Below, one piece after another: positions 1-59,596 of a DNA stretch of 59,596 nucleotides (positions are counted from its first letter, which is position 1; every line of letters starts with the position of its first letter). The DNA is from Candidatus Solincola daggyaiensis (GTDB lineage: Bacteria; Actinomycetota; Geothermincolia; Geothermincolales; RBG-13-55-18). The notes beneath the pieces were generated by a model that saw only the letters and a list, made by a program, of their open reading frames with translations, searched no databases and had not been told where the DNA came from. The translations under genes were made by a program, and so were the position numbers. The stretch is taken from assembly GCA_015711825.1 (NCBI GenBank), contig JACVJD010000003.1:1-59596 (forward strand), given 5' to 3'.

Positions 1-154
1 CAAGACATAGGGGTCACCAGACATGGGGGTCACGCCTCTTTTTATGTCCGGGGCGCGGGGGTAGGGTTTCTTTGATGTCTCAGACATGAAACGGGGCTTA
101 GACATGAAACGGGGCTTGACCCCAATGTCCGGGGTTGACCCGCCGCAGACATAG
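1..154. repeat. Cluster of GACAT-containing repeats: partial copy (3-18) and full copy (19-50) of a 32-nt palindromic element, plus a tandem 18-mer AGACATGAAACGGGGCTT (82-99, 100-117)
   Basis: Read directly. AGACAT/ATGTCY occurs about 8 times in 154 nt. The 19-50 copy (AGACATGGGGGTCACGCCTCTTTTTATGTCCG) recurs at 24763-24795 (reverse) and twice at 46644-46706. Confidence 0.75.
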
Positions 155-160
155 ATATAT

Positions 161-177
161 ATTTCATTATATGAATT
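161..177 (+). promoter_or_regulatory. Candidate MarR operator/promoter: inverted repeat TTCAT-TAT-ATGAA in an AT-rich tract just upstream of the MarR gene
   Basis: ATTTCATTATATGAATT is 18 nt upstream of the GTG start at 195. A related motif (ATTTCATATTATG, reverse strand) lies at 697-711 upstream of the adh gene. Confidence 0.35.
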
Positions 178-194
178 AATAACTAGGGGGCGGC

Positions 195-671
195 GTGGAG
201 CGAAAGAAGATATTCTCCCATCTTCCCGAGATCGAGAGGCTTTACACCCTCTTCGACTACACCACCACCCTGTGGGAGGCCAAGGAGCTCTCCCTCTACC
301 ATATCGATAAGGTGGAGTTCTACCTCCTACTGCTTTTACGCTTCCGCGAGGATCTGCGCATGAAAGACATGGCGGAGCTTCTCTCCCTCAACAACTCCAC
401 CCTCACCCAAGTGGCGAATCGCTGTGAGAGGAAAGGCCTTATAAAGAGGGAAAAGGGGAAGAACGATCGGCGGGAGACCATACTCAAATTCACGCCCAAG
501 GGGCGTAAGTTGATCGACAACATCGTCAGTCACCGCCAGGCCCTCTTCTTCCCGGTTTGGGAGAAGGTGAATGAGGATGACATCAGGGGTTTCCTGAACG
601 TGCTGCGCACGGTGGTGGAGACCCTCGAGGACCGGGTAGCGTATCTGGAGCACCTCAAGCGCCCGTGGTGA
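195..671 (+). CDS. MarR-family transcriptional regulator
   Basis: 158-aa ORF with GTG start preceded by GGGGG. Winged-helix region (MKDMAELLSLNNSTLTQVANRCERKGLIKREKGKNDRRE) is typical of MarR. Confidence 0.85.
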   Translation: MERKKIFSHLPEIERLYTLFDYTTTLWEAKELSLYHIDKVEFYLLLLLRFREDLRMKDMAELLSLNNSTLTQVANRCERKGLIKREKGKNDRRETILKFTPKGRKLIDNIVSHRQALFFPVWEKVNEDDIRGFLNVLRTVVETLEDRVAYLEHLKRPW

Positions 672-696
672 ACGACAGGTGAGAGAATATAATAGT

Positions 697-711
697 ACAT
701 AATATGAAATG
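697..711 (-). promoter_or_regulatory. Second copy of the ATTTCAT-WW-TATG operator-like motif, next to a TATAAT hexamer (688-693), in the marR-adh intergenic region
   Basis: The reverse complement of 696-712 is ACATTTCATATTATGTA, close to ATTTCATTATATGAAT at 161-177. Confidence 0.3.
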
Positions 712-937
712 TTCGGCCCGTCGGTCAGGGGCAGGCTTTTCGCAAACTCCCGGCCAGACGGAAAGGCGTGCGCGATCCGGAGGTAAACACCTCTCGCATA
801 TATGGATTGCCGGTACCCCGAGGCGGGTATCCAGGTATAAAACGCGGGAAGGGCCATGAAAGCGGCTGTCCGCTGGGGAAACCCGGCGAGATGATTTAGG
901 AACAAGTAAAGTAGCGCACGGGAAAGGGGGAAGAGCC

Positions 938-1969
938 ATGAAAGCGGCTGTCTGGCACGCGCAGCGGGACATGCGGATCGAGGACATCCCGGAGCCGGAG
1001 GTGGGGCCGGAGGACGTGAAGATCAAGGTGGCCTATGCGGGTATCTGCCACACCGACGTTTTCGAGTACCTCTACGGCCCGCAGACGGTTTTCAACCCGC
1101 CGCTGGCCCTGGGGCACGAGTTCTCGGGCGTGGTGGAGGAGGTGGGGGAGAAGGTGACCGGCCTGGCCAAAGGGGACCCGGTTACCGGCCTGCCCTACTA
1201 TCCCTGCTGGGAATGCGCCTACTGCAAAGAAAACCTGTGGAACCTGTGCCCGGGCGCCCAGGCCCACGGCATGCACATCCACGGCGCCTTCGCCGAGTAC
1301 GTGCCCCTTCACTACAAGGGGGTCTATAAGCTCCCCGAGGGAGTGAGCCTGGAGGAGGCCGCAACCGTGGAGCCCACCTCGGTGGTCTATCGCGCCGTGA
1401 AGCGCTCCGGGCTGAGGCCGGGTGAGAGCGTGCACATCGTGGGAGCGGGCCCGGTGGGTTTGCTCCTGGCCAACGTGGCGAAATACAAGGGGGCGGAGAA
1501 GATAGTGGTCAGCGAGCCCCTGGAGATCAGACGCCGGAAGGCGCTGGAGATGGGGGCCACCCATGTCATCAACCCGGAGACGGAAGACGTCCTCGGCAAG
1601 GTGTACGAGATCTGCGAGGGCGTGGGCGCGCACGTGAGCTTCGACTGCGTGGGCAGCGCGGCCACCCTGGACACCGCCGTTTACTCCACCCGCCGCAACG
1701 GCCGCGTCGGCATTTTGGGCTTCGCCTTCTATGAATCGCCCACCTATCCCCTCATGCTGCTGGCCGCCTTTGCCGGCGAATATACCTACTTCGCCACCTT
1801 GGGCTACAACGTGGAGATGAAGGAAGTGGTGGACCTGATGGGAAAGGGCGAGCTGCACCCCGGCCAGGTGATCAGCGACGTCATCCCCTTCGACGACATC
1901 GTGGACTTCTTCGACCACTTCGAGGAGAACCGCCGCAGCCACCTCAAAGTGCTGCTCAAGATGGGGTAG
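938..1969 (+). CDS. Zn-dependent alcohol dehydrogenase (MDR family)
   Basis: 343 aa. GHEFSG catalytic-zinc motif, structural-zinc Cys cluster CWECAYCKENLWNLC, Rossmann motif GAGPVG. SD GGGGGAAGAG precedes the ATG. Confidence 0.9.
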   Translation: MKAAVWHAQRDMRIEDIPEPEVGPEDVKIKVAYAGICHTDVFEYLYGPQTVFNPPLALGHEFSGVVEEVGEKVTGLAKGDPVTGLPYYPCWECAYCKENLWNLCPGAQAHGMHIHGAFAEYVPLHYKGVYKLPEGVSLEEAATVEPTSVVYRAVKRSGLRPGESVHIVGAGPVGLLLANVAKYKGAEKIVVSEPLEIRRRKALEMGATHVINPETEDVLGKVYEICEGVGAHVSFDCVGSAATLDTAVYSTRRNGRVGILGFAFYESPTYPLMLLAAFAGEYTYFATLGYNVEMKEVVDLMGKGELHPGQVISDVIPFDDIVDFFDHFEENRRSHLKVLLKMG

Positions 1970-2123
1970 AGGGATCGTCATGAGTCGGAAGTCCTCGTGC
2001 GAAAACGGTTGGAGCGCGTTCATGGCGACAAAGTCGGGCAGGTGGCCGGGAACGGCGTTGAGGGCTTTATGCCATGACCATTCGGACCGGCTGATGACAG
2101 TAAGATGGGGCAGGTGACGGGCC

Positions 2124-3641
2124 ATGACCTTGAGGGAGCTGCTGCAGTCGCGGGCGGCGGAGACGGGCGACCGCCCCGCGGTGATCTATAAGGACCAGCC
2201 CATCACCTACCGCGAACTGGAGGCCAGGGTGGTGCGCTTCGCCAATGCCCTGGCGGGCCTGGGCTTGGGGCGCGACGACAAGGTGGCCATCATGCTCAAC
2301 AACTGCCCCGAGTTCATCGTGGCCTACTTCGCCTGCGCCTACCTGGGGGCGGTGGCGGTCCCGGTGAACATCTTCTACAAGGAAAGGGAGCTCGAGTTCC
2401 TGCTGCGCGACTCGGACGCCGTGGCCCTAGTGGCCACCCCCACCTTCGCGGAGTTCTTCTCGAAGATCGAGGAGAAGCCTCCGCTCTTCCGGCACCTCAT
2501 CGTCACCGCGCCCTACCCCGAGGGGTTGCTCTTCCAGGAGCTGGAAGACGGTGCCTCGGACGCGCCGGTGGAGGCCGCGGTAAGCGAGGACGACGTGGCG
2601 GAGATCCTCTATACCTCCGGTACCACCGGGGTCCCCAAGGGGACCATGCTCACCCAGGGCAACCTCTTCTTCCACGCCGACGCCATCATCCAGGTGCTGG
2701 AGCTGGTGGAGGAGGACCGCGCCCTCATGGTGGTGCCCATGTTCCACGGCTACGGCATCACCGTCATGCTCTGCTGCTTCCGGGTGGGGACCTGCTTCGT
2801 GCTCCTCGACCCCTTCAACCCCGAGGAGGTCTTCCAGGCCGTCGAGCGGCACCGCGTCACCTTCCTGCCCATGGTGGTGGCCATGTACTTCATGCTCTAC
2901 CACCACCCCGAGCGGGAGAAGTACGACCTCTCCTCGCTGCGCATCGGCATCTCCGGGGCCTCGGCCATGCCGGCGCAGCTCATGAAGGACGCCTCCGAGG
3001 CCTTCGGCATAAAGATCCTCGAGGCCTGGGGGCTCACGGAATGCTCCGCCTCCGCCACCATCCAGCGCATGAACATGCCCTACAAGGAGGGTAGCGTGGG
3101 CCTCGCCCACCCCGGAGTGGAGGTGGGGGTGATGGATGACGAGGGCAACCTCCTCGGGCCCAACCAGGTGGGCGAGCTGGTCATCCGGGGGCCGCTGGTG
3201 ATGAAGGGGTATTACAAGCGCCCCGAGGAGACGGAGGCGGCGCTACGCGGAGGCTGGCTGCACTCCGGGGACATGGGGTACTACGACGAGGACGGCTACT
3301 TCTTCATGGTGGACCGCAAGAAGGAGATGGTCAACGTGGGGGGCGAGAAGGTCTTCCCCCGCGAGGTGGAAGAGCTCATGTACACCCACCCCGCCATCGC
3401 CGAGGCGGCCCTGGTGCCGCAGCCCGACGCCCGGCTGGGCGAGATCCCGGTGGCGGTGGTGACGCTCAAGCCCGGCGCCTCCCTCACCGAGGGCGAGCTG
3501 GTGGAGTTTCTCTCCGGCAAGCTGGCCCGCTTCAAGGTGCCGCGCCGGGTGGTGATCATGGAGAGCCTGCCGCGCAACCCCATCGGCAAGATCGTCAAGA
3601 AGGAACTGGTGCGCATGCTCCAGGAGGAGACCGGCTACTGA
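2124..3641 (+). CDS. AMP-dependent acyl-CoA synthetase/ligase
   Basis: 505 aa. AMP-binding signature YTSGTTGVPKG, GDMGYYDEDGYFFMVDRKK, C-terminal GKIVKKEL. Confidence 0.9.
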   Translation: MTLRELLQSRAAETGDRPAVIYKDQPITYRELEARVVRFANALAGLGLGRDDKVAIMLNNCPEFIVAYFACAYLGAVAVPVNIFYKERELEFLLRDSDAVALVATPTFAEFFSKIEEKPPLFRHLIVTAPYPEGLLFQELEDGASDAPVEAAVSEDDVAEILYTSGTTGVPKGTMLTQGNLFFHADAIIQVLELVEEDRALMVVPMFHGYGITVMLCCFRVGTCFVLLDPFNPEEVFQAVERHRVTFLPMVVAMYFMLYHHPEREKYDLSSLRIGISGASAMPAQLMKDASEAFGIKILEAWGLTECSASATIQRMNMPYKEGSVGLAHPGVEVGVMDDEGNLLGPNQVGELVIRGPLVMKGYYKRPEETEAALRGGWLHSGDMGYYDEDGYFFMVDRKKEMVNVGGEKVFPREVEELMYTHPAIAEAALVPQPDARLGEIPVAVVTLKPGASLTEGELVEFLSGKLARFKVPRRVVIMESLPRNPIGKIVKKELVRMLQEETGY

Positions 3642-3700
3642 TGGGGTCAGGTCTTGCTTTGTGCGTATCTGAGACGAGCTGTCGTTAATAAAAGCGCTGG

Positions 3701-5011
3701 TTGGAGGAGAGTAAATTGGGAAATATTACCAATATTAACGGAGTATGCAAAAAACAAGACCTGACCCCTTATATCGGCTATTTTTGCGGTTATGTGCCGG
3801 TGGAGCTTATCCACGCCGCGGGTTTCACTCCCGTGCGCCTGTTGCAGGGGCCGCCCCCCGGCGAGGTGGCCGGCAGGTACATGCAGCCCTTCTGCTGTTC
3901 CTTCGCCCGCAGCCTCCTGGAGGGGCTGGGTGACGGCACCTACGCCCACCTCTCGGCGGTGGTCATGCCTCACACCTGCGACACTATCCGCAACCTCTCC
4001 GACCTGGTGGGGTCCGCCGCGCCGAGAATGCGCGTGCTGCGGCTCATGGTGCCCACCGTCACCCATACCTCCGAGGCGGCGGATTTCATGCTCGCGGAGA
4101 CGGGCGCCCTGAAGGAGGCGCTCGAGGAACTCGCCGGGGAAGAGGTTAGCGGCGAGAGGCTGTTCCAGAGCATCCGCCTCTACAACCGCTGCCGCAACGC
4201 CCTCGCCGGGCTGCGTGCCCTGGGTTTCGACAATCGCACGCTATATTCGGCGTATTTGGCTTTCCAGCTAATGGATCCCGAGGATTTTCTCGACCTCATG
4301 GGTGCACCCTCGCGCTTATCCGCCAGCCTGGAAGAATCGCTTTCGCCCGCTTCTCATCTTTCATGTCCACAACCTTCCTCCCCGCCGCCCCCAGGCGGGA
4401 AAAGGGAAGCCCCGCGCCTTTTCACCCCACCCGCATACTTTTCGCCACCACTTGAAGGAAAGGGTGTTTCGCACCCTGCCGCTTCCCGACCATTCAAGGA
4501 TCCCTCGCGCCCCGACGCGGCCGGATACGAAGAACAAGCGAGACTGGCGGCGCCGGGTATAGGGCGCATCAAGGTGGCTCTGGTGGGAGGACCGGTTCCG
4601 CAGTTGGAGTTCTTCGACCTGCTGGAGGAGTACGGTCTCGAGGTGGTCTGGGACGACCTCTGCACCGCCTCCCGCTTCGCCGCCGGGACGGTGCGGGAGA
4701 GCGGGGACCCGCTGCGCGCCCTGGCCGAGCGCTACCTGCGGCGGCGCCCCTGCCCCACCAAGCGCGACCCCGACAACCGCCGCGAGGAGGAGTTGCTGGC
4801 GGGGATCGCGGCCGGAGGCGCGCGAGGGGTGGTCTTCGTCCAGCAGGCCTTCTGCGAGTTCCACTCCTTCGACTACCCGGGGCTGAAGCGGAGGCTGGAC
4901 GCCGAGAGCATCCCCTCGGTGCGGCTGGACCTCGAGCATCCCTTCGCCCCCACCGGCCAGATGCGCACGCGGCTGCAGGCGCTATCCGAGATGATGAGCG
5001 AGGGGAGGTGA
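3701..5011 (+). CDS. 2-hydroxyacyl-CoA dehydratase / benzoyl-CoA reductase B/C family subunit (HGD-D fold) with an in-frame Pro/Ser-rich insertion of about 87 aa
   Basis: The N-terminal YFCGYVPVELIHAAGFTPVRL and C-terminal FCEFHSFDYPGLK blocks are typical of the family. The start may be TTG at 3716, 7 nt after GGAGGAG. The insertion is at roughly 4301-4561. Confidence 0.75.
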   Translation: MEESKLGNITNINGVCKKQDLTPYIGYFCGYVPVELIHAAGFTPVRLLQGPPPGEVAGRYMQPFCCSFARSLLEGLGDGTYAHLSAVVMPHTCDTIRNLSDLVGSAAPRMRVLRLMVPTVTHTSEAADFMLAETGALKEALEELAGEEVSGERLFQSIRLYNRCRNALAGLRALGFDNRTLYSAYLAFQLMDPEDFLDLMGAPSRLSASLEESLSPASHLSCPQPSSPPPPGGKREAPRLFTPPAYFSPPLEGKGVSHPAASRPFKDPSRPDAAGYEEQARLAAPGIGRIKVALVGGPVPQLEFFDLLEEYGLEVVWDDLCTASRFAAGTVRESGDPLRALAERYLRRRPCPTKRDPDNRREEELLAGIAAGGARGVVFVQQAFCEFHSFDYPGLKRRLDAESIPSVRLDLEHPFAPTGQMRTRLQALSEMMSEGR

Positions 5012-5016
5012 CGGCG

Positions 5017-6204
5017 ATGGGCAAGAGGCTGAAGCTGCCCTGCGAGGAAACCATGAAGGAGACCATGACCGCCTACTACACCGAGGCCTTCACCTCCGAC
5101 AGGCCCAAGGCCTGGGTCACCTCGGGGGCCCCGGTGGAGCTGCTGCTGGCGGCGGACGTCATCCCCATCTTTCCCGAGAACTACGGCGCCATGATCGGGG
5201 CGCAGCGCCTGGGAGGGGACCTCTGCTCCGCCGCCGGGGACCTGGGCTTCGACGACTGCGTGTGCTCCTACGCCCGCTGCACCATCGCCTCCACGGAACG
5301 GGGCGAGGGGCCGCTGGGAGCGCTGCCCGCTCCCGACCTCCTGCTCGCCTGCAACAACGGCTGCGGCACCATGTTCAAGTGGTACGAGGTGCTCAGCCGG
5401 CGCTTCCGCGTGCCCCTGCTCTTCTTCGACACCCCCTACTGCGACGGGGAGCCAACCCCGCGGGAAAAAGAATACCTGGTGCGCCAGCTGGAACGCATCA
5501 TCGCGGATCTGGGGGACATCCTGGGCCGGGAGGTGGACCGCGACCGCCTGTGGGAGACCTTGCGTCTGTCCAGCGACACCGCCAGGCTGTGGACCGAGAT
5601 CCAGGAGCTGCGCAAGGCCCGCCCCTGCCCCCTGAACTCGCCGGACATGTTCCTGCACATGGCGCTCATCGTCACCCTGCGCGGCACGGAGACGGCTTAC
5701 AGATATTACCAGGAGATGCTCGCGCAGGTGCGGGAGCGGGTGGAGGCGGGGATCGGCGCGGTGGAGGGCGAGCGCTACCGCCTGCTCTGGGACCACATCC
5801 CGCCCTGGTACGCCCTGCGCGACTTCTTCGGCTTCTGCGCGGAGCTGGGCGCCTGCTTCGCGGTGGACACCTACACCAACGTCTGGCGGGGGGAGTTCGA
5901 CCCCTACCGCCCCCTGGAGAGCCTGGCGGAATGCTACCAGATGGTCATGCCCAACCTGCGCCTGCCCTGGCGGGCGGCCATGTACGTGGACTATATACGT
6001 GAATACGCCATCGACGGCTTCGTCATCCACTCCAACCATTCCTGCAAGAGCTACTGCCTGGGGGAGTACGAGATCGCCCGCCGCATCACCGCGGAGACGG
6101 GGGTGCGCGGGGTCATCCTGGAGGCGGATATGGTTGACCCCAAGTTCTATTCCGAGTCGCAGGTCAAGCAGATGATGGCGGCTTTTCTCGAGTCGCTGGA
6201 CTGA
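5017..6204 (+). CDS. 2-hydroxyacyl-CoA dehydratase family subunit (partner of the preceding gene)
   Basis: About 395 aa. Family-typical PVELLLAADVIPIFPENYGA and SNHSCKSYCLGEYEI. ATG at 5017 follows GGGAGGTGA; GTG at 5008 is an alternative start overlapping the upstream stop. Confidence 0.8.
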   Translation: MGKRLKLPCEETMKETMTAYYTEAFTSDRPKAWVTSGAPVELLLAADVIPIFPENYGAMIGAQRLGGDLCSAAGDLGFDDCVCSYARCTIASTERGEGPLGALPAPDLLLACNNGCGTMFKWYEVLSRRFRVPLLFFDTPYCDGEPTPREKEYLVRQLERIIADLGDILGREVDRDRLWETLRLSSDTARLWTEIQELRKARPCPLNSPDMFLHMALIVTLRGTETAYRYYQEMLAQVRERVEAGIGAVEGERYRLLWDHIPPWYALRDFFGFCAELGACFAVDTYTNVWRGEFDPYRPLESLAECYQMVMPNLRLPWRAAMYVDYIREYAIDGFVIHSNHSCKSYCLGEYEIARRITAETGVRGVILEADMVDPKFYSESQVKQMMAAFLESLD

Positions 6205-6216
6205 AAAGGAGGGCCC

Positions 6217-6990
6217 ATGGATTACGAGACGCTCATCTACGAGGTGGAGGGGCCGGTGGGGACCCTGACCCTCAACCGCCCCAGGTCGGTGAACGCCGTC
6301 AACCGGCAGATGATGGAAGAGCTGCTGGACTTCTGGGAGCGGCGCCAGCAGGACTTCGACACCAGCGTGATCATCCTCACCGGGGCGGGCGAGAAGGGCT
6401 TCTGCGCCGGCTTTGACCTCAAGGACGCCACGGAGGGTTATTCCGCGGAGGGGATGACCCCCGAGAACATCTACCGCAAACAGGCGCGATTCTCGGGCAT
6501 CCTCAAACTCATGCGCACCTGCCCCCAGCCCATCATCGCCGCCGTGCACGGCTACGCCATGGGGGCGGGCATGTCCTTCGCCATGGCCTCGGACATCCGC
6601 ATCGCCAGCCGCGACGCGGTTTTCTGCGCCGCCTACATCAACATCGGCGTGGGCGGTGCGGACCTGGCCTCGAGCTACCTGCTGTGGCGCCTGGTGGGCT
6701 TCGGCAAGGCGGCGGAGATGTGCTACACCGGCGACCGCGTGCCCGCCGAGGAGGCCTGGCGCATCGGGCTGGCGGACCGCCTGTGCGAGCGGGACGAGCT
6801 CCTGGCCCAGGCCGGCGCCCTGGCCCAGAACCTCGCCTACAAGAGCCCTTTCGCGCTGCACCTCACCAAGGAGGCCCTGAACGCGGGGCTCAACGCCTCC
6901 TGCATGGACGAGGCATTGATGATGGAGAACCGCAACCAGTCCTACATGCTCACCATGCAGCTCATGAAGTACCTGGAGCAGCAGCGATAA
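6217..6990 (+). CDS. Enoyl-CoA hydratase/isomerase (crotonase) family protein
   Basis: 257 aa. GAGEKGFCAGFDL and HGYAMGAG oxyanion-hole segments. SD AAGGAGGG. Confidence 0.9.
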   Translation: MDYETLIYEVEGPVGTLTLNRPRSVNAVNRQMMEELLDFWERRQQDFDTSVIILTGAGEKGFCAGFDLKDATEGYSAEGMTPENIYRKQARFSGILKLMRTCPQPIIAAVHGYAMGAGMSFAMASDIRIASRDAVFCAAYINIGVGGADLASSYLLWRLVGFGKAAEMCYTGDRVPAEEAWRIGLADRLCERDELLAQAGALAQNLAYKSPFALHLTKEALNAGLNASCMDEALMMENRNQSYMLTMQLMKYLEQQR

Positions 6991-7011
6991 CCGCTGGGAA
7001 GGAGGGATGAC

Positions 7012-7449
7012 ATGGACCTGGTGGAGAAACTGGATCACGTGGCGTTCGCGGTGAGGGATAAGCACCGGGCGGCGAACTACCTCACCAACGTGCTAGGGGC
7101 GAAGGAGGTCTTCGACATGGAGTGGGGCGGCTTCCGCTTCACCACTTTTCTCATGGGATCGGGGAGCATGCTGGAGCTGGTCTATGCCGACGACCCCGAC
7201 TCCTTCGTCAACCGCTTTATAGAGAAGCGCGGCGAGGGGGTGCACCACCTCACCTTCAAGGTGCGCGACATCGAGGAGATGGTGGAGCACCTGCGCTCGC
7301 GCGGACTTAACCCCTTCGACATCAACACCTCCAATGAATTATGGAAGGAGTGCTACATCCATCCCCGTGAGGGCATGGGCACCCTCATCCAGTTCGCCGA
7401 GTTCCCCGAGGAGGAATGGGTAAAGATCTGGGAGCAGTCGCGGAAATAG
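7012..7449 (+). CDS. VOC (glyoxalase / methylmalonyl-CoA epimerase-like) family protein
   Basis: 145 aa. LDHVAFAV...GVHHLTFKV paired beta-alpha-beta-beta-beta pattern. Confidence 0.75.
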   Translation: MDLVEKLDHVAFAVRDKHRAANYLTNVLGAKEVFDMEWGGFRFTTFLMGSGSMLELVYADDPDSFVNRFIEKRGEGVHHLTFKVRDIEEMVEHLRSRGLNPFDINTSNELWKECYIHPREGMGTLIQFAEFPEEEWVKIWEQSRK

Positions 7450-7467
7450 CTGTACAAGAATAAAAAA

Positions 7468-8145
7468 CTAGTTGATAATCTCGAAGAGCTCCATAGGCCC
7501 CTTCTTGAAGGCGATGACCTCGCATCCCTCTTGACCGGGTGCTTCATCGCCCCATTGGAACCATCCCGGCCGACCGTGCCGCGCGAACAATTCCAGGTAG
7601 GGGCCGGGGCTGCAACGCTCGATTATATCGTAGAGCTCGTCCGGTTTTCTGGAGTGCTCGCGCTTCCTGCTGCGAATGATATTGACCTGGGTTCTTCCCG
7701 GCTTCGCGGTTCTCAGATTGCCCCGCACGCCGAAAAGCACCAGCTCCGTGACGTTGCGGAAATAAAATCCCACGCCACGACCGTCCGGGCCGCCATCTTT
7801 TCGGATCTTGTACCATACCAGGTTGGTCTTGTAATTGAACCCCCAGCTCTTCATGACCTCAAGTCCCTCGAGTATCAGGGCGTTCGGAACCCAGAGGTAG
7901 AGATGGCTCTGGGGCGCCGAGATCCGGGAAACCGGCAGCTCCGCTATCTCCTTCAGGGACATGGTCACGTATCTCTTCAATCTCTTGTGCTCCGGCGCCA
8001 TCTTTCCGGTTCTGTTCATGAACTGCCACGGCGGATCGGCAAGGATGGTGCCGAATCTTCCCGTCCCCAGCTCAAGCAGGTCGCTTGCGGTGTTTCTTGC
8101 GGCGCTTCCAGCGGATTTACCGATTTCCCATTCCTCAATCCTCAA
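7468..8145 (-). CDS. MT-A70-family (MunI-like) DNA N6-adenine methyltransferase of a type II R-M pair
   Basis: Catalytic ILADPPWQF motif followed by conserved WVWPNALI-like LYLWVPNALILEG. The best start is TTG at 8145, 7 nt after AGGAGG and overlapping the endonuclease stop. The maximal ORF extends to GTG at 8199. Confidence 0.8.
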   Translation of the reverse strand: MRIEEWEIGKSAGSAARNTASDLLELGTGRFGTILADPPWQFMNRTGKMAPEHKRLKRYVTMSLKEIAELPVSRISAPQSHLYLWVPNALILEGLEVMKSWGFNYKTNLVWYKIRKDGGPDGRGVGFYFRNVTELVLFGVRGNLRTAKPGRTQVNIIRSRKREHSRKPDELYDIIERCSPGPYLELFARHGRPGWFQWGDEAPGQEGCEVIAFKKGPMELFEIIN

Positions 8146-8722
8146 CGTACAACCTCCTGGAGATGCCGAATACCAGCACCGGGCGCCCTCCTCCTCCACC
8201 GCCTTCGATACGCGGCAGCAGTTTGCTCATGTGCGTCGTCGATGCTCCGTACGAGGCTCCTTTTCCCAATTCTTCGAAGACCTCCTGCAATTCATCGCAT
8301 CTGGTTATTATTATACCGACGCTGATGACACGCAGCTCGAACAGGAGGCGGAAGTTGTTCAAATCCCGGTCATAGAACGGATCCTTGTTGTTCCACTCGA
8401 TCTCTATAGCCACCCTGTTCTTATAGCAATCCACCTTGTGAGTCGGCGACTTTATCTCGTCCTCGTCGACAACCATCTTGGTGTCGAAACCCCTCTCGAC
8501 CCAGCCTCTCGCCGCGAACATGGAGTTGAACTTCTCCGATATAGGGGAGAGTCGCCCTCCTGGCTTTGTAATGTCGCTGCGCAGGAGGCGAAACCTGGTG
8601 AGGACATCCGCGATCTCTTCCCATTCGTCTGGGAAATCCTGACTCAGGATGGCACATGCGTGCTTCCACTCATGTATCTCGTAATGTGAGCGGATGAATT
8701 CGGGGATACGGCCTATGGCCAT
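8135..8722 (-). CDS. Type II restriction endonuclease, BglII/BstYI-like PD-(D/E)XK fold
   Basis: 195 aa from ATG 8722 (SD GAGGGAGAGGG). Candidate catalytic D-X8-E-X-E (VDCYKNRVAIEIEWNNKD) has the same spacing as the BglII D-X8-E-X-Q motif. It overlaps the methyltransferase start. Confidence 0.55.
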   Translation of the reverse strand: MAIGRIPEFIRSHYEIHEWKHACAILSQDFPDEWEEIADVLTRFRLLRSDITKPGGRLSPISEKFNSMFAARGWVERGFDTKMVVDEDEIKSPTHKVDCYKNRVAIEIEWNNKDPFYDRDLNNFRLLFELRVISVGIIITRCDELQEVFEELGKGASYGASTTHMSKLLPRIEGGGGGGRPVLVFGISRRLYVED

Positions 8723-8832
8723 CGTTTCCCTCTCCCTCAATCCCCCGCTGATCGGCAGCTTTTCTTACCAATTACTCCCTACATATATTTGGCCGTTCCA
8801 TCCCCGTTTCCTTGTTTTGTTAGAGATTCATA

Positions 8833-10008
8833 TCAGCAGATCCTGGGGAAGTGCTCGCCGGAGGGCATGCGCAGCAGGCGGTTAGAGCCCAGGGGGGTGA
8901 GGAGGCTTACCTCTCCGGCGCGTCCCTCGAGCACCCTGCCGATGACGGCGGCGTTTTTTCCGAGAGGATGGGCGCGCATGGCCGCCAGCACCACCGGCGC
9001 CGCTTCTTCCGCCACCGCAGCCAGGAGCTTGCCCTCGTTGGCCAGGAGCAGGGGGTCGAGACCCAGCACCTCGCAGAAGGCCCGTACCTCCTCCCTCACC
9101 GGGACATCCGCCTCGACGACCTCGAAGACCACTCCCGAGGCGGTCGCCATCTCCTTAAGCGAAGCCGCCAAGCCCCCGCGGGTGGGGTCACGAAGCGCGT
9201 GTACCGCGCACGCCCCATCATGGCTTGGCTCGGCAGGCGGTTCCGTCTTGTTCGAGGAGCGGCCATTTTCACGACGGCCGCTTCGTAATCCCGCCGCTTC
9301 GCCGTCCCGCGAGTAGGCCCTGCCGCCCGGAGTTTCTCTCCCGGTATCCGCGCCCTTCCCCCCGGCCGCTTCCAGCATGGCTTCCACCAAGCCGTTGAGG
9401 GGAGCACAGTCGGATTCCACCTCCACGCGGAAGTCGAAGGCCTCCCTGCGGCTGAGCACGGCCGCCTCGTGGTCGCCCACGCAGCCGCTCACAATCAGCA
9501 CGTCTCCGGGGCGGGCGCCCCGGATGGAAACATGGCGTCCGGGGGGGATCACGCCGATGCCGGAGGTGTTCATATACATGCCGTCTGCTGCGCCTTTCTC
9601 GACTACCTTGGTATCCCCGGCAACGACCGATACTACCGCCTCGCCCGCCCAGCGGCGCACCGATACCAGCGCCTTCTCCAGCGTCTTGAAGGCGAGCCCT
9701 TCCTCGAGGATCAGTCCCAAGGTCAGGAACAGGGGGCGGGCGCCACGCATGGAGAGGTCGTTTACCGTGCCGCACACCGCCAGCTTGCCTATGTCTCCTC
9801 CGGGGAAGAAGAGGGGTCTGACCACGAAGGAATCGGTGGTGTACGCGATCCTTCCTCCGGCTTCCAGTCCGGGCAGGGAAAGAGCGGCGGCATCCTCGGC
9901 ATCGAGCAGCGTTCCCCCTCCCAGGGCTGGGAAGACCACCTCTTCCAGCAGCTCCAGCATGCGGGAGCCCCCCCCGCCGTGGGCCATGGTTATTACCTTC
10001 TCAGGCAA
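8833..10008 (-). CDS. hypE: Hydrogenase maturation protein HypE (carbamoyl dehydratase) with an insertion of about 51 aa
   Basis: PurM-like MAHGGGGSRM N-terminus, RDPTRGG motif, C-terminal PRIC. At 391 aa it is about 50 aa longer than usual, owing to a Gly/Arg/Ser-rich insert at roughly 9208-9360. Confidence 0.9.
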   Translation of the reverse strand: MPEKVITMAHGGGGSRMLELLEEVVFPALGGGTLLDAEDAAALSLPGLEAGGRIAYTTDSFVVRPLFFPGGDIGKLAVCGTVNDLSMRGARPLFLTLGLILEEGLAFKTLEKALVSVRRWAGEAVVSVVAGDTKVVEKGAADGMYMNTSGIGVIPPGRHVSIRGARPGDVLIVSGCVGDHEAAVLSRREAFDFRVEVESDCAPLNGLVEAMLEAAGGKGADTGRETPGGRAYSRDGEAAGLRSGRRENGRSSNKTEPPAEPSHDGACAVHALRDPTRGGLAASLKEMATASGVVFEVVEADVPVREEVRAFCEVLGLDPLLLANEGKLLAAVAEEAAPVVLAAMRAHPLGKNAAVIGRVLEGRAGEVSLLTPLGSNRLLRMPSGEHFPRIC

Positions 10009-10108
10009 AGCCTCCTCCGTTCACCGTCCCGGTATCTCCTCCCCGAGCGGGGAAACATGCGGGAGCCTCCCCCACCATGGGCCATGGTAATGACCTTATC
10101 GGGCAAAG
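9958..10108. repeat. Imperfect 53-bp direct repeat duplicating the hypE start region (copies 9958-10010 and 10056-10108)
   Basis: Both copies encode (M/L)P(E/D)KVITMAHGGGGSRM on the minus strand. The upstream copy overlaps the hypD stop (TTGCCCGATAA) and runs into a stop after 37 codons. Confidence 0.85.
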
Positions 10109-11196
10109 AGCTCACCTTCCCGGAAGTCGTAGAGGTAGTAAGAGGCGCAGGTGCCCTCGGTGGAGACCATGCAGGGCCCCACCGGGCTCTCCGGGGTGCA
10201 GGCGCGGGCGAAGAGAGGGCAGTCCATGGGCTTGATCCTGCCGCACAGCACGTCCCCGCAGCGACATCCCTTGTCCCCTGCCGCCTCCGGCGCCTCCACC
10301 CCCCAGGACCCGGCGTCGTGGGAGCGGTATTCTTCCCGCAGAGCCAAGCCGCTCGCGGGGATGACGCCCAGTCCCCTCCACTCCGCATCCGCGGGCTCGA
10401 AGACTTCCTCCATGATCTCCCGCGCCTTCGGGTTGCCGTCCTCCCGTACCGCCCGCGCGTACTCGTTGGCGATGGCGGGCTCTCCCCTCTCCCTCATCTC
10501 CAGAAGCAGACACACCGCGCGGAGGATGTCCGCGGCCTCGAAGCCCGCTACCACGCCGGGCAGGCCATACTCGTCGGCCAGGAAGGAGTAGGCCCGCGCG
10601 CCGAGAACGGCGCTCACGTGCCCCGGGAGGAGAAAGCCGTCTATGGCAAAGTCTTCCATATTGAGCAGGGCGCGCAGGGCCGGCGGCACCAGTTTATGCA
10701 GGCTGAGGACGAAGTAGTTGTAGACGCCGTCCCTCTTGGCGCGCATGAGGGAGGCGGCCACCGCGGGCGCGGTGGTTTCGAAACCCACCCCCAGGAAGAC
10801 CACCTTGCGGTCGGTCTCCTCGCTCGCCATCCGTAGTGCCTCCAGGGGGGAGTAGACCACTTTCACCGCGGCCCCCCGCGAGGACGCCTCGGAGAGGGTC
10901 CCTTGCGGTCCAGGCACGCGCATCATGTCCCCGAAGGTGGCCAGGGTGACGTCCTCCAGACCCGCGAGGGCGACGGCCCGGCCTATGTCCGCCTCCGAAG
11001 TGACGCATACCGGGCAACCCGGGCCGGAAACCAGCTCCACGCTGCCGGACAGCAGCGGTCGCAGTCCCGCGCGGGAGATGGCCATGGTATGGGTCCCGCA
11101 CACCTCCATGAAGGATGCACGCGACCCGAAGGCGCGTATCTTCTCCAGCTGTCCGCGCAACAGCTCCGGGGCGCGGTACTCGTCGATAAACCTCAT
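10096..11196 (-). CDS. hypD: Hydrogenase maturation protein HypD
   Basis: 366 aa. GPGCPVCV and C-terminal Fe-S Cys motifs. Sits in hypC-hypD-hypE order. Confidence 0.92.
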   Translation of the reverse strand: MRFIDEYRAPELLRGQLEKIRAFGSRASFMEVCGTHTMAISRAGLRPLLSGSVELVSGPGCPVCVTSEADIGRAVALAGLEDVTLATFGDMMRVPGPQGTLSEASSRGAAVKVVYSPLEALRMASEETDRKVVFLGVGFETTAPAVAASLMRAKRDGVYNYFVLSLHKLVPPALRALLNMEDFAIDGFLLPGHVSAVLGARAYSFLADEYGLPGVVAGFEAADILRAVCLLLEMRERGEPAIANEYARAVREDGNPKAREIMEEVFEPADAEWRGLGVIPASGLALREEYRSHDAGSWGVEAPEAAGDKGCRCGDVLCGRIKPMDCPLFARACTPESPVGPCMVSTEGTCASYYLYDFREGELFAR

Positions 11197-11217
11197 GGGT
11201 CTCCCTTTATGCCCCCC

Positions 11218-11445
11218 TCACGCCTCGTCCAGGCGCGCGTACTCCTCGAGTATCTCCAGGGTCTTTCGCGCCTCCTCGGGATCAACCTTCTCGATGGCGA
11301 AACCGGCATGCACGAGGACGAAATCGCCCGCCTCCACTCCGTCCACCAGCATGAGGCTGACCTCTTTGCGCACCCCCCCTATCTCGATGAGCGCGAGGCC
11401 GTCCTCCAACAGCTCGACGACCTCGGCGGGAACCGCCAGGCACAT
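11218..11445 (-). CDS. hypC: Hydrogenase maturation chaperone HypC
   Basis: 75 aa, starting MCLAVPAEV with the essential N-terminal Cys. Confidence 0.9.
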   Translation of the reverse strand: MCLAVPAEVVELLEDGLALIEIGGVRKEVSLMLVDGVEAGDFVLVHAGFAIEKVDPEEARKTLEILEEYARLDEA

Positions 11446-11473
11446 CTCCTCTTCCTCCTTTTTCCTGTTACGC

Positions 11474-14230
11474 TTATCCGCGACGGCACGCCGCCACCAC
11501 CGCCTGCCCTAGGGATATCCCCCCGTCGTTACATGGTACCCTGCGGTGCAGGTGACACGCCATGCCCTCCGCCTCCAGACCCCTCGTCACCGCCGCTGTG
11601 AGCAGGGCGTTCTGGAAGACCCCGCCGCTGAGGACCACGCGGCCGACCCCGGTCTCCCGGCCCAGCCTCATGCATACCGCGACCAACGCTTCCGCGAGTG
11701 CGGCATGGAAACGTCCCGCGATCTCTCCAATCCCAACCCCCCTCGCGACGTCCTCCAGCAGCGCCGAGAACAACGGCCTCGTGTCTATCTTCCAGGGAAA
11801 GGAAACGGCGTCCAGCTCCCAGCGATAGGGTCGGGCCTCCGCCGCGGCCGCAGCCTCCAGCTCGCACGCGGCCTGGCCCTCGTAGAAGGCCTCGTCCCGC
11901 AGGCCCGCCAGCGCCGCCGCCGCGTCGAACATCCTCCCCGCGCTGGAGGTCATCGGGGCGTTGAAGCCGCTCTCCGCCTGCGCCGCCAGCGCCCCCGCCA
12001 GGCCCGCTCGCGCGGGAAAAATCCTGGCATATAATTCCATGGCTTCCTTCTCATCCCCGCAGACGCCCCATAACACCCCGAAGGCCATGCGGAAGATGTC
12101 CTTCACGCAGACGTCCCCCCCCGGCATAGGATAAGCCTGTAGATGGGCCACGCGCTCGTATCCCTCCTCGTCACATACCAGGAATTCTCCTCCCCACACC
12201 GTGCCGTCGGGGCCGTAGCCGGTGCCGTCCCAGGAGACGCCGATGACCTTTCCCTCCAGCCCGTTGTCGGCCATGCAGCTCACCACGTGGGCGTGGTGGT
12301 GCTGCACCCCCTCCAGGGATAGGCCGAACTCCCCCGCGAGCTGGGTAGTGATGTAGTCGGGATGGAGGTCGTGGGCGACCACCTCGGGCCGCAGAGAAAA
12401 AAGGCGGCGTACCGCCTCCATGGCCTCCTGGTAGTGTCGCAGCGTCTCGCGGTCGTCCAGGTCCCCGATATGCTGGCCCACGAAAGCGTGCCTTCCCCGC
12501 AAGAAGCAGAAGGTGTTTTTCAGCTCGGCGCCCAGCGCCAGCACCTCCGTTCGCGACTCCCGCGCCAGCGTCACCGGGTAGGGAGCGTAACCGCGCGCCC
12601 TGCGGACAGGGTATTCCCGCCCTTTCAGCACCATGCTCACGGAGTCGTCGTATCTCACCAGGATATCGCGGTCGTGGAGGAGGAAGTAGTCGGCGATGCC
12701 CGCCAACCTCTCCCTGGCCTCCTCGTTGCCCTTGGCTATGGGCTCCTCGCTTAAGTTTCCGCTGGTCATGACCAGGGGGATGCCCGCCTCACGCAGCAGC
12801 AGGTGGTGCAGGGGAGTGTAGGGGAGGTAGACCCCCAGGCGCCGCAGGCCCCTGTTCACCTCGCGGGATATGGGCGAGCCCTCTCTCCCCTCCAGGAGGA
12901 CGATGGGGCTCCGCGGGGACGAGAGCAGCTCCGCCTCCTCCTCGCTCACCAGGCAGTGCCGCTGGGCCTCCTCCAGATCCTTAACCATCACCGCCAGGGG
13001 CTTGGCGTAGCGGCGCTTGCGCCCCCTCAACCTGGACACCGCCTCGTCGGAGGTGGCGTCGCAGGCGAGCTGGAATCCGCCCAGCCCCTTCACCGCCACG
13101 ATCATGCCCTCGCGCAGCAGCCTCGCCGCCTCGCATACCGGGTCCCCGTCAACGGCGGCACCCGTCGCGTCCTCCAGCCACAGGCGCGGGCCGCAGTCGG
13201 GACAGGCGTTGGGCTGGGCGTGGAAACGGCGGTCCGAGGGATTGCGGTATTCCCGCTCGCAATCCGCGCACATCCTGAACGGAGCCATGGTCGTGAACGG
13301 TCGGTCGTAAGGGATGTCGGCGATGATGGTGAAGCGGGGTCCGCAATTGGTGCAGTTGATGAAGGGATAGCGGTAGCGGCGGTCCGAGGGATCGAAGAGC
13401 TCGCGCAGACAGTCTGCGCAGGTGGCGAGGTCGGGGGAGACCAGGGTCACCTTCTCTCCCTCGCCGCTGCTTTCCATTATCTGGAATGATACTGCCTGGA
13501 AGGGTGGCACCTCCTCGATTCCGACCTCCTCGATCAGCGCCGCCGGCGGCGCCTCTTCCCGCAAGGCGCTCAGGAAGGAGTCGAGGGCCTCCTTTCCACC
13601 CGCTACCCTGATGCGCGCCCCCTCCGGGGTATTGACCACCCACCCGGCCAACCCGCGCTCGCGCGCGATGCGATAGACGAAGGGGCGGAAACCCACGCCC
13701 TGGACGATACCCCGGAGGTTTATCTCCATGAAGGCCTCGCCGCCGCCCGCCTTCTCGACTTCCTCCAGGACCAGACGCCGCACGTGGGGCAGGGCTTTCT
13801 CTACCTCCGGAGACAGCTCCGTTCCTGCCTCCAGGCTTTTGACCTGCACCGCGATAACCGTTATCTCCTCCGGGCACTGCTCCAGCAGCTCCGCGGAGGC
13901 GATGAGCTCGTAGAGGCCGAAATCGTGCAGGGAGAGCGACGGCGATCCCCGCTCCTGCCTCACCTCCCGCGGCGAGAAGCGGAACACCGCCCCCGGCTCC
14001 TCCCCCGCGTCGATGGCGTCGATAAACACGGCCTTTTCGCGCCCCTCGAGATAGGGCAGGAGATCGGGGCTGTAGATCATCCCTTCCACCAGATCCACCC
14101 CATCCGGCAGACAGCCGCGCAGGGATTCCACCGCTCGCACTCCCACCCCGTCGTCGCCGCGCAGGGGATTGCCGATGCCGATCACCACGCAAGCGGCCCC
14201 GGGCTTGTTCTCCTCTCCATCACTATCCAT
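11474..14230 (-). CDS. hypF: Fusion ORF: hydrogenase maturation endopeptidase domain (HyaD/HybD/HycI family, about 167 aa) joined in frame to full-length carbamoyltransferase HypF (751 aa)
   Basis: N-terminus has IGIGNPLRGDDGVGV...DAIDAG...SLHDFG (protease). From the internal ATG at 13729 there is an acylphosphatase domain (GIVQGVGFRPFVYRIA), two CxxC zinc-finger pairs, then YrdC-like and Kae1-like domains. No stop codon separates the two parts. Confidence 0.85.
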   Translation of the reverse strand: MDSDGEENKPGAACVVIGIGNPLRGDDGVGVRAVESLRGCLPDGVDLVEGMIYSPDLLPYLEGREKAVFIDAIDAGEEPGAVFRFSPREVRQERGSPSLSLHDFGLYELIASAELLEQCPEEITVIAVQVKSLEAGTELSPEVEKALPHVRRLVLEEVEKAGGGEAFMEINLRGIVQGVGFRPFVYRIARERGLAGWVVNTPEGARIRVAGGKEALDSFLSALREEAPPAALIEEVGIEEVPPFQAVSFQIMESSGEGEKVTLVSPDLATCADCLRELFDPSDRRYRYPFINCTNCGPRFTIIADIPYDRPFTTMAPFRMCADCEREYRNPSDRRFHAQPNACPDCGPRLWLEDATGAAVDGDPVCEAARLLREGMIVAVKGLGGFQLACDATSDEAVSRLRGRKRRYAKPLAVMVKDLEEAQRHCLVSEEEAELLSSPRSPIVLLEGREGSPISREVNRGLRRLGVYLPYTPLHHLLLREAGIPLVMTSGNLSEEPIAKGNEEARERLAGIADYFLLHDRDILVRYDDSVSMVLKGREYPVRRARGYAPYPVTLARESRTEVLALGAELKNTFCFLRGRHAFVGQHIGDLDDRETLRHYQEAMEAVRRLFSLRPEVVAHDLHPDYITTQLAGEFGLSLEGVQHHHAHVVSCMADNGLEGKVIGVSWDGTGYGPDGTVWGGEFLVCDEEGYERVAHLQAYPMPGGDVCVKDIFRMAFGVLWGVCGDEKEAMELYARIFPARAGLAGALAAQAESGFNAPMTSSAGRMFDAAAALAGLRDEAFYEGQAACELEAAAAAEARPYRWELDAVSFPWKIDTRPLFSALLEDVARGVGIGEIAGRFHAALAEALVAVCMRLGRETGVGRVVLSGGVFQNALLTAAVTRGLEAEGMACHLHRRVPCNDGGISLGQAVVAACRRG

Positions 14231-14314
14231 GGCGAACCCTTATAGATGACGGGGCGACCCCCGCGGGATCGCCCCCTGTCGCTCCGCTTTCCGTCCTCAA
14301 ATCCCGATCTCGGC

Positions 14315-15451
14315 TCACGCCTCCTTTTTCGCGGGCGCCGGCACCGGCTCCGGCAGGATCGGGAGCTTGTTGAGCACCCCCACCCCGACCTCGCCGAACT
14401 TGGGCTGCGCGACGTAGCGGTCGATGAGTAGGGTCCCGATGTTCCACATGAAGATGGCGATGGCCACTCCCTCGGGCCGGTAGTGGAGCATCCTTATAAG
14501 GAACACCGTTACCCCGATGCCCACCGCGTAGATCCATTTGCCCCTCCTGGTCACCGGGCTGGTCACCCAGTCGGTGGCCATGAAGAAGGCTCCGAGGAAA
14601 AGCCCGCCCGTGAAGAGGTTGTAAAGGGGCTGGTTCCAGAATACCAGGTTGAGCAGCAGGAAACTGCCGATGATCCCCGTGGGTATGCGCCAGTCGATGG
14701 TGCCGCGCCATATCAGATAAAGGCCTCCCAGCAGAAGGAGCAGCACCGACACCTCGCCTATGCAACCGCTCTTAAGCCCCAGGAACAACGACCCTAGGGT
14801 GGGCCTCCCGGCGCTGTTGGTCCAGGTGGCGCCGATGGGCGTAGGCCCCGTGAGCACGTCCACCCCCCAGCGCCCCGACTTGAGCAAGGACAAGGGGGTT
14901 GCCGCCACCGCCAGGTCCGTCTGGTTGCCCGCCAGGGTCTGGAAGGAAGTGACCCCTTTGCTGAAACTGGTGGCGATGGGGGTGAAGAACCCGGTGGTTT
15001 TCCAGTAGAAGGGCCGTACGAACCTGGTGGTGTACACCGCCATGGGGGTGATCCACAGCAGCAGTCTGGCGGTGACGGCCGGGTTGAGCACGTTCTTGCC
15101 CAGGCCCCCGAAGAGCTCTTTGAACACCGCTATGGCTATGAAGGAGCCTATGGCCACTACCCAGAGCGGCGTGGTGGGCGGGAGCAGGAAGGCGAAGAGC
15201 ACCGCCGTGACCATGGCGCTGTAGTCCTTGAGGGTGATCTTGCGGCGGCGCAGCTTGCGCATGACCACCTCGGCCAGAGCGGCGGCGGCGCAGCTCACGG
15301 CGAGGACGAGCACCACGTTGAACCCGAAGACCACCATCGCCCATATCGCGGCCGGAGCGAGCGCGATGAGCACGTCCCGCATGGCGCGCGAGATGGTCTC
15401 GTCCTTCTTATGCAGGTGAGGAGAGACGTTCGTCAACAGGTTTCCAGCCAT
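14315..15451 (-). CDS. RnfD/NqrB-family integral membrane protein
   Basis: 379 aa from ATG 15451; the longer ORF-track start overlaps the rnfC-like gene. Polytopic, with the family-typical FFMATDWVTSP segment. Confidence 0.8.
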   Translation of the reverse strand: MAGNLLTNVSPHLHKKDETISRAMRDVLIALAPAAIWAMVVFGFNVVLVLAVSCAAAALAEVVMRKLRRRKITLKDYSAMVTAVLFAFLLPPTTPLWVVAIGSFIAIAVFKELFGGLGKNVLNPAVTARLLLWITPMAVYTTRFVRPFYWKTTGFFTPIATSFSKGVTSFQTLAGNQTDLAVAATPLSLLKSGRWGVDVLTGPTPIGATWTNSAGRPTLGSLFLGLKSGCIGEVSVLLLLLGGLYLIWRGTIDWRIPTGIIGSFLLLNLVFWNQPLYNLFTGGLFLGAFFMATDWVTSPVTRRGKWIYAVGIGVTVFLIRMLHYRPEGVAIAIFMWNIGTLLIDRYVAQPKFGEVGVGVLNKLPILPEPVPAPAKKEA

Positions 15452-15465
15452 TCGCGTCACCTCCC

Positions 15466-16794
15466 CTATCTTTTCTTCAGGGCCGCTATGTCGGCCTTGG
15501 CCTTGCGGACGTAGGTAACGTGCGGGATGTAGGCGGGACAGGTGAAGGAACAGCATCCGCACTCGAAGCAGTCGAGCGCGCCCCACATCTCCGCCTTGTC
15601 CCACTCCCCTCTCTTCACCGCCTGCACGATGAAGTTGGGCTGCAGGAACATGGGGCAGACATCCACGCACTTGCCGCAGCGCACGCACTCATGCTCCTCG
15701 GCCACGTCCACCATGTCCGCGGTCAACGCGAGCACGCCCGAGGTCCCCTTGACCACCGGTGCCGCGGCGTCTGGTTGAGCCCATCCGGTCATGGGCCCGC
15801 CCATGACGACCTTGGCGAGGCTGCCCTTCGTCCCTCCGCAGGCGTCGAGGAGATCCTGGATGGGGGTTCCTATCCTCACCAGGAGGTTGTCCGGCTGCGC
15901 GATCCCGTCCCCACTCACCGTTACCACTCGCTCGTAGAGGGGCTTGCCCCAGGCTGCCGCCTCGTAGAGGGCGATGGCGGTGCCCACGTTCTGCACCAGG
16001 CATCCCACCTCGGACGGCAGCTTTCCGGGGGGGACCTTCCTGCCCGTGAGAGCGAATATGAGCATCTTCTCCGCCCCCTCGGGGTACTTGACGTCCAGCA
16101 CCTCGACCTTGACGGCTTCCACGCCGCCGGCCGCCTCGCGCATCACCTCCACCGCGTCCATCTTGTTGGCCTCGATGCCGATGATGCCGTCCCTGGCGCC
16201 CACGGCCTTCATGAGCAGTTTGAGGCCAGCCACCAGGTCTGCGGGCCGCTCCAGCATGAGGCGGTGGTCGCAGGTCAGGAAGGGCTCGCATTCGCAGGCG
16301 TTGATGATCACCGTGTCCACGGGCTTGTCCGCGGGAGGGGTGAGCTTTACGTGGGTGGGGAAGGCGGCTCCCCCCATTCCCACCAACCCCGCTTCCCGGG
16401 CTATGGCTCGGATCTCCTCGTCGCTGTAGGCGTCGAGATCCTTGCCCGGCTGCTTGGCGAACTGGGGCTGTTCGGCGTCGGGCGTGATGACCACGCACTT
16501 CACCTTGGCCCCGGTGAAGCCGGTAACCTCGGCGATCTCCTTCACCGTGCCCGCCACCGAGGAGTGCACGGGGGCGGAGACGAAGGCCTCGGAGGCTCCG
16601 ATGCGCTGGCCCAGCTCCACATGGTCTCCCGCCGCAACCAGGGACTCGTTGGGCGCCCCGATATGCTGCGAGAGGGGAATGTACACCTTGGCCGGCACGG
16701 GGCATTCGCGTATGGCCTTGTCCTTGGCGAGCTCCTTGTTGTAGGGCGGATGAATGCCGCCGGCGAAGGTCTTGAAAACGGCCTTTCCGGACAT
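15466..16794 (-). CDS. RnfC-like NADH-binding Fe-S flavoprotein subunit
   Basis: 442 aa from ATG 16794. GMGGAAFPTHVK, ECEPFLTCDHRLM and two 4Fe-4S ferredoxin motifs (CVRCGKCVDVCP, CFECGCCSFTCP). Confidence 0.85.
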   Translation of the reverse strand: MSGKAVFKTFAGGIHPPYNKELAKDKAIRECPVPAKVYIPLSQHIGAPNESLVAAGDHVELGQRIGASEAFVSAPVHSSVAGTVKEIAEVTGFTGAKVKCVVITPDAEQPQFAKQPGKDLDAYSDEEIRAIAREAGLVGMGGAAFPTHVKLTPPADKPVDTVIINACECEPFLTCDHRLMLERPADLVAGLKLLMKAVGARDGIIGIEANKMDAVEVMREAAGGVEAVKVEVLDVKYPEGAEKMLIFALTGRKVPPGKLPSEVGCLVQNVGTAIALYEAAAWGKPLYERVVTVSGDGIAQPDNLLVRIGTPIQDLLDACGGTKGSLAKVVMGGPMTGWAQPDAAAPVVKGTSGVLALTADMVDVAEEHECVRCGKCVDVCPMFLQPNFIVQAVKRGEWDKAEMWGALDCFECGCCSFTCPAYIPHVTYVRKAKADIAALKKR

Positions 16795-16796
16795 CT

Positions 16797-17300
16797 TCAC
16801 ACCCCCTCTTCCCCGCTCCTGGCCCCGAGGCGGGGGAACCTTTCCGACCTGGTCCAGCGGGCGTAGATGTAGATGACGTTGGCCAGCAGAACTACCCATA
16901 GGAAGACGTCGTATGCCTTCCAGGTGTTGGCGATCCCACCGAAGGCGTCGTTAAGCCACTTCATCCAGCTGTTTGGGAGGTAGAAAGCGTAAGAGAGCAG
17001 GAAGTACCATATCGCCAGCAGGGCGAGGACTATCCTGTACCACCCCATGGGCTCGTTCCACCCCTTGGGCTTGCCCAGGGTGGCGTAGTAGATGTACACT
17101 CCCGCAGTCAGGGCCATTGTCCAGATGGAGAACAGGCCCAGGGTCTGAGCGATGCCCATCTGCCAGGGGTACCTCCACCCCTCCAGGAAGGGGTGGAGAT
17201 TATTGAAGCCCAGGTAGATGGAGACCGCCAGGGCGCTCAGGTAGATCGCGTACATCGCCTTCGCCGCACCCGGGATGCGTATTTTTTCCTTCATCCGCAT
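16797..17300 (-). CDS. Small Trp/Tyr-rich integral membrane protein (4-5 predicted helices), hydrogenase-operon associated, no recognised family
   Basis: 167 aa with SD GGAGGTGGG. It lies 9 nt after the large-subunit stop and abuts the rnfC-like start. It has a single His, so it is not a dihaem cytochrome b. Confidence 0.6.
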   Translation of the reverse strand: MRMKEKIRIPGAAKAMYAIYLSALAVSIYLGFNNLHPFLEGWRYPWQMGIAQTLGLFSIWTMALTAGVYIYYATLGKPKGWNEPMGWYRIVLALLAIWYFLLSYAFYLPNSWMKWLNDAFGGIANTWKAYDVFLWVVLLANVIYIYARWTRSERFPRLGARSGEEGV

Positions 17301-17309
17301 CCCACCTCC

Positions 17310-18911
17310 TTAAAAGACGCGGAATTCTTTCACGCCGTTGTGCTCGGGGTGGATGACATGGATGGCGCATGCCAGGCAGGGGTCGAAAGACCGCACGCAG
17401 CGCACCACGTTGATGGGGTTCTCCGCGTCGGGCACCGGGAGTCCGAGCAGCGCGGTCTCGATGGGCCCGCGGTTGCCTTCCTTGTCGCGGGGCGCGGCGT
17501 TCCAGGTGGTTGGCACGATCGCCTGGTAGTTCTCGATCTTCTTGCCCTTGATGTGGATCCAGTGCCCCAGGGAGCCGCGGGGGCCCTCCACCAGGCCACG
17601 CCCGTAGGACTCGCCTGGGATATCCTTCTTGTCCCAGATGGGCTCGCCCGGCTTGAGCTCGTCCAGCCACACCTCCATCTGGTCCGCCAGGAGCTTGCAC
17701 TCCAGGGCGCGCATAGCGTGACGCGGCAGGATGCCGAACTTGCCGGCGGTGGCCAGTTCCATGACCTTGGCGTCCAGCCCCAGGGACTTTATGAGCGGCA
17801 TGAGCTTCTGCTTTTCGCCCGCGATCTTTCCCGAGAGCTCCAGGCCCGCCAGCACCAGCATGCGGGCCATGGGACCCACCTCCATGGGCTTGCCGTCGTA
17901 GCGCGGCGCCTTGAGGAAGGAGTACGCGCCGTCCTTGCCCACCTCGGGCTCGGTCTTGCCCTCCTTGGGGTGCAGGCCCTCGCACTCGTCCTTGTACCAG
18001 GAGTGCTTCACCGACTCGGTGACCTTTTCCTCTTCGAACTCCTTCACCGCAGTCACCTCGTTGCCGATGATGCAGCCGCGCGGCAGGAACTTCACCGTGC
18101 CCTTGGAATCCTCGTCGAAGCCTCCGTAGGCGAGGTAATTGCCTCCGGAGTCGCCCGCGGTGAAGAAGATCTCGTAGGCTGGAACGCCGGCCACGGTGAG
18201 GATGTCCTGCACATAGACGTTGTCGATCCAGAAGCGCAGCTCCGCCAGGCGGGCGCGGAAAGCGGCGATGTTGGAGATGGTCGGCTGCACGGTAACCCCG
18301 CCGGGAACGGTCCCCACGAAGCTCGGCATGCGGCCGTAGAAAATGGATAGCATCTCCTGCGCCTTCTTGCGCATCTCCAGTGCCTCCACGTAGTGGCCGA
18401 CGAGAACGGTGGCGATCTCGGGATCGCTCACGTAATCGTCCGTCTTATAGCGCGGGAGGAAGGGATATACGTCGTTCGCCTTCACCAGCCCTGCCACCTT
18501 GCCTTTTATGGCTTTCAGCGCCGGGTTGTTTCCCGAGTAGTCGACCACCGCCGCCACGTCCACGTAGTCCAGGGCGGCCAAGTGGTAGAAGTGAAGGATG
18601 TGGGACTGGATGAAGTTCGCGCCCAGGCAGAGGTTGCGGATGATCCGTGCGTTGTCCGGCAGCTCCACCCCCAGCGCGTCGTCCAGGTTGTAGGAAGCGG
18701 CGGTGCCGTGCACCAGGGGGCACACCCCGCAGATGCGTTCCGTCACCTGCTGGGCATCGAAGGGGTGTTTGCCCTTAAGCAGCATCTCGATACCCCGGAA
18801 CATGGTGCCCGATGACCAGGCGTCCTTGACCTTCCCGTCCTCGATCTCCACGTCGATGCGGAGGTGTCCCTCGATGCGCGTCACCGGGTCTATGCTTACG
18901 AGCTGCGCCAT
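17310..18911 (-). CDS. [NiFe]-hydrogenase large subunit
   Basis: 533 aa. RIEGH, N-terminal RICGVCP and C-terminal DPCLACAIH Ni-Fe ligands, followed by a 15-aa cleavable extension. Confidence 0.93.
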   Translation of the reverse strand: MAQLVSIDPVTRIEGHLRIDVEIEDGKVKDAWSSGTMFRGIEMLLKGKHPFDAQQVTERICGVCPLVHGTAASYNLDDALGVELPDNARIIRNLCLGANFIQSHILHFYHLAALDYVDVAAVVDYSGNNPALKAIKGKVAGLVKANDVYPFLPRYKTDDYVSDPEIATVLVGHYVEALEMRKKAQEMLSIFYGRMPSFVGTVPGGVTVQPTISNIAAFRARLAELRFWIDNVYVQDILTVAGVPAYEIFFTAGDSGGNYLAYGGFDEDSKGTVKFLPRGCIIGNEVTAVKEFEEEKVTESVKHSWYKDECEGLHPKEGKTEPEVGKDGAYSFLKAPRYDGKPMEVGPMARMLVLAGLELSGKIAGEKQKLMPLIKSLGLDAKVMELATAGKFGILPRHAMRALECKLLADQMEVWLDELKPGEPIWDKKDIPGESYGRGLVEGPRGSLGHWIHIKGKKIENYQAIVPTTWNAAPRDKEGNRGPIETALLGLPVPDAENPINVVRCVRSFDPCLACAIHVIHPEHNGVKEFRVF

Positions 18912-20024
18912 CTATCCCTCACCTCCCTCGGGGACCTTCTTACCAAGTTGCTTGTAGAGGTAGTGTGCTCCGATGCCGACCGCCGTAGCGCCCGCTGCCA
19001 CCCAGCCCAATGTCTCCGCCGTGGTATTTATACCCAGGAAATTGACATTGGGCAGGGGTTCGTAGAGCGGTGAGAGATCCTTGTAGAAGGTGGGCTCGGC
19101 GCAACCGTGGCAGGGAGCGTTGGCGCCCACGCACCAGTTGACCCCGGAGTTCCAGCGCCGGGTGGGACAGTCGGCGTAGGTCACCGGGCCCTTGCAGCCC
19201 ATCTTGAAGAGGCAGAGCTTGAAGTCCGGGTTGTTGTCGTTCCAGTCCTCCAAGAACAGCCCGGCGTCGAAGGAGGCCCTCCTCTCGCAGTTCTCGTGAA
19301 TCAGCTTGCCGAAGAAAGCCGTGGGGCGACCGTGCTTGTCCAGCTCGGGTACCCTTTTGTTGACGAGGTAGTCGAGGACGGTGCCGATAAACCAGTCCGG
19401 GTGGGATGGGCACCCCCCGATGTTGATAACCGGCTTGTCCCTGCTTATGCCCTTCACGATCTCCTGTACCGGTTTGGTTCCGGTCACCGAGGCGTTGGCG
19501 GCGGGGATGCCGCCGAAGGAGGCACAGTTGCCCAAGGCTATAACCGCCGCCGCGCCGGGAACCAGCTCTTCCATCCAGGCCTCGATGGGCTTGTCCTTGC
19601 GACGCTGGTAACCGTTGAACGGCGCCGTTTCCTTTTCCAGGCCGAAGGTGCAGTACTCGCCGCCCTCGGCGGTGGGGATCGGCCCCTCCACCACCAGCAC
19701 GTACTTGCCGGCGAGCTCCTTGGCCGTCTCCTCCAGCACCCCGAAGGCCAGGTCGCCGGCGGCGGCCATGACGTTGGGGTGGTAACGCACGGAGAGCTTG
19801 TCCAGCACCAGCTCCGCCACGTTGGGGAAGTTGGTGTTGAGGAACGAGATGGAGCAGCCCGTGCAGTTCTGCCCCTGGATCCACAGCACCGGCGGCTTGC
19901 CCGAGGCCAGCTCCTCGAGAGCGCGGGCGATCTCCGGCACCAGGGCTTCGCTCAAGCCCAGCAAGGCCGCAGTGGCGCCCGCGTACTTGATGAATTGCCG
20001 CCGTGTCACTCCCTTCTTCTCCAC
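18912..20024 (-). CDS. [NiFe]-hydrogenase small subunit, Tat-exported, with C-terminal membrane anchor
   Basis: 370 aa. Twin-arginine signal TRRQFIKYAGATAALLGLSEA, Fe-S Cys ligands, C-terminal helix LGWVAAGATAVGIGAHYLY. GTG start sits 7 nt after AGGAGGTGA. Confidence 0.92.
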   Translation of the reverse strand: MEKKGVTRRQFIKYAGATAALLGLSEALVPEIARALEELASGKPPVLWIQGQNCTGCSISFLNTNFPNVAELVLDKLSVRYHPNVMAAAGDLAFGVLEETAKELAGKYVLVVEGPIPTAEGGEYCTFGLEKETAPFNGYQRRKDKPIEAWMEELVPGAAAVIALGNCASFGGIPAANASVTGTKPVQEIVKGISRDKPVINIGGCPSHPDWFIGTVLDYLVNKRVPELDKHGRPTAFFGKLIHENCERRASFDAGLFLEDWNDNNPDFKLCLFKMGCKGPVTYADCPTRRWNSGVNWCVGANAPCHGCAEPTFYKDLSPLYEPLPNVNFLGINTTAETLGWVAAGATAVGIGAHYLYKQLGKKVPEGGEG

Positions 20025-20645
20025 CGATCGCTCACCTCCTGACTGCTTGATCCTCCAACGCGAAGGGGATATGTTTGGTATGCGCCCGGAGGCGGTGAAA
20101 CGACCTAGGAAAGTGGGAGGTTTCGAGATCGTACGGTTCGAAAACCGCCCTCCACCGGTCTCCGGGCGACTTATCTTTCAACTCCACCGATGAAGCGCTT
20201 CGTTTTACAGCCGACGATGCCGCATCACTCACGCGATACTGCCTCCAGTGCTCCGTGCTCCCGGCCTTACCCGGGCAGCTATTGCTCCATGGAAATTCTC
20301 TTAGGCCGCCGCTTGGCCGAAAATCGGCTAGACTCCGAACGAATCGCGCCATGCCGGCCTTGAATCAACAGGATATTTTCCATTTTTTACCATCTATTAT
20401 TGCAACCTTCTTCCCCGCCAGGATTACGATTTTCCCGCGCCCGTCTTGTGCGTTAATTCTTCGGACCTTAGGCGCTCTAAACAACAGTCCGACAATTACC
20501 CCGAAGTAACGGGGCAATGTGCCGTTTGAGTGTAGGGAAAGCCATACAATCCTCTCGCTTTCCCTTTTTCTATCAGTATGTTTTCCTAGGTCACATCCAG
20601 TCAACACGAAAAGCGGGTCTTTTGTCAAGGCTTTGTCCTGGTTCA

Positions 20646-20935
20646 CTACATCGTGAACAGTAGCTCCCTATGCTTGCCCTCCTCCATCCATTGCGCCAGG
20701 AACTCCATGGGGGTGAGATAACCCAGGCCCTGATGGGGCCTCACGTGATTGTATACGAAATTCCACTCGTCGAGGATGCGGTTGAGCTCCTCCACCGTAT
20801 ATCCCTCCCGGAAGGCCCAGAGCTCGTACTTGTCGGACCGACCTCCCTCTCCATGAATGCGTTATCCTTGGGTAATTGGGGACGGCTGGAGTTATCGGCG
20901 ATCAACTATACCTTGACGGCATGCTCGAAGTGCGG
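20646..20935 (-). pseudogene. Truncated, frameshifted remnant of an rve-integrase-type (IS3/IS481-like) transposase
   Basis: The minus-strand frame 20861-20646 reads ...DKYELWAFREGYTVEELNRILDEWNFVYNHVRPHQGLGYLTPMEFLAQWMEEGKHRELLFTM*. This is the classic YNxxRPHxxLGYxTP C-terminus. Upstream, PKDNAFMER is in another frame, and there is no start or N-terminal domain. Confidence 0.7.
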
Positions 20936-20960
20936 GAGAGACACCAAGCCTTTGTCGGTC

Positions 20961-21350
20961 TCAAGCGCGAGGGGGGCGGAACTGGTGCAGGGCGACGCCG
21001 TCGGAGGAGGTCCAGGTGCTGAAGGCCACCCTCATGCCGATGCGCAGCTCCTCGAGGGGGGCGTCGATGCGGGTGAATACGTTGCCTATTCCTTCCAGCT
21101 CCACCAGTCCCAGCACCTCGGGCCTGCGGCAGCGTACGGCGTCCCGCTGCTGGGTGAAGGCGAGAAGGGTTCCCTCGCGCGGCAGGTCCACCCATTCCAT
21201 CTCCTCGCCCAGGCAGGCGGGGCAGACCACGCGCGGCGGGTAATGCGCCTCTCCGCAGGAGCGGCAGCGGGTGGTGCGGAACTCGCCCCGCTCCAGGAGG
21301 GAGAAGAACTCCCGCGCCGCCCTGTCCTGTATGTAGGGTTTGGTGTCCAT
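20961..21350 (-). CDS. Zn-ribbon/OB-fold (DUF35) acyl-CoA-associated protein
   Basis: 129 aa. CRSCGEAHYPPRVVCPACLG rubredoxin-like ribbon followed by an OB fold. It is downstream of a thiolase, which is the usual pairing. Confidence 0.8.
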   Translation of the reverse strand: MDTKPYIQDRAAREFFSLLERGEFRTTRCRSCGEAHYPPRVVCPACLGEEMEWVDLPREGTLLAFTQQRDAVRCRRPEVLGLVELEGIGNVFTRIDAPLEELRIGMRVAFSTWTSSDGVALHQFRPPRA

Positions 21351-21506
21351 GCTTTACCCCCTCATCTTTTCATCTTTGCGGAGGAGGGCGCTAAAACATG
21401 GGTGCGCCCATACTCCACCCCTCATGGTTTCGTACCATCCCCTCGACCTGAAACGCGGCACCCCCTCATCCCTGGCGAGGTCGGCATGGGCACCATGGAC
21501 CTCCTT

Positions 21507-22688
21507 TCACCTGCCTTTATCCAGCACGGCCACGATGGAGCCGTTGATGAAGCCCTGTTCGGTGTGGACCAGGCCTACGGCGGCGCCCGGCCTCTGGCGC
21601 CCTCCCGCCTCTCCCCTGAGCTGGCGCACTATCTCGATGAACTCCAGCAGGGGGGTGACGTAGGCGGGATGGCCCAGGGAGAGCCTGCCGCCGCTGGGGT
21701 TGAGGAGCACCTCGCCGCCATGGGTGGTGCGGCCCTCGCGCACCGCCTCCGGGGCCTTACCTGGAGCGAAGAAGCCGAGCTCCTCGTACATCATGGGCTC
21801 CATGCCCGCGAAAGCCCCGTAGACCTCGGCCACGTCGATATCGGTGAGGGCGTACCCGCTCTCCTCCAGGGCGGCGCGCGCGGCCCGTCCCACGCAGGGG
21901 AAGCGGGAGATCTCCCCCCGGTAGGGCGCGAAGCTGGTGGGGTCGTGGGCCTCGGCCATGCCCGCTATGCGCACCGCCCGGGGGTTTCCCCGCGCCAGCT
22001 CCTCCCCCACCATGACCACCGCCGCCGCGCCGTCGTGCATCTCCGAGCATTCCAGGCGGCGGATAGGTGGCGATACGAAGCTGCTCGCCAGCACCTCCTC
22101 GACGGTCAGCGGCTCCTTATAGGCCGCTTGCGGGTGCTTCAGGGCGTGCGCGCGCAACAGCGCCGCCACCCCGGCGATGTCCTCGGGGGGGATGGAGTGC
22201 AGGTTCATATACCTCTGCACGGCCATGGCGTAGAAGGGCAGGGGGCTGATCAGGCCATAGGCGGCCTGATAGGAATCGTAAAGGGAGTTGGCGGCCTTGA
22301 TGAGGTGGAAGTGCCCCACAATGTCCTCTTTGATGCGGTTGGGGGGCGCCTCCCGCTGGGCGGCGAAGACCAGGCAAGAGCTTATCTTCCCCTCCCGGAT
22401 GCGGTCGCGGGCGATGTGCACGGCCACGGAGGTGGAGTTGCCGCCGCTGTCCACGTCCAGCATGAGGCCGCAAGTGATGCCCAGGTAGTCGGCCATCCTC
22501 TGGGCGATCATCTTGCGCGTGTCGGCCATGTAGCCGTGTGGGGTGGAGATCAGGCCATCGACCTGCGCGGGCAGAAGGCCGGCGTCCCGCAGCGCCTCGG
22601 CGCAGACCCTGGCCCCCATGTCGTGGGGGTCGTCCTCGTGCCATCCTATATCAGTCATGGCCACGCCGGCTATGTACGCCTCACCCAT
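21507..22688 (-). CDS. Thiolase-fold (SCP-x/archaeal-type acetyl-CoA acetyltransferase-like) protein
   Basis: 393 aa, thiolase-like N- and C-terminal halves (DSGGNSTSVAVH; GGEVLLNPSGGRLSLGHP). Confidence 0.85.
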   Translation of the reverse strand: MGEAYIAGVAMTDIGWHEDDPHDMGARVCAEALRDAGLLPAQVDGLISTPHGYMADTRKMIAQRMADYLGITCGLMLDVDSGGNSTSVAVHIARDRIREGKISSCLVFAAQREAPPNRIKEDIVGHFHLIKAANSLYDSYQAAYGLISPLPFYAMAVQRYMNLHSIPPEDIAGVAALLRAHALKHPQAAYKEPLTVEEVLASSFVSPPIRRLECSEMHDGAAAVVMVGEELARGNPRAVRIAGMAEAHDPTSFAPYRGEISRFPCVGRAARAALEESGYALTDIDVAEVYGAFAGMEPMMYEELGFFAPGKAPEAVREGRTTHGGEVLLNPSGGRLSLGHPAYVTPLLEFIEIVRQLRGEAGGRQRPGAAVGLVHTEQGFINGSIVAVLDKGR

Positions 22689-22988
22689 CGCCTTCCCCCT
22701 TTCCCGCGCGTGCCGTGCCGGTCACACATGGGCCCTTTTATCCCCGGCCGATCCCCTGGGTGGTTCTCGATCCCGATCCTGCGAATCGTGTGCCGCCTTC
22801 GGGCTTTTTCGGCTTTTTCCATACGTATACCCGGCCCCCCGCCGCTGCCGCGCGGTCCGGAACGGGCCAGCCCCGGCTTGCCGGCCCGGCATGTTCGACG
22901 CCCATCCGTTTTAGGCCTCGGCAGCCTGGGAATCATAAGCATTATACAACCGGAGCGAGCTTCTGTTCACAGGGAGGGCGTGATAAGA

Positions 22989-24392
22989 ATGGAACGACCG
23001 CGCAGGATAGTGGTGATCGGCGGGGTGGCGGGGGGCGCGACGGCGGCCTCCAAGGCCAGGCGCTGCTGCCCAGACTCCGAGATCGAGATCTATGACCAGG
23101 ACGAGTTCATCTCCTACGCTGGCTGCGGCCTGCCCTATTTCATCGGCGGTCACAGCCCCAACTGGCGCAGGTTGCTGGCGCGCCTGCCCGAGGAGTTCGA
23201 GAGCAGGCAGAACATCCGCGTCTTCCTACGCCATCGCGTCAACGAGATCGATCCCCAGAACAAGAGGGTGCGCGTGGCCGACCTGGAGGGAGTAAGCGAG
23301 TCCTCCATACCCTACGACCGCCTTATCATCGCCACCGGCGCGGCGCCGTTTGTCCCGCCCATCCCCGGGCGTGATCTGACGGGAGTGTTCGTGCTGCGCT
23401 CCCTTACCCACGCCCTGGAGATGAAATCATTTATCGACCTGCAGGCTCCCCACCGCGCGGTCATCGTGGGAGGGGGAGCCATCGGGCTGGAGATGTGCGA
23501 AGCCTTGCGACGCTTGGGCATGGAGGTGCACCTGGTGGAGCTGTCCGACCACGTTCTCCCTTCCCTGGACGCCGACCTGGCGGAGAAACTCGGCGCTCAC
23601 CTGGAGGCCAACGGGGTGGCGCTGCACCTGGGCGCCGGGGTGGAGGGCATCCTCGGCAGCGGCGACACCGTCACGGGAGTGTCCACCAGCCAGGGGGAGC
23701 TGGAGGCCGACATGGTGCTGCTCTCCATGGGCATCCGCCCCGTGAGCGAGCTCGCGCGCAGGGCGAGGATAGAACTGGGGGCGCGCGACGCCATCCGGGT
23801 TGACGCGGCCATGCGCACCAGCGTCCCCGATATCCTGGCGTGCGGCGACTGCGCCACCGCACGCCACCTCGTCTCCGGAGCCGAGACCTGGATACCCCTG
23901 GGATCGACAGCCCGCAAACAGGGACGCGCGGCGGCGGAGACGGCCTCCGGCGGGGAGGGGGATTTTCCCGGTGTTTTGGGTACCTTCGTCCTCAAGGCCT
24001 TCGAGATGACGGCGGGCAAGACGGGATTGGGCGAGACGGAGGCGCGTGAGGCGGGCCTAGAGGCGCGCTCCGTCACCCTGGAGGACTCGGCGCTCCCTGG
24101 ATACTACCGCGGCGGAGGACGCATGACGGTAAGGGTGACGGTGGAGGAAAAAACGGGGCGTGTCTTAGGCGCCCAAGTGGTGGGGGACTACCAATCGGTG
24201 GCGGAAAAGCGCCTGGACATACTGGCGGTATGCGTCTCAGCGGGCCTCACCGCCGGCGACCTGTCGTCACTGGACCTGGCCTACGCCCCGCCCTACAGCC
24301 ACCCCCTCGACCTACCCATCGTGGCCGGCAACCTGGCGGAGGCCAAGGTGCTGGGCAAGGAATGCTCCTGCACCTCCGACGGTCTCGAATAG
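22989..24392 (+). CDS. CoA-disulfide reductase / NADH oxidase-family pyridine nucleotide-disulfide oxidoreductase
   Basis: 467 aa from ATG 22989, which is the 3' part of an artefactual 1240-aa ORF. IVVIGGVAGG FAD motif, redox Cys in SYAGCGLPY, GGGAIGLE, ACGDCA. Confidence 0.85.
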   Translation: MERPRRIVVIGGVAGGATAASKARRCCPDSEIEIYDQDEFISYAGCGLPYFIGGHSPNWRRLLARLPEEFESRQNIRVFLRHRVNEIDPQNKRVRVADLEGVSESSIPYDRLIIATGAAPFVPPIPGRDLTGVFVLRSLTHALEMKSFIDLQAPHRAVIVGGGAIGLEMCEALRRLGMEVHLVELSDHVLPSLDADLAEKLGAHLEANGVALHLGAGVEGILGSGDTVTGVSTSQGELEADMVLLSMGIRPVSELARRARIELGARDAIRVDAAMRTSVPDILACGDCATARHLVSGAETWIPLGSTARKQGRAAAETASGGEGDFPGVLGTFVLKAFEMTAGKTGLGETEAREAGLEARSVTLEDSALPGYYRGGGRMTVRVTVEEKTGRVLGAQVVGDYQSVAEKRLDILAVCVSAGLTAGDLSSLDLAYAPPYSHPLDLPIVAGNLAEAKVLGKECSCTSDGLE

Positions 24393-24762
24393 AGGAGGCA
24401 GTCTCGGGCTTTCAACAAGTGGCGTCAAGCAAAGGCGGATGATAAGCTGCCGCCCTGAACCTACGGGGTCAGTCACAGATCGCCATGGCAAGGGGTGGGG
24501 GATCGGCCTCACGTGCAAACCATAGGCTTTGGAGGTTATTCCTCGGTTTTCAACAAACGGCGCGGGATTCGACCGAAGACGCAAGCAGACCGCCGGCCAA
24601 GGCAGGACGCCATGGGTAAAGAGAGCATTCCGCTGCAAAGCGATTCCTGGGCGTTTACCCATATCGGAAAGCCCGACAGCTGAGATGGTTGCCTCGTTTC
24701 TCGGCTTCAGGGACCTGCCTCCTCGTCCCGAAGCCCGGCTCCCCGATGCCGCCAACCCACGC

Positions 24763-24795
24763 CAGACATAAAAAGAGGCGTGACCCCCATGTCTG
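24763..24795 (-). repeat. Copy of the 32-nt palindromic element (reverse orientation)
   Basis: CAGACATAAAAAGAGGCGTGACCCCCATGTCTG is the reverse complement of the copy at 19-50. It lies 5 nt from the stop of the SAM-methyltransferase gene. Confidence 0.85.
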
Positions 24796-24800
24796 GGGCG

Positions 24801-25514
24801 CTATTTGCGGAAGGCGGTGAGGATGCGGTAGCCGAACTCGGCGGGCTCAACGGGAATGACCTCGAATCCCCGGAAGCCGGCCGCCTCCAGGTGCTCTTTC
24901 CACACCGCATCGGTGGTGAAGTACTCGCCCTCCCCCTTTATCACCGCGGGAATATCCTGGATGTGCAGGAGCATGGTCTCGAAGGCGCCGTGCTCCAGGT
25001 CGTAGAGGGACTTTCCCACCATTTTGAGGATGATATCCCGGGCACGCGCCGGATCGTCCACGGGCCCATCGACGTCGCAGAACATGTCGGCGTAGATGAG
25101 CCTGCCGCCGGCCCTCATCACGCGGGCCAGCTCGGCGGCGCATCCCATCCTGTCCTCCGGGGGCACGTGGTGAAGGGCGAGGTTGGATACCGCGTAGTGC
25201 ACGTAATCGGTGGGCAACGGAACCCTGAGGGCGGAGCCGATGGCGATGTGCACGTTGGGATATTCCCGGAAGCGGTTGACGCATCCCTGCACCATGCGCT
25301 CCGAGGGGTCCACGCCGTATATCTCGGCGTCGGGGTTCTCCTCCGCGAGGAGGGCGAGCAGGGTGCCGGAGCCGCATCCCAGGTCGAGGACGCGCTTGCG
25401 ATTGGCATCCCCCACCAACTCCATTATGATCCGCAGGGCGTCGGCGTACATGGGGTCGCGGTCGAAGAGGCTCTCGTATTCACCGCTGAAATCGTCCCAG
25501 AATCCCATGGCCAC
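24801..25514 (-). CDS. Class I SAM-dependent methyltransferase
   Basis: 237 aa. Motif I VLDLGCGSGTL and post-I/II segments. Start is GTG 25514 or ATG 25508. Confidence 0.85.
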   Translation of the reverse strand: MAMGFWDDFSGEYESLFDRDPMYADALRIIMELVGDANRKRVLDLGCGSGTLLALLAEENPDAEIYGVDPSERMVQGCVNRFREYPNVHIAIGSALRVPLPTDYVHYAVSNLALHHVPPEDRMGCAAELARVMRAGGRLIYADMFCDVDGPVDDPARARDIILKMVGKSLYDLEHGAFETMLLHIQDIPAVIKGEGEYFTTDAVWKEHLEAAGFRGFEVIPVEPAEFGYRILTAFRK

Positions 25515-25719
25515 ACCTCACCTACTCCTCGCCGAGGCTTTCCGCTATAACCTTTACCTTTTCCTTCATCCCCAAAAGTCAGATCCACCAGGACTGGTCA
25601 CGCCGGACCCCCCTTATCCGCTCCATGATCCGCAGGGCGTCGGCGTACATGGGGTCGCGGTCGAAGAGGCTCTCGTATTCACCGCTGAAATCGTCCCAGA
25701 ATCCCATGGCCACACCTCA
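25428..25719. repeat. Exact 93-bp direct repeat (25428-25520 and 25627-25719) duplicating the SD, start codon and first ~29 codons of the methyltransferase gene
   Basis: The two copies are identical when read base by base, offset 199 bp. The upstream copy opens a 44-codon ORF, MAMGFWDDFSGEYESLFDRDPMYADALRIMERIRGVRRDQSWWI*. Confidence 0.9.
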
Positions 25720-26058
25720 ATTCCTTATCGGCAAAGCCCGCCGCGACGGCTCTTCCCTGTATTCATCACTACAGATCGTCAGCCCCGCCGCCCGGCGCGC
25801 CGTCGTATCGCCGACATCGAAGGGAGATGAATAACTGCAGAAAGGCTTCCATTTTTTTCTATATATCTCTCGCCAAGGTAACCGGCCAGCCTGCCGCCGC
25901 TGTGCCGCTCGGCGGAATCGCGTGACCTCCATCTCCTCACCATCTTGCAGCCTTGAGTTTTGCGGATTGTCCGAGGCCCATGAACAGGGACTCGACCGGC
26001 CTCAAGGTCTTCGCGCCCCGCATAGGGGGTATGTTTCCCTTTCAAGGCGGCAAGTCTT

Positions 26059-27708
26059 CTATTCTTCGCGGAAAGCCCGGGACAGCTCCACCACGCGGCG
26101 GTACTCCTCCACCTGGCGCCTTTTCTCCTCTTCCTCCCAGCCCAGCTCGCGCCCCAGCAGCTCCGCCACCCGCTCCGCGCATCCCAGGCCTTGCTCGCGG
26201 TCCTCGTAGTAGATGAGGCTGCGCCGCACCATGAAGTCGGCGAGTGAGACCACCATCTCCTCGCGCGCCGAGTAAACGACCTCCGCCTCTACATAGGGGA
26301 TTTCCTCCCCCAGCCGCCTGCAAAGCGACGGGTCCTCGGAGAGCATGCCCAGGACCCGCACCGCTCCCGTGCCCAGGAGCTGCAGCTTATCGACGATGTC
26401 CCCGTCCAGGCGCACCTCGCGCGCCAACCTCTCCAGGCGCCGGGGGAAATCCCTCCCGTCCTTTCCGAACACCGGGGCCCGCTTGGTGGCGCATGCGCCC
26501 GCCCTGACGCCATGACGCTCTTCCAGGCGCCTCGCCGCCAGGTCGATGAGCTCCTCGGCCATGGAGCGGGCGGTGGTCAGCTTGCCGCCGGCGATGGAGA
26601 TGAGTCCGGAGTGGCTCTCGTAGATGGAGTGCTCCCTGGAAACCTGGCTCTCCTTGACGTCCTTGCCTCCACCCTCCACCACCAGGGGGCGCAAACCGGC
26701 ATAGGTGCTGATGACGTCGTGGCGGTCGAGACGCGCCCTGGGTAGAGCGTGGTTGGCCGCCTCCAGGATGTAGTCCACGTCCTCGCCCGATGCCCTGATG
26801 CGGTCGTAATCGCCGTCGTAATCGGTGTCCGTGGTGCCGATGAGCGCGTAGTTCCCCCAGGGCACCAGAAAAAGCAAGCGCTGGTCTTGGGGAGACATGA
26901 TGGGAAGGGCGTTGTGAGCCCTCACTCTTTCCCAAGGGACGATGACGTGGGAGCCCTTGGTGGGACGCAACTTGGGCAGGGCGGCGGGGTCGTCGAGGCG
27001 GCAGACCGCGTCCGTCCAGGGTCCCGTGCAGTTGAGGACCACCCTGGCCTCGACGTCGAACTCTCCGCCCCCCACCTCGTCTTTGACCCTGGCGCCCCTT
27101 ACCCTTCCCTTCTCGCTCAGCAGCTCCACCACCCGGGCGTAACTGAGGCACAGCGCCCCTTCCAAATGGGCGGACTGGACATGCGAGAGGGTGAGGCGGG
27201 CGTCGTCGGTGGAGCAATCGTAGAACTGTCCGCCTCCCTTGAGGCGCGAGGCGTCCAGCTCCGGCTCCACCTCCAGGATACGCTTCTTGCCGTGCAACTG
27301 GTGATTCTGCACGTTGCGGAAAAGAGCCAGGAGGTCGTACAGCCATAGGCCCATGGCGATAACGAAGAGCGGGTTCTTGTCCCCTTTATATACGGGGAAG
27401 ATGAAGGGCTGTGGCCAGACCACGTGAGGCGCGTTGAGCAACAGGCGCCGTCTCTCCCGGCAGGCCTCGAAGACCAGCTTGAAGTCGAAGAGCTCGAGGT
27501 AGCGCAGGCCCCCGTGCACCAGCTTGGAGGAACGGGACGAGGTGCCGAAGGCCCAGTCGTTCTTCTCCACCAGGGCCACGGACAATCCGCGCCGAGCGGC
27601 GTCGCGAGCCGCGCAGGCGCCGGTTATCCCCCCGCCGATGACCAGAACGTCGAACACCGCGGCCTGGGCATCCTCGATGAACTGATTTCTTTGCCGTGAT
27701 GAGAACAT
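26059..27708 (-). CDS. FAD-dependent glycerol-3-phosphate dehydrogenase
   Basis: 549 aa. DVLVIGGGITGAC dinucleotide motif, GGKLTT, C-terminal helical domain. Confidence 0.85.
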   Translation of the reverse strand: MFSSRQRNQFIEDAQAAVFDVLVIGGGITGACAARDAARRGLSVALVEKNDWAFGTSSRSSKLVHGGLRYLELFDFKLVFEACRERRRLLLNAPHVVWPQPFIFPVYKGDKNPLFVIAMGLWLYDLLALFRNVQNHQLHGKKRILEVEPELDASRLKGGGQFYDCSTDDARLTLSHVQSAHLEGALCLSYARVVELLSEKGRVRGARVKDEVGGGEFDVEARVVLNCTGPWTDAVCRLDDPAALPKLRPTKGSHVIVPWERVRAHNALPIMSPQDQRLLFLVPWGNYALIGTTDTDYDGDYDRIRASGEDVDYILEAANHALPRARLDRHDVISTYAGLRPLVVEGGGKDVKESQVSREHSIYESHSGLISIAGGKLTTARSMAEELIDLAARRLEERHGVRAGACATKRAPVFGKDGRDFPRRLERLAREVRLDGDIVDKLQLLGTGAVRVLGMLSEDPSLCRRLGEEIPYVEAEVVYSAREEMVVSLADFMVRRSLIYYEDREQGLGCAERVAELLGRELGWEEEEKRRQVEEYRRVVELSRAFREE

Positions 27709-28017
27709 CTTTTTCCGCTCCTTCCGTTATCGCCTGGGCGATATCGGCACTCTCTCCAGGCTCCCGGACGTCCTCCCGTTTCCCGGGCCTTCCGGCAGAG
27801 GCCACCTACAAGTATATCAGGGAGCCCGCGGCGGGGACCTTGAGGGCGGGCTTCGCTTAAGCGCCTTTTGCTCCCCAGGATCCTTGCCGGGCGCATGAGC
27901 GGCACCTCCGACCTGATGTATAATGTCGTCAAACCATGTAACCTCATCGCGGCACGGCGGCACCGGCGGCAGTTTTCGCACCACGATTGCACAGGTCCAT
28001 GGCGGGAGCGTGGCATA

Positions 28018-29313
28018 ATGCGCAGGCACATCATCCAGGAGATAGCGCGCTCGGTGGTGGCGGCGGGGGGCGTGGAGAACGTCATCAGGGCCTTGGTGGA
28101 ATCCACCGCCCGCGGCGCCGAGGCCGAGGGCTGCTCCCTCTTCACCGTGCGCGGGGGCGGAGGGGGGCTTGAGCACCGCATAAGCTGCGGCGTGGGCGAA
28201 GAAGTCCTGCCCGCCGACCGTCTGCTGGCGCCGGAGGCCATGCGCCAGATCCTAAAAGGCAGCGCTCTCTTCATATGGGATACGCAAAGCGACCCCAGGG
28301 TGACGGAGCGAGAGCGTCTTTCCCGCTTGGGAATATATTCCATAGTGCTTCTTCCCTTTCGCAGCCAGGAGCAGATCCGCGGCGTGATGTGCCTCTTCTT
28401 TTCCCGCGAAAGGAAATTCGACCGCGAGGAGCTGGATTTTCTCGAATCCCTGGCCGAGTTGGGGGGGATGATCCTGGAGATGGCGGAGACCAGGGAAAGC
28501 CTGGCCAGGGACGCGGAGGAGGCGCGGCGCGATCTTGCCCGCGCCATGGATGAGCGCCGCCACTTCCTCAGCTTTCTCTCCATGGTCGCCCACGACCTCA
28601 AATCTCCCCTGGTGGCGGTGCAGGGTTACCTTAAGATGCTCCTGCGCAAGGGCTCCGATTCCCTGGACGAGCGCCTGCTCAACGGCGTGCGCCGAAGCAT
28701 CCAGCGCATCGACGGCATGATGGAGCTCATCAGCGACCTTCTGGAGCTCTCGCGCATCGAGAGCGGCCAGGTGGTGGCGGAGTTCAAGACCGTCTCCTGG
28801 GAGGAGGTCCTCTCCGCCGCGGTGGAGATGGCCCACGAGCTGGCGGAGCCCAAAGGCATAACGGTGGTTACGGACATCAAGCGCCCCCTGCCCGAGGTTT
28901 TCGCCTCCGATATCAGGCTGCAGCAGCTGATCCTGAACCTGGTCTCCAATTCCGTGCGCTACACGCCGCGCGGCGGCAGGATCACCATCCGCGCGGGACG
29001 CGAAGACGACGCCGTGAAGGTGAGCGTGGAGGACGAAGGGTCGGGCATCGACCCCGAACAGCTGCCGCACGTTTTCGAGGAGTTCTATAAAGGGGACCCG
29101 GAGGCGACGGAGGGAACCGGCCTGGGGCTTTCCATCTGCAAGCGCATCGTGGACATGCATCGGGGGGAGATCGAGGCCGAGAGCCCGGTGCCGGAGACCG
29201 GCAGGGGCACGCGGGTCAGCTTCACCATACCGGTGGGCGTGACCTGCACCCTGGGTGAAAAGTGGCTGGCCGACGTCCGACCATCCATGGCGGAAAGGGC
29301 GGTCGGTAAATGA
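28018..29313 (+). CDS. Cytoplasmic GAF-domain sensor histidine kinase
   Basis: Start taken at ATG 28018. N-terminal GAF-like region, H-box SMVAHDLKSPL, G-boxes DEGSGI and GTGLGLSICK. No TM helices. Confidence 0.85.
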   Translation: MRRHIIQEIARSVVAAGGVENVIRALVESTARGAEAEGCSLFTVRGGGGGLEHRISCGVGEEVLPADRLLAPEAMRQILKGSALFIWDTQSDPRVTERERLSRLGIYSIVLLPFRSQEQIRGVMCLFFSRERKFDREELDFLESLAELGGMILEMAETRESLARDAEEARRDLARAMDERRHFLSFLSMVAHDLKSPLVAVQGYLKMLLRKGSDSLDERLLNGVRRSIQRIDGMMELISDLLELSRIESGQVVAEFKTVSWEEVLSAAVEMAHELAEPKGITVVTDIKRPLPEVFASDIRLQQLILNLVSNSVRYTPRGGRITIRAGREDDAVKVSVEDEGSGIDPEQLPHVFEEFYKGDPEATEGTGLGLSICKRIVDMHRGEIEAESPVPETGRGTRVSFTIPVGVTCTLGEKWLADVRPSMAERAVGK

Positions 29314-29643
29314 CGCCCCATGGCGGGTGTCGGCGGAAAAGGCCGGCATCAAGGCGGATCAGGAACCGGTTCTTTCAGGTTCTTTCCCCTGAAGTGCGGG
29401 CAAGAGTCGATGGCCATGAGGCGGCGGCCGCGAAAAGGAGGCGGTCGAGGCCCGGGCGACATGCTCTCTTCTCCCGCTAAGCCATGATGCACGGAGGTCA
29501 TGCCGGCGCGCCGGAGAGCGTTTGCTCGTCTCCTTACCTTACCCCCCAGGCGGGATAACGGGATATAATCTTGGCTGAACGTGGCCGACGGCGGGAAGCC
29601 GAGGGGTAGCGGTTTGATCCAAAAAGCGAACGGGAGGAAGCGG

Positions 29644-30045
29644 ATGGGCGAGAAGATCCTGCTTGCGGACGATGACCCGGACGTCATCGAGGTGGTTTCC
29701 ATGATCCTCGAGGAGGAGGGCTACGAGATCGTCACCGCGAAAGACGGCTCGGAGGCCCTGGAGAAAATCAAGCTGGAAAGCCCGGACCTGATCATCCTCG
29801 ACCTCCTCATGCCCCACGTGGACGGATTCGCGGTCATGGACATGTTGCGTGACCCGCGCTACCAGCGTTGGTCCGACATACCCGTGGTCATCCTGACCTC
29901 GGTGCGGGAGGAGGTGAGCAGGCGCCGCTACGAGCTGGAGACGGGCCGCCCCATGGAATACGCGGCCTACCTGGACAAGCCCCCCGATCCCGACCAGCTC
30001 CTGGAGACGGTGGCCGCCCTGCTCAAATCGGGTCATGGTAATTGA
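29644..30045 (+). CDS. Single-domain (CheY-like) response regulator
   Basis: 133 aa from ATG 29644. ILLADDDPD, phospho-acceptor context LIILDLLMP, no output domain. Confidence 0.85.
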   Translation: MGEKILLADDDPDVIEVVSMILEEEGYEIVTAKDGSEALEKIKLESPDLIILDLLMPHVDGFAVMDMLRDPRYQRWSDIPVVILTSVREEVSRRRYELETGRPMEYAAYLDKPPDPDQLLETVAALLKSGHGN

Positions 30046-30186
30046 TGGTAGATGGCAGGCCGACCGCCCCGGGAGTTGGCTTGCGCCGGACCTTCGAGAT
30101 ACCTGCAAACGGAGCGGCAGCCAGGGGACCCGTTACGCTTGCGTGCAAAGTGCCGGCAGCTACGCTGAGGCGCTTTGTGCCGGCTT

Positions 30187-30213
30187 CCGCCCCGGGGCGG
30201 TCGTCTCGTTTTG
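30187..30213 (+). terminator. Terminator-like hairpin plus T-rich tail in the thiM leader (possible attenuator)
   Basis: CCGCC-CCGG-GGCGG followed by TCGTCTCGTTTTG, 19 nt before the thiM GTG start. Confidence 0.3.
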
Positions 30214-30231
30214 CGCACGTGGAGGTGGACG

Positions 30232-31059
30232 GTGAACGAGGGTTTCGACAGCGCCGCTTTTCTCGCCGAAAGGCTGGAGTGGATAGCCGCCAACCGGCCG
30301 CTCATCCACCACATCACCAATCTCGTGGTCATGAACGAGACCGCGAATCTCACCTTATGCCTGGGCGCCTCGCCGGTGATGGCCCACGCCGCCGCGGAGG
30401 TGGAGGAGATGGCCGCCCAGGCGGGCGCGCTGGTTCTGAACATGGGGACGCCGTACCCCGAGCTGGAGGAGGCCATGTGCGCCGCCGGCAAGGCGGCAAA
30501 CCGCGCCGGCGTCCCGGTGGTCTTCGACCCCGTGGGTGCGGGGGCCACCGCCTATCGCACCCGCGTTGCGCACCGTCTGTTGGAGGAAGTGCGTTTCGCG
30601 GCGGTACGCGGCAACGCGGCCGAGATCGCTTGCCTGGCGGGGGAGGCGGCGGAGATCCGCGGGGTCGATTCCCTGTCCTTCGCCGGGGACGCCGCCGCCA
30701 TGGCAACGGGCCTCGCGGTCTCCCTCGGGTGCGTGGTGGCGGTGACCGGAAAGACGGACGTGGTTAGCGACGGGTCACGCCTGGCGCGGGTCAACAACGG
30801 ACACGAACTGCTGGGTAAGGTCACGGGAACCGGTTGCATGGCCACCACCGCCGTGGCCGTGCTGCTCGCCTCGGGCGAACCCCACCTCGAGGCCGCCACC
30901 GCCGCCCTGGCCCTGTTCGGGCTCGCGGGAGAGCGCGCCGCGGAATTGGCGGGTACCCCCGGCTCCTTTCACGTGGAAATCTATAACCAAGCATATGAAC
31001 TCGCCTCCGGGCACGCTCCCCTCGCCGGTCTCCGGGTGGAGCTGGAAAACGCCGGGTGA
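30232..31059 (+). CDS. thiM: Hydroxyethylthiazole kinase
   Basis: 275 aa from GTG 30232 (SD GGAGGTGG). HHITNLVVMNETANLTLCLGASPVMA and GTGCMATT motifs. Confidence 0.88.
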   Translation: MNEGFDSAAFLAERLEWIAANRPLIHHITNLVVMNETANLTLCLGASPVMAHAAAEVEEMAAQAGALVLNMGTPYPELEEAMCAAGKAANRAGVPVVFDPVGAGATAYRTRVAHRLLEEVRFAAVRGNAAEIACLAGEAAEIRGVDSLSFAGDAAAMATGLAVSLGCVVAVTGKTDVVSDGSRLARVNNGHELLGKVTGTGCMATTAVAVLLASGEPHLEAATAALALFGLAGERAAELAGTPGSFHVEIYNQAYELASGHAPLAGLRVELENAG

Positions 31060-31572
31060 GCGAACAAGGCGCGGGGTCATGTCGCCAAACCCTCACTGGA
31101 CCGGCACTCCCGGCGGAGTAGTGGCGCACTCCTCACCCGACCGACATCACCGCCCATGACCCCAGGGCTGCCCCCATGGGGCAGATGCGGGGAACAAGGC
31201 GGCCCTACGCCGCCGACCTCGCAAACGCGTCCTTCAAGCGTACCCGTCACGTCCCCGGCGGACCGGCGATGATCCTCTCCGCCTGTTTCCATGCCCGTAC
31301 CTCCCCCGCCGGTCTTCCCGGGAATCGACGGGCCGCAGGACGCACCCCACGTCGCGCCTCGGCCGCCTTAAGCCGGCGAGTTGCGTGTAGGAAAACGGGT
31401 TTGGGGAAAAATAATCTCAAGGTTGCACGCGGCTCGGATGACCACGGAGGATATCGCGTTTCCTGCGCGAGATGCACGGTCGGCGACGGATGCTGCCCGG
31501 ACGGTAATGCGGCTGCATCGTGCAGGGACGCGCGCAGGTTGAGTGGGACGGCCTCAGAGAGGAGGGAAAGGC

Positions 31573-32265
31573 ATGCAGGAAAACGGGCACGAGCGGGGCA
31601 GGAAAAGAGGCGGCGACGACATCGCGGCAGAGGAAACGCAAGAGGAACTGGTAAAGGCCATCGTGGGGATGGAGGAGGAGAAGGCGCTCGCCCTGGCCGA
31701 GGGATTGCTCGAGGGGGGCGCCGACCCCATGCAGGTGCTTTCCTTGTGCCGGCGGGCCATGGAGGCGGTGGGAGAGGGCTTTGAAAGGGGCGAGATGTTC
31801 CTGCCCGACCTCATCATGTCGGGAGAGATCCTCTCGGGTATATCGGAGCTGATCAAGCCCAGGATCAAAGACGAGGGGGAACCTGAAAGGCTGGGAAGGG
31901 TGCTGATGGGCACGGTGGAGGGCGACATCCACGACATAGGCAAGAACATCGTGGTGTTCATGCTCGACGTGAACGGGTTCGAGGTCGTCGACCTGGGGGT
32001 GGACGTGCCGCCGCGCGTTTTCGTGGAGAAGATCTCCGAGCTCAAGCCGGATGTCCTGGGCTTGAGCTGCCTTTTGACGCTCGCCTACGAGGCCATGAAA
32101 CGGACCGTCGAGGCGGTGGAGGAGGCGGGTCTCAGGACAGCAGTAAAGATCATGGTCGGCGGCGGAACAGTGGACGAGCAGGTGCGCGAATACGTCGGGG
32201 CCGACGCCTTCGGCGCCGATGCCGTGGAGGCGGTCTCGCTCGCCAAAGCATGGGTGGGGAGGTGA
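31573..32265 (+). CDS. Cobalamin-binding corrinoid protein (MtaC/MtbC-like)
   Basis: 230 aa from ATG 31573. N-terminal helical cap, then a B12-binding Rossmann domain with DxHxxG (GDIHDIGKN), SxL (LSCLL) and GG (VGGG). Confidence 0.85.
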   Translation: MQENGHERGRKRGGDDIAAEETQEELVKAIVGMEEEKALALAEGLLEGGADPMQVLSLCRRAMEAVGEGFERGEMFLPDLIMSGEILSGISELIKPRIKDEGEPERLGRVLMGTVEGDIHDIGKNIVVFMLDVNGFEVVDLGVDVPPRVFVEKISELKPDVLGLSCLLTLAYEAMKRTVEAVEEAGLRTAVKIMVGGGTVDEQVREYVGADAFGADAVEAVSLAKAWVGR

Positions 32266-32270
32266 CGGGA

Positions 32271-33524
32271 ATGGAGGCCTCTCAGAAAGATCTTTTCCAC
32301 CAAAGGATAGAGCGCGTGAACGCGGCGATAGCCTTGCGAAAACCCGACCGCGTCCCCATGTTCCTCTCCCTGGGGCTTTTCCCGGCGCGTTATGCCGGAA
32401 TAACCTACCAGGAAGCCTTCTACAACCAGGAGAGTTGGCTCGCCGCCAACCGGAAGGTCGTCGAGGATTATCAACCCGACCTGTACTTCCAGCCGGGGGC
32501 GGCGGTGATAACCGGCGGCGCCGTGCATGACCACCTCCAGACCCGGCTGCTCAAACTGCCCGGACGCGAATTGGGCCCGGACGTTCCCTTCCAGTTCGTG
32601 GAAGGAGAGTACATGACCGCGGAAGAATACGACGCCTTCCTGGATGATCCCTCCGACTTCGCCATACGGGTATATACGCCCCGCATTTTCGGGGCCCTCG
32701 AGGGCCTGGCCATGCTCCCGCCGCTCAAGAGCATGGTGATGGGGTATGTCGGAGCGACCATGGTGGGCATGCTCACCCTGCCGCCCCTGGCGGAAGCGCT
32801 GCGGGCGGTGGCGGAAGCCGCCGCCGAGTCCATGCGCTGGACGGCCGGCTATATGGAGTTCGAGGCGCGCATGAACGAACGCGGTTTTCCCGCTTTCAGC
32901 ACCGCCATAACCCTGGCCCCCTTCGACGTCATCTCCGATATGTTGCGCGGCATGCGAGGGGCCATGCTGGACATGTACAGGTGCCCCGATAAGCTTATCG
33001 CGGCGCAGGAGAAGCTGCTGCCCTTGCTCATAGAGGCCGCGGTGACCCAGGCGAAGATGAGCGGCAACCCGCGGGTTTTTATCCCCATGCACCGGGGAGC
33101 CGACGGCTTCATGTCCCTGGAGCAGTTCGATCGCTTCTACTGGCCGTGCTTCCGCGACCTGGTGGAATCCCTTATCCATGCGGATCTCGTCCCCTGCCCA
33201 TTTTTCGAGGGAAGCTACGATCTGCGCATGCACTATCTCGCCAAATTGCCCCCCGGCAGGATAATGGGTATCTTCGACCGTTCCGACCTCTTCAAGGCCA
33301 AAAAAACCATCGGTGAGGTGATGTGCATCGCGGGAGACATGCCCCTTTCGCTGCTGCAGACCGGGACCGCCGAGCAGGTGAGGGAATACGCGCGCAGGCT
33401 CATCGACGAGGTCGGCAGGGATGGGGGGTTCATAATGTGCAGCAACACCGTACTGGACGAGGCCGATCCCGAGCTGGTCAGGGCCTGGGTGGATTTCACC
33501 TTCGAATACGGGACGTACGGTTAG
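32271..33524 (+). CDS. Uroporphyrinogen-decarboxylase-family (MtaA/MtbA-like) methyltransferase
   Basis: 417 aa from ATG 32271, URO-D TIM-barrel-like sequence. It is immediately downstream of, and overlaps the end of, the corrinoid protein gene. Confidence 0.7.
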   Translation: MEASQKDLFHQRIERVNAAIALRKPDRVPMFLSLGLFPARYAGITYQEAFYNQESWLAANRKVVEDYQPDLYFQPGAAVITGGAVHDHLQTRLLKLPGRELGPDVPFQFVEGEYMTAEEYDAFLDDPSDFAIRVYTPRIFGALEGLAMLPPLKSMVMGYVGATMVGMLTLPPLAEALRAVAEAAAESMRWTAGYMEFEARMNERGFPAFSTAITLAPFDVISDMLRGMRGAMLDMYRCPDKLIAAQEKLLPLLIEAAVTQAKMSGNPRVFIPMHRGADGFMSLEQFDRFYWPCFRDLVESLIHADLVPCPFFEGSYDLRMHYLAKLPPGRIMGIFDRSDLFKAKKTIGEVMCIAGDMPLSLLQTGTAEQVREYARRLIDEVGRDGGFIMCSNTVLDEADPELVRAWVDFTFEYGTYG

Positions 33525-33865
33525 GGTGGACCGCCGTTAGGGCGATACGCCGTGCTCACCTGAGCCCAAGGGATCATGCCGGGCGAGCCTTCACCGCAAG
33601 GCCGCTATGGTCCGGTTCAGCGCATGGTTGTCGTCTCACCGCTTGATCAAGCCAAGCGAGCCCCCGTGCGATGCGTTGTCCCCCAAGGCCGCGCCGGTAA
33701 CGGAACTATGGCGTCGAGCGGGGACGGATGTTTCGCGCACGCCCGCCTTTTACCTCAAACGGCCGGGCAAACATCGGGCGAGGGAGCTGGACCAGCGCGT
33801 TTCTTCGATCATGCCGCCCCCTTTCCATGCCACCGCGTGAGAAGTTGCCTTTATTTACCATGGAA

Positions 33866-34957
33866 TCAGCGCGCTTCCGCGATCACGCCGCCGCCCAGCA
33901 CCTCGTCGCCGCGGTAGAGCACGGCGTGCTGGCCGGGGGTAAGGGCCCAGACCCTTTGCGCGAAGCTCAGTTCGAGGGTGTCTCCCGTCACGCGCGCTCG
34001 GCATGGCACAGGGCGGGTGTTGTAGCGCGCCATGGCCTCCGCCTCCATCTCGCCGGCGACCGGGTCACCTGAAATCCAGTGCGCCTCCTCCGCGCGCAGC
34101 CGGATCCCGGGGACCTCGTGCCTTTCCCCCAGGATCACCGCTCGCCGCGCCACATCCAGCGCCACCACGTATAGAGGGCGGGGGGCGGATATCCCAAGCC
34201 CGCGCCTCTGCCCGACGGTGAAAAAGGCTATCCCTTTGTGTTCTCCCAGCTTCCTACCGGAGGTATCCAGCAGGGGACCGGGGTCCATGGCCTCGGGATA
34301 ACGCCGGGAGAGGAAATCCCGGTAGTCCCCTCCGCAAAGGAAGCATATCTCCTGGCTCTCTCCGCCGCGGCGCGAGAGCACACCCGCGGCTCCCGCCCGT
34401 CGCCGCGCCTCCCCTTTGTCTATTCCCTGGTTGGGGAAAACGCAGCGTGAGAGGGTCTCCCGTCCCAGGCGGTAAAGCGCGTAGGACTGGTCCTTGGCCC
34501 GGTCGGTCGCCCGCATAAGGGAAGGAGAGCCGTTTTCTCCACGGCATACGCGCGCGTAATGGCCGGTGGCGATAAAGTCGGTTCCCAGCCCGTCCGCCGC
34601 CTCCATGAGGGCTGGGAACTTCACCCAGCGGTTGCATTCCACGCAGGGATTGGGCGTGCGTCCCCTCAAGTAATCGCGCGCGAAGGGCTCCACCACCAGG
34701 GAGTGAAAGCGCTCTCGCAGGTCTATGACCTGGTGCTCGATGCCCAGCCGGCGCGCTGCTCCGGCAGCGCTCTCCACGGCGGCGAGGGAGCCATGGGGAG
34801 CGTCGCCTTCACATGCGGGTCGGTCCTCCCAAAGGCGGAAGGTCACCCCTATAACGCGGTATCCCTCCCGGAGAAGGCAGGCTGCGGCGGCGGCGGAATC
34901 GACGCCGCCGCTCATGGCCATCACCACGCTTCTCTTGCCGCTGCCGCTCATCTCCAC
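33866..34957 (-). CDS. mnmA: tRNA 2-thiouridine(34) synthase
   Basis: 363 aa. PP-loop AMSGGVDSAAAA, catalytic Cys context NPCVECN, C-terminal barrel. Confidence 0.9.
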   Translation of the reverse strand: MEMSGSGKRSVVMAMSGGVDSAAAAACLLREGYRVIGVTFRLWEDRPACEGDAPHGSLAAVESAAGAARRLGIEHQVIDLRERFHSLVVEPFARDYLRGRTPNPCVECNRWVKFPALMEAADGLGTDFIATGHYARVCRGENGSPSLMRATDRAKDQSYALYRLGRETLSRCVFPNQGIDKGEARRRAGAAGVLSRRGGESQEICFLCGGDYRDFLSRRYPEAMDPGPLLDTSGRKLGEHKGIAFFTVGQRRGLGISAPRPLYVVALDVARRAVILGERHEVPGIRLRAEEAHWISGDPVAGEMEAEAMARYNTRPVPCRARVTGDTLELSFAQRVWALTPGQHAVLYRGDEVLGGGVIAEAR

Positions 34958-35506
34958 CGCCCTTTATGATCATCACGTCGTCGCAGCGATCGCCGGCATG
35001 TCGCATGAAGGCCGTCTTGCCGACCTCCGCCGCGCTTTGAGATCGTCACGGGGTCGCCCGCCCTCGCCGCCCACGCGCGAAACCGCGCCGGCATGGATCC
35101 CGTCGCATCGCCTTCTGGCGGCCGGCCGGAACTGCAAGAACGACGTTGGACCTACAAGAACACTATATACCCATATCCGAGCTCCGCGTGGCCGCCCGGC
35201 TTGATCACGGGACTTCCATACAAAACCGTCAGCAACCCATGGATCGCCTTACGCACGTTGACTTGCGCGTCACCAGCCAATATCTTCTTTAAGGGCGAGG
35301 TAACCGCTTGCTAACCGAAGCGAGGTGGAGAGGCGGCGCGCTGCCGGGCCTGCCATATTAAAGTAGCGCGCGGGCGGGTTCGAATAATAAGGGATGGTTG
35401 TGCGACGGTCTTTAAAAAGAAGGCGGTTAGGCGGCGCGTAACCACATGCAGTGCGCGGATGACGGAGCCCTAAAGAACGCGACGGCGGGAAGGGAACGGT
35501 TGAAGG

Positions 35507-37966
35507 ATGAAGGTCTTCGAGCTGCTCGCCTCACAATCGGAAAAGCGCCCGTGGCTGGTGGTCATGGCGGCCGCCCTTATCACCGCCTTCCTCCTGGCCG
35601 GGTTCCCGCGCTTGAGCACCGAACTCAGCCAGGAGGCCATGATGCCCAAGCACTACGACTCCATCAAGGCCTGGGACGAGGTCAAGGACGTCTTCGGGGG
35701 CGTGTCCAGCGAGAACGTGCTCATAACCGCAGCAAGCGTCGCCGAACCGGAGATAGCGCGCGCCCTGCTGGCCATGGACCCCGCGGACGCGGTGGAGAAC
35801 GGCGTGCCGGAGGGCTCGGTGCTCGAGGTGGAGACCTACCTCGACTTCGTCAAGTACCGGCTTCCCGAGATGCTCCAGGCGATGGGGGTAACAGCGTCCA
35901 TCGACCCCGCCGCCGTTGACGACGCCTCCCTGGAGCAGTTCCTGGCCTTTTACCTCGATCCGCGTCCCCATTCGCCTTTTCTCGATCTCATGGCCGCTTT
36001 CACGGGCGGCGCCCTCGACCAGGAGGCGCGCGAGGGCATCCTGGCGGTGTTCCAGGAGAACCGCGAACAGATAGCCGGCATGGTCTCCGCCGACGGCACC
36101 GCGACCATGGTGAAGTTCCAGCTCGACCCCGATCTGAGCGAGAACGCCCTGACCGCCCTGGCCAACGACCTACAGTCCTACGTGTCAGGAAAATTATCCC
36201 ATATCGAAGGGGCGAGCGTTTACTATTCGGGAGACGCCTCCATCCAGCGCGATTCCCAGGAGTTCATGCAGAAGGAGACGAGCAAGCTCATGCTTATCGC
36301 CCTCCTCTTCGTCATGATCATCCTCTACCTGACCTTCCGGCGCTTATCGGATATCGGGTTGCCGCTGCTCATCATCATCGTGGCCATCTCCTGGATCATC
36401 GGGGTCATGGGTTGGGCGGGCATCACCTACACCACCATGAGCGTGGCCATCATGCCCCTCATGCTGGGCATCAACATCGCCTACGTCATCCACATCCTCA
36501 GCCGCTACTACGAGGAGAGGGAGGGGGGCGCAGGCGTCGATCTCTCGGCCACCACCGCGGTGAAGACGGTGGGAGTGGCCGTCTTCCTCACCGCCATCAC
36601 CACCCTCATAGGGTTCTCCTCCTTCATGATCACCGACATGCCCCCCATGCGGGATTTCGGCCTCCTATGCATGATGGGCATCGCCTTCAGCTTCCTGCTC
36701 TCCCTCACCCTCCTGCCCGCCATCATCGTCATCCGCGACCGGCGTAAGCGGGAGGAGAAACAGCGGGACCATCTGGAAAAGATGCGCAGGCGGCGGCGCG
36801 ACTCCCGCTACGGAGCGGCCATCGACAATCTGCTGGTGAGAATGGCCATGGTATCGGAGCGCAACCACTGGGCCGTCGCCTTGATCACCCTGGCGCTGGT
36901 CGCCTTCGCCGGCTTCGCGGTGTTCAACGTGAGGACGGGGGCGGACGTGAGCAAGATGATGCCCGAGGAGATGCCCAGCATGAAGGCCAACGAGATGATC
37001 ACCGACATCTTCGGGCCACAGAGCGCGGATATCATCCTGGCCAAGGGAGACGTTTACCGTCCGGAAAACCTCGCCGCCATACTGGAGCTGGAGGAGTCTA
37101 TCCCCCTGGACCCCCGCAACTACCCCGAGCGCGAGGACTACTTCGCGCGGGAGAGGATAAGCTCCATCGCCGACTACATCCTTATGGCCTCTCCCGAGGG
37201 GAAACTCCCAGACAGCAGGGAAGAGGTCATGGCCGTAGTGGAGCAGATATCCCGCCGCATGCCGGTGGAGGCCTTGGTAGGGGAAAAAGACGGCGAACAG
37301 GTGGCCATGATCATGCTCAACTCCGGCTTCCCGGAGACCGAGGACGAGATGCGGGTAAAGACGCAAATAATGCGCGATCGCTCCGCGGCGGCAGCCGACG
37401 CGTCCGGACTGAGGTTTTCCTCGACCGGGTTCACGGTGCTGGTGGCGGACCTGTTGGGGAATATCCTCCCCACCCAGCTCAAGACCTCTGGGCTGGCTCT
37501 CCTGCTCTGTGCCCTGGTGCTCATCCTGGTCTTCAAGTCCTTCGCTTACGGCATCTGCACCCTGGTGGTGGTGATATGCGGAATGGTGGCGGAGCTGGTC
37601 TTTCTCTTCGCGTTGGGATGGCCCCTGGACCTCATGACGGTAATGGTGGCCTCCCTGGTCATAGGGGCGGGCATCGACTTCGGCATCCACATCACCCACC
37701 GCTTCCGTGAGGAGAGGCATGTCAACGGCACCAGCGTGGAGGAGGCCGTCCGCAACACCGTCAAGCACGTGGGGCGCGCCTTGGTCGCAGCCGCGTTGAC
37801 CACCATGGGAGTCTTCATTATCCTGGGCCTCTCCAACATGGGGATGATGCAGCGCTTCGGCTTCACCACCGCCGTCGGCCTGCTGGGCGCTCTCCTCGGT
37901 GCCGTCCTGGTGCTGCCCAGCATCCTGGCCATCGTGGCCGGCAGGCGCGAGGGCGAGGGCTCCTAG
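35507..37966 (+). CDS. MMPL/RND-superfamily membrane transporter
   Basis: 819 aa with two repeats of a large loop followed by a TM bundle, with MMPL-like hydrophobic blocks. Confidence 0.8.
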   Translation: MKVFELLASQSEKRPWLVVMAAALITAFLLAGFPRLSTELSQEAMMPKHYDSIKAWDEVKDVFGGVSSENVLITAASVAEPEIARALLAMDPADAVENGVPEGSVLEVETYLDFVKYRLPEMLQAMGVTASIDPAAVDDASLEQFLAFYLDPRPHSPFLDLMAAFTGGALDQEAREGILAVFQENREQIAGMVSADGTATMVKFQLDPDLSENALTALANDLQSYVSGKLSHIEGASVYYSGDASIQRDSQEFMQKETSKLMLIALLFVMIILYLTFRRLSDIGLPLLIIIVAISWIIGVMGWAGITYTTMSVAIMPLMLGINIAYVIHILSRYYEEREGGAGVDLSATTAVKTVGVAVFLTAITTLIGFSSFMITDMPPMRDFGLLCMMGIAFSFLLSLTLLPAIIVIRDRRKREEKQRDHLEKMRRRRRDSRYGAAIDNLLVRMAMVSERNHWAVALITLALVAFAGFAVFNVRTGADVSKMMPEEMPSMKANEMITDIFGPQSADIILAKGDVYRPENLAAILELEESIPLDPRNYPEREDYFARERISSIADYILMASPEGKLPDSREEVMAVVEQISRRMPVEALVGEKDGEQVAMIMLNSGFPETEDEMRVKTQIMRDRSAAAADASGLRFSSTGFTVLVADLLGNILPTQLKTSGLALLLCALVLILVFKSFAYGICTLVVVICGMVAELVFLFALGWPLDLMTVMVASLVIGAGIDFGIHITHRFREERHVNGTSVEEAVRNTVKHVGRALVAAALTTMGVFIILGLSNMGMMQRFGFTTAVGLLGALLGAVLVLPSILAIVAGRREGEGS

Positions 37967-38488
37967 CAGGGAGGGGCATCGCAGTTCCCGTTCAAAAGCG
38001 CTTTCACCCCAAGGGCGCGGCGGCCTCTCTCCAAGGGATGAAAACATCTGCTTGCCGGAAACATGCCTGAGAGACAAGGGGACGATGGCGCGTAAATCCG
38101 CCTGTCGACAGGCGATAACGGTCCCCTCGCAACGGAGAAAAGAAAGGGCCGCAGGCCGGCGACTGCAAGTGATCCGCGGCCGGAAGCGGCTCCCATGGCG
38201 TGGTCGAGGCATGGATAAGCGCGGCAAGAAAGGGCGGGGAAAAAGGGCACGGTTGCCGAAAAAGATCTTGGGACAAAGAGCCGGGTGGCGGCCGCTTTCA
38301 ACGGGCATACCGACTCGCCTGGATGCCCAAGATGTTCTTACCCAAGACATGGATGCCGGCAGTGCCCGCCTTCAAGGCCTTGCGCCTCGCCGAGCAATAC
38401 AGGCGAAAATCCTCATGTGCCGGAGGCCTTTATCCCCGCCGCCGCCAACCCTTAGAATAGCGCCAGGAAAGACAGCGGGAGGTAGCGG

Positions 38489-39484
38489 ATGGTCATAGCC
38501 CTGGCGGTGGTGTTGGCCATGGTGGCCACCACCATGATCAACTACAGCGGGTACATGCAGAAGCGCGAGCTGGACAAGCTCCCCCTTATCGGCTCGCAGA
38601 GCCCGCTTAAGACGGTCAAGGCCTTTATCTCCTGCCGCCCCTGGCTGGAGGCCCAGGGCCTGCAGTTCGCGGGCACCTTCGTCAAGGCCATCGCGGTGGG
38701 ACTCGCCCCGCTCTCCGTGGTGCAGCCCATCAACACCGCGGGCATCGCCGTGCTGGCGGTGCTGGCCATCACCAAGTTGGGAGAGCGCCCCACCCTCTCG
38801 GACTGGCTGGGGATAGGGACCATCGTGGTGGGACTGATCATGCTGGGGCGCAGCCTCATCGGGGTCCCCTCCAAAGCCTTCTCCTACAACCCTTTCGTGC
38901 TGTGGTTTTTCGTGATCTTCTTTTTCGCCGTGGCGGGCATATCCCTGCATCGCGGTATCACCAGGAAAGGAACCCAGGCGCCCAACCTCATCGCCGTGGC
39001 CTCGGGGGTGCTCATCGGGCTGACGGCGGTGATCATAAAGCTGGGGTGGAACGACTTCGGAAGCCGTTTCTGGGAGCACGGCTTCCGCCACGCCCTCCTC
39101 TCCCCCTACCTCTACCTGATCGTGCTCCTGCCCTTCGTCACCCTGGTTCTGGACCAGACCGCCATGCAGCGCGGCAAGGCCATCGTGGTCGTCCCCATCA
39201 CCACCGGCATGTCCAACCTCATCCCCATCATCATCGGCATCGTGGCCATGCACGAGCCCATGCCCAGAAGCGCGGGGATGTTCCTTTTGCGTCTGGCCTC
39301 CTTCGTGTTCATCATCGGCGGGTCCGTCGTGCTCTCCCTGCGCAAGGATGAGGGCGCGGAAAAAGAGAGGGGCGAGACACCGGGCATCGATGCCGCGGTA
39401 GATTCCCACCTGGGGTCCTCCCCCGCCCTCGCAGGCGACAGCGTAAGGAGACGCGACCGCAGGATGATTCGCGGTGGAGGCTGA
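38489..39484 (+). CDS. Polytopic membrane protein, DMT-superfamily/NIPA-like
   Basis: 331 aa, about 9 hydrophobic helices, SD GGGAGG. The family assignment is tentative. Confidence 0.55.
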   Translation: MVIALAVVLAMVATTMINYSGYMQKRELDKLPLIGSQSPLKTVKAFISCRPWLEAQGLQFAGTFVKAIAVGLAPLSVVQPINTAGIAVLAVLAITKLGERPTLSDWLGIGTIVVGLIMLGRSLIGVPSKAFSYNPFVLWFFVIFFFAVAGISLHRGITRKGTQAPNLIAVASGVLIGLTAVIIKLGWNDFGSRFWEHGFRHALLSPYLYLIVLLPFVTLVLDQTAMQRGKAIVVVPITTGMSNLIPIIIGIVAMHEPMPRSAGMFLLRLASFVFIIGGSVVLSLRKDEGAEKERGETPGIDAAVDSHLGSSPALAGDSVRRRDRRMIRGGG

Positions 39485-39675
39485 CCGGGGACCATTCCCC
39501 GGGATTGCGCCGGCAATTCGCTCTTTCAATACCGGCAGACAAGCCGCCTCATGAACCGCGTGGGTAAACCGCCCCGCTTATCGAGATTGCGTCGCTCTTC
39601 CCGAGGCGATGCCGGCAAGATGACCGCCAACGCCACCAGGGGGAGGGTGTTGTTGGCGGGCCGGCCTTATCCTGC

Positions 39676-40032
39676 CTACTCGCCTTCTTCCTCGCTCTCC
39701 TCCTCGCCGACCATCTCCTCCTGCTCCTCGCCCGCTTCTTCATCGGCCGGCGTTTCCTCCACCGGCGCCTCGGAGGATATCTCCAGCCCCGCCTCCTCGG
39801 CCGGCTCCATGGATTTCCTCCAGCTCAATTTTAGCTCCAGCTTTTCCTTGTCTTTCTTTCTCTCCCCCTCCACCTCGAGCTCGACGACCTCGCCCGGCTC
39901 CAGCACCACGAACTCGTCCCCCTTGCTCAGCACCAACTTCCTCTTGCGCAGGCTTTCCAGTATGCTCTCAAGATAGCCCAGCGCCCGCTCCATCTCCACC
40001 CGACCTTCATACGAGACCTCTTTTTTCTCCAC
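39676..40032 (-). CDS. Small amphi-Trp-like protein with a ~45-aa highly acidic C-terminal tail (last gene of the GAK-like cluster)
   Basis: GTG 40032 lies 8 nt after AAAGGAGAG; the maximal ORF runs to 40086. The core EVSYEGRVEMERALGYLESI...KLELKLSW is paralogous to 44959-45240. The tail ends EEQEEMVGEEESEEEGE. Confidence 0.65.
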   Translation of the reverse strand: MEKKEVSYEGRVEMERALGYLESILESLRKRKLVLSKGDEFVVLEPGEVVELEVEGERKKDKEKLELKLSWRKSMEPAEEAGLEISSEAPVEETPADEEAGEEQEEMVGEEESEEEGE

Positions 40033-40082
40033 CTTCCTCACTCTCCTTTCATTGCCGCACACATCAACATCCGGCCGGAGAT

Positions 40083-41276
40083 TCACGCCAGCGAAAGCAG
40101 TACCTCCAGAAGCCTTCCCTCGTCCAGGTAAGGCGCGCTCTCCTCGCTCACCAGGTCGAAACCCAACACCTCTATGCCCAGCGCCCTCACCCTTTCCCGG
40201 CTCTCGCGGTCCCTGCCGTCCTCGGAACCCTCGTCGACGACGACGAACTGCAAAAGGCGGTCCGGGTCAAGACCATCCCCCGCGCTTCGAGACAGATAGG
40301 AGATCAGGCATCGCACGCGTTCCACGAGGTTCATGCCGGCCTGTTCCGGATCCCCGCCGGTATTGGGCACATACACCTTGGGGCAGCCGTTCTCGGCCAC
40401 CGCCTTTCCCACCCCCATGGGCAACAGGTTAGCCACCACGCTGGAGAAAAAACTGCCCATGGGGAAACAGATCAGGTCCGCCTGCAGTATGAGGTCCCTC
40501 ACCTTGTTCCTTATCTCCACCCGTACCGGAGTCAGGCTGCGGTTATCGGCCAGATAGATGCCGGTTACCCGGCTTCGGCTTTCCCGCGCGGCGCGGGCCA
40601 GCAGGTGCTGCCCGGCGACGCGTCCCCCATGCTCCAGCTCCGCCACCAGGGTGAGATCCTCGCTGACGACGGGCCTGACGACGCCCCTGGCCTCCACCAG
40701 CTTGGAGAAAAGGTAGAGGACGGGATCGATATGCCGGCCGTTGTTGAGGTATCCGCCGACGAGGATGAGGTTTCCCACGCTGGCGCCGCGCAGGTCGAAA
40801 TCCGCGGGCATGGCCTCGCGGAAGTAGAGCAAGTGATTGCGGATTATCTTGCGCATGGGGTCTATGACCCGCGCCACCAGCTCGTTTTTTCCCTCTATCA
40901 TCCTCTCCAGTTCGGAAAGCAGCTCCCCGTTGTCGGCCTGCTCGGGAAAACGGAAGCCGAACAAGCGGTAGACGTCCTCGTTCCCGGTGACGCCGCGGTC
41001 CGCCAGCGCCATGATGCGGTTCCTGAGGTCGCCGACGGAGAGCATGCCGAAAGCCCTTCTCAGCTCCGCGGAGCTGCCGCCTGAATCGAAGGGGGTTATG
41101 AGATGGATGGAGTTGTGGGTGTAGTCTATCAGCCGGCGGCTCAACTCCCTTAGCGCGGTGCCGCCGCTGAAAAACAGCAGCCTCGGCCCCGCCTCCGGCG
41201 CCTTCCTGCAGGCGGCGATCAGCCTTTCATCGGGAACCGGCACGGTCCTCGTGATGGTAACCATGCGTTTTTCCAT
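40083..41276 (-). CDS. CofD/YvcK-family (2-phospho-L-lactate-transferase-like) protein
   Basis: 397 aa from ATG 41276; the longer ORF-track version overlaps the upstream gene. LLFFSGGTALRE and ITPFDSGGSSAELR are family-typical. Confidence 0.75.
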   Translation of the reverse strand: MEKRMVTITRTVPVPDERLIAACRKAPEAGPRLLFFSGGTALRELSRRLIDYTHNSIHLITPFDSGGSSAELRRAFGMLSVGDLRNRIMALADRGVTGNEDVYRLFGFRFPEQADNGELLSELERMIEGKNELVARVIDPMRKIIRNHLLYFREAMPADFDLRGASVGNLILVGGYLNNGRHIDPVLYLFSKLVEARGVVRPVVSEDLTLVAELEHGGRVAGQHLLARAARESRSRVTGIYLADNRSLTPVRVEIRNKVRDLILQADLICFPMGSFFSSVVANLLPMGVGKAVAENGCPKVYVPNTGGDPEQAGMNLVERVRCLISYLSRSAGDGLDPDRLLQFVVVDEGSEDGRDRESRERVRALGIEVLGFDLVSEESAPYLDEGRLLEVLLSLA

Positions 41277-41302
41277 TCTTCCGCCTTTCAAGAAGCTCGT
41301 TC

Positions 41303-42397
41303 CTAGAGCCTCTCGCCCGCCAACATTCCCTCGCACAAGCAGGCCGCCTGTTGGAAAGCGACGGCGCCGTGGAGCTCGTAAACCGGACAGCTCCCAAGGC
41401 AAGCGATATACGCATCCCGGTCGTGCCGCACGCTTTCCGACCCTTCCCGCTGGAGGTAAAAGATGCCAGGCTCTTTCATAAAGCGGGGGAAGAGGTCTCC
41501 GCGGCTTCTCAAGTCTATCCTTCTCAGGAGTGCCGGTCCCTCCGCCGTTCTGTTCCAGTTGAGGACGACCAGGGCCCTCATCGCCACCGGCGCTGCGGCC
41601 AACCTGTCCGCGCCGAATATCTCCGCCACCATGACATCGTACTTGCGCTCGTATTCCCATAGCTCTTCCCTGCTCAGGAAGCGGCAAGCCTCCCGGTCCT
41701 CGCCCGTCAGGATGCCCTCAAGCCTCGGGCTCCCCAGGGCGGTGCCGGGGTTTATCCTCGGCATCTTGGGGATTCCTGCCATCTCCAACCTCTCCCCGGC
41801 CGGCCTCACCATCAGGCGGTCGTTGCTGACGAAAAGCGCGCCTCGCTCCATAAGGTGGAGGGCAAGGCTGGATTTGCCGCTCCCGGCCGGCCCCGCGAGG
41901 CCGATGCCCACGTCTCCGAAGGCTACGCCGGCGGCGTGGAAGAGCATATAGCCCCTGTCCAGCATCCATTGCATATAGCGGCTGTTGATGAAATTGATGA
42001 CCTGGTTGTCGTTCTGCAGGCACGGACCTAGGGCGGCGTTGATCTCCCCTCCGAAGACGAAGACCATGCCCGTGTGCTTCTTCCTGACCACCCTGCCGCC
42101 CTTAAGGTCGAGGAATTCCTCCTTGACCCTGCTCTTACCGGGGCCCGGAGGGTTGTCCCGCAGGGCGAGGGGCAGAGAGCGGGGGGGGGACTGAAAGGCG
42201 CTGACCCGTATGTCCGGCTCCCCTTCCCCGCACAGGTATGCCTCGTAGTAACCTCTAAGCCGGTCGATGAGCTCAGGGGAGTCGGCCATCACGTCGATGC
42301 GGCAGCGGTAAAAGGACAGGCGCAGGACCTCCTTCGCCTCGTTCGCGTCGCGCAAGAGAGCCAGCAGGGCCGCGGGGCTTATGTTTTCCTCAACCAT
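41303..42397 (-). CDS. HprK/P-related P-loop serine kinase-like protein
   Basis: 364 aa. GLAGPAGSGKSSLALHLMERGALFVSNDRLMV parallels the HprK/P segment G-SG-GKS..AL.L..RG..LV.DD. It overlaps the ATP-grasp stop by 8 nt. Confidence 0.7.
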   Translation of the reverse strand: MVEENISPAALLALLRDANEAKEVLRLSFYRCRIDVMADSPELIDRLRGYYEAYLCGEGEPDIRVSAFQSPPRSLPLALRDNPPGPGKSRVKEEFLDLKGGRVVRKKHTGMVFVFGGEINAALGPCLQNDNQVINFINSRYMQWMLDRGYMLFHAAGVAFGDVGIGLAGPAGSGKSSLALHLMERGALFVSNDRLMVRPAGERLEMAGIPKMPRINPGTALGSPRLEGILTGEDREACRFLSREELWEYERKYDVMVAEIFGADRLAAAPVAMRALVVLNWNRTAEGPALLRRIDLRSRGDLFPRFMKEPGIFYLQREGSESVRHDRDAYIACLGSCPVYELHGAVAFQQAACLCEGMLAGERL

Positions 42398-43292
42398 TCC
42401 CGAGAACCTCCATCGCGTACTGGGCGTATGCTCTCGCGGCGTCTATTCCGCAACCCTCCAGCAAGCCCCTGAAGCCTCCGAAGGCGGATACCTCGAACAC
42501 CATGGGACCCTCCACGGTCTCAACCAAGTCCACGCAGGTGAAATCGAGGTCGAAGACCCGCCGGGCTCGCTCCGCCGTTTCCAGCACCTCGCGGGAGGGA
42601 CGACAGTCCACGTATCTTCCGCCGGCGCGTATGGTGGTATTCCATGAGCCTTTGCCTTGAAGCCTGGCATAAGTGCCCAGGTAACGGTGGCCCAAGAATG
42701 CCACGCCCAGATCCCGTCCCGGTATGTCCACCTTCTTCTGCATATAGACGAGGGGATTCCCCGCCCTCATGAACTCCTCCAGGGCGCGCCGTCCCGCCGG
42801 ACCACGCTCCACCAGCGCCATTCCCCGCGCCCGCGAGGTGAAAAGAGGCTTAAGGACAGCAGTTCCATATTCTTCCAGCTTATCCATGAGCAGATCCGTA
42901 TCCTCCGCGACCGTGGTAGGGGGCATGGGCACGCCCGCCTTCCTCAGCGCCATGGTGCACTCCAGGCGATCGACCAGCCTCATCATCTTCTCGGGCGGAG
43001 AGAACACCCTTACCCCGCGCGAGGCGAGGAAGCTCAACACGCAGAGGCGATCGCGGAAAACGGGGGCGTACTCGCTTCCCACCTTCTTGACCATGAGGGC
43101 GTCGTATCCCGCTAGATCCTCGCCTTGGTGGAGGACCGTGCCCCGCTCGAAGTCCGTGACCACCTTGCCCATGTCGATGACCGAAACCCGGCCCGACAAG
43201 AGCTCGACTCTCGAGGCCAGCATCTCCGTCGACCAGGCCCCCGGTACGCCCACCACCGCTATTCTCCTCAATTTTCCGACCCTCCGATGCAT
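42390..43292 (-). CDS. RimK-like ATP-grasp ligase
   Basis: 300 aa with an ATP-grasp layout (central VLKPLFTSRARGMALV, C-terminal DLDFTCVDLVE). Confidence 0.75.
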   Translation of the reverse strand: MHRRVGKLRRIAVVGVPGAWSTEMLASRVELLSGRVSVIDMGKVVTDFERGTVLHQGEDLAGYDALMVKKVGSEYAPVFRDRLCVLSFLASRGVRVFSPPEKMMRLVDRLECTMALRKAGVPMPPTTVAEDTDLLMDKLEEYGTAVLKPLFTSRARGMALVERGPAGRRALEEFMRAGNPLVYMQKKVDIPGRDLGVAFLGHRYLGTYARLQGKGSWNTTIRAGGRYVDCRPSREVLETAERARRVFDLDFTCVDLVETVEGPMVFEVSAFGGFRGLLEGCGIDAARAYAQYAMEVLGNG

Positions 43293-43304
43293 AGCGCGGG
43301 CATG

Positions 43305-44954
43305 TCAATACAAAATGACCTCCACGGGAAAGCTGAACTCCTCGAGGCGGGCGCCTTGCGACGCTCGCAGCTTTTCCAGGAGATAGCAGCCCCTCTGGAA
43401 CATCGTTCCGGCGAACCTATGGTTCAACTCGAACCTCGTCGAGGTGATGAAGGCGCGGGAAAGGCCGAGGGCCAGCCGGGCCGAGAAAAGACGGTCTCCC
43501 CGCTCCTCGGCGAAGGCTTTAAAAGCCCGCAGGCTTTCCAGGCACACCGCGTCTATCCTGTTGCGAAGCGCGGGATCGAAGACGGGCAACCTGAAATTGG
43601 AGACCAGGAAAACGGCGGCGTCCTGGACGTAATCGAAATCACGGGAACGGTAAACGTCCACCAGGTATACCCTGTCGAGAAGGCGGTCATAGATAAGGTT
43701 GTCGTTGTTGAGGTCCCCGTGGACGAGGACGGAAAAAGGTGCGGGGAGAAGCTCTTGTACGGACCCGGCCTCCTCCACGAAAGCCCTGAAAGGCGGGACC
43801 TCCAGGTCTCCTATGCACAACCTCCCCCGGTCGAACTCCGGGTGCACCCGCAGAACGTCATCCAGCCTCTCCAGTAGCTGTTCAACGTAATTCACCCGCA
43901 CCGTCCCCGCCCGCAAGGTGCGCGCCCAGGCTTGAGGGATCTCGCGCAGGATGGCGGCCAGCGCCCTTCCGACCAGTTCTTCGTCGCCGCCCAGGAGTAT
44001 GCTCTGGAAGGTCTCTCCCCTCAGGTACTCGATGATCATGGAGGCGCTTTCGCCGCTCTCCTGAACGCCGAACACCCGGGGGGCCATACCGGGGTTCAGG
44101 TCGCGCCATAGCTGCAATTTATCCCGTTCAGCCAGTATCTTCTCCGCCCTTCCCTCTTTGAAGATGACGGGCTTGGCCGTTTCCCCGTGTCTCTCCTCGT
44201 CCACCAGCCCTATGCTGCACCCCGACTGCGTTTCCGCGAGCTGCCGGTAAGTGAAGGCCGCGCTTCCACCCTTCTTGACCTTGCCCACGACGGACTCCAG
44301 AGATTCCTCTATGGCCTCGTAGCTCTCAACCTTGAGCTTTTCCCCGACCACCGAGCTGATGATGGCCTCCCCGATATTCAACAACGCATCCCCCATCCTC
44401 TCCAGGTAACGGAAGATGAAGGTCGCGGTGAGCAGGTCTCCCGGGTCCGCCCCCGACCTGAGCTCCTCGAGGATGCGCGCGATAACCTCTTCGTAAAGCC
44501 TGTCTATCTCCCGTTCGCAGCGGCACAACAGGAGGGCGGTGGACACGTCGCCTTCCTCGAGGGAACGCACGATATGCCCCATGGCCCCGATTATGCTCTC
44601 GAAAAAAGCGCGATAGGGATAGCTGTGCATGAAGGACGGGTCCGACAGGTAGCGGCATTGCTCGACGATACTCACGGCGTAATCGGCGATGTGCTCGAGA
44701 TTGCCGGAGATGACCCCTATGAACCTCAAGCGGTTTATCTCCTGCTCGTCCAGCTCCGGTAGCCGGTTGGCGTGCATGTAGCATTTGTTCTCGATCACGT
44801 TCTTGAGCACGTCTATATAATCGTCTCTGCTCACCACCTTGGAGATCAGCACGGGATCCAGGCTCTCCAGCGCTGCCATCGCATGCTCGACCTGCTTGGT
44901 GGCCTCAAGAGCCATAAAGGCGAAGTTCTCGTTGATCTCTTTCCGGTAGGGCAT
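43305..44954 (-). CDS. Fusion protein: N-terminal PhoU-like domain pair plus C-terminal aminoglycoside/choline-kinase-like (APH-fold) phosphotransferase
   Basis: ATG 44954 lies 9 nt after GGAGGAAG and 4 nt after the upstream stop. The N-terminal ~215 aa has two PhoU-like repeats (NLEHIADYA; YLERMGDALLNIGEAI). The C-terminus has the kinase catalytic loop VLVHGDLNNDNLIYD and DVYRSRDFDYVQD. Confidence 0.7.
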   Translation of the reverse strand: MPYRKEINENFAFMALEATKQVEHAMAALESLDPVLISKVVSRDDYIDVLKNVIENKCYMHANRLPELDEQEINRLRFIGVISGNLEHIADYAVSIVEQCRYLSDPSFMHSYPYRAFFESIIGAMGHIVRSLEEGDVSTALLLCRCEREIDRLYEEVIARILEELRSGADPGDLLTATFIFRYLERMGDALLNIGEAIISSVVGEKLKVESYEAIEESLESVVGKVKKGGSAAFTYRQLAETQSGCSIGLVDEERHGETAKPVIFKEGRAEKILAERDKLQLWRDLNPGMAPRVFGVQESGESASMIIEYLRGETFQSILLGGDEELVGRALAAILREIPQAWARTLRAGTVRVNYVEQLLERLDDVLRVHPEFDRGRLCIGDLEVPPFRAFVEEAGSVQELLPAPFSVLVHGDLNNDNLIYDRLLDRVYLVDVYRSRDFDYVQDAAVFLVSNFRLPVFDPALRNRIDAVCLESLRAFKAFAEERGDRLFSARLALGLSRAFITSTRFELNHRFAGTMFQRGCYLLEKLRASQGARLEEFSFPVEVILY

Positions 44955-44958
44955 GAGG

Positions 44959-45240
44959 TCAATCTTCCTCCAGCGCCTCCACATAGAGGTTGCCGGCTTT
45001 GTTGCGCTCCTCTTCCCTGTCCGTCCAGCCCAGCTTGATGCTCAGCTTGACTTTGCCTCCCTTGTTCACCGCCTGTACGCCGACCTTGATCATCCCGCTC
45101 GGTTGCAGCAGGATCTCCCCCTCCTCGCTTCCCAGCCTCAACGCGCCCTTGGAGAAGCCGTCGCACACCGCCTTCAGATACCCCACCACCGCTTCGCGAT
45201 CCTGCAGCGCCTCGTACTCGAACTCCTTAAGTCTGGTCAT
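44959..45240 (-). CDS. Small amphi-Trp-like protein with acidic C-terminus
   Basis: 93 aa from ATG 45240 (SD GGAGGGG); the maximal ORF runs to 45279. EFEYEALQDREAVVGYLKAV...KLSIKLGW, ending YVEALEED. Confidence 0.65.
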   Translation of the reverse strand: MTRLKEFEYEALQDREAVVGYLKAVCDGFSKGALRLGSEEGEILLQPSGMIKVGVQAVNKGGKVKLSIKLGWTDREEERNKAGNLYVEALEED

Positions 45241-45275
45241 CCTTCCCCTCCAGGAACCGTTTCCCTTTCCCGCTT

Positions 45276-46463
45276 TCAACCCCGCAGCCTCGACTCGTAC
45301 TCCTCGATGAGAGCGGCTCTTTCCAGGCCGAAGGCTCGCATCTTCGCCTTTATCGCCGGGTCATCCCACGCCGGCTGGTAACCCACCTCCCTGCCCGCCT
45401 TCTCGGGATCCTGGTAACGAAGGTCCAGCGCCTTCTCGGACATGTGGGTGTCGTCGCCCATGAAGACCAACATCCTCTCGTCAACGGACCGGCCTTCGTT
45501 CTGGCGCATCACGTAATCGATGAGCATCTCCGTGTAACGGCGGGACTGGGGATTCCATACCTCGTAGCCGTCCACGTCGTAACCGGCCAGGAGCACGGGC
45601 CAGAACTGCTCGGGGTGCGGTACCACTATCCTCGCCCCCACGGCCCTTGCCTCCTCTAAGACCTCTTGCACCTGAAAGAAATACCGATTGGAGAAGCCGG
45701 CTTTTACTAGGGACTTGACTCCCTTCAGGAAAACAAGCGCTCTCTTTATGAGCTTACCGTCGTGCAGTTCCCTGAGTTTTCTGAAATAGCTCTCCACTAA
45801 CTTGTTCCTCAACATGAAGGGCGGCGTGTCTCTTTCGTGCCTTATTATCAGCTCCCTCAGCTTGGCCGCGTACACGCGCACGAACTGCACCAGGCTCCTG
45901 CCGGCGCCGGTCTGCAAGGCCGCCTTCTGGAGCATATCCTCCTTCGAAGGATCGACTATAGTTTCTAGATACTGGTAAAGCTGCGTCGACCTGTATTTGA
46001 AGGTGTGCGCGAGCATGGACTGCATGCGTTCCGCCCTCATGAGGCGCGTGGACTCTGCGTGTATGAGGAGCTGGATCTTCTGATCGAATTCGGGCGCGTA
46101 GCAATCCATCTCCACCCCGGCGAAGGCGCCCAAGGCCATGGCTATGTTGTGCTGGGTGGGGATCACCAGTTCGCGCTCGGCGTTGGGGAAGACCTTGTGC
46201 AATCTTTCCTCGGCCAGTTCCAGGGGGATGTATTCCGGGTGCCAGTGCACGGCAAGCACTTCCTTCTGCCGCGGGTGAATGTTTATGGGGTTGACTACGG
46301 CACCGATCTGCACAGGGGAAAGGTCGGTGGAGGTTATCTCGGCGTAAGCCCTCTCATCCCAATCAGTGATCTCGGGAGAGGGCTGGTCCGGCGCTATGAA
46401 ACTGAGTTGGTCATCGATCCTCAAGACGGCCTTCCTGGAAATATCCATTCCGGCCTGTTCCAA
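45276..46463 (-). CDS. Hypothetical protein with split PHP-like (metal-dependent phosphoesterase) motifs around a helical insert
   Basis: About 390 aa. VHWHPE (HxH), HNIAMA, IVVPHPEQFW and MGDDTH resemble the PHP motif series. The start is uncertain (TTG 46463 or ATG 46448). Confidence 0.5.
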   Translation of the reverse strand: MEQAGMDISRKAVLRIDDQLSFIAPDQPSPEITDWDERAYAEITSTDLSPVQIGAVVNPINIHPRQKEVLAVHWHPEYIPLELAEERLHKVFPNAERELVIPTQHNIAMALGAFAGVEMDCYAPEFDQKIQLLIHAESTRLMRAERMQSMLAHTFKYRSTQLYQYLETIVDPSKEDMLQKAALQTGAGRSLVQFVRVYAAKLRELIIRHERDTPPFMLRNKLVESYFRKLRELHDGKLIKRALVFLKGVKSLVKAGFSNRYFFQVQEVLEEARAVGARIVVPHPEQFWPVLLAGYDVDGYEVWNPQSRRYTEMLIDYVMRQNEGRSVDERMLVFMGDDTHMSEKALDLRYQDPEKAGREVGYQPAWDDPAIKAKMRAFGLERAALIEEYESRLRG

Positions 46464-46546
46464 ACCCCTTGCTGTGCCTGGCTCCTATTATAGGTTCGTA
46501 TGCGGATATGTTCAACGCAGGCAATGGGGTGGTCTCTAAAAGAAAA

Positions 46547-46621
46547 TGGAGCCGGTGAGAGGAATCGAACCTCCAACCAACCGCTTACAAGGCGGACGCT
46601 CTACCATTGAGCTACACCGGC
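46547..46621 (-). tRNA. tRNA-Thr (anticodon UGU), CCA encoded
   Basis: Hand-folded cloverleaf. Acceptor stem GCCGGUG/CACCGGC has 7 bp and the D stem is GCUC/GAGC. The anticodon loop is CU-UGU-AA and the T arm is GGAGG-UUCGAUU-CCUCU. The 3' end is UCCA. Confidence 0.9.
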
Positions 46622-46632
46622 CTCCCGAAGCA

Positions 46633-46661
46633 ATTATAATCCCAGACATGGGGGTCACGCC
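46633..46661 (-). promoter_or_regulatory. Candidate promoter of tRNA-Thr (perfect TATAAT 12 nt upstream; -35-like GTGACC supplied by the repeat element)
   Basis: The reverse complement of 46633-46638 is TATAAT. GTGACC (reverse complement of 46654-46659) lies 15 nt further upstream. Confidence 0.35.
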
Positions 46662-46719
46662 TCGTTTTATGTCTGGACATGGGGGTCACGCCTCGTTTTA
46701 TGTCTGAAGACATAGGGGG
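46644..46719 (+). repeat. Two tandem full copies (46644-46675, 46676-46706) plus a partial third copy of the 32-nt palindromic element
   Basis: AGACATGGGGGTCACGCCTCGTTTTATGTCTG appears twice head-to-tail, followed by AAGACATAGGGGG. Confidence 0.9.
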
Positions 46720-46732
46720 CCAGAAGAGCCGC

Positions 46733-48031
46733 TCAACCCTGCAAGGTGACCTTCACCAGGTCGTGCGCCCCGTCCCGGGGAGGAGAGCACAGCGGCGCCA
46801 GGCGCTCGAAAAAGGCGTCGGGGTCGATGACCTCCTCAGGAGCGAAGACGCCGTGGCGCTCCAGGCATCCGCTTCCCAGAAGGTGCAGCCCGACGGCCAG
46901 GGGGATGCCGGTCATACCCCCCATGGATCCGGGGGGCAAGGAGGCCAACTCCGCCGCCGTGCGCGCCGCGCGGCCGTCCTTCTCACCCTCCGCATAAGCG
47001 AAGAGCATGGGGAGGGTAGCCCCTCCTTTTTTCGGCGCGCGCAGAAAACGGACGGCGTCGTCCAGCCCCATGCGCCTGCCGGCCAGCTTCCGCGCCAGCC
47101 AAGCCAACCCCTTCCTCGTCTCTTGCCACTTCGTCTGCCGTCTCCCGGGGTCGGGGGCGAGCGCCTCTATCGCCTCCTCCACCTCCCGCACCGCCTCGGC
47201 GATGCTCATGCTCCCAGCGTCTATGCCGCGCCGCAGCCAGGAGAGCAGGGCGATGACCTCCCCCGGCATGACCATGACGTTGCAGCTCGACCTCAACTGC
47301 GGGAAGCGTCGCGGCAAAGTCACGGGTTCGGGATGGCCTATGGTATAGGTCGCCCTGGCTCCGTAACCGGGGTATGGAACCGTGATTTCCTGCAGTGGCG
47401 GTACATCTATGAACTTACCGTCCTCTAGCAATCGTATGGTCCCCGACGCCTGTTTAAGCCAGTGGTCGTAGGCTGCGGAGAAAGAACCTCCCGTGCCCGG
47501 CTTCAGCTCCTCCAGCCCCTCGCGGCTCTCCTCCGATTCCCCCCAGCCCGTTATCAACGTGGACACCTTTTCCAGCGCCTCCGCGGCCTTCACCGCCAGG
47601 AGGTTGGTGATCCCGGGGCTCGCGCCCAGCCCCAGCACGGCGGTTACCCCCGCCTCCCGCGCCTCGGCGTCCATGGCAAGCATTTCCAAAGTGGGCTCCC
47701 AGTCGTCACAGATGTCGAAGTAATGGCACCCCGAGGAGATGGCGGCCTTGAGCACCGTGGGGCCGAACCTGTAGAAGGGGCCGGTGGTGTTGAGGACGGC
47801 GTCCGTCCCTTCCAGCAACCTCCCCAGTTCGTCCGCCCTGGTGATGTCCACCTTCGCCGTCGTCGCCTTCTCTCCCACCCATTTCACGGCCACCTCTTTC
47901 GCCCTCGACTCATCGAGGTCCGCCACCACGATCTCGTCCACGAAGTCGAGGGAGGCGGCCGTCCTGGCGGCGTACCGCCCCATGCCGCCCCCCGCCCCAA
48001 GGGCAACCACCCGTGCTTTCAATCCTTTCAT
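46733..48031 (-). CDS. Saccharopine-dehydrogenase-family NAD(P)-binding oxidoreductase
   Basis: 432 aa from ATG 48031. VVALGAGGGMG Rossmann motif and the TTGPFYRFG / GASPGITN family blocks. Confidence 0.8.
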   Translation of the reverse strand: MKGLKARVVALGAGGGMGRYAARTAASLDFVDEIVVADLDESRAKEVAVKWVGEKATTAKVDITRADELGRLLEGTDAVLNTTGPFYRFGPTVLKAAISSGCHYFDICDDWEPTLEMLAMDAEAREAGVTAVLGLGASPGITNLLAVKAAEALEKVSTLITGWGESEESREGLEELKPGTGGSFSAAYDHWLKQASGTIRLLEDGKFIDVPPLQEITVPYPGYGARATYTIGHPEPVTLPRRFPQLRSSCNVMVMPGEVIALLSWLRRGIDAGSMSIAEAVREVEEAIEALAPDPGRRQTKWQETRKGLAWLARKLAGRRMGLDDAVRFLRAPKKGGATLPMLFAYAEGEKDGRAARTAAELASLPPGSMGGMTGIPLAVGLHLLGSGCLERHGVFAPEEVIDPDAFFERLAPLCSPPRDGAHDLVKVTLQG

Positions 48032-48125
48032 ATGGCCTCGATCCTTTCTCCCTCCATGACGCGCGCTTCCGCCGCCGCCCCCCAGCGCACGTAGAAATGG
48101 GGTCAGGCCTTGTTCGATGTCCGGC

Positions 48126-48641
48126 TTATCCGTAGCGCATCTCATCGAGGAGACGGCGCGTCTCCTCGCCCAGCCTTTCCTCCAGGGGCACGCGCCTCCT
48201 TGCGGCTCTCTTCATCTCCTCGCGCGTCTCGTCAGCCGCCTCGTGCGCCCTCTCCAGCAGCGACGGCCCATTGATGACGCGCGCCCCGAAACCGGAGGCC
48301 AGGCCGGACAGCACGCGGTCGGAGGTGGCCACCGCCACCTCGCTCACCTCGGTCCGCGAGGACATGCGCCGGGCCGCCTTCTCGATGAAGGTATCCGCCG
48401 ACTGAGTTCTGCGTGTGAACACCACCGTGACGCCCCCGCGCTCCTCGAAGACCGGCTCGGGGTTGGGGGAACCCGCAGCGTCGAAGACCACCATGACCAG
48501 GCCGTACCGGCCCGGCGCGGCAAGAGGCATTAGCTCCCTCACCAGCCCCTCCCTGGCGGCGTCCATGTCCGACCCCACGAGGCGCGACAGCTCATGGTGC
48601 GCGTATATGAGATTGTACCCGTCCACGAGCAGCGCTCTCAT
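48126..48641 (-). CDS. yacP: NYN-domain protein YacP/Rae1-like ribonuclease
   Basis: 171 aa. MRALLVDGYNLIY start and TSDRV motif. It occupies the conserved position after rlmB. Confidence 0.8.
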   Translation of the reverse strand: MRALLVDGYNLIYAHHELSRLVGSDMDAAREGLVRELMPLAAPGRYGLVMVVFDAAGSPNPEPVFEERGGVTVVFTRRTQSADTFIEKAARRMSSRTEVSEVAVATSDRVLSGLASGFGARVINGPSLLERAHEAADETREEMKRAARRRVPLEERLGEETRRLLDEMRYG

Positions 48642-48863
48642 CTCTCACGCTCTTCTCTTCGCGTCATATCTTCCCTTCCCACGACCAACCCGGGATCACC
48701 ACGGCATTCCCCATGCGAACCGCGTCCACGCCGTGAACTCGCCTGGAACCATGTGCCCGCATAAGCATATCATCCTGCGGCTCATAGGCCGGCACAAGAT
48801 GCCCCGGCAACGGTAGCGGGAGGCGCGGCGGCATGCCGCCGGCAAGGGAAGAGCCGCGCGGTC

Positions 48864-49604
48864 CTAGAGCTTTTCCCGCTGTCGCAGCGCCTCGTAGATG
48901 ATGATCGCCGCGGCGGCGGAGACGTTGAGCGAGGATATCTTCCCCAACATGGGCACCCGCACCAGGGTGTCGCAGCTCTCTCGCACCAGACGGTGCAGAC
49001 CCTCACCCTCCGATCCCATCACCAGGGCCAGGGGTCCCGTGAGGTCGGACTCGAAACAGGTCCGCTCCGCCCGGGCGTCCGCCCCCACCACCCACAGCCC
49101 CAGCTTCTTCAGTTCCCGCATCACGCTCGCCAGGTTGGGCACGGTGACGATGGCAAGGTTCTCCACCGCCCCGGAGGAGGAATGGAATACGGCCGGGGTG
49201 ACCGGCGCAGCGCGGCTGCGGGGCAGGATGAGCGCGTCCACGCCCGCCGCCTCGCAGGTCCTTGCCACGTTGCCGAGGTTGCGGGGATCGGTCACCCCGT
49301 CCAGGAGCACCAGGAAGGGGTTTTTCTTCTTCTCCAGTTCCTGGTAAACGCGTTTGAAGGTGGAATAGCGATAGGGCTCTACCCTGAGGATGACTCCCTG
49401 GTGGTTTTCGGAGGAAGCGAGGCGGTCGATCTCGCGCCGCGGCAGGCTGGTCACATCCACGCGCCGAGCCCGTGCCGCGGCCATGATCTCGTCCAGTATC
49501 TTCGCGGGCTGCATACCCTCCGCCACCAGGAGCTCGTAGGCCTCGCGCTTGCCTCGCAGGGCCTCCAGCACCGCCCTTCTTCCTTCCACCTGCTCGTATC
49601 TCAA
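48864..49604 (-). CDS. rlmB: 23S rRNA (guanosine-2'-O)-methyltransferase RlmB (SpoU/TrmH family)
   Basis: SpoU motifs DGVTDPRNLGNVARTCEAAGVD, LVMGSEGEGL and SLNVSAAAAI. The preferred start is TTG 49604 after GGAAAGGAAG (246 aa); the maximal ORF reaches 49772. Confidence 0.85.
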   Translation of the reverse strand: MRYEQVEGRRAVLEALRGKREAYELLVAEGMQPAKILDEIMAAARARRVDVTSLPRREIDRLASSENHQGVILRVEPYRYSTFKRVYQELEKKKNPFLVLLDGVTDPRNLGNVARTCEAAGVDALILPRSRAAPVTPAVFHSSSGAVENLAIVTVPNLASVMRELKKLGLWVVGADARAERTCFESDLTGPLALVMGSEGEGLHRLVRESCDTLVRVPMLGKISSLNVSAAAAIIIYEALRQREKL

Positions 49605-49945
49605 GCTGCTTCCTTTCCTTCCCTGGGTGCCGACGTCACCGCCGCCGCCTTCTCCCTCCCGGCACGCCCTCCTCTCGCCAAAGCGCCGCCGGTGTCCTGT
49701 TTCGAAAAGCGATCCCCGTAATCGCCCGTGTATGCGCCGGCTGAACGAGGGGGCGAAACGCCTATGACGCAAGGGCGTGTTTCTCCCCCTGCTCGCATCT
49801 TTCCGGCGCCGTTTTTCTCTATTTCATAAACGAGGATGCCGCGGAGCGCCTAATATACGCAAGCCGTAGCCCGCCCATTAACCCGTTTATTCCATCGCAC
49901 TAAATCCGGCTCAATACGCGCCGCTCCGCGAACACCGGCCGCAGC

Positions 49946-51448
49946 TTATTCTTCCTTGCCCACGAATTTCCAGCGCTGCCCCTCTCGCAGGTCGTCAACG
50001 CGTATGCCCATCTCGCGCAGGCGGGAGCGGATGAAGTCGGCGGTCTCGAACTGCTTCCTCTCCCGCGCCATCGCCCTCACTTCCAGCAACAGTTCCACCA
50101 GGCTCTCCGCCGTGGGCAGGGAATCCCCTTCCCCTTTGCCCGCATCCTCACACGCCACGTCCTCCCCTTCCCCCTGCGCGGTAGGCGCGAGGAGCCCCAG
50201 CACCCGGCACAATCTCAGCAGGACGTCGCGGCCGTGGCTCGCCACCATGGGCGAGGCGGGGGTCTGGAAACGCTGCTGCTCATCCAGGTAGGAGTTGAGC
50301 TCCTTCACCAGCTCGAAGATCACCCCCATGGCGCGGGCGGTGTTGAAATCGTCGTCCATGGCCTCCTCGAAGCGCCGCTCGAAGTCGAAGAAGGAGTCCG
50401 AGAGCTCCACCTCCCTCTGGGTGCGCGCCGGGGCCACGCGTGCGGGAGGCCTGGCGACGAAGGAGTCCAGGGCGAAAAGGCAGTTCTCGATGCGCTCCAG
50501 GGCGCGCTTGGCCTCCTCGAGCGCCTCGGGACCGAAGTCGATGGGGCTGCGGTAGTGGGTCTGGAGGGCGAGGAGGCGCACCGCGTCCGCGGGGTAGTGC
50601 TTGAGGATCTCGCGCACCAGGACGATGTTCCCCAGTGACTTGGACATCTTCTCCTCGCGTATGTTCACGAAGCCGTTGTGCAACCAGTAGCGCACGAAGG
50701 GACCTGCGCCGCTGTAGGCCTCCGACTGCGCGATCTCGTTCTCGTGGTGGGGGAATATGAGGTCCTGCCCTCCCCCGTGGATGTCGAAGCCCATGCCCAG
50801 GTGCTGCAGGGACATAGCCGAGCACTCGATGTGCCATCCCGGCCGCCCCATCCCCCAAGGCGACTCCCAGGCCGGCTCTCCGGGCTTGGAGGCCTTCCAG
50901 AGAGCGAAGTCCATGGGGTGGCGCTTGCGCTCGTCCACCTCCACCCGTTCCCCCGCCCGCATCTCCTCCAGGGAGCGCCCGGAGAGCTTGCCGTATCCCT
51001 CGAAGCTCTCCACGCTGAAATAGACGTCGCCGTCCACCACGTAGGCGTGGCCCTTCTCCACCAGCGTCCGGATCATTTCCAGCATCTGGGGGATGGTTTC
51101 GGTGGCGCGGGGGGAGACGTCCGGCGGAAGCACGTTGAGGGCCTGCATATCCTCGCGGAAAGCCCGCTCGTAGAAGCGCGCGATTTCCTGGGGCGCCTTC
51201 CCCTCCTCGCGCGCGCGGTTGATTATCTTGTCGTCCACGTCGGTGAAGTTCTGGACGTAGAAGACCTCGTAGCCTTTATGGCGCAGGTAGCGGCGGATGA
51301 CGTCGAAGACCAGGTAAGCCCTGCCGTTGCCGACGTGTATGTAGTTGTAAACGGTGGGGCCGCAGACGTACATGAGCACCCTGCCGTCCTCGCGGGGGCG
51401 GAACTCCTCCTTGCGCCTGGTCATGGTGTTGTACAGGACGAGGCCCAT
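49946..51448 (-). CDS. cysS: Cysteine--tRNA ligase
   Basis: 500 aa. HVGNGRAY (HIGH) and KMSKS motifs. The start overlaps the cysE stop (TAATG). Confidence 0.95.
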
Positions 51449-52206
51449 TAAGCCACCTCACCGCCTTCGCCGGGCGCCATATCCCCGCCCTTACCCGAAC
51501 CCTCTCCGAGGCTTTCCTCCATCCTGCAGAGCTCTTCCTCGGCGCGGCGCAGCTTCTCCTCCGCGATCTCCAGCTCGAGCTGGGTGCGCACCAGGCGGTC
51601 CTCCAGTTTGCGGATGAGCCCGTCCAGGGCCTCGATGCGATCCATGACCGGATCGGGTATGGCCTCGTGGTGGAGGTCCACCACCGGCTCCCCCTCCTGC
51701 ACCACCACCTTGCCCGGCACGCCCACCACCGTGCAGCGCGGGGGAACGTCCCGGATGACCACCGCGCCGGCCCCCACCTTGGAGTCGTCCCCGATGGTGA
51801 TGGGACCCAGCACCTTGGCGCCGGCGGCGATGACCACGTTCCTGCCCACGGTGGGATGGCGCTTTCCCTTTTCCTTTCCCGTGCCCCCCAGGGTGACTCC
51901 CTGGTAGAGGGTCACATAGTCTCCGATCTCGGAGGTCTCCCCGATGACCACCCCCATACCGTGGTCGATGAACACCCCCTTGCCGAACTTCGCTCCGGGA
52001 TGGATCTCTATACCGGTGAGGAAGCGGTTGAGGTGGGATATGAGGCGTGGCACCACCGGCACCTTCTTCTCCCACAGCCAGTGGGCCGCGCGGTGCATCC
52101 ACAGAGCGTGGAGCCCCGGGTACGCGAGGACGATCTCCAGGATGCTGCGGGCCGCGGGGTCGCGGTCGCGCACCGCCTCGATGTCCTGCCTCAGGGTATC
52201 AAACAC
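51448..52206 (-). CDS. cysE: Serine O-acetyltransferase
   Basis: GTG 52206 lies 6 nt after [20 protein letters not shown]-terminus, hexapeptide-repeat left-handed helix, Gram-positive-type helical C-terminal tail. Confidence 0.9.
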
Positions 52207-52235
52207 TTTATCTCCTCCCCTTTCGCACAAGGCCC

Positions 52236-52264
52236 ATTATAAAGGGCGAGAGCACCGGTTTTAA
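52236..52264 (-). promoter_or_regulatory. Candidate cysE promoter (-35 TTAAAA, 17-nt spacer, -10 TATAAT)
   Basis: Read on the minus strand, about 30 nt upstream of the GTG start. Confidence 0.4.
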
Positions 52265-52319
52265 GTGCTTAAATCATTCATGCCCACTATCCCCATGCCC
52301 GCTATCCCGTACCTCCATC

Positions 52320-52470
52320 GCCTCTCCCGCGAAAACTGGGATCCTACTATATTCACGACAAGAAATCATGCGACTCCCTAAGCCTCTCCCGCGCAAGCGG
52401 GGATCTCACGCACTTCACCCCCGCCAGGCGCGCGGCGACGAAGCCTCTCCCGCGCAAGCGGGGATCTCAC
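52320..52470. CRISPR. Orphan mini CRISPR-like array: three 28/29-nt repeats (52320-52347 degenerate, 52382-52409, 52443-52470) with two unique 32-33-nt spacers
   Basis: The repeat (A)GCCTCTCCCGCGCAAGCGGGGATCTCAC has the type I-E-like core CCCGCGC.AGCGGGGAT. The period is 61-62 bp. The first repeat has 5 mismatches. No cas genes are in the window. Confidence 0.6.
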
Positions 52471-52663
52471 CCCGCGACGGCGGAAAAGCCGGTACGGTAT
52501 TCAGGCTCCACGGATGGCTCGGCTTCCGGCCTTTTCCCATCCGGCCCGGTTGAGCGTTTGCGGTAAAAGCCCTTCTCGAAGACCGGGTGGGTCGGTTTTA
52601 TGCACAGGGATGGATGCGTTTCCGAGTTGCCTTTCTACGCCCGTCTGGATGAAGCCGGCTTGT

Positions 52664-54088
52664 CTACCCATCCCCCAGGGCGGCCCGCAGCCTGGCCACG
52701 CATTCCTCCCGGCCCAAAACGAAGAGCAGGTAGGGAAGGGCCGGTCCTTTATCCCGTCCCGTCAGGGCCACCCGCAGGGGCATGAGGATCTCCCTAGCCT
52801 TGAGGTCCTTCTCCATGAAGGCGTGTTTGAGGGAACTCACCACCTCACGGCAGCCGTCAAGGCTTTCCATGGGCATGGACTCCATAAGCCCGAGGGCTTT
52901 CTCGAGGATCCTGCGCGCCGCCTCCCCGTGCAGCCATTCCGCCGCCGCCTCCGAGGGCGGCACCGGGTCTCCGTACGGCCCCAGGTAGCGCTCCAAATCG
53001 CCCAGTTTGGTAAGATTATCCAGTACGGACTCCAGCATGAGCGGAAAGCGGGGATGGCGCGCCCACGCGGGCGCGAAATCCTGCGCCAGGGCGATAAGCT
53101 TCTCCTTGTCCATGCTGCGCAGGTGCTTTCCGTTCAGCCACTCCAGGCGGTCGCGGTCGAAAACCGCGGGTGAAGCAGACAGGTCCCCGATGTCGAAGAG
53201 GGCCACCAGCTCCTGCAGGCCCAACACCTCCTTGCCGGCGGGCGGCGACCAGGAGAGCAAGGCAAGGTAGTTGGCCAGCGCCGCCGGGAGATACCCCGCC
53301 TCGCGGTATTCCCTCACCGTGGTGGCGCCATGGCGCTTGCTCATCTTCGCGCCATCGGGCCCCAGCAGCAGGGAATGATGGAGATATCTGGGCGGCTCAT
53401 ACCCCAGGGCATCGAAGAGAAGGATATGCCTGGCGGTGTTGGTGAGGTGATCCTCGCCGCGGATGACGTGGGTGATGCCCATGGCGGCGTCGTCCACCAC
53501 CACGGAGAAATTGAACCCGGCGCTGCCGTCCGAGCGCATGATGATGAAATCGCCGAAGGTCCCGGGGGGGAAGCGCACGTACCCATGCAGAAGATCCTGG
53601 AAGGCGACCTCCCCCTCCGGCACGCGGAAGCGCAGGGCGGGCCTCCTGCCCTCCGCCTCCCTCTCCTCCTTCTCCCGTGGCGTAAGGTCACGGCAGGCGC
53701 CGTTATATACGGGCGTCCTGCCCTCCGCCAGCGCCCTGCGCTTGCTCTCCTCCAGCTCCTGCGGGGTACAATAGCAGGGATACGCCTTTCCCGCTTCCAA
53801 AAGCCTGGACGCGTGCAGCCGGTATATCTCCCCACGCTCGCTCTGGCGATAAGGAGCGTACGGCCCTCCCACGTCCGGACCCTCGTCCCAGTCCAGGCCC
53901 AGCCAGCGCAGGTCCAGGAGGATGGACTCCTCGTGCTCGCGGCCGGAACGCGCGGGGTCGGTATCCTCTATACGCAATACCACCTTCCCTCCCTGGCCGC
54001 GCGCGAAAAGCCAGTTGAAAAGGGCGGTGCGCGCGGAGCCGAGGTGGAGTCCGCCGGTGGGAGAGGGAGCGAACCTCACCCTTACCAT
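52664..54088 (-). CDS. gltX: Glutamate--tRNA ligase
   Basis: 474 aa. RFAPSPTGGLHLGSART (HIGH region) and KMSKRHG (KMSKS). Confidence 0.95.
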   Translation of the reverse strand: MVRVRFAPSPTGGLHLGSARTALFNWLFARGQGGKVVLRIEDTDPARSGREHEESILLDLRWLGLDWDEGPDVGGPYAPYRQSERGEIYRLHASRLLEAGKAYPCYCTPQELEESKRRALAEGRTPVYNGACRDLTPREKEEREAEGRRPALRFRVPEGEVAFQDLLHGYVRFPPGTFGDFIIMRSDGSAGFNFSVVVDDAAMGITHVIRGEDHLTNTARHILLFDALGYEPPRYLHHSLLLGPDGAKMSKRHGATTVREYREAGYLPAALANYLALLSWSPPAGKEVLGLQELVALFDIGDLSASPAVFDRDRLEWLNGKHLRSMDKEKLIALAQDFAPAWARHPRFPLMLESVLDNLTKLGDLERYLGPYGDPVPPSEAAAEWLHGEAARRILEKALGLMESMPMESLDGCREVVSSLKHAFMEKDLKAREILMPLRVALTGRDKGPALPYLLFVLGREECVARLRAALGDG

Positions 54089-54323
54089 GCCTTTTTCACC
54101 CCCACGGTTCGTTCTCCCCGAGAGCGCCAGAGGGAAGGGTACCGGTCATGCATGCCTTCCCGGCCCATTATAACCCAACCCGCCTTGTCTAAAGCACTGC
54201 GCGAATCAAGCAGGGAAAGCGCACGGCGCCGGAGAAAAACCCGCGCGGCCTGACGCGGTGGGACGCTTCCCCGCCATCTTCCAGCCTTTTTCGGCAACCT
54301 TTTCCGCCAAGCCCCATGCACGG

Positions 54324-55448
54324 CTAGCCGCTTCTCGGGGTCACCTTGACGGTGAGCCTCTCGTCCCCGCCCAGGTCCCATTCCACCCTGCTCTCGCCCC
54401 CGAAGGCCAGCTCAAAGAGGGCCTGGGCGAACCCCACCACCATGAGGTGCAGGGTTGAGTCCTCCAGCTCCATGTGCAAACCCGCGGGGCCCATGGCGAA
54501 TCTTCGCAGGTTCCCGAGGCCGCGGAACGCGAACTGGGTGCGGAAGTCCGCCTCGCTCATTAAGCCGTCGATGGAGTAGAAGCCTCCCTTGATGAAGCGA
54601 CGCTGAGCGTCCACCACCTCGCGGGCTATGCCCTCCCCCAGCTCCTCCTCCAGGGCGGAGAACACCTCACGCAGGCCCGCCTCGCCGTTCATGGCCACCC
54701 TGCGGTCGGTGTACACGCTACTCACGAAGCCGCGCTCGAGCATCCAGATGAAGCGGCTCAAGACCTCCGGGGCGCCGCAGACCTCGCACCTCTTGAGTTG
54801 CACGTCCCCCGGCCTGTAGCGGTATTCTTTGCGCTGGTAATCCCTTCCAGATTCCACCTCATGCCTGGAGGGGAAAAAGCGTGCCATGCAACGTTCCCTC
54901 GAGACATCGAGGTACTCAAACCACCATTCTCCCCCGATGATGGCCTCGATGCCTCCGAGGAGGTTCCCGATCCAAAGGGGTATGGAGAAAGGTTCCCTGA
55001 TCTCCACCACGGCGTAATCTTCCTCGTCCCCTTGGTAGCGCCTTTCCACCATCCTGCCGAGTCCCATGCCCATCAGCCTCGCGGTATCGAACTGGGCCGC
55101 GACCACGGCATCCAGAAGAGAGGGATTGTTCCGCAGCATTTCCGTGAAACCGTCGGGCAGGTATTTCTGCACGAAATCCTTGGCGCTCTTACGCCTGCTC
55201 TCGATAACCAGCGGCTCCAAGGGAATTCCCACCGCCTCGCCCACCATGGTAAAAAGGGAATCCAGGTTCTCGCACTCTATGAGCACCAGGCGGTGCCCTT
55301 CGTCCTTTCGCTGTACGATGACGCCGCTGTCCAGCCACAGGATTTCATTGACCACGAATGAAGGGACGCCACATGCCGCGCACAGCTCTCCGTTCGTCAA
55401 TCCAAACGCCCCCGTGTTCTCGCAGTCTAGAGACTCGCTTCCAGCCAT
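54324..55448 (-). CDS. Hypothetical protein, internally duplicated (CxxC + V4R-like module, twice); paralogue of 55661-56743
   Basis: 374 aa. Halves start at CAACGVPSF... and CEVCGAPEV..., and each ends in a G-rich block (GNLLGGIEAIIG; VVGFAQALFELAFG). Confidence 0.6.
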   Translation of the reverse strand: MAGSESLDCENTGAFGLTNGELCAACGVPSFVVNEILWLDSGVIVQRKDEGHRLVLIECENLDSLFTMVGEAVGIPLEPLVIESRRKSAKDFVQKYLPDGFTEMLRNNPSLLDAVVAAQFDTARLMGMGLGRMVERRYQGDEEDYAVVEIREPFSIPLWIGNLLGGIEAIIGGEWWFEYLDVSRERCMARFFPSRHEVESGRDYQRKEYRYRPGDVQLKRCEVCGAPEVLSRFIWMLERGFVSSVYTDRRVAMNGEAGLREVFSALEEELGEGIAREVVDAQRRFIKGGFYSIDGLMSEADFRTQFAFRGLGNLRRFAMGPAGLHMELEDSTLHLMVVGFAQALFELAFGGESRVEWDLGGDERLTVKVTPRSG

Positions 55449-55660
55449 GATAATCTTAACAGATTCTTCTTCGAATAACAGGCACGGGAGAAATGGGGGA
55501 TTATGCGTTGCATAGGTAAATTATGGCACTAGAGGCATGGGTGAAAGAACCGGCATCAAGCGCGGGGCGGGCTATCCTCGCTTCGCAGCGGAAAAACACC
55601 CGACACAACAAGCGCTCACAGGATCGTTTTTCCCTTAGGCGGGCCGCGCGCTGAGCCCCC

Positions 55661-56743
55661 TCAACCCGGCCTGGGAGAAACACGTATCTCGAGGTCGCCG
55701 TCGTCGTGCAGTTCCCACTCCACGTCGCTTTCCATCCCGAAGGCCTTTTCGTACAAGCCCTGGGTCAGGCCCACACCCAGCAGGTGCAGGGTGCTGTTCT
55801 CGAGGAGCAGGCTTACCCCGCGGCGCCCCATCTTCAGCTCCCTCAGGTTGCCCAACCCCCGCAGGGCGAGCTGCATGCGCATGTTCTCCTCGCTGGCCAC
55901 CTCCTCCACGGCGAAGAAACCTGATTTCACGAAGCGTTTCTGCGCCTCCACCACCACGCGGGGTATCTCCCCTCCCAGCTCCCCCTCCAACTCGTCGAAG
56001 ATGGGGTCGATCATGGAGGGGCCGGTCATGACCATCCTGCGGCCGGTGATGGTGCTCCTGATGGTGCCGTTGACCTGATCCCATTTATAGGAAGCAAGGG
56101 CGGACGGCGCGCCGCAACCGGGACATCGCTCCAGGGCTATGCCGCCCGGCTTGAGAGGCCTTTCATAGTCCCTCCAGCGCAGCCGTTGCCTGAGCTCGGG
56201 CGGGTTCTCGGCCTCGAATATCTTTATGCTGTAAACCCCCGGAGCGCTCGCCTCGAACTCTATACCGGGCTCCTTGCCGATTATGGCCTCGATGGAACCG
56301 GCGAAATTTCCCACCGCCAGCGGCACCGAGTACGGCCTTTCCGCCTGCACGCGGATGTAATCGTCCTTCTCGCCTCGGTAGCTCACCTCCTCCAGGGAGA
56401 GCTTTCCATACCCCATGGCGCGCCAGATGATAAAGGTGGAGTCGAAGACCAGGCCCAAATCCATGTCGCCGCAGCGTATCGACTCCTTCACGTCGTCGGG
56501 CACCACTTTCTCCATGTACTTTTTGGTCGATCTTCGCGCCGCGTCTATGACCATGCGCTCTACAGGCACCCCGATGAGCTCGCCGATGCCCAGGAAAAGG
56601 GGGTCGAGGTTGCCGCACTCGAAGAAGACCAATCGCTGGGTGGATTCCCGAGCCGGCTGGATGACCCCGTTGTCCAGCCACCTATGCTGGCCGGTGATAT
56701 AAAGCGGCACGCCGCATTGGGGACATACGTTGACGTTCGCCAT
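55661..56743 (-). CDS. Hypothetical protein, internally duplicated (CxxC + V4R-like module, twice); paralogue of 54324-55448
   Basis: 360 aa from ATG 56743. CPQCGVPLYITGQHRWLDNGVI... and CPGCGAPSALASYKWDQVNGTI... It is collinear with the neighbouring gene along its whole length. Confidence 0.6.
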   Translation of the reverse strand: MANVNVCPQCGVPLYITGQHRWLDNGVIQPARESTQRLVFFECGNLDPLFLGIGELIGVPVERMVIDAARRSTKKYMEKVVPDDVKESIRCGDMDLGLVFDSTFIIWRAMGYGKLSLEEVSYRGEKDDYIRVQAERPYSVPLAVGNFAGSIEAIIGKEPGIEFEASAPGVYSIKIFEAENPPELRQRLRWRDYERPLKPGGIALERCPGCGAPSALASYKWDQVNGTIRSTITGRRMVMTGPSMIDPIFDELEGELGGEIPRVVVEAQKRFVKSGFFAVEEVASEENMRMQLALRGLGNLRELKMGRRGVSLLLENSTLHLLGVGLTQGLYEKAFGMESDVEWELHDDGDLEIRVSPRPG

Positions 56744-57453
56744 ATAACGCTCCTCCTGCCTTGCACTAGAAAATCTCGTCTTGCGGGACCTGCGGCTTGA
56801 AACGCCCAGGTACCGGCGCCCCGGCACCGCATTCATAATCATTCATAATACAAGCGTTCATCACATCCCCACTTCCTCCAAAAGGGGGAGGTTTTTCCTC
56901 CACCCATACCCGCATTTGCCGGCTTAAAGCTTTGCTCAAGCCCTTCCGGCGTCCATAAAAGCCGCGTGGAGGACGGCGCGAGACGTCCGAACAGCCGCGA
57001 AAAACCTCCTTAGTTTGCGGGTAATCACTTGCCGGCGGGAGCGATCGGAAATGCCCCTCATAAAGACATATTTTTATTATACCATGCGGTAACATAGCAA
57101 TGATCATCTCCCCCTGGGCCGAGGTTTTCTCCAGGATCGTCAAATGGCGCCAGGGGCCGGGCGAAACATACGCGTACTCCTACGCGGGCCACAGACACCG
57201 CGGGCGTGAAGAGATTATGGGCACAAACGAGAGCCGGTTACCGACGAAAACGCTTTGACCGAGGGCGCAGAGAAAGTGCCCTGTCATCAGGCTCTCCGGC
57301 AACCGCGATCCAGCGTACGCTGTTCAGGGCAGCGCCCGCTACCCCAGGCGCTTGGTCACCGATGCTTAACCTTCTCTTTTCCTCTGCGTCACCGAGAATT
57401 AAGCATGCTCCGCTAACATCTACACCGGACACAAGCTAGGAAAAGGAGGCAAC

Positions 57454-58242
57454 GTGGGACTTGCTTCGCATAACCTCGCTTCAAGACGCGCGATCTTCTT
57501 CTACGGCTTCGCTTTACCGTTCCTTCTCTATAACGGCATGGCCACCGTCATCCTCGCCTTTGTGTTCAGGTTAAGCGGCGCCCTGCTGCTGCATGCTATC
57601 CTGCTGTGCGTGCTTGCCGGCCTTGCCCTATCGGCTCCGGGGTCCCTCCTGGCGATGCGCCGCTTCGCGAAGCTCGAATCCTCGCTGACCAAGCTCCTCG
57701 CGAATGGAGAAGGCGGCTTTGACGACGGATCCGACCCGGCACCATGCGGGCCTCCATCAGGGAAACCGGTCCTGCGAGATCGACAAGCTCTCTTTACCGC
57801 GAACCGTCTAGAGGGTTACCCGCTTTTCGTCGCATCCATATGCTTCGGAATCTTCAGCCTCGTGACCGTGATCATGGCATCGACATGGCTGCTGGGGGGA
57901 GATCTCCTGCCGGCAGTAGTCGCCAACTACCTTATCGTGGGCTTAAGCCTCGCTCTCGCCTCTTCTTTTCCCGTATTCTTCTCCCTGCATGATATCCTCA
58001 TGCCCATGCGCGCGTCCTGCTTCGCATGCTTTGGGAGCTTCGAGGGCGTACGGGGCGTCACCATGAAAGCCCGCGTTCTCGCCATGTCCTTGCTTCTCAC
58101 CCTGGTTTTCGTGGCCATAGCTTTTACCACGGCGGAGGTCTATACCATTCAACGGGTTCGTGACCGCCCATGGCCGGAAGATCGATCCCTATGGTCGCAT
58201 GGGGGAAGGAGCGCCCGTAAAGCCTTCACCCCGAACCCGTAA
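57454..58242 (+). CDS. Hypothetical polytopic membrane protein
   Basis: 262 aa with GTG start after AAGGAGG. About 6 hydrophobic helices and no recognised motifs. Confidence 0.55.
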   Translation: MGLASHNLASRRAIFFYGFALPFLLYNGMATVILAFVFRLSGALLLHAILLCVLAGLALSAPGSLLAMRRFAKLESSLTKLLANGEGGFDDGSDPAPCGPPSGKPVLRDRQALFTANRLEGYPLFVASICFGIFSLVTVIMASTWLLGGDLLPAVVANYLIVGLSLALASSFPVFFSLHDILMPMRASCFACFGSFEGVRGVTMKARVLAMSLLLTLVFVAIAFTTAEVYTIQRVRDRPWPEDRSLWSHGGRSARKAFTPNP

Positions 58243-58364
58243 AAGATCGGCGGGGATGAGCTGGATGGTTCCTTGCGCAAGGAACGAGGGCTCGGCATCG
58301 ACCCTTTCTTCAACGCCGACAACATTAACGGCACAGATATGCCGGAATCCCCCAGCCCCTGTCC

Positions 58365-59030
58365 TTACGGCTCTTCCCCCGCCTTCATGGGGCTGATGGT
58401 GCCCTCCACCAGGAAACGCACGTGCTCCCCTATATCGACCGCGTGGTCGGCGATACGCTCGAAGAACCTCGCTATCATGACCACGCGAACCGCGACCTCC
58501 AGTTCCTCCTCGCGGCCTCGATCGAACTCCTTGAAGAACTTGCGATGCAGCTTATCCACGGCGTCATCCATGGCATCCAGCTCCATGGCTATCTCCACGC
58601 TGCGTTCCTTGAAACACTCCATGGAGCGCTCCACCAGGCGCAGGGCGCGGCGCGCCATCTCGTCGATGGCCTCCCGCATCCAGTGGCTCACGTAATCGGA
58701 GGGGATATGCTTTACCGCCTGGGCGATATCCTCGCAGAGATCGGCCATGCGCTCGAAATGCTGGGCCATGCGCATGATGACGATGATCATTCGCAAGTCA
58801 ACCGCGACCGGTGCCTGCAATGCGATCATCTCCATACCGCCTTCTTCGATGCGGTCGATGTACCGGTCGAAGATGTCGTCGCCGGAGATTATCTCATCCG
58901 CCAGCTCGCGATCGAGGTCCACGAAGCATATCCTGGTCTTCTCGATGGTGCTCAGCAGATCGCTTCCCATGCGGAGGGTTTCGGCGAACAGAGCGCCCAA
59001 TTGTTCGTGAAAGTCTTTTCTGGTCTGCAT
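58365..59030 (-). CDS. phoU: Phosphate signalling/transport regulator PhoU
   Basis: 221 aa from ATG 59030. Two PhoU repeats with FERMADLCEDIA and FERIADHAVDIGEHV. Confidence 0.85.
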   Translation of the reverse strand: MQTRKDFHEQLGALFAETLRMGSDLLSTIEKTRICFVDLDRELADEIISGDDIFDRYIDRIEEGGMEMIALQAPVAVDLRMIIVIMRMAQHFERMADLCEDIAQAVKHIPSDYVSHWMREAIDEMARRALRLVERSMECFKERSVEIAMELDAMDDAVDKLHRKFFKEFDRGREEELEVAVRVVMIARFFERIADHAVDIGEHVRFLVEGTISPMKAGEEP

Positions 59031-59335
59031 GAAACCGGCCTCCGTTCCTCCGGGCGGCGGCGCATCCATGCGCCTAGGCAACTCACCACAGTAAATGGTC
59101 ACGACATCGAGCGCCACGCACGCGAATCCCCGCTTTTCCCAAGCGGTTCTTGCGGCTACGGTTCCGCGTGCGAATACGGCTTATGGCCAACTATAGACCG
59201 CGCGGGTCCACTTATCAATAACGAGAAACCGGAACGCCGGACGCGTGACCAGAGCGACGGGGTGACCATCCGTTCAAGCCCGGGCACCGATGCGCGGAGG
59301 GGCGAGCTGGATAACGGAGCGGCCGAGTTCAAGCA

Positions 59336-59596
59336 TCAGGTGTGCAGCGGGGATATGGTGCCCTGCACGACGAAGCGCACGTGCTCCCCGATATCGACGG
59401 CATGGTCCGCTATGCGTTCTAAGAACCTCGCTATCATCACGATGCGGATCGCCACCTCGACGTCTTCTTCCCTTCCACGGTCGTATTCGGTAAAAAAACT
59501 GCGGTTGAGCTTATCCACGGCGTCATCCATACTGTCCAGTTCCAGCGCCATCTCCACGTTACGCTCCTTGAAGCACTCTATGGAGCGCTCCACCAG
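59336..59596 (-). CDS. phoU: Second PhoU paralogue, C-terminal part only (truncated by the window edge)
   Basis: VERSIECFKERNVEMALELDSMDDAVDKL...LERIADHAVDIGEHVRF is collinear with the C-terminal repeat of 58365-59030. Confidence 0.8.
   Translation of the reverse strand: MVERSIECFKERNVEMALELDSMDDAVDKLNRSFFTEYDRGREEDVEVAIRIVMIARFLERIADHAVDIGEHVRFVVQGTISPLHT

What the first reader, a model, noticed from the sequence alone, without database searches (positions are those of the whole stretch)
14315..20024. Periplasmic [NiFe]-hydrogenase co-transcribed with only RnfC- and RnfD-like subunits and a novel small membrane protein instead of a cytochrome b
The operon order is as follows:
- Tat-signal small subunit with a C-terminal anchor
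- large subunit
- 167-aa Trp-rich membrane protein with one His (so not a HyaC-type dihaem cytochrome b)
- RnfC-like protein (NADH/FMN site plus 2x[4Fe-4S])
- RnfD-like protein
- hyp maturation genes

Gene junctions are 0-15 nt. Canonical Rnf complexes need RnfCDGEAB, and no G, E, A or B homologues are here. Group 1 uptake hydrogenases usually hand electrons to a cytochrome b or an Isp/Hme module.

The arrangement suggests a transmembrane wire. Electrons would pass from periplasmic H2 oxidation through RnfD and the small membrane protein to cytoplasmic RnfC and NAD+ (an H2:NAD+ redox loop). I do not know this as a described complex.
Basis: partly seen in the sequence, partly recalled or inferred. 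Interest (0 to 1): 0.7.

Follow-up and report, generated by a model that had tools for sequence, protein, structure and literature searches.

The report
Hydrogenase wired to half an Rnf complex
A conserved operon in uncultured hot-spring and subsurface Actinomycetota joins an outward-facing [NiFe] hydrogenase to only the RnfC and RnfD parts of the Rnf complex plus a haem-less relic of cytochrome b, which points to an undescribed membrane machine linking outside H2 to inside NAD(H).

Summary
On the minus strand, 14315-20024 encodes five genes with junctions of 0, 9, 2 and 14 nt:
- a Tat-signal [NiFe] small subunit with a C-terminal anchor
- the large subunit
- a 167-aa four-helix membrane protein
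- a full RnfC
- RnfD

Maturation genes (hycI-hypF, hypC, hypD, hypE) follow. No rnfG/E/A/B lies anywhere in the 59.6-kb contig.

The order is kept in 29 species-level genomes of class Ca. Geothermincolia. It is also kept in 19 of 19 metagenome loci with enough flank.

The "novel" small protein is a degenerate HyaC-type cytochrome b. All four haem histidines are replaced (Y17, G55, Y130, Y144).

RnfD keeps its FMN-binding threonine (T185). It has gained a conserved 24-residue insert in the outer loop where RnfG normally docks.

A second, unrelated RnfCD-only clade sits beside Tat-exported selenocysteine formate dehydrogenases or other [NiFe] hydrogenases. The design therefore recurs.

Best reading: a reversible, electrogenic H2:NAD+ oxidoreductase that uses RnfD's flavins as the transmembrane wire. 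This is inferred, not shown. I found no published description. I rate it a new variant of known kinds, with high interest.

The parts
18912..20024 (-). [NiFe]-hydrogenase small subunit, 370 aa. It has a Tat signal (residues 1-37, window 19914-20024). Cysteine and histidine counts fit three [4Fe-4S] clusters. The C-terminal TM anchor is residues 339-357.
   Evidence: Pfam and NCBIfam hits. The closest solved chains are [NiFeSe] small subunits, 2wpn_A at 259 bits. The C-domain has 7 Cys plus 1 His, as in the 3x[4Fe-4S] type. Coordinates.
18954..19010 (-). C-terminal transmembrane anchor of the small subunit (LGWVAAGATAVGIGAHYLY). It is almost invariant across orthologues.
   Evidence: Alignment of 29 small-subunit sequences (window plus 28 orthologues). 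Coordinates. The high conservation suggests a specific helix-helix contact in the membrane (inference).
17310..18911 (-). [NiFe]-hydrogenase large subunit, 533 aa. L1 motif RICGVCPLVH and L2 motif DPCLACAIH are present, with a 15-aa C-terminal peptide for protease cleavage. It uses Cys, not Sec.
   Evidence: The best solved relatives are [NiFeSe] Hys large subunits (5jsu_B, 425 bits), ahead of standard periplasmic [NiFe] enzymes (1frf_L, 402 bits).
16797..17300 (-). 167-aa four-helix membrane protein ('TM167'). It is a haem-less derivative of the HyaC-type hydrogenase cytochrome b. Proposed role: scaffold linking the hydrogenase anchor to RnfD.
   Evidence: - AF2 model: pLDDT 81.6, four long helices.
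- Foldseek top hits are the E. coli Hyd-1 cytochrome b (4gd3_A, 6g94_B; probability 1.0, TM 0.6) and FdnI.
- A profile search of 1.84 billion representatives finds only its own small family plus P0170. P0170 is PF01292.
- hhalign against P0170: 94.3% probability, E 9.7e-8, over all four helices. P0170's haem histidines align to Y17, G55, Y130 and Y144.
- P0170 lies 10 nt downstream of a large subunit that is 42% identical to this one.
- The single His36 is not invariant.
15466..16794 (-). RnfC, 442 aa. It has the RnfC_N barrel, the NADH/FMN module (GMGGAAFP, ECEP), the SLBB domain and two [4Fe-4S] motifs (window 15652-15687 and 15535-15570).
   Evidence: TIGR01945, 539 bits. All motifs are kept in 24 of 24 sequences (window plus 23 orthologues). 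Coordinates.
14315..15451 (-). RnfD, 378 aa: the membrane subunit carrying the flavin wire.
   Evidence: - TIGR01946 at 268 bits.
- PDB hits to RnfD chains 7zc6_D, 9eri_D and 8ahx_D.
- The AF2 core is confident, and Foldseek's top hits are RnfD chains with TM 0.84-0.87.
- It belongs to a distinct clade at 55% identity or more, separated by a gap from canonical RnfD at 45% or less.
14897..14899 (-). Codon for RnfD Thr185, the predicted covalent FMN attachment site (…AAT185PLSLLK).
   Evidence: It aligns with Thr153 of C. tetanomorphum RnfD, which binds FMN covalently in the outer leaflet (PMC9588780). Ala184-Thr185 are invariant in the 22 clade sequences aligned (window plus 21 orthologues).
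14801..14872 (-). Clade-specific 24-residue insert in RnfD (residues 194-217, RWGVDVLTGPTPIGATWTNSAGRP). It lies inside the extracellular 'five-helix linker' (residues 123-233, window 14753-15085).
   Evidence: The insert is absent from C. tetanomorphum, A. vinelandii and the nearest canonical RnfD (L037). It is conserved in the clade as TG(P/A)TPVGATW. The linker is 110-114 aa here, against 61-94 aa elsewhere. In Rnf this linker covers FMN-RnfD and is where RnfG docks (PMC9588780). The AF2 confidence here is low.
11474..14230 (-). Fusion ORF of 918 aa: hydrogenase maturation protease (HycI/HyaD-type, residues about 15-162) joined to carbamoyltransferase HypF.
   Evidence: These are separate genes in the other loci.
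11218..11445 (-). HypC
   Evidence: PF01455.
10096..11196 (-). HypD
   Evidence: PF01924.
8833..10008 (-). HypE (AIRS and AIRS_C domains). It is the last gene of the conserved block.
   Evidence: Its position is conserved in the loci.
20575..20604 (-). Only sigma-70-like promoter match upstream of the operon (TTGACT-18-CATACT). This is weak evidence.
   Evidence: one match, where shuffles give 1.9. No terminator-like site falls in any core junction.

Best explanation
The five core genes encode one membrane complex. I read it as a reversible, electrogenic H2:NAD+ oxidoreductase.

Shown:
- A Tat-exported, C-terminally anchored group-1 (1a-like) [NiFe] hydrogenase is encoded in a strictly conserved operon.
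- Its partners in that operon are a haem-less cytochrome-b relic, a cofactor-complete RnfC, and an RnfD that keeps its outer-leaflet FMN threonine.
- That RnfD carries a lineage-specific insert in the loop where RnfG normally docks.

Inferred path:
1. H2 is split on the outer face of the membrane.
2. Electrons run down the three [4Fe-4S] clusters of the small subunit to FMN on RnfD Thr185. This is the site RnfG feeds in a normal Rnf complex.
3. They then take the known Rnf route: riboflavin in RnfD, two [4Fe-4S] clusters in RnfC, FMN in RnfC, then NAD+.

The 167-aa protein carries no electrons. It keeps the old cytochrome-b seat under the hydrogenase and ties the small-subunit anchor helix to RnfD.

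Protons are released outside and consumed inside while electrons cross inward. H2 uptake would therefore build membrane potential. A high membrane potential with low H2 would drive NADH-dependent H2 evolution.

I lean towards H2 uptake feeding NADH to the Wood-Ljungdahl metabolism of these organisms. The direction is the least secure step. Whether RnfD still moves Na+/H+ is open.
For: Conservation:
- The order SSU-LSU-TM167-RnfC-RnfD-HycI-HypFCDE occurs in 29 GTDB species representatives of Ca. Geothermincolia.
- It also occurs in further MAG contigs and in 19 of 19 metagenome loci with enough upstream sequence.
- Junctions are 0-14 nt, each gene has a strong ribosome-binding site, and no terminator falls in a junction.

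Cofactor sites:
- RnfC motifs are intact in 24 of 24 sequences (window plus 23 orthologues).
- RnfD Thr185 and Ala184 are invariant.
- Asn123, Glu233 and Asp294 are also invariant. They correspond to the C. tetanomorphum residues at the riboflavin/Na+ site (PMC9588780).
- Published Rnf geometry gives FMN-G to FMN-D under 5 A, then riboflavin at 7.7 A, then the RnfC cluster at 11.7 A. RnfCD alone therefore spans the membrane (PMC9588780).

The RnfG docking surface is remodelled: there is a conserved 24-aa insert and a 110-114-aa linker.

The usual acceptor is disabled. TM167 is homologous to the hydrogenase cytochrome b and sits in the same operon position, but all four haem ligands are gone.

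rnfG/E/A/B are absent from the window and from 36 related loci with flanks of up to 10 kb.

Independent recurrence:
- A different RnfCD-only clade, 54-66% identical among its members and about 39% to this one, is fused into units with Tat-exported selenocysteine formate dehydrogenase FdnG-FdnH. The loci are L088, L094, L096, L098, L101, L103, L106, L109 and L118.
- The same clade also sits beside [NiFe] hydrogenase plus a HybA-like FeS subunit (L113, L122).
- None of these units has a cytochrome b.
- Both donors (H2 at -414 mV, formate at about -430 mV) suit NAD+ at -320 mV (established values).

Merino et al. report that two of these genomes (my L004 and L005) lack Nuo and NarGH. A quinone-reducing cytochrome b would then have little use (PMC7325909; inference).
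Against: - No experiment or multimer model shows that the five proteins associate, or that the distal cluster comes within tunnelling distance of FMN-RnfD.
- The AF2 model of RnfD is unreliable exactly in the linker and insert (residues 144-211, pLDDT under 50).
- Delta E0' for H2 to NAD+ is only about 94 mV (about -18 kJ/mol). Moving two electrons inward against 150 mV costs about 29 kJ/mol. Uptake with full charge separation therefore works only at high H2 or low membrane potential.
- Members of this RnfD clade occur without a hydrogenase. L041 has RnfC-RnfD alone. L068 and L075 have an extra RnfCD pair upstream of the operon. L043 and L080 have RnfD with a small protein bearing flavinylation-like motifs, or with SCP2.
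- Papers annotate rnfABCDEG in Ca. Solincola genomes (PMC12917137, PMC7325909). RnfG/E/A/B may therefore join the complex.
- ApbE, needed to flavinylate Thr185, was not located.
- In many orthologues the Asp at -6 of the ApbE motif is replaced.
Confidence: 0.55

Rival explanations
1. Hydrogenase-Rnf supercomplex. The operon's RnfC and RnfD assemble with RnfA, B, E and G encoded elsewhere. The hydrogenase docks onto a complete Rnf and injects or withdraws electrons at the outer flavin node. H2 would then be linked to both NAD(H) and ferredoxin, with ion pumping.
For: Ca. Solincola uaceae is reported to encode rnfABCDEG (PMC12917137). The Rifle MAGs that are my L004 and L005 are reported to encode 'the Rnf complex' (PMC7325909). 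RnfD keeps the residues proposed for the Na+/riboflavin site.
Against: - No rnfG/E/A/B lies within 10 kb in any of 36 loci, or anywhere in the 59.6-kb contig.
- The hydrogenase-linked RnfD forms its own clade, with a sharp gap to canonical RnfD.
- That clade has a remodelled RnfG-docking linker.
- At least one related genome carries a second, canonical-type RnfCD pair as well, so these look like paralogues.
- The parallel FdnGH-RnfCD four-gene units also lack G/E/A/B.
Confidence: 0.15
2. Same complex, opposite physiological direction. It is a membrane-potential-driven NADH:H+ oxidoreductase. It disposes of fermentative NADH as H2 on the outside, as syntrophs need (reverse electron transport).
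For: - Thermodynamics favours this direction at environmental H2 levels and normal membrane potential (established potentials; inference).
- The closest solved relatives are [NiFeSe]-type enzymes.
- The sister design with periplasmic formate dehydrogenase fits formate and H2 production in syntrophy.
- Most genomes of these clades lack [FeFe] hydrogenases (PMC7325909).
Against: Group 1 Tat-exported enzymes are typically uptake enzymes (established knowledge). These organisms carry the Wood-Ljungdahl pathway and live in H2-rich springs and subsurface sites (PMC7325909, PMC12917137). Nothing in the sequence fixes a catalytic bias.
Confidence: 0.3
3. Quinone route. TM167 still holds a cofactor or a quinone site, so the hydrogenase reduces menaquinone. 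RnfCD works beside it as an NqrA/B-like NADH:quinone module sharing that site.
For: TM167 derives from the quinone-reducing cytochrome b. RnfC/RnfD are homologues of NqrA/NqrB, which form the quinone site in NQR (PMC9588780). One metagenome locus has a true PF01292 cytochrome b directly upstream of an RnfCD-only pair (L102).
Against: - All four haem ligands are lost, and His36 is not invariant.
- RnfC keeps the complete NADH/FMN/FeS set, unlike the cofactor-less NqrA.
- Two of the genomes are reported to lack Nuo and NarGH (PMC7325909).
- The L102 cytochrome b is not related to TM167.
Confidence: 0.08
4. Co-expression without a shared complex. RnfCD serves another outward-facing flavoprotein or redox partner and is only co-regulated with the hydrogenase. 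The hydrogenase passes electrons to a soluble or unknown acceptor.
For: The same RnfD clade occurs without a hydrogenase: L041, and L043 with a small protein bearing DAVTSATP-type motifs. Flavinylated outward electron-transfer systems are diverse (PMC8238504).
Against: The five-gene order is invariant with 0-14-nt junctions across a whole class. No other acceptor is encoded: there is no cytochrome c3, no HybA/HybB and no Isp. The small-subunit anchor helix and TM167 are highly conserved.
Confidence: 0.1

Closest known systems
Rnf complex (RnfABCDGE; structures 7ZC6 C. tetanomorphum, 9ERI A. woodii, 8AHX A. vinelandii)
   Same: RnfC and RnfD are true family members (TIGR01945 at 539 bits, TIGR01946 at 268 bits). 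They keep the NADH/FMN site, two [4Fe-4S] motifs, the covalent-FMN threonine and the riboflavin/Na+-site residues. The proposed inward leg (outer FMN, riboflavin, RnfC, NAD+) is the known second half of the Rnf path.
   Different: Only two of six subunits are present. There is no ferredoxin module (RnfB), no RnfA/E iron centre and no RnfG shuttle in the operon. The outer donor would be a hydrogenase. Electron flow would cross the membrane once, not twice. The RnfD linker is longer and carries a clade-specific insert.
Membrane-bound group 1 [NiFe] hydrogenases with cytochrome b (E. coli Hyd-1 HyaABC, 4GD3) and group 1a [NiFeSe]/[NiFe] enzymes (Hys, 2WPN/5JSU)
   Same: It has a Tat-exported small subunit with a C-terminal anchor, and a large subunit with a C-terminal maturation peptide. 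The third gene is homologous in sequence, fold and position to the cytochrome b. The FeS ligand pattern and best similarity match the [NiFeSe]/1a type.
   Different: The cytochrome-b homologue has lost all four haem histidines. There is no cytochrome c3, HybA/HybB or Isp partner. RnfC and RnfD follow in the operon. The active site uses Cys rather than Sec.
Two-subunit NQR/RNF-like systems (Meheust et al. 2021, PMC8238504; Huang et al. 2024, bioRxiv 10.1101/2024.03.13.584918)
   Same: The concept is the same. A partial Rnf/Nqr, built round an RnfD/NqrB-type membrane domain, acts as a one-way wire between cytosolic NAD(P)H and the outer face. These systems are common in Actinobacteria.
   Different: Those systems fuse the RnfD-like domain to a PF00175 NAD-binding domain and pair it with an RnfG-like flavoprotein. 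They have lost the RnfD flavinylation threonine. Here RnfC is the NAD module, the threonine is kept, no RnfG-like protein is present, and the partner is a hydrogenase. Neither paper mentions hydrogenases.
NAD+-reducing soluble [NiFe] hydrogenase (group 3d, Hox/SH)
   Same: The proposed net chemistry is the same: H2 + NAD+ to NADH + H+, through FeS clusters and FMN.
   Different: Group 3d enzymes are cytoplasmic, not Tat-exported, and not coupled to membrane potential. They use a NuoE/F-type diaphorase, not RnfCD.
Formate dehydrogenase-N (FdnGHI) redox loop
   Same: A Tat-exported low-potential dehydrogenase delivers electrons inward across the membrane, which makes the reaction electrogenic. 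The FdnG(Sec)-FdnH-RnfC-RnfD units found here are the direct analogue.
   Different: FdnGHI uses a dihaem cytochrome b and reduces menaquinone. In the units found here RnfCD takes the place of FdnI, and NAD+ would be the acceptor.

Membership tests
Group 1 (Tat-exported, membrane-associated) [NiFe] hydrogenase | Small subunit with a twin-arginine signal and the NiFe small-subunit domains | tested here: met
   PF10518/TIGR01409, PF01058, PF14720; TIGR00391 at 317 bits against a cut-off of 179.5.
Group 1 (Tat-exported, membrane-associated) [NiFe] hydrogenase | Large subunit with N- and C-terminal CxxC Ni-Fe ligand motifs, a C-terminal extension and a dedicated endopeptidase | tested here: met
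   RICGVCPLVH and DPCLACAIH plus a 15-aa tail. A HycI/HyaD-type protease is in the operon.
Group 1a ([NiFeSe]-like) subgroup | Closest similarity to Hys-type enzymes, and a medial cluster with four Cys ligands (3x[4Fe-4S]) | tested here: inconclusive
   The best PDB hits are [NiFeSe] chains. NF033181 is passed at 714 bits against 600. The C-domain has 7 Cys plus His. No HydDB run or phylogeny was possible, and the margin over group 1b is small (425 against 402 bits). The active site is Cys, not Sec.
HyaC/FdnI-type cytochrome b (PF01292) | Four-helix bundle homologous to PF01292, encoded directly after the large subunit | tested here: met
   Foldseek top hits are 4gd3_A, 6g94_B and 1kqf_C. hhalign to PF01292 member P0170 gives 94.3% probability, E 9.7e-8. 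The position matches that in L038. TM167 itself does not reach the Pfam threshold.
HyaC/FdnI-type cytochrome b (PF01292) | Four conserved histidines ligating two haems b | tested here: not met
   The aligned positions are Y17, G55, Y130 and Y144. The only His (H36) is replaced by N or S in two homologues. TM167 is therefore not filed as a cytochrome b.
Rnf complex (RnfABCDGE) | RnfC with an NADH/FMN site and two [4Fe-4S] clusters | tested here: met
   TIGR01945 at 539 bits against a cut-off of 246. Motifs are kept in 24 of 24 sequences (window plus 23 orthologues).
Rnf complex (RnfABCDGE) | RnfD with a covalent-FMN threonine | tested here: met
   TIGR01946 at 268 bits against a cut-off of 207. 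Thr185 aligns to C. tetanomorphum Thr153 and is invariant. The fold matches RnfD chains. Actual flavinylation cannot be tested here.
Rnf complex (RnfABCDGE) | All six subunits present, including RnfA/E (membrane iron centre), RnfG (outer FMN shuttle) and RnfB (ferredoxin module) | tested here: not met
   There are no PF02508, PF04205 or PF04060 proteins in the contig. tblastn with canonical RnfG/E/A/B gives zero hits in the window and 36 loci. The rest of the genome could not be examined.
NQR/RNF-like two-subunit system (Meheust 2021) | RnfD-like domain fused to a PF00175 NAD-binding domain, plus an FMN_bind (RnfG-like) protein | tested here: not met
   RnfD has only PF03116. No PF00175 or PF04205 domain is found in the locus.
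ApbE-dependent flavinylation substrate | Motif Dxx(s/t)gA(T/S), and an ApbE gene in the genome | tested here: inconclusive
   The window sequence DLAVAAT fits at D, A and T. The clade consensus is (T/S)xAT, with a variable -6 position. No ApbE is in the window. apbE is drawn next to rnf in a related genome (figure legend, PMC7325909).

The most novel reading that the evidence does not exclude
RnfC-RnfD half-complexes are a general, unrecognised membrane module. They replace cytochrome b or NrfD-type subunits under Tat-exported low-potential dehydrogenases: [NiFe] hydrogenase in Geothermincolia, and selenocysteine formate dehydrogenase or hydrogenase plus a HybA-like subunit in other lineages. 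The resulting flavin-wired, membrane-potential-coupled H2:NAD+ and formate:NAD+ oxidoreductases would be a new class of energy-converting enzyme. Acetogens would gain a quinone- and cytochrome-free coupling site. Syntrophs would gain a direct way to push NADH electrons out as H2 or formate.
Probability: 0.4. Interest if true: 0.88.

Novelty: new variant of a known kind. Interest (0 to 1): 0.78.

Why it matters
All parts are known, but the combination is not. No group 1 hydrogenase is known to use Rnf subunits as its redox partner, and no Rnf-type module is known to take electrons from a hydrogenase.

If the model holds, H2 and NAD(H) would be linked across the membrane without quinones, cytochromes or electron bifurcation. 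That bears on two open problems:
- How Wood-Ljungdahl organisms without bifurcating hydrogenases obtain reducing power and conserve energy.
- How syntrophs drive the uphill step from NADH to H2 or formate.

It would also isolate the RnfD-RnfC leg of Rnf in a natural minimal system. That is useful for testing where ion translocation sits in Rnf and NQR.

The haem-less cytochrome b is a clear case of a redox subunit kept as a scaffold.

Current genome annotations count these rnfC and rnfD genes towards "an Rnf complex". Metabolic reconstructions of these Actinomycetota may therefore be wrong.

Tried and rejected
1. Haem binding through TM167 His36, possibly with the His in the small-subunit anchor. 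Rejected: His36 is not invariant. By the positive-inside rule the two histidines lie on opposite membrane faces.

2. A second flavinylation site at DVLTGPT in RnfD. The phmmer pairwise alignment suggested it. The multiple alignment places the canonical threonine at AAT185PL, and the TGPT stretch is a clade-specific insert.

3. Selenocysteine in the large subunits, because sel genes lie next to the operon in L002, L040 and L041. Rejected: all 29 large subunits have DPC(L/I)AC. The sel genes more likely serve Sec formate dehydrogenases.

4. Finding canonical rnfGEAB in Geothermincolia through RnfG of the nearest canonical operon (L037). Its relatives are Omnitrophota, Planctomycetota and others, with none named Actinomycetota.

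5. Looking up the second RnfD of L041 to see its upstream genes.

6. Supplementary tables of PMC12917137 and PMC7325909 for rnf gene lists. They are not held or not informative. Jiao et al. 2021 (ISME J) is not held.

7. Structure of the RnfD insert. The AF2 confidence there is too low to interpret. No multimer prediction is available.

8. A riboswitch or RNA element in the 0.9-kb region upstream of the small subunit. There are no Rfam matches.

9. Whether the cytochrome b next to RnfCD in L102 is the TM167 ancestor. It shows no similarity.

10. Literature. Ten full-text searches found no description of a hydrogenase-RnfCD unit.

Full report
**What is in the window**

The minus strand between 8833 and 20024 carries a compact hydrogenase operon.

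| Gene | Coordinates | Size | Key evidence |
|---|---|---|---|
| Small subunit (SSU) | 18912-20024 | 370 aa | Twin-arginine signal, both NiFe small-subunit domains, C-terminal TM helix at residues 339-357 |
| Large subunit (LSU) | 17310-18911 | 533 aa | Ligand motifs RICGVCPLVH and DPCLACAIH, 15-residue maturation tail |
| TM167 | 16797-17300 | 167 aa | No Pfam or NCBIfam match |
| RnfC | 15466-16794 | 442 aa | TIGR01945 at 539 bits |
| RnfD | 14315-15451 | 378 aa | TIGR01946 at 268 bits |
| HycI-HypF fusion, HypC, HypD, HypE | 8833-14230 | | |

The core junctions are 0, 9, 2 and 14 nt. Each gene has a GGAGG-type ribosome-binding site. No terminator-like site falls in a junction.

The window has no N runs and is one whole 59,596-bp contig. 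Pfam scans of every other ORF found no RnfA/E, RnfG, RnfB or ApbE. tblastn with RnfG/E/A/B from a canonical operon found nothing.

**It is conserved, not a one-off**

The 167-aa protein has 42 homologue clusters at 50-85% identity. Every hit that carries a source name is labelled hypothetical or given a generic, unrelated name, and the ones with an organism label come from Actinomycetota MAGs.

A scan of one genome per GTDB species found it in 29 species. The named ones belong to class Ca. Geothermincolia: Ca. Solincola, Geothermincolales and Anoxymicrobiaceae.

In every locus the order SSU-LSU-TM167-RnfC-RnfD-HycI-HypF-HypC-HypD-HypE is kept as far as the contig reaches.

A metagenome scan with an RnfD alignment gave 41 further loci of this RnfD type. 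All 19 with at least 5.2 kb upstream carry SSU, LSU, TM167 and RnfC. Of the 32 with downstream sequence, 29 carry HycI.

The hydrogenase-linked RnfD forms a clade of at least 117 clusters at 55% identity or more. A sharp drop follows, to 44-45%. The nearest outgroup, P0161, sits in a standard rnfCDGEAB operon.

**The hydrogenase**

The best solved relatives of both subunits are the periplasmic [NiFeSe] enzymes. The large subunit scores 425 bits to 5jsu_B, against 402 bits for the standard [NiFe] enzyme 1frf_L. The small subunit scores 259 bits to 2wpn_A.

The large subunit passes NCBIfam NF033181. The small-subunit C-domain has seven Cys and one His, the pattern of enzymes with three [4Fe-4S] clusters.

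All orthologues use Cys, not Sec. I call it group 1a-like. HydDB could not be run.

The small-subunit anchor helix (LGWVAAGATAVGIGAHYLYKQLG) is nearly invariant. That argues for a specific partner in the membrane.

**The small membrane protein is a dead cytochrome b**

- Its AF2 model (pLDDT 81.6) is a four-helix bundle.
- The top Foldseek matches in the PDB are the cytochrome b of E. coli hydrogenase-1 (4gd3_A, 6g94_B; probability 1.0, TM about 0.6), then FdnI and NarI.
- A profile search of 1.84 billion representatives found only about five family members. It also found one weak outsider, P0170 (E 5e-5), which is a true PF01292 Ni_hydr_CYTB protein.
- hhalign gives 94.3% probability (E 9.7e-8) over all four helices.
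- P0170 is encoded 10 nt after a large subunit that is 42% identical to ours. This is the same operon position.

In that alignment the four haem histidines of P0170 fall on Y17, G55, Y130 and Y144 of the window protein. The single His36 is replaced in two homologues.

The protein is nevertheless its haem-less descendant. It is most simply read as a scaffold that keeps the old seat under the hydrogenase.

**RnfC and RnfD are functional-looking**

RnfC keeps GMGGAAFP, ECEP and both CxxCxxCxxxCP motifs in 24 of 24 sequences, the window plus 23 orthologues.

A multiple alignment with C. tetanomorphum and A. vinelandii RnfD places the covalent-FMN threonine (C. tetanomorphum Thr153) on window Thr185. 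Ala184-Thr185 are invariant. So are Asn123, Glu233 and Asp294, the counterparts of residues proposed for the riboflavin/Na+ site. C. tetanomorphum Asn90 is Leu here.

The published structure places FMN-RnfD in the outer leaflet under the "five-helix linker", where RnfG docks. It gives these distances (PMC9588780):
- FMN-G to FMN-D: under 5 A
- FMN-D to riboflavin: 7.7 A
- riboflavin to the RnfC cluster: 11.7 A

RnfCD alone therefore spans the membrane.

In the hydrogenase-linked clade that linker is 110-114 residues. It is 61 residues in C. tetanomorphum and 93-94 in A. vinelandii and L037. The clade also has a conserved 24-residue insert just after the FMN site: residues 194-217, motif TG(P/A)TPVGATW.

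The AF2 model has a confident RnfD core that matches RnfD chains with TM 0.84-0.87. The linker itself is modelled poorly (pLDDT under 50), so its shape is unknown.

**Independent recurrence of the design**

Among the canonical-type RnfD loci from the metagenome scan, 11 of 26 with at least 1.5 kb downstream lack rnfG/E/A/B. Several of these RnfDs form a second clade, 54-66% identical to each other and about 39% to the window. Their neighbours are telling.

- **Formate dehydrogenase.** A Tat-signal catalytic subunit with an in-frame TGA in the FdnG hallmark HCARL-U-HSSTV is followed by an FdnH-type four-cluster protein with a C-terminal TM helix. The order is FdnG-FdnH-RnfC-RnfD or RnfC-RnfD-FdnG-FdnH. 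The loci are L088, L094, L096, L098, L101, L103, L106 and L109. L118 also has FdhE.
- **[NiFe] hydrogenase.** A Tat small subunit and a large subunit sit with a Tat HybA-like FeS protein in L113 and L122.

No cytochrome b or NrfD-type subunit is present in these units. So two unrelated RnfCD lineages have each been attached to outward-facing low-potential dehydrogenases. This is the strongest comparative support for the wire idea.

**Proposed mechanism**

The following steps are inferred:
1. H2 is oxidised outside.
2. Electrons pass down the small-subunit clusters to FMN on RnfD Thr185.
3. They continue by the known Rnf leg to RnfC and NAD+.

Because electrons move inward while protons appear outside and are consumed inside, the reaction separates charge.

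The driving force is small. With E0' of -414 mV for H2 and -320 mV for NAD+, it is about 94 mV, or -18 kJ/mol. Two charges moved against 150 mV cost about 29 kJ/mol. The complex should therefore sit near equilibrium. It would take up H2 at high H2 or low membrane potential. Otherwise it would make H2 from NADH at the expense of the membrane potential.

Rnf itself is reversible (PMC9588780, PMC12174285). I lean towards uptake in these Wood-Ljungdahl organisms, but the direction is open. So is ion coupling through RnfD.

**Caveats**

- No test of physical association was possible.
- The RnfD clade also occurs outside the operon:
  - L041 has RnfC-RnfD alone in the neighbourhood where relatives carry the full operon, plus a second canonical-type RnfCD pair 8.5 kb away.
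  - L068 and L075 have an extra RnfCD pair upstream of the small subunit.
  - L043 has RnfD preceded by a 228-aa membrane protein with DAVTSATP and DVTTAASP motifs. Like L080, it is followed by SCP2.
- Papers state that Ca. Solincola uaceae encodes rnfABCDEG (PMC12917137). They also state that the Rifle MAGs that are my L004 and L005 encode "the Rnf complex" but lack Nuo and NarGH (PMC7325909). So rnfA/B/E/G probably exist elsewhere, and I could not determine whether they have their own rnfCD (one search was uninformative).

**Comparison with what is known**

| Known system | Relation to this operon |
|---|---|
| Rnf complex | Only two of six subunits are present |
| Cytochrome-b-linked group 1 hydrogenase | The b subunit has no haem ligands |
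| NQR/RNF-like two-subunit systems (PMC8238504; bioRxiv 10.1101/2024.03.13.584918) | Same idea of a one-way RnfD-based wire. Those use a PF00175 fusion and an RnfG-like partner, have lost the RnfD threonine, and are not linked to hydrogenases |

A 2025 Rnf/NQR review does not mention hydrogenase-linked RnfCD (PMC12174285). Merino et al. list group 1 hydrogenases and Rnf in these clades without connecting them. Timmers et al. note a partial Rnf (C, D and two G) in a syntroph.

I found no description of this unit. My verdict is a new variant built from known kinds, well conserved, with a plausible and testable mechanism.

Noticed in passing
L088, L094, L096, L098, L101, L103 (7965-12822), L106, L109, L118: A second RnfCD-only clade is encoded as a unit with a Tat-exported, selenocysteine (in-frame TGA, HCARL-U-HSSTV) formate dehydrogenase FdnG and a TM-anchored FdnH. 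No cytochrome b and no rnfGEAB are present. L118 also has FdhE. This suggests formate:NAD+ complexes of the same design.
   Followed up: partly
L113 (5823-11911) and L122 (731-8960): The same second RnfCD clade lies next to a different [NiFe] hydrogenase (small and large subunits 41-47% identical to the window's) with a Tat-signal HybA-like Fer4_11 subunit. The hydrogenase-RnfCD association therefore exists outside Geothermincolia, with a different adaptor.
   Followed up: partly
L041 (GCA_020723485.1), 1-1458 and 8610-11143: A genome with clade-type RnfC-RnfD but no hydrogenase or hyp genes at the usual site, between the sel genes and Peptidase_S15. It also has a second, canonical-type RnfC-RnfD pair (RnfD 319 aa) with no G/E/A/B downstream. 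L068 and L075 show an extra clade-type RnfCD pair directly upstream of the hydrogenase operon.
   Followed up: partly
L043 9315-11137 (GCA_040757835.1); also L080: A clade-type RnfD without RnfC or a hydrogenase. Just upstream is a 228-aa protein with TM helices at both ends and a Pro/Thr-rich outer stretch carrying ApbE-like motifs (DAVTSATP, DVTTAASP). SCP2 and a thiolase follow. This may be a flavinylated mini-partner for RnfD.
   Followed up: partly
L102 5712-8999: A true PF01292 cytochrome b (249 aa) lies directly upstream of an RnfC-RnfD-only pair, followed by a histidine kinase. It is not related to the window's 167-aa protein (hhalign probability 0.25%).
   Followed up: partly
window 11474-14230 (-): The hydrogenase maturation protease (HycI/HyaD type) and HypF form one 918-aa ORF here. 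In the other loci where both were mapped or called they are separate, adjacent genes. This is either a real gene fusion or a lost stop codon in this assembly.
   Followed up: no
window 7468-8740 (-): An MT-A70 methyltransferase and a BglII-type restriction endonuclease sit between HypE and the glyoxalase gene. Their third-position GC (0.69-0.73) is lower than that of neighbouring genes (0.8-0.9). Related loci have no such genes here, so this is probably a recently acquired restriction-modification island.
   Followed up: no
window 25426-25545 and 25625-25744: A 120-nt direct repeat (91% identity, 199 nt apart). It duplicates the 5' end of the SAM-methyltransferase gene (24801-25514, minus strand) into its upstream region.
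   Followed up: no
window 20025-20960: About 0.9 kb upstream of the small subunit has no convincing ORF and no Rfam match. In L006 and L007 the corresponding space holds Se_S_carrier, TusA and Sulf_transp genes. In L002, L040 and L041 the selenocysteine machinery (SelA, SelB, SelD) lies next to the operon, although the hydrogenase uses Cys.
   Followed up: partly
window 2124-6990 (+): A cluster of an AMP-forming ligase, two 2-hydroxyacyl-CoA dehydratase D-component (HGD-D) proteins and an enoyl-CoA hydratase. It looks like a radical dehydratase pathway for hydroxy-acid or aromatic-acid fermentation.
   Followed up: no
window 31543-33524 (+) and 39676-46463 (-): A corrinoid (B12-binding) protein lies next to a URO-D/MtaA-like methyltransferase. 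Separately, a cluster holds two Amphi-Trp domain proteins, a CofD-like protein, a RimK-like ATP-grasp protein, a PhoU-APH fusion and a 395-aa protein with no Pfam match.
   Followed up: no

What the first reader, a model, noticed from the sequence alone, without database searches (positions are those of the whole stretch)
39676..46463. Seven-gene GAK-like cluster (ATP-grasp, amphi-Trp proteins, HprK-related kinase, CofD-like) with extra PhoU-kinase and PHP-like genes: candidate uncharacterised protein-modification system
Seven co-directional minus-strand genes are packed with overlaps or gaps under 50 nt, directly downstream of tRNA-Thr.

Gene order:
- PHP-like protein
- small amphi-Trp-like protein
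- PhoU::APH-like kinase fusion
- RimK-like ATP-grasp
- HprK/P-related P-loop kinase (GPAGSGKSS...SNDR)
- CofD/YvcK-like protein (FFSGGTA, PFDSGGSS)
- second amphi-Trp-like protein with a long acidic tail

The core combination matches what I remember as the 'GAK system' (Grasp, Amphi-Trp, Kinase, plus a CofD-like protein) defined only by gene neighbourhood in TIGRFAMs/NCBIfam. To my knowledge no substrate, product or phenotype has been reported for it.

The enzymology suggests a multi-step modification of the small proteins or of a small molecule. It includes two different kinases, an amide-forming ligase, a phospho-group transferase and a possible phosphoesterase, plus two tiny non-enzymatic proteins.
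Basis: partly seen in the sequence, partly recalled or inferred. Interest (0 to 1): 0.85.

Follow-up and report, generated by a model that had tools for sequence, protein, structure and literature searches.

The report
Complete GAK-system operon, function unknown
This is a genuine seven-gene "GAK system" operon: two kinases, an ATP-grasp ligase, a CofD-like transferase, a phosphoesterase and two tiny Trp-containing proteins. The system is conserved across many bacterial phyla and named in databases, but nobody has worked out what it does.

Summary
Seven tightly packed minus-strand genes (39676-46463) lie 83 nt downstream of tRNA-Thr.

- **Family tests:** four NCBIfam GAK models hit above their curated cutoffs: amphi-Trp twice, HprK-related kinase B, GAK ATP-grasp and GAK CofD-like. 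The fifth model (XXXCH domain) is absent here and is accessory elsewhere (26 of 86 loci).
- **The "extra" genes are core:** among 65 related loci with enough downstream sequence, amphi-Trp occurs in 65, PhoU-APH kinase in 64, ATP-grasp in 60, HprK-B in 58, but CofD-like in only 38.
- **g1:** it has no Pfam or NCBIfam family, but it folds (pLDDT 90) like PHP phosphoesterases of the RNase AM type, and its invariant residues fit a PHP metal site.
- **Rhodobacterales variant:** g1 is replaced by a histidine phosphatase plus a metallophosphoesterase. The system therefore seems to need a phosphoesterase of some kind.
- **Status:** no published function was found. It is not in PADLOC and not on viral contigs.

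Most likely mechanism (inferred, not shown): a PhoU-gated cycle of phosphorylation, ligation and dephosphorylation centred on the amphi-Trp proteins. No hydroxyl residue or C-terminus is conserved in those proteins, so a small-molecule pathway remains a serious rival. This is a new member of a known but uncharacterised kind.

The parts
46487..46515 (-). Sigma-70-like promoter candidate (TTGAAC, 17-nt spacer, TATAAT; 10 of 12 matches) between tRNA-Thr and g1
   Evidence: This is a consensus match only. The number of such sites in the region (2) is not above the shuffled expectation (1.7), so only its position speaks for it.
45276..46463 (-). g1: PHP-like metal-dependent phosphoesterase (395 aa; a likelier start is ATG 46448). 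It has a helical insertion of about 120 aa (residues 138-256) and belongs to no Pfam or NCBIfam family.
   Evidence: No family hit. More than 1,515 homologues, about 50% identical across phyla. AF2 pLDDT 90.2. The only significant Foldseek matches are PHP phosphoesterases 3e0f, 3o0f and 9etk (RNase AM), E 8e-5 to 1.6e-4. Invariant H73-x-H75, H105, E118/D120, H135, H283 and D338-x-H340 sit at or just after predicted strand ends.
44959..45279 (-). g2: amphi-Trp protein, type A (likely 93 aa from ATG 45240, which has a GGAGGGG ribosome-binding site). It is the universal small-protein partner. It carries the N-terminal F-x-x-E-(S/A)-L-Q-D motif and an invariant Trp.
   Evidence: TIGR04354 64.4 bits against cutoff 31, and PF20068. 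Present between g1 and g3 in 65 of 65 loci. Conservation figures. Start site.
43305..44984 (-). g3: fusion of PhoU (two repeats) with an APH / protein-kinase-like kinase (likely 549 aa from ATG 44954)
   Evidence: Pfam PhoU 84 bits and APH 42 bits. PDB PhoU structures 1xwm and 1t72 match residues 15-218. Invariant K, E, HGDxNxDN and D catalytic motifs. Present in 64 of 65 loci. Full-length 30%-identical orthologue in the Rhodobacterales variant.
42390..43292 (-). g4: GAK-system ATP-grasp ligase (RimK / MptN / LysX-like)
   Evidence: TIGR04356 388 bits against cutoff 300. Next best are MptN 126, the RimK family 106 and LysX 88 bits, all below their cutoffs. Motifs are conserved across 76 homologues.
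41303..42397 (-). g5: HprK-related kinase B (P-loop kinase; GxxGxGKS plus an invariant SNDR)
   Evidence: TIGR04355 413 bits against cutoff 200. Weak PDB matches to HPr kinase/phosphorylase in the P-loop region. Conservation.
40083..41276 (-). g6: GAK-system CofD-like protein (397 aa from ATG 41276; the mechanical ORF extends to 41687)
   Evidence: TIGR04357 503 bits against cutoff 340, and Pfam CofD 123 bits. Present in only 38 of 65 related loci. Start site.
39676..40086 (-). g7: amphi-Trp protein, type B, with an acidic disordered tail (likely 118 aa from GTG 40032)
   Evidence: TIGR04354 64.0 bits. The type B consensus is YLExL...KKxKEK...ELSW...LxIS..P. Tails are 21-144 aa with net charge from -24 to +3, and the last residue is not conserved.

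Best explanation
Identity (about 0.95 confidence): this is a complete, intact operon of the 'GAK system'. That system was defined only computationally, by the NCBIfam/TIGRFAM models TIGR04354-04358. In practice it is a self-contained module with this gene order: PHP-like phosphoesterase, amphi-Trp A, PhoU-gated kinase, ATP-grasp, HprK-like kinase, optionally a CofD-like protein, and amphi-Trp B.

Mechanism (about 0.35 confidence, inferred): the enzymes run a phosphate-status-gated covalent cycle on, or together with, their own amphi-Trp proteins. The cluster looks like two sub-modules.

(i) g1-g2-g3 form a writer / eraser / target triad.
- Writer: the PhoU-regulated protein-kinase-like kinase.
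- Eraser: the PHP-like phosphoesterase.
- Target or adaptor: amphi-Trp A, through its flexible, conserved N-terminal F-x-x-E-S-L-Q-D segment.

(ii) g4-g5-(g6)-g7 form the second sub-module.
- The HprK-like P-loop kinase phosphorylates a hydroxyl group.
- The CofD-like enzyme, where present, makes or reads a nucleotide-diphospho or phosphodiester-linked group.
- The ATP-grasp ligase adds an amino acid, probably glutamate, to a carboxylate.
- Amphi-Trp B acts as partner, substrate or scaffold.

Shown: gene content, family membership, synteny, preserved catalytic motifs, and interchangeability of the phosphoesterase. Not shown: any substrate, product or phenotype.
For: - **Membership:** four GAK HMMs score above cutoff.
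- **Synteny across at least 10 phyla:** among 65 loci with enough downstream DNA, amphi-Trp occurs in 65, g3 in 64, g4 in 60, g5 in 58 and g6 in 38. Four of four g5-anchored loci show the same seven-gene order.
- **Translational coupling:** genes overlap or are closely spaced, with ribosome-binding sites.
- **Active enzymes:** all keep near-invariant catalytic motifs.
- **Minimal triad:** g1-amphiTrp-g3 stands alone in 3 loci.
- **Phosphoesterase is essential but replaceable:** Rhodobacterales loci keep PhoU-APH, ATP-grasp, HprK-B and amphi-Trp A but swap g1 for His_Phos_1 plus Metallophos, with NUDIX added in one.
- **Links between enzymes and small proteins:** there is a single-ORF g5::amphi-Trp fusion in L018 and a g5::g6 fusion in L055. 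XXXCH proteins carry amphi-Trp-like N-terminal halves.
- **Type A is universal:** type A amphi-Trp, with its N-terminal motif in a predicted disordered segment, is the one small protein kept in every variant.
- **Precedents:** HprK homologues phosphorylate a Ser of small peptides, and the phosphate is then elaborated by a nucleotidyltransferase (PMC8498205). From my own knowledge, HprK/P phosphorylates the small protein HPr or Crh, and RimK and LysX ligate onto the small acidic proteins S6 and LysW.
- **Phosphate link:** g3 carries a PhoU domain.
Against: - No Ser, Thr or Tyr is invariant across the amphi-Trp proteins; only L, P and W exceed 90% in the joint alignment.
- The best candidate Ser, 90% conserved in type A, is Ala in this window's g2.
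- C-termini are not conserved, and type B tails range from strongly acidic to basic. This argues against RimK- or LysW-style C-terminal chemistry.
- The closest characterised relative of the ATP-grasp by score is MptN, a cofactor glutamyl ligase. CofD itself acts on small molecules.
- The CofD-like gene is missing from about 40% of loci.
- Both fusions are single observations in MAGs and could be assembly errors.
- The amphi-Trp structure prediction was poor (pLDDT 54), and no enzyme-small-protein complex could be modelled.
- Flanking genes give only a faint phosphate theme, with no family in more than 4 of 150 neighbours.
Confidence: 0.4

Rival explanations
1. Small-molecule pathway. The enzymes build or tailor a phosphodiester- and glutamate-containing metabolite or cofactor tail. 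The logic would parallel F420 (CofC/CofD, then CofE/CofF), tetrahydrosarcinapterin (MptN) or the cobalamin nucleotide loop (kinase, transferase, phosphatase). The amphi-Trp proteins would be non-covalent binders, carriers or storage proteins, possibly stacking the ligand on the invariant Trp as dodecin does.
For: - The best characterised relatives of the ATP-grasp are the cofactor glutamyl ligase MptN (126 bits) and, distantly, CofF.
- The CofD family makes phosphodiesters from NDP-activated donors. Its relative GlmR binds or makes UDP-GlcNAc (PMC7525490, PMC10128056).
- g1's structural neighbours are enzymes that act on nucleotides (RNase AM and BAD_1165).
- The Rhodobacterales variant adds NUDIX, His_Phos_1 and Metallophos, all typical small-molecule phosphoesterases.
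- In amphi-Trp, only Trp and structural residues are invariant. That fits a binder better than a covalent substrate.
- An amphi-Trp protein is among the 20 most abundant proteins of Dissulfuribacter thermophilus, which suits a storage or buffer protein.
Against: - The cluster has no gene for a core scaffold (pterin, flavin or sugar biosynthesis), and no conserved flanking pathway.
- The CofD-like gene is dispensable in about 40% of loci.
- Two or three amphi-Trp paralogues per operon, a g5::amphi-Trp fusion and tight translational coupling suggest enzyme-small-protein complexes.
- A PhoU-fused protein-kinase-like kinase is unusual for a biosynthetic pathway.
- It is unknown whether the abundant Dissulfuribacter protein is encoded in a GAK cluster.
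Confidence: 0.3
2. Purely regulatory signalling module. It would be analogous to the Firmicute network of HPr/Crh, HprK/P, YvcJ and GlmR(YvcK). The amphi-Trp proteins would be phospho-switch adaptors. The CofD-like protein would sense a nucleotide-sugar rather than act as an enzyme. PhoU would feed in phosphate status. The output would be control of some unlinked metabolic target.
For: - GlmR/YvcK works largely as a UDP-GlcNAc-responsive regulator that partners with a P-loop NTPase (PMC7525490).
- From my own knowledge, B. subtilis yvcK lies in one operon with crh, a small substrate of HprK.
- PhoU domains are regulatory.
- A kinase plus a phosphoesterase plus a small protein is the classic switch layout, and this triad stands alone in 3 loci.
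- The CofD-like component is optional.
Against: - An ATP-grasp ligase with fully conserved catalytic motifs is present in 60 of 65 loci and has no role in a simple phospho-switch.
- No invariant phospho-acceptor residue exists.
- No DNA-binding or other output domain is present, and no conserved target gene lies nearby.
Confidence: 0.15
3. Anti-phage defence or another conflict system carried on a mobile island next to a tRNA gene.
For: - Flanking genes are not conserved between genomes.
- The cluster sits next to a tRNA gene.
- g3 has a weak sub-threshold hit to TCAD9, a 'ternary complex associated domain' (18.7 bits against cutoff 40).
- A variant lies on Rhodobacterales plasmids or chromids.
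Against: - No PADLOC model hits any of the seven proteins.
- No g1 relative was found in 2.9 million viral contigs.
- There is no nuclease, protease, pore-forming or NAD-degrading effector.
- Neighbours are housekeeping genes (RlmB, GltX-type tRNA synthetase, transporters).
- Cluster GC is 0.61 against 0.635 for the window.
- The plasmids concerned are typed as non-mobilizable.
Confidence: 0.03

Closest known systems
GAK system (NCBIfam/TIGRFAM TIGR04354 amphi-Trp, TIGR04355 HprK-related kinase B, TIGR04356 GAK ATP-grasp, TIGR04357 GAK CofD-like, TIGR04358 XXXCH domain)
   Same: Four of the five models hit above cutoff, in one co-directional operon. This is the family the cluster belongs to.
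   Different: - The database definition has no model for the PHP-like g1 or the PhoU-APH g3. Both are near-universal partners.
- The XXXCH protein is absent here.
- The name-giving CofD-like member is the least constant part.
- No function is attached to the family.
HPr kinase/phosphorylase with HPr/Crh, and the HprK homologues of lasso-peptide clusters (paeninodin, pseudomycoidin)
   Same: A P-loop kinase of the same superfamily is paired with a small protein or peptide. In lasso clusters the phospho-Ser is further elaborated through a nucleotidyltransferase (PMC8498205). That parallels the pairing of HprK-B with the CofD-like protein.
   Different: - g5 scores only 25 bits on the HprK/P model, against a cutoff of 240.
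- The amphi-Trp proteins are unrelated to HPr, have no invariant Ser, and there is no RiPP machinery (no lasso cyclase or protease).
RimK/S6 and LysX/LysW (ATP-grasp ligases acting on small acidic proteins); MptN and CofF (ATP-grasp glutamyl ligases acting on cofactors)
   Same: g4 is a RimK-family ATP-grasp (MptN 126, RimK family 106, LysX 88 bits). It is encoded beside small proteins that often carry acidic tails.
   Different: - All of these models score below their cutoffs.
- The C-termini of amphi-Trp proteins are not conserved, unlike S6 (-EE) or LysW (C-terminal Glu).
- No downstream LysZ/Y/J/K-type enzymes are present.
CofD (F420 2-phospho-L-lactate transferase) and YvcK/GlmR
   Same: g6 has the CofD fold family (Pfam CofD 123 bits) and conserved GGT and DSGGSS motifs. 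The chemistry would involve nucleotide-diphospho donors.
   Different: - It is below the YvcK-family cutoff (106 against 196 bits).
- There are no CofC/CofE genes and no YvcJ/WhiA partners.
- It is optional within the system.
PHP-family phosphoesterases of the TrpH / RNase AM / BAD_1165 type
   Same: g1's only significant structural matches. The HxH...H...E...H...H...DxH ligand pattern lies at strand ends, with a helical insertion in the barrel.
   Different: - No sequence-level match: no Pfam PHP hit, no hit for the profile against PDB, and hhalign E = 0.06.
- TM-scores are only 0.34-0.51.
- The substrate is unknown.

Membership tests
GAK system (NCBIfam gene-neighbourhood definition) | Amphi-Trp domain protein(s), TIGR04354 | tested here: met
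   g2 scores 64.4 bits and g7 64.0 bits, against a cutoff of 31.
GAK system (NCBIfam gene-neighbourhood definition) | HprK-related kinase B, TIGR04355 | tested here: met
   g5 scores 413.3 bits against a cutoff of 200.
GAK system (NCBIfam gene-neighbourhood definition) | GAK ATP-grasp enzyme, TIGR04356 | tested here: met
   g4 scores 388 bits against a cutoff of 300.
GAK system (NCBIfam gene-neighbourhood definition) | GAK CofD-like protein, TIGR04357 | tested here: met
   g6 scores 503.3 bits against a cutoff of 340.
GAK system (NCBIfam gene-neighbourhood definition) | XXXCH-domain protein, TIGR04358 | tested here: not met
   A six-frame hmmsearch of the whole window found none. The protein is accessory: it is present in 26 of 86 related loci. 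Its absence therefore does not exclude membership.
GAK system (NCBIfam gene-neighbourhood definition) | Members contiguous and co-directional, and syntenic in other genomes | tested here: met
PHP phosphoesterase superfamily (for g1) | Match to the Pfam PHP model or another sequence profile | tested here: not met
   No Pfam or NCBIfam hit at E <= 0.01. The A1 profile against PDB sequences found nothing. hhalign against E. coli RNase AM gave E = 0.06, aligning only the PHPEQF/AHPGRY strand.
PHP phosphoesterase superfamily (for g1) | PHP-type barrel fold | tested here: met
   Foldseek gives probability 1.00 and E 8e-5 to 1.6e-4 to 3e0f, 3o0f and 9etk, with nothing else significant. TM-scores are modest at 0.34-0.51. 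The model has pLDDT 90.2.
PHP phosphoesterase superfamily (for g1) | His/Asp/Glu metal ligands (HxH, H, E, H, H, DxH) at strand C-termini | tested here: met
   H73, H75, H105, E118/D120, H135, H283, D338 and H340 are invariant in 30 sequences. They map to the ends of predicted strands 68-71, 97-100, 114-123, 128-137, 278-281 and 332-335. Spatial clustering could not be checked because no coordinates were available.
PHP phosphoesterase superfamily (for g1) | Metal-dependent phosphoesterase activity | not testable with these tools
   Needs an enzyme assay. Indirect support: other phosphoesterases replace g1 in Rhodobacterales.
PhoU (phosphate signalling protein) | Two PhoU repeats, or the full-length PhoU equivalog | tested here: inconclusive
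   Pfam PhoU scores 84 bits with 2 stretches, and PDB PhoU structures match residues 15-218. But TIGR02135 scores 73.6, below its cutoff of 130. g3 has a PhoU domain; it is not the PhoU protein.
APH / protein-kinase-like phosphotransferases (g3 C-terminal domain) | Pfam APH match plus the catalytic Lys, Glu, HxDxxxxN loop and metal-binding Asp | tested here: met
   APH scores 42.2 bits against a cutoff of 23.2. K42, E52, H188-G-D190...N195 and D209 are invariant in 21 sequences. It is not an APH(3') resistance enzyme: 20 bits against a cutoff of 205.
HPr kinase/phosphorylase proper | TIGR00679 equivalog score | tested here: not met
   25 bits against a cutoff of 240. Only the P-loop region aligns to HprK structures.
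RimK / LysX / MptN equivalogs | Score above the family cutoff | tested here: not met
   MptN 125.8 against 350, the RimK family 105.6 against 143.4, and LysX 88.5 against 275.6.
YvcK/GlmR subfamily of CofD-like proteins | TIGR01826 score above cutoff | tested here: not met
   106.1 bits against a cutoff of 196. The Pfam CofD superfamily match is met, at 122.8 against 30.
Known anti-phage defence systems (PADLOC) | Any component matching a PADLOC model | tested here: not met
   Zero hits for all seven proteins.

The most novel reading that the evidence does not exclude
The GAK operon encodes a previously undescribed, phosphate-gated small-protein modification or carrier system. Dedicated amphi-Trp proteins would be covalently decorated by two unrelated kinases, a CofD-type transferase and an ATP-grasp ligase. 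The decoration would be a phospho group, a phosphodiester-linked group and/or a glutamyl group, and a PHP-type phosphoesterase would reset it. This would be a new bacterial post-translational 'tagging' chemistry, found in sulfate reducers, Planctomycetota, Nitrospinota and other phyla.
Probability: 0.3. Interest if true: 0.8.

Novelty: new member of a known kind. Interest (0 to 1): 0.55.

Why it matters
The GAK system is a conserved multi-enzyme operon that has had database names since the TIGRFAM era but, as far as I could find, no experiment behind them.

- **Spread:** g1-family matches occur at 478 places in a one-genome-per-species collection, across at least 10 phyla.
- **Unusual chemistry:** it combines enzyme types that together suggest something new: a PhoU-fused kinase, an HprK-like kinase, a CofD-like transferase, a RimK-like ligase and a PHP-like esterase.
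- **Sharper target from this work:**
  - The true core is the PhoU-kinase, ATP-grasp, HprK-B, amphi-Trp A and a replaceable phosphoesterase.
  - The orphan g1 family now has a PHP-like fold assignment.
  - The conserved N-terminal motif of amphi-Trp A is a specific candidate interaction or modification site.
- **Where to test it:** cultivable hosts include Pseudodesulfovibrio mercurii, Desulfocurvibacter africanus and Tritonibacter mobilis.

This particular window adds one more instance rather than a new kind of system.

Tried and rejected
1. **Sequence-level link of g1 to PHP.** Pfam and NCBIfam gave nothing, phmmer and the profile against PDB gave nothing, and hhalign against E. coli RNase AM gave E = 0.06. 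Only the fold search worked.
2. **Amphi-Trp structure.** The word-indexed homologue search returned only 2 proteins. The 3-sequence AF2 model was poor, at pLDDT 54, and its Foldseek search gave nothing below E = 0.1. A 62-sequence profile against PDB hit only de novo designed Ig-like proteins, which I treat as generic beta-hairpin similarity and not homology.
3. **C-terminal glutamylation or a LysW-style carrier.** I consider this unlikely as a general feature. The last residues and tails of both amphi-Trp types are not conserved, even though the window's g7 does end in ...EEEGE.
4. **A conserved phospho-Ser in the 'ISS.EP' segment of type B.** The Ser frequencies are only about 40-50%.
5. **Functional hints from neighbours.** A Pfam tally of 150 nearest flanking genes showed no family in more than 4. 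The phosphate theme (PHO4/PhoU_div in D. africanus, PstS-like, LMWPc, Metallophos, PhoH) is anecdotal.
6. **Defence system.** No PADLOC hit and no hit on viral contigs.
7. **'ScmC' (PF27840).** This family is seen on some g5 homologues, but the literature search found nothing relevant.
8. **Supplements of the Dissulfuribacter proteomics paper.** These are not held in the library, so I could not tell whether the abundant amphi-Trp protein sits in a GAK cluster.

Full report
**1. Observation**

The seven minus-strand ORFs are present exactly as described.

| Gene | Coordinates | Length |
|---|---|---|
| g1 | 45276-46463 | 395 aa |
| g2 | 44959-45279 | 106 aa |
| g3 | 43305-44984 | 559 aa |
| g4 | 42390-43292 | 300 aa |
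| g5 | 41303-42397 | 364 aa |
| g6 | 40083-41276 | 397 aa from ATG 41276 (the stop-to-stop ORF is longer) |
| g7 | 39676-40086 | 136 aa |

- Neighbouring genes overlap by 4-26 nt or are separated by 50 nt or less.
- Starts preceded by GGAGG-like sites that agree with homologue lengths are ATG 45240 (g2), ATG 44954 (g3), ATG 42397 (g5) and GTG 40032 (g7).
- tRNA-Thr(TGT) lies at 46547-46621 on the same strand.
- A 10-of-12 sigma-70-like site sits at 46515-46487, between the tRNA and g1. Its position is suggestive, but the site count is not above chance.

**2.

| Gene | Model | Score (bits) | Cutoff |
|---|---|---|---|
| g2 | amphi-Trp, TIGR04354 | 64.4 | 31 |
| g7 | amphi-Trp, TIGR04354 | 64.0 | 31 |
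| g5 | HprK-related kinase B, TIGR04355 | 413 | 200 |
| g4 | GAK ATP-grasp, TIGR04356 | 388 | 300 |
| g6 | GAK CofD-like, TIGR04357 | 503 | 340 |

- Pfam agrees: Amphi-Trp, RimK, CofD, and PhoU x2 plus APH for g3.
- g1 matches no Pfam or NCBIfam family.
- A fifth GAK model, the TIGR04358 XXXCH domain, was recognised in related loci. It is absent from all six frames of the window.
- No PADLOC defence model hits any of the seven proteins.

**3. Synteny**

g1 belongs to a large orphan family. More than 1,515 database proteins match it, about 50% identical across phyla. A scan of one genome per species found 478 places encoding a g1 relative, and 80 loci were fetched. The loci come from Thermodesulfobacteriota, Planctomycetota (Phycisphaerae), Nitrospinota, Atribacterota, Ignavibacteria, Zixibacteria, GN15, Eisenbacteria, Spirochaetia, Geothermincola and others.

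I used HMMs built from the window proteins and applied them to six-frame ORFs. Sixty-five loci had at least 6.5 kb downstream of g1.

| Component | Loci with it (of 65) |
|---|---|
| amphi-Trp | 65 |
| g3 | 64 |
| g4 | 60 |
| g5 | 58 |
| g6 | 38 |

- The commonest order is g1-aT-g3-g4-g5-g6-aT (22 loci).
- The same order without g6 occurs in 12 loci, mostly Planctomycetota.
- Three loci have only g1-aT-g3.
- In the Desulfatiglandales/NaphS2 loci L057 and L072, g6-aT moves as a unit to a position between g3 and g4. L022 has g6 there, but no second amphi-Trp was called.

These loci were anchored on g1, so I also anchored on g5. All four contexts examined show the same seven-gene order. They come from Desulfobulbia, Pseudodesulfovibrio mercurii, Desulfatiferula and Zixibacteria.

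The XXXCH protein occurs in 26 of 86 loci, usually immediately upstream of g1. Its N-terminal half is a degenerate amphi-Trp-like domain in several cases.

**4. A divergent variant**

A tblastn of g5 against plasmids found Rhodobacterales replicons. Their RefSeq annotation and my Pfam scans give this order:

- PhoU-APH kinase, which is 30% identical to g3 over its full length;
- GAK ATP-grasp;
- HprK-related kinase B;
- histidine-phosphatase-family protein;
- metallophosphoesterase;
- amphi-Trp.

One record also has a NUDIX gene and a divergently transcribed GAK CofD-like gene. g1 is absent from these loci. The single amphi-Trp is type A and keeps the N-terminal HESLQD/HNSLQD motif.

The invariant core is therefore the PhoU-kinase, ATP-grasp, HprK-B, amphi-Trp A and some phosphoesterase. 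The replacement of g1 by other phosphoesterases supports an esterase role for it.

**5. What g1 is**

- AlphaFold2 with a 30-sequence alignment gave pLDDT 90.2 and pTM 0.86.
- The only significant Foldseek PDB matches are PHP-family phosphoesterases: BAD_1165 (3e0f, 3o0f) and Vibrio cholerae RNase AM (9etk). Probability is 1.00, E is 8e-5 to 1.6e-4, and TM-scores are 0.34-0.51.
- Invariant residues H73-x-H75, H105, E118/D120, H135, H283 and D338-x-H340 fall at or just after the predicted strands. That is the PHP ligand pattern.
- A helical insertion of about 120 residues (138-256) interrupts the barrel.
- Sequence-profile methods do not see the relationship.

**6. The other enzymes**

- **g3:** a complete PhoU (PDB 1xwm and 1t72 match residues 15-218) fused to a divergent protein-kinase-like domain. 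Its Lys, Glu, HGDxNxDN and Asp motifs are invariant. Among solved structures it is only remotely similar to APH(3').
- **g4, g5, g6:** all keep near-invariant nucleotide-binding and catalytic motifs across 45-76 homologues. All the enzymes look active.

**7. The amphi-Trp proteins**

There are two paralogue classes.

- **Type A** lies between g1 and g3.
  - It has a near-invariant N-terminal segment: F 99%, E 79%, S 90%, L 73%, Q 87%, D 96%.
  - Trp is 100% conserved.
  - The window's g2 has Ala at the Ser position.
- **Type B** is the last gene.
  - Its consensus is YLExL...KKxKEK...ELSW...LxIS..P.
  - A tail of 21-144 aa follows, with net charge from -24 to +3.
- Neither class has a conserved C-terminal residue.
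- In the joint alignment only L, P and W exceed 90%.
- The AF2 model is weak (pLDDT 54). It suggests a disordered N-terminus, one amphipathic helix and a four-stranded meander carrying the Trp.
- No solved relative was found.
- The family is modest in size: 1,528 representatives at 50% identity, all of them small proteins.
- Two single-ORF fusions were seen, g5::amphi-Trp in L018 and g5::g6 in L055. Both are in MAGs, so I weight them lightly.

**8. Literature**

- 'GAK system', the TIGR accession numbers and 'HprK-related kinase' return nothing.
- 'amphi-Trp' appears once, as one of the 20 most abundant proteins in a Dissulfuribacter thermophilus proteome.
- Searches combining PhoU, ATP-grasp and CofD, or HprK, ATP-grasp and RimK, found nothing relevant.
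- Useful precedents:
  - HprK homologues phosphorylate the C-terminal Ser of lasso precursors, and a nucleotidyltransferase then glycosylates that phosphate (PMC8498205).
  - CofD-like GlmR/YvcK binds UDP-GlcNAc and switches partners (PMC7525490). In Listeria it acts as an accessory uridyltransferase (PMC10128056).

**9. Mechanism**

Shown:
- gene membership;
- a conserved self-contained operon, with no flanking family in more than 4 of 150 neighbours;
- active-looking enzymes;
- a phosphoesterase that is required but replaceable;
- a PhoU input domain.

Inferred, and my preferred reading (about 0.35):
- The system is a phosphate-gated covalent cycle on or with the amphi-Trp proteins.
- g3, g1 and g2 act as writer, eraser and target.
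- g5, g6 and g4 add a phospho group, a phosphodiester group and an amino acid, together with g7.

The main rival (about 0.3) is a small-molecule, cofactor-tail-like pathway with amphi-Trp proteins as binders. It gains weight from the lack of any invariant acceptor residue and from the MptN/CofD/NUDIX-type enzymology. A purely regulatory module like the HPr/Crh-GlmR network (about 0.15) and a defence system (about 0.03) follow.

**10. Verdict**

It is a new instance of a known, database-named but functionally uncharacterised system.

What this analysis adds:
- a corrected core definition;
- a fold assignment for the orphan g1 family;
- the Rhodobacterales phosphoesterase-swap variant;
- specific candidate sites and hosts for experiments.

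Limits:
- ORF calling in the loci was mechanical.
- The reverse conditional, P(g1 given g5), rests on six loci.
- No complex modelling or coordinate-level check of the active site was possible.

Noticed in passing
window 46645-46707: A 31-nt unit (GACATGGGGGTCACGCCTCGTTTTATGTCTG) is repeated in tandem, with a third partial copy. It lies immediately upstream of tRNA-Thr, between the tRNA and the saccharopine-dehydrogenase-like gene at 46733-48145(-). Each copy scores as a terminator-like hairpin on the + strand.
   Followed up: partly
window 58365-59117 (-) and 59339-59596 (-): A stand-alone PhoU protein (Pfam PhoU 116 bits) lies about 12 kb from the cluster. A second PhoU-like ORF runs off the window end. 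Together they may be part of a pst/phoU locus, which is relevant because g3 carries a PhoU domain.
   Followed up: partly
window 44959-45240 (g2), residue 11 of the 93-aa form: The window's type A amphi-Trp has Ala where 90% of homologues have Ser, in the F-x-x-E-S-L-Q-D motif. Its closest database relative (P0242, 77% identical) also has Ala.
   Followed up: partly
L086 (Pseudodesulfovibrio mercurii CP003220.1) 11345-13304: Directly after the GAK cluster comes a 181-aa amphi-Trp protein, a 61-aa ORF, a ParA/MinD/CbiA-like ATPase, and another 143-aa amphi-Trp protein that overlaps the ATPase gene. This hints that amphi-Trp proteins may also work with positioning ATPases.
   Followed up: no
L080 19404-19876 (-): A tandem pair of amphi-Trp genes lies outside the GAK cluster, on the opposite strand. 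Amphi-Trp genes are therefore not confined to GAK operons.
   Followed up: no
L087 4438-4872; also 4 further loci; LMWPc in 4 of the 150 nearest neighbours: A low-molecular-weight phosphatase / ArsC-like gene (LMWPc) sits immediately upstream of g1 and overlaps its start. It is another phosphoesterase-type accessory gene.
   Followed up: partly
L001 (Desulfocurvibacter africanus) 7489-9455; L085/L086/L087 upstream regions: In D. africanus a PHO4 phosphate transporter with PhoU_div lies divergently upstream. Metallophos/5'-nucleotidase genes lie divergently upstream in three g5-anchored loci. The pooled neighbour tally did not show these as recurrent.
   Followed up: partly
PMC13490349 (Dissulfuribacter thermophilus proteome): An amphi-Trp domain protein (DITHS69_2464) is listed among the 20 most abundant proteins. 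Its genomic context could not be checked.
   Followed up: partly
window 48126-49772 (-) and 52664-54088 (-): The surroundings are housekeeping genes: a YacP-like NYN-domain protein, RlmB 23S rRNA methyltransferase, and a class I Glu/Gln-tRNA synthetase. Downstream of the cluster are an HAE3/MMPL-type RND transporter (35507-37966, +) and a DMT transporter (38489-39484, +).
   Followed up: partly
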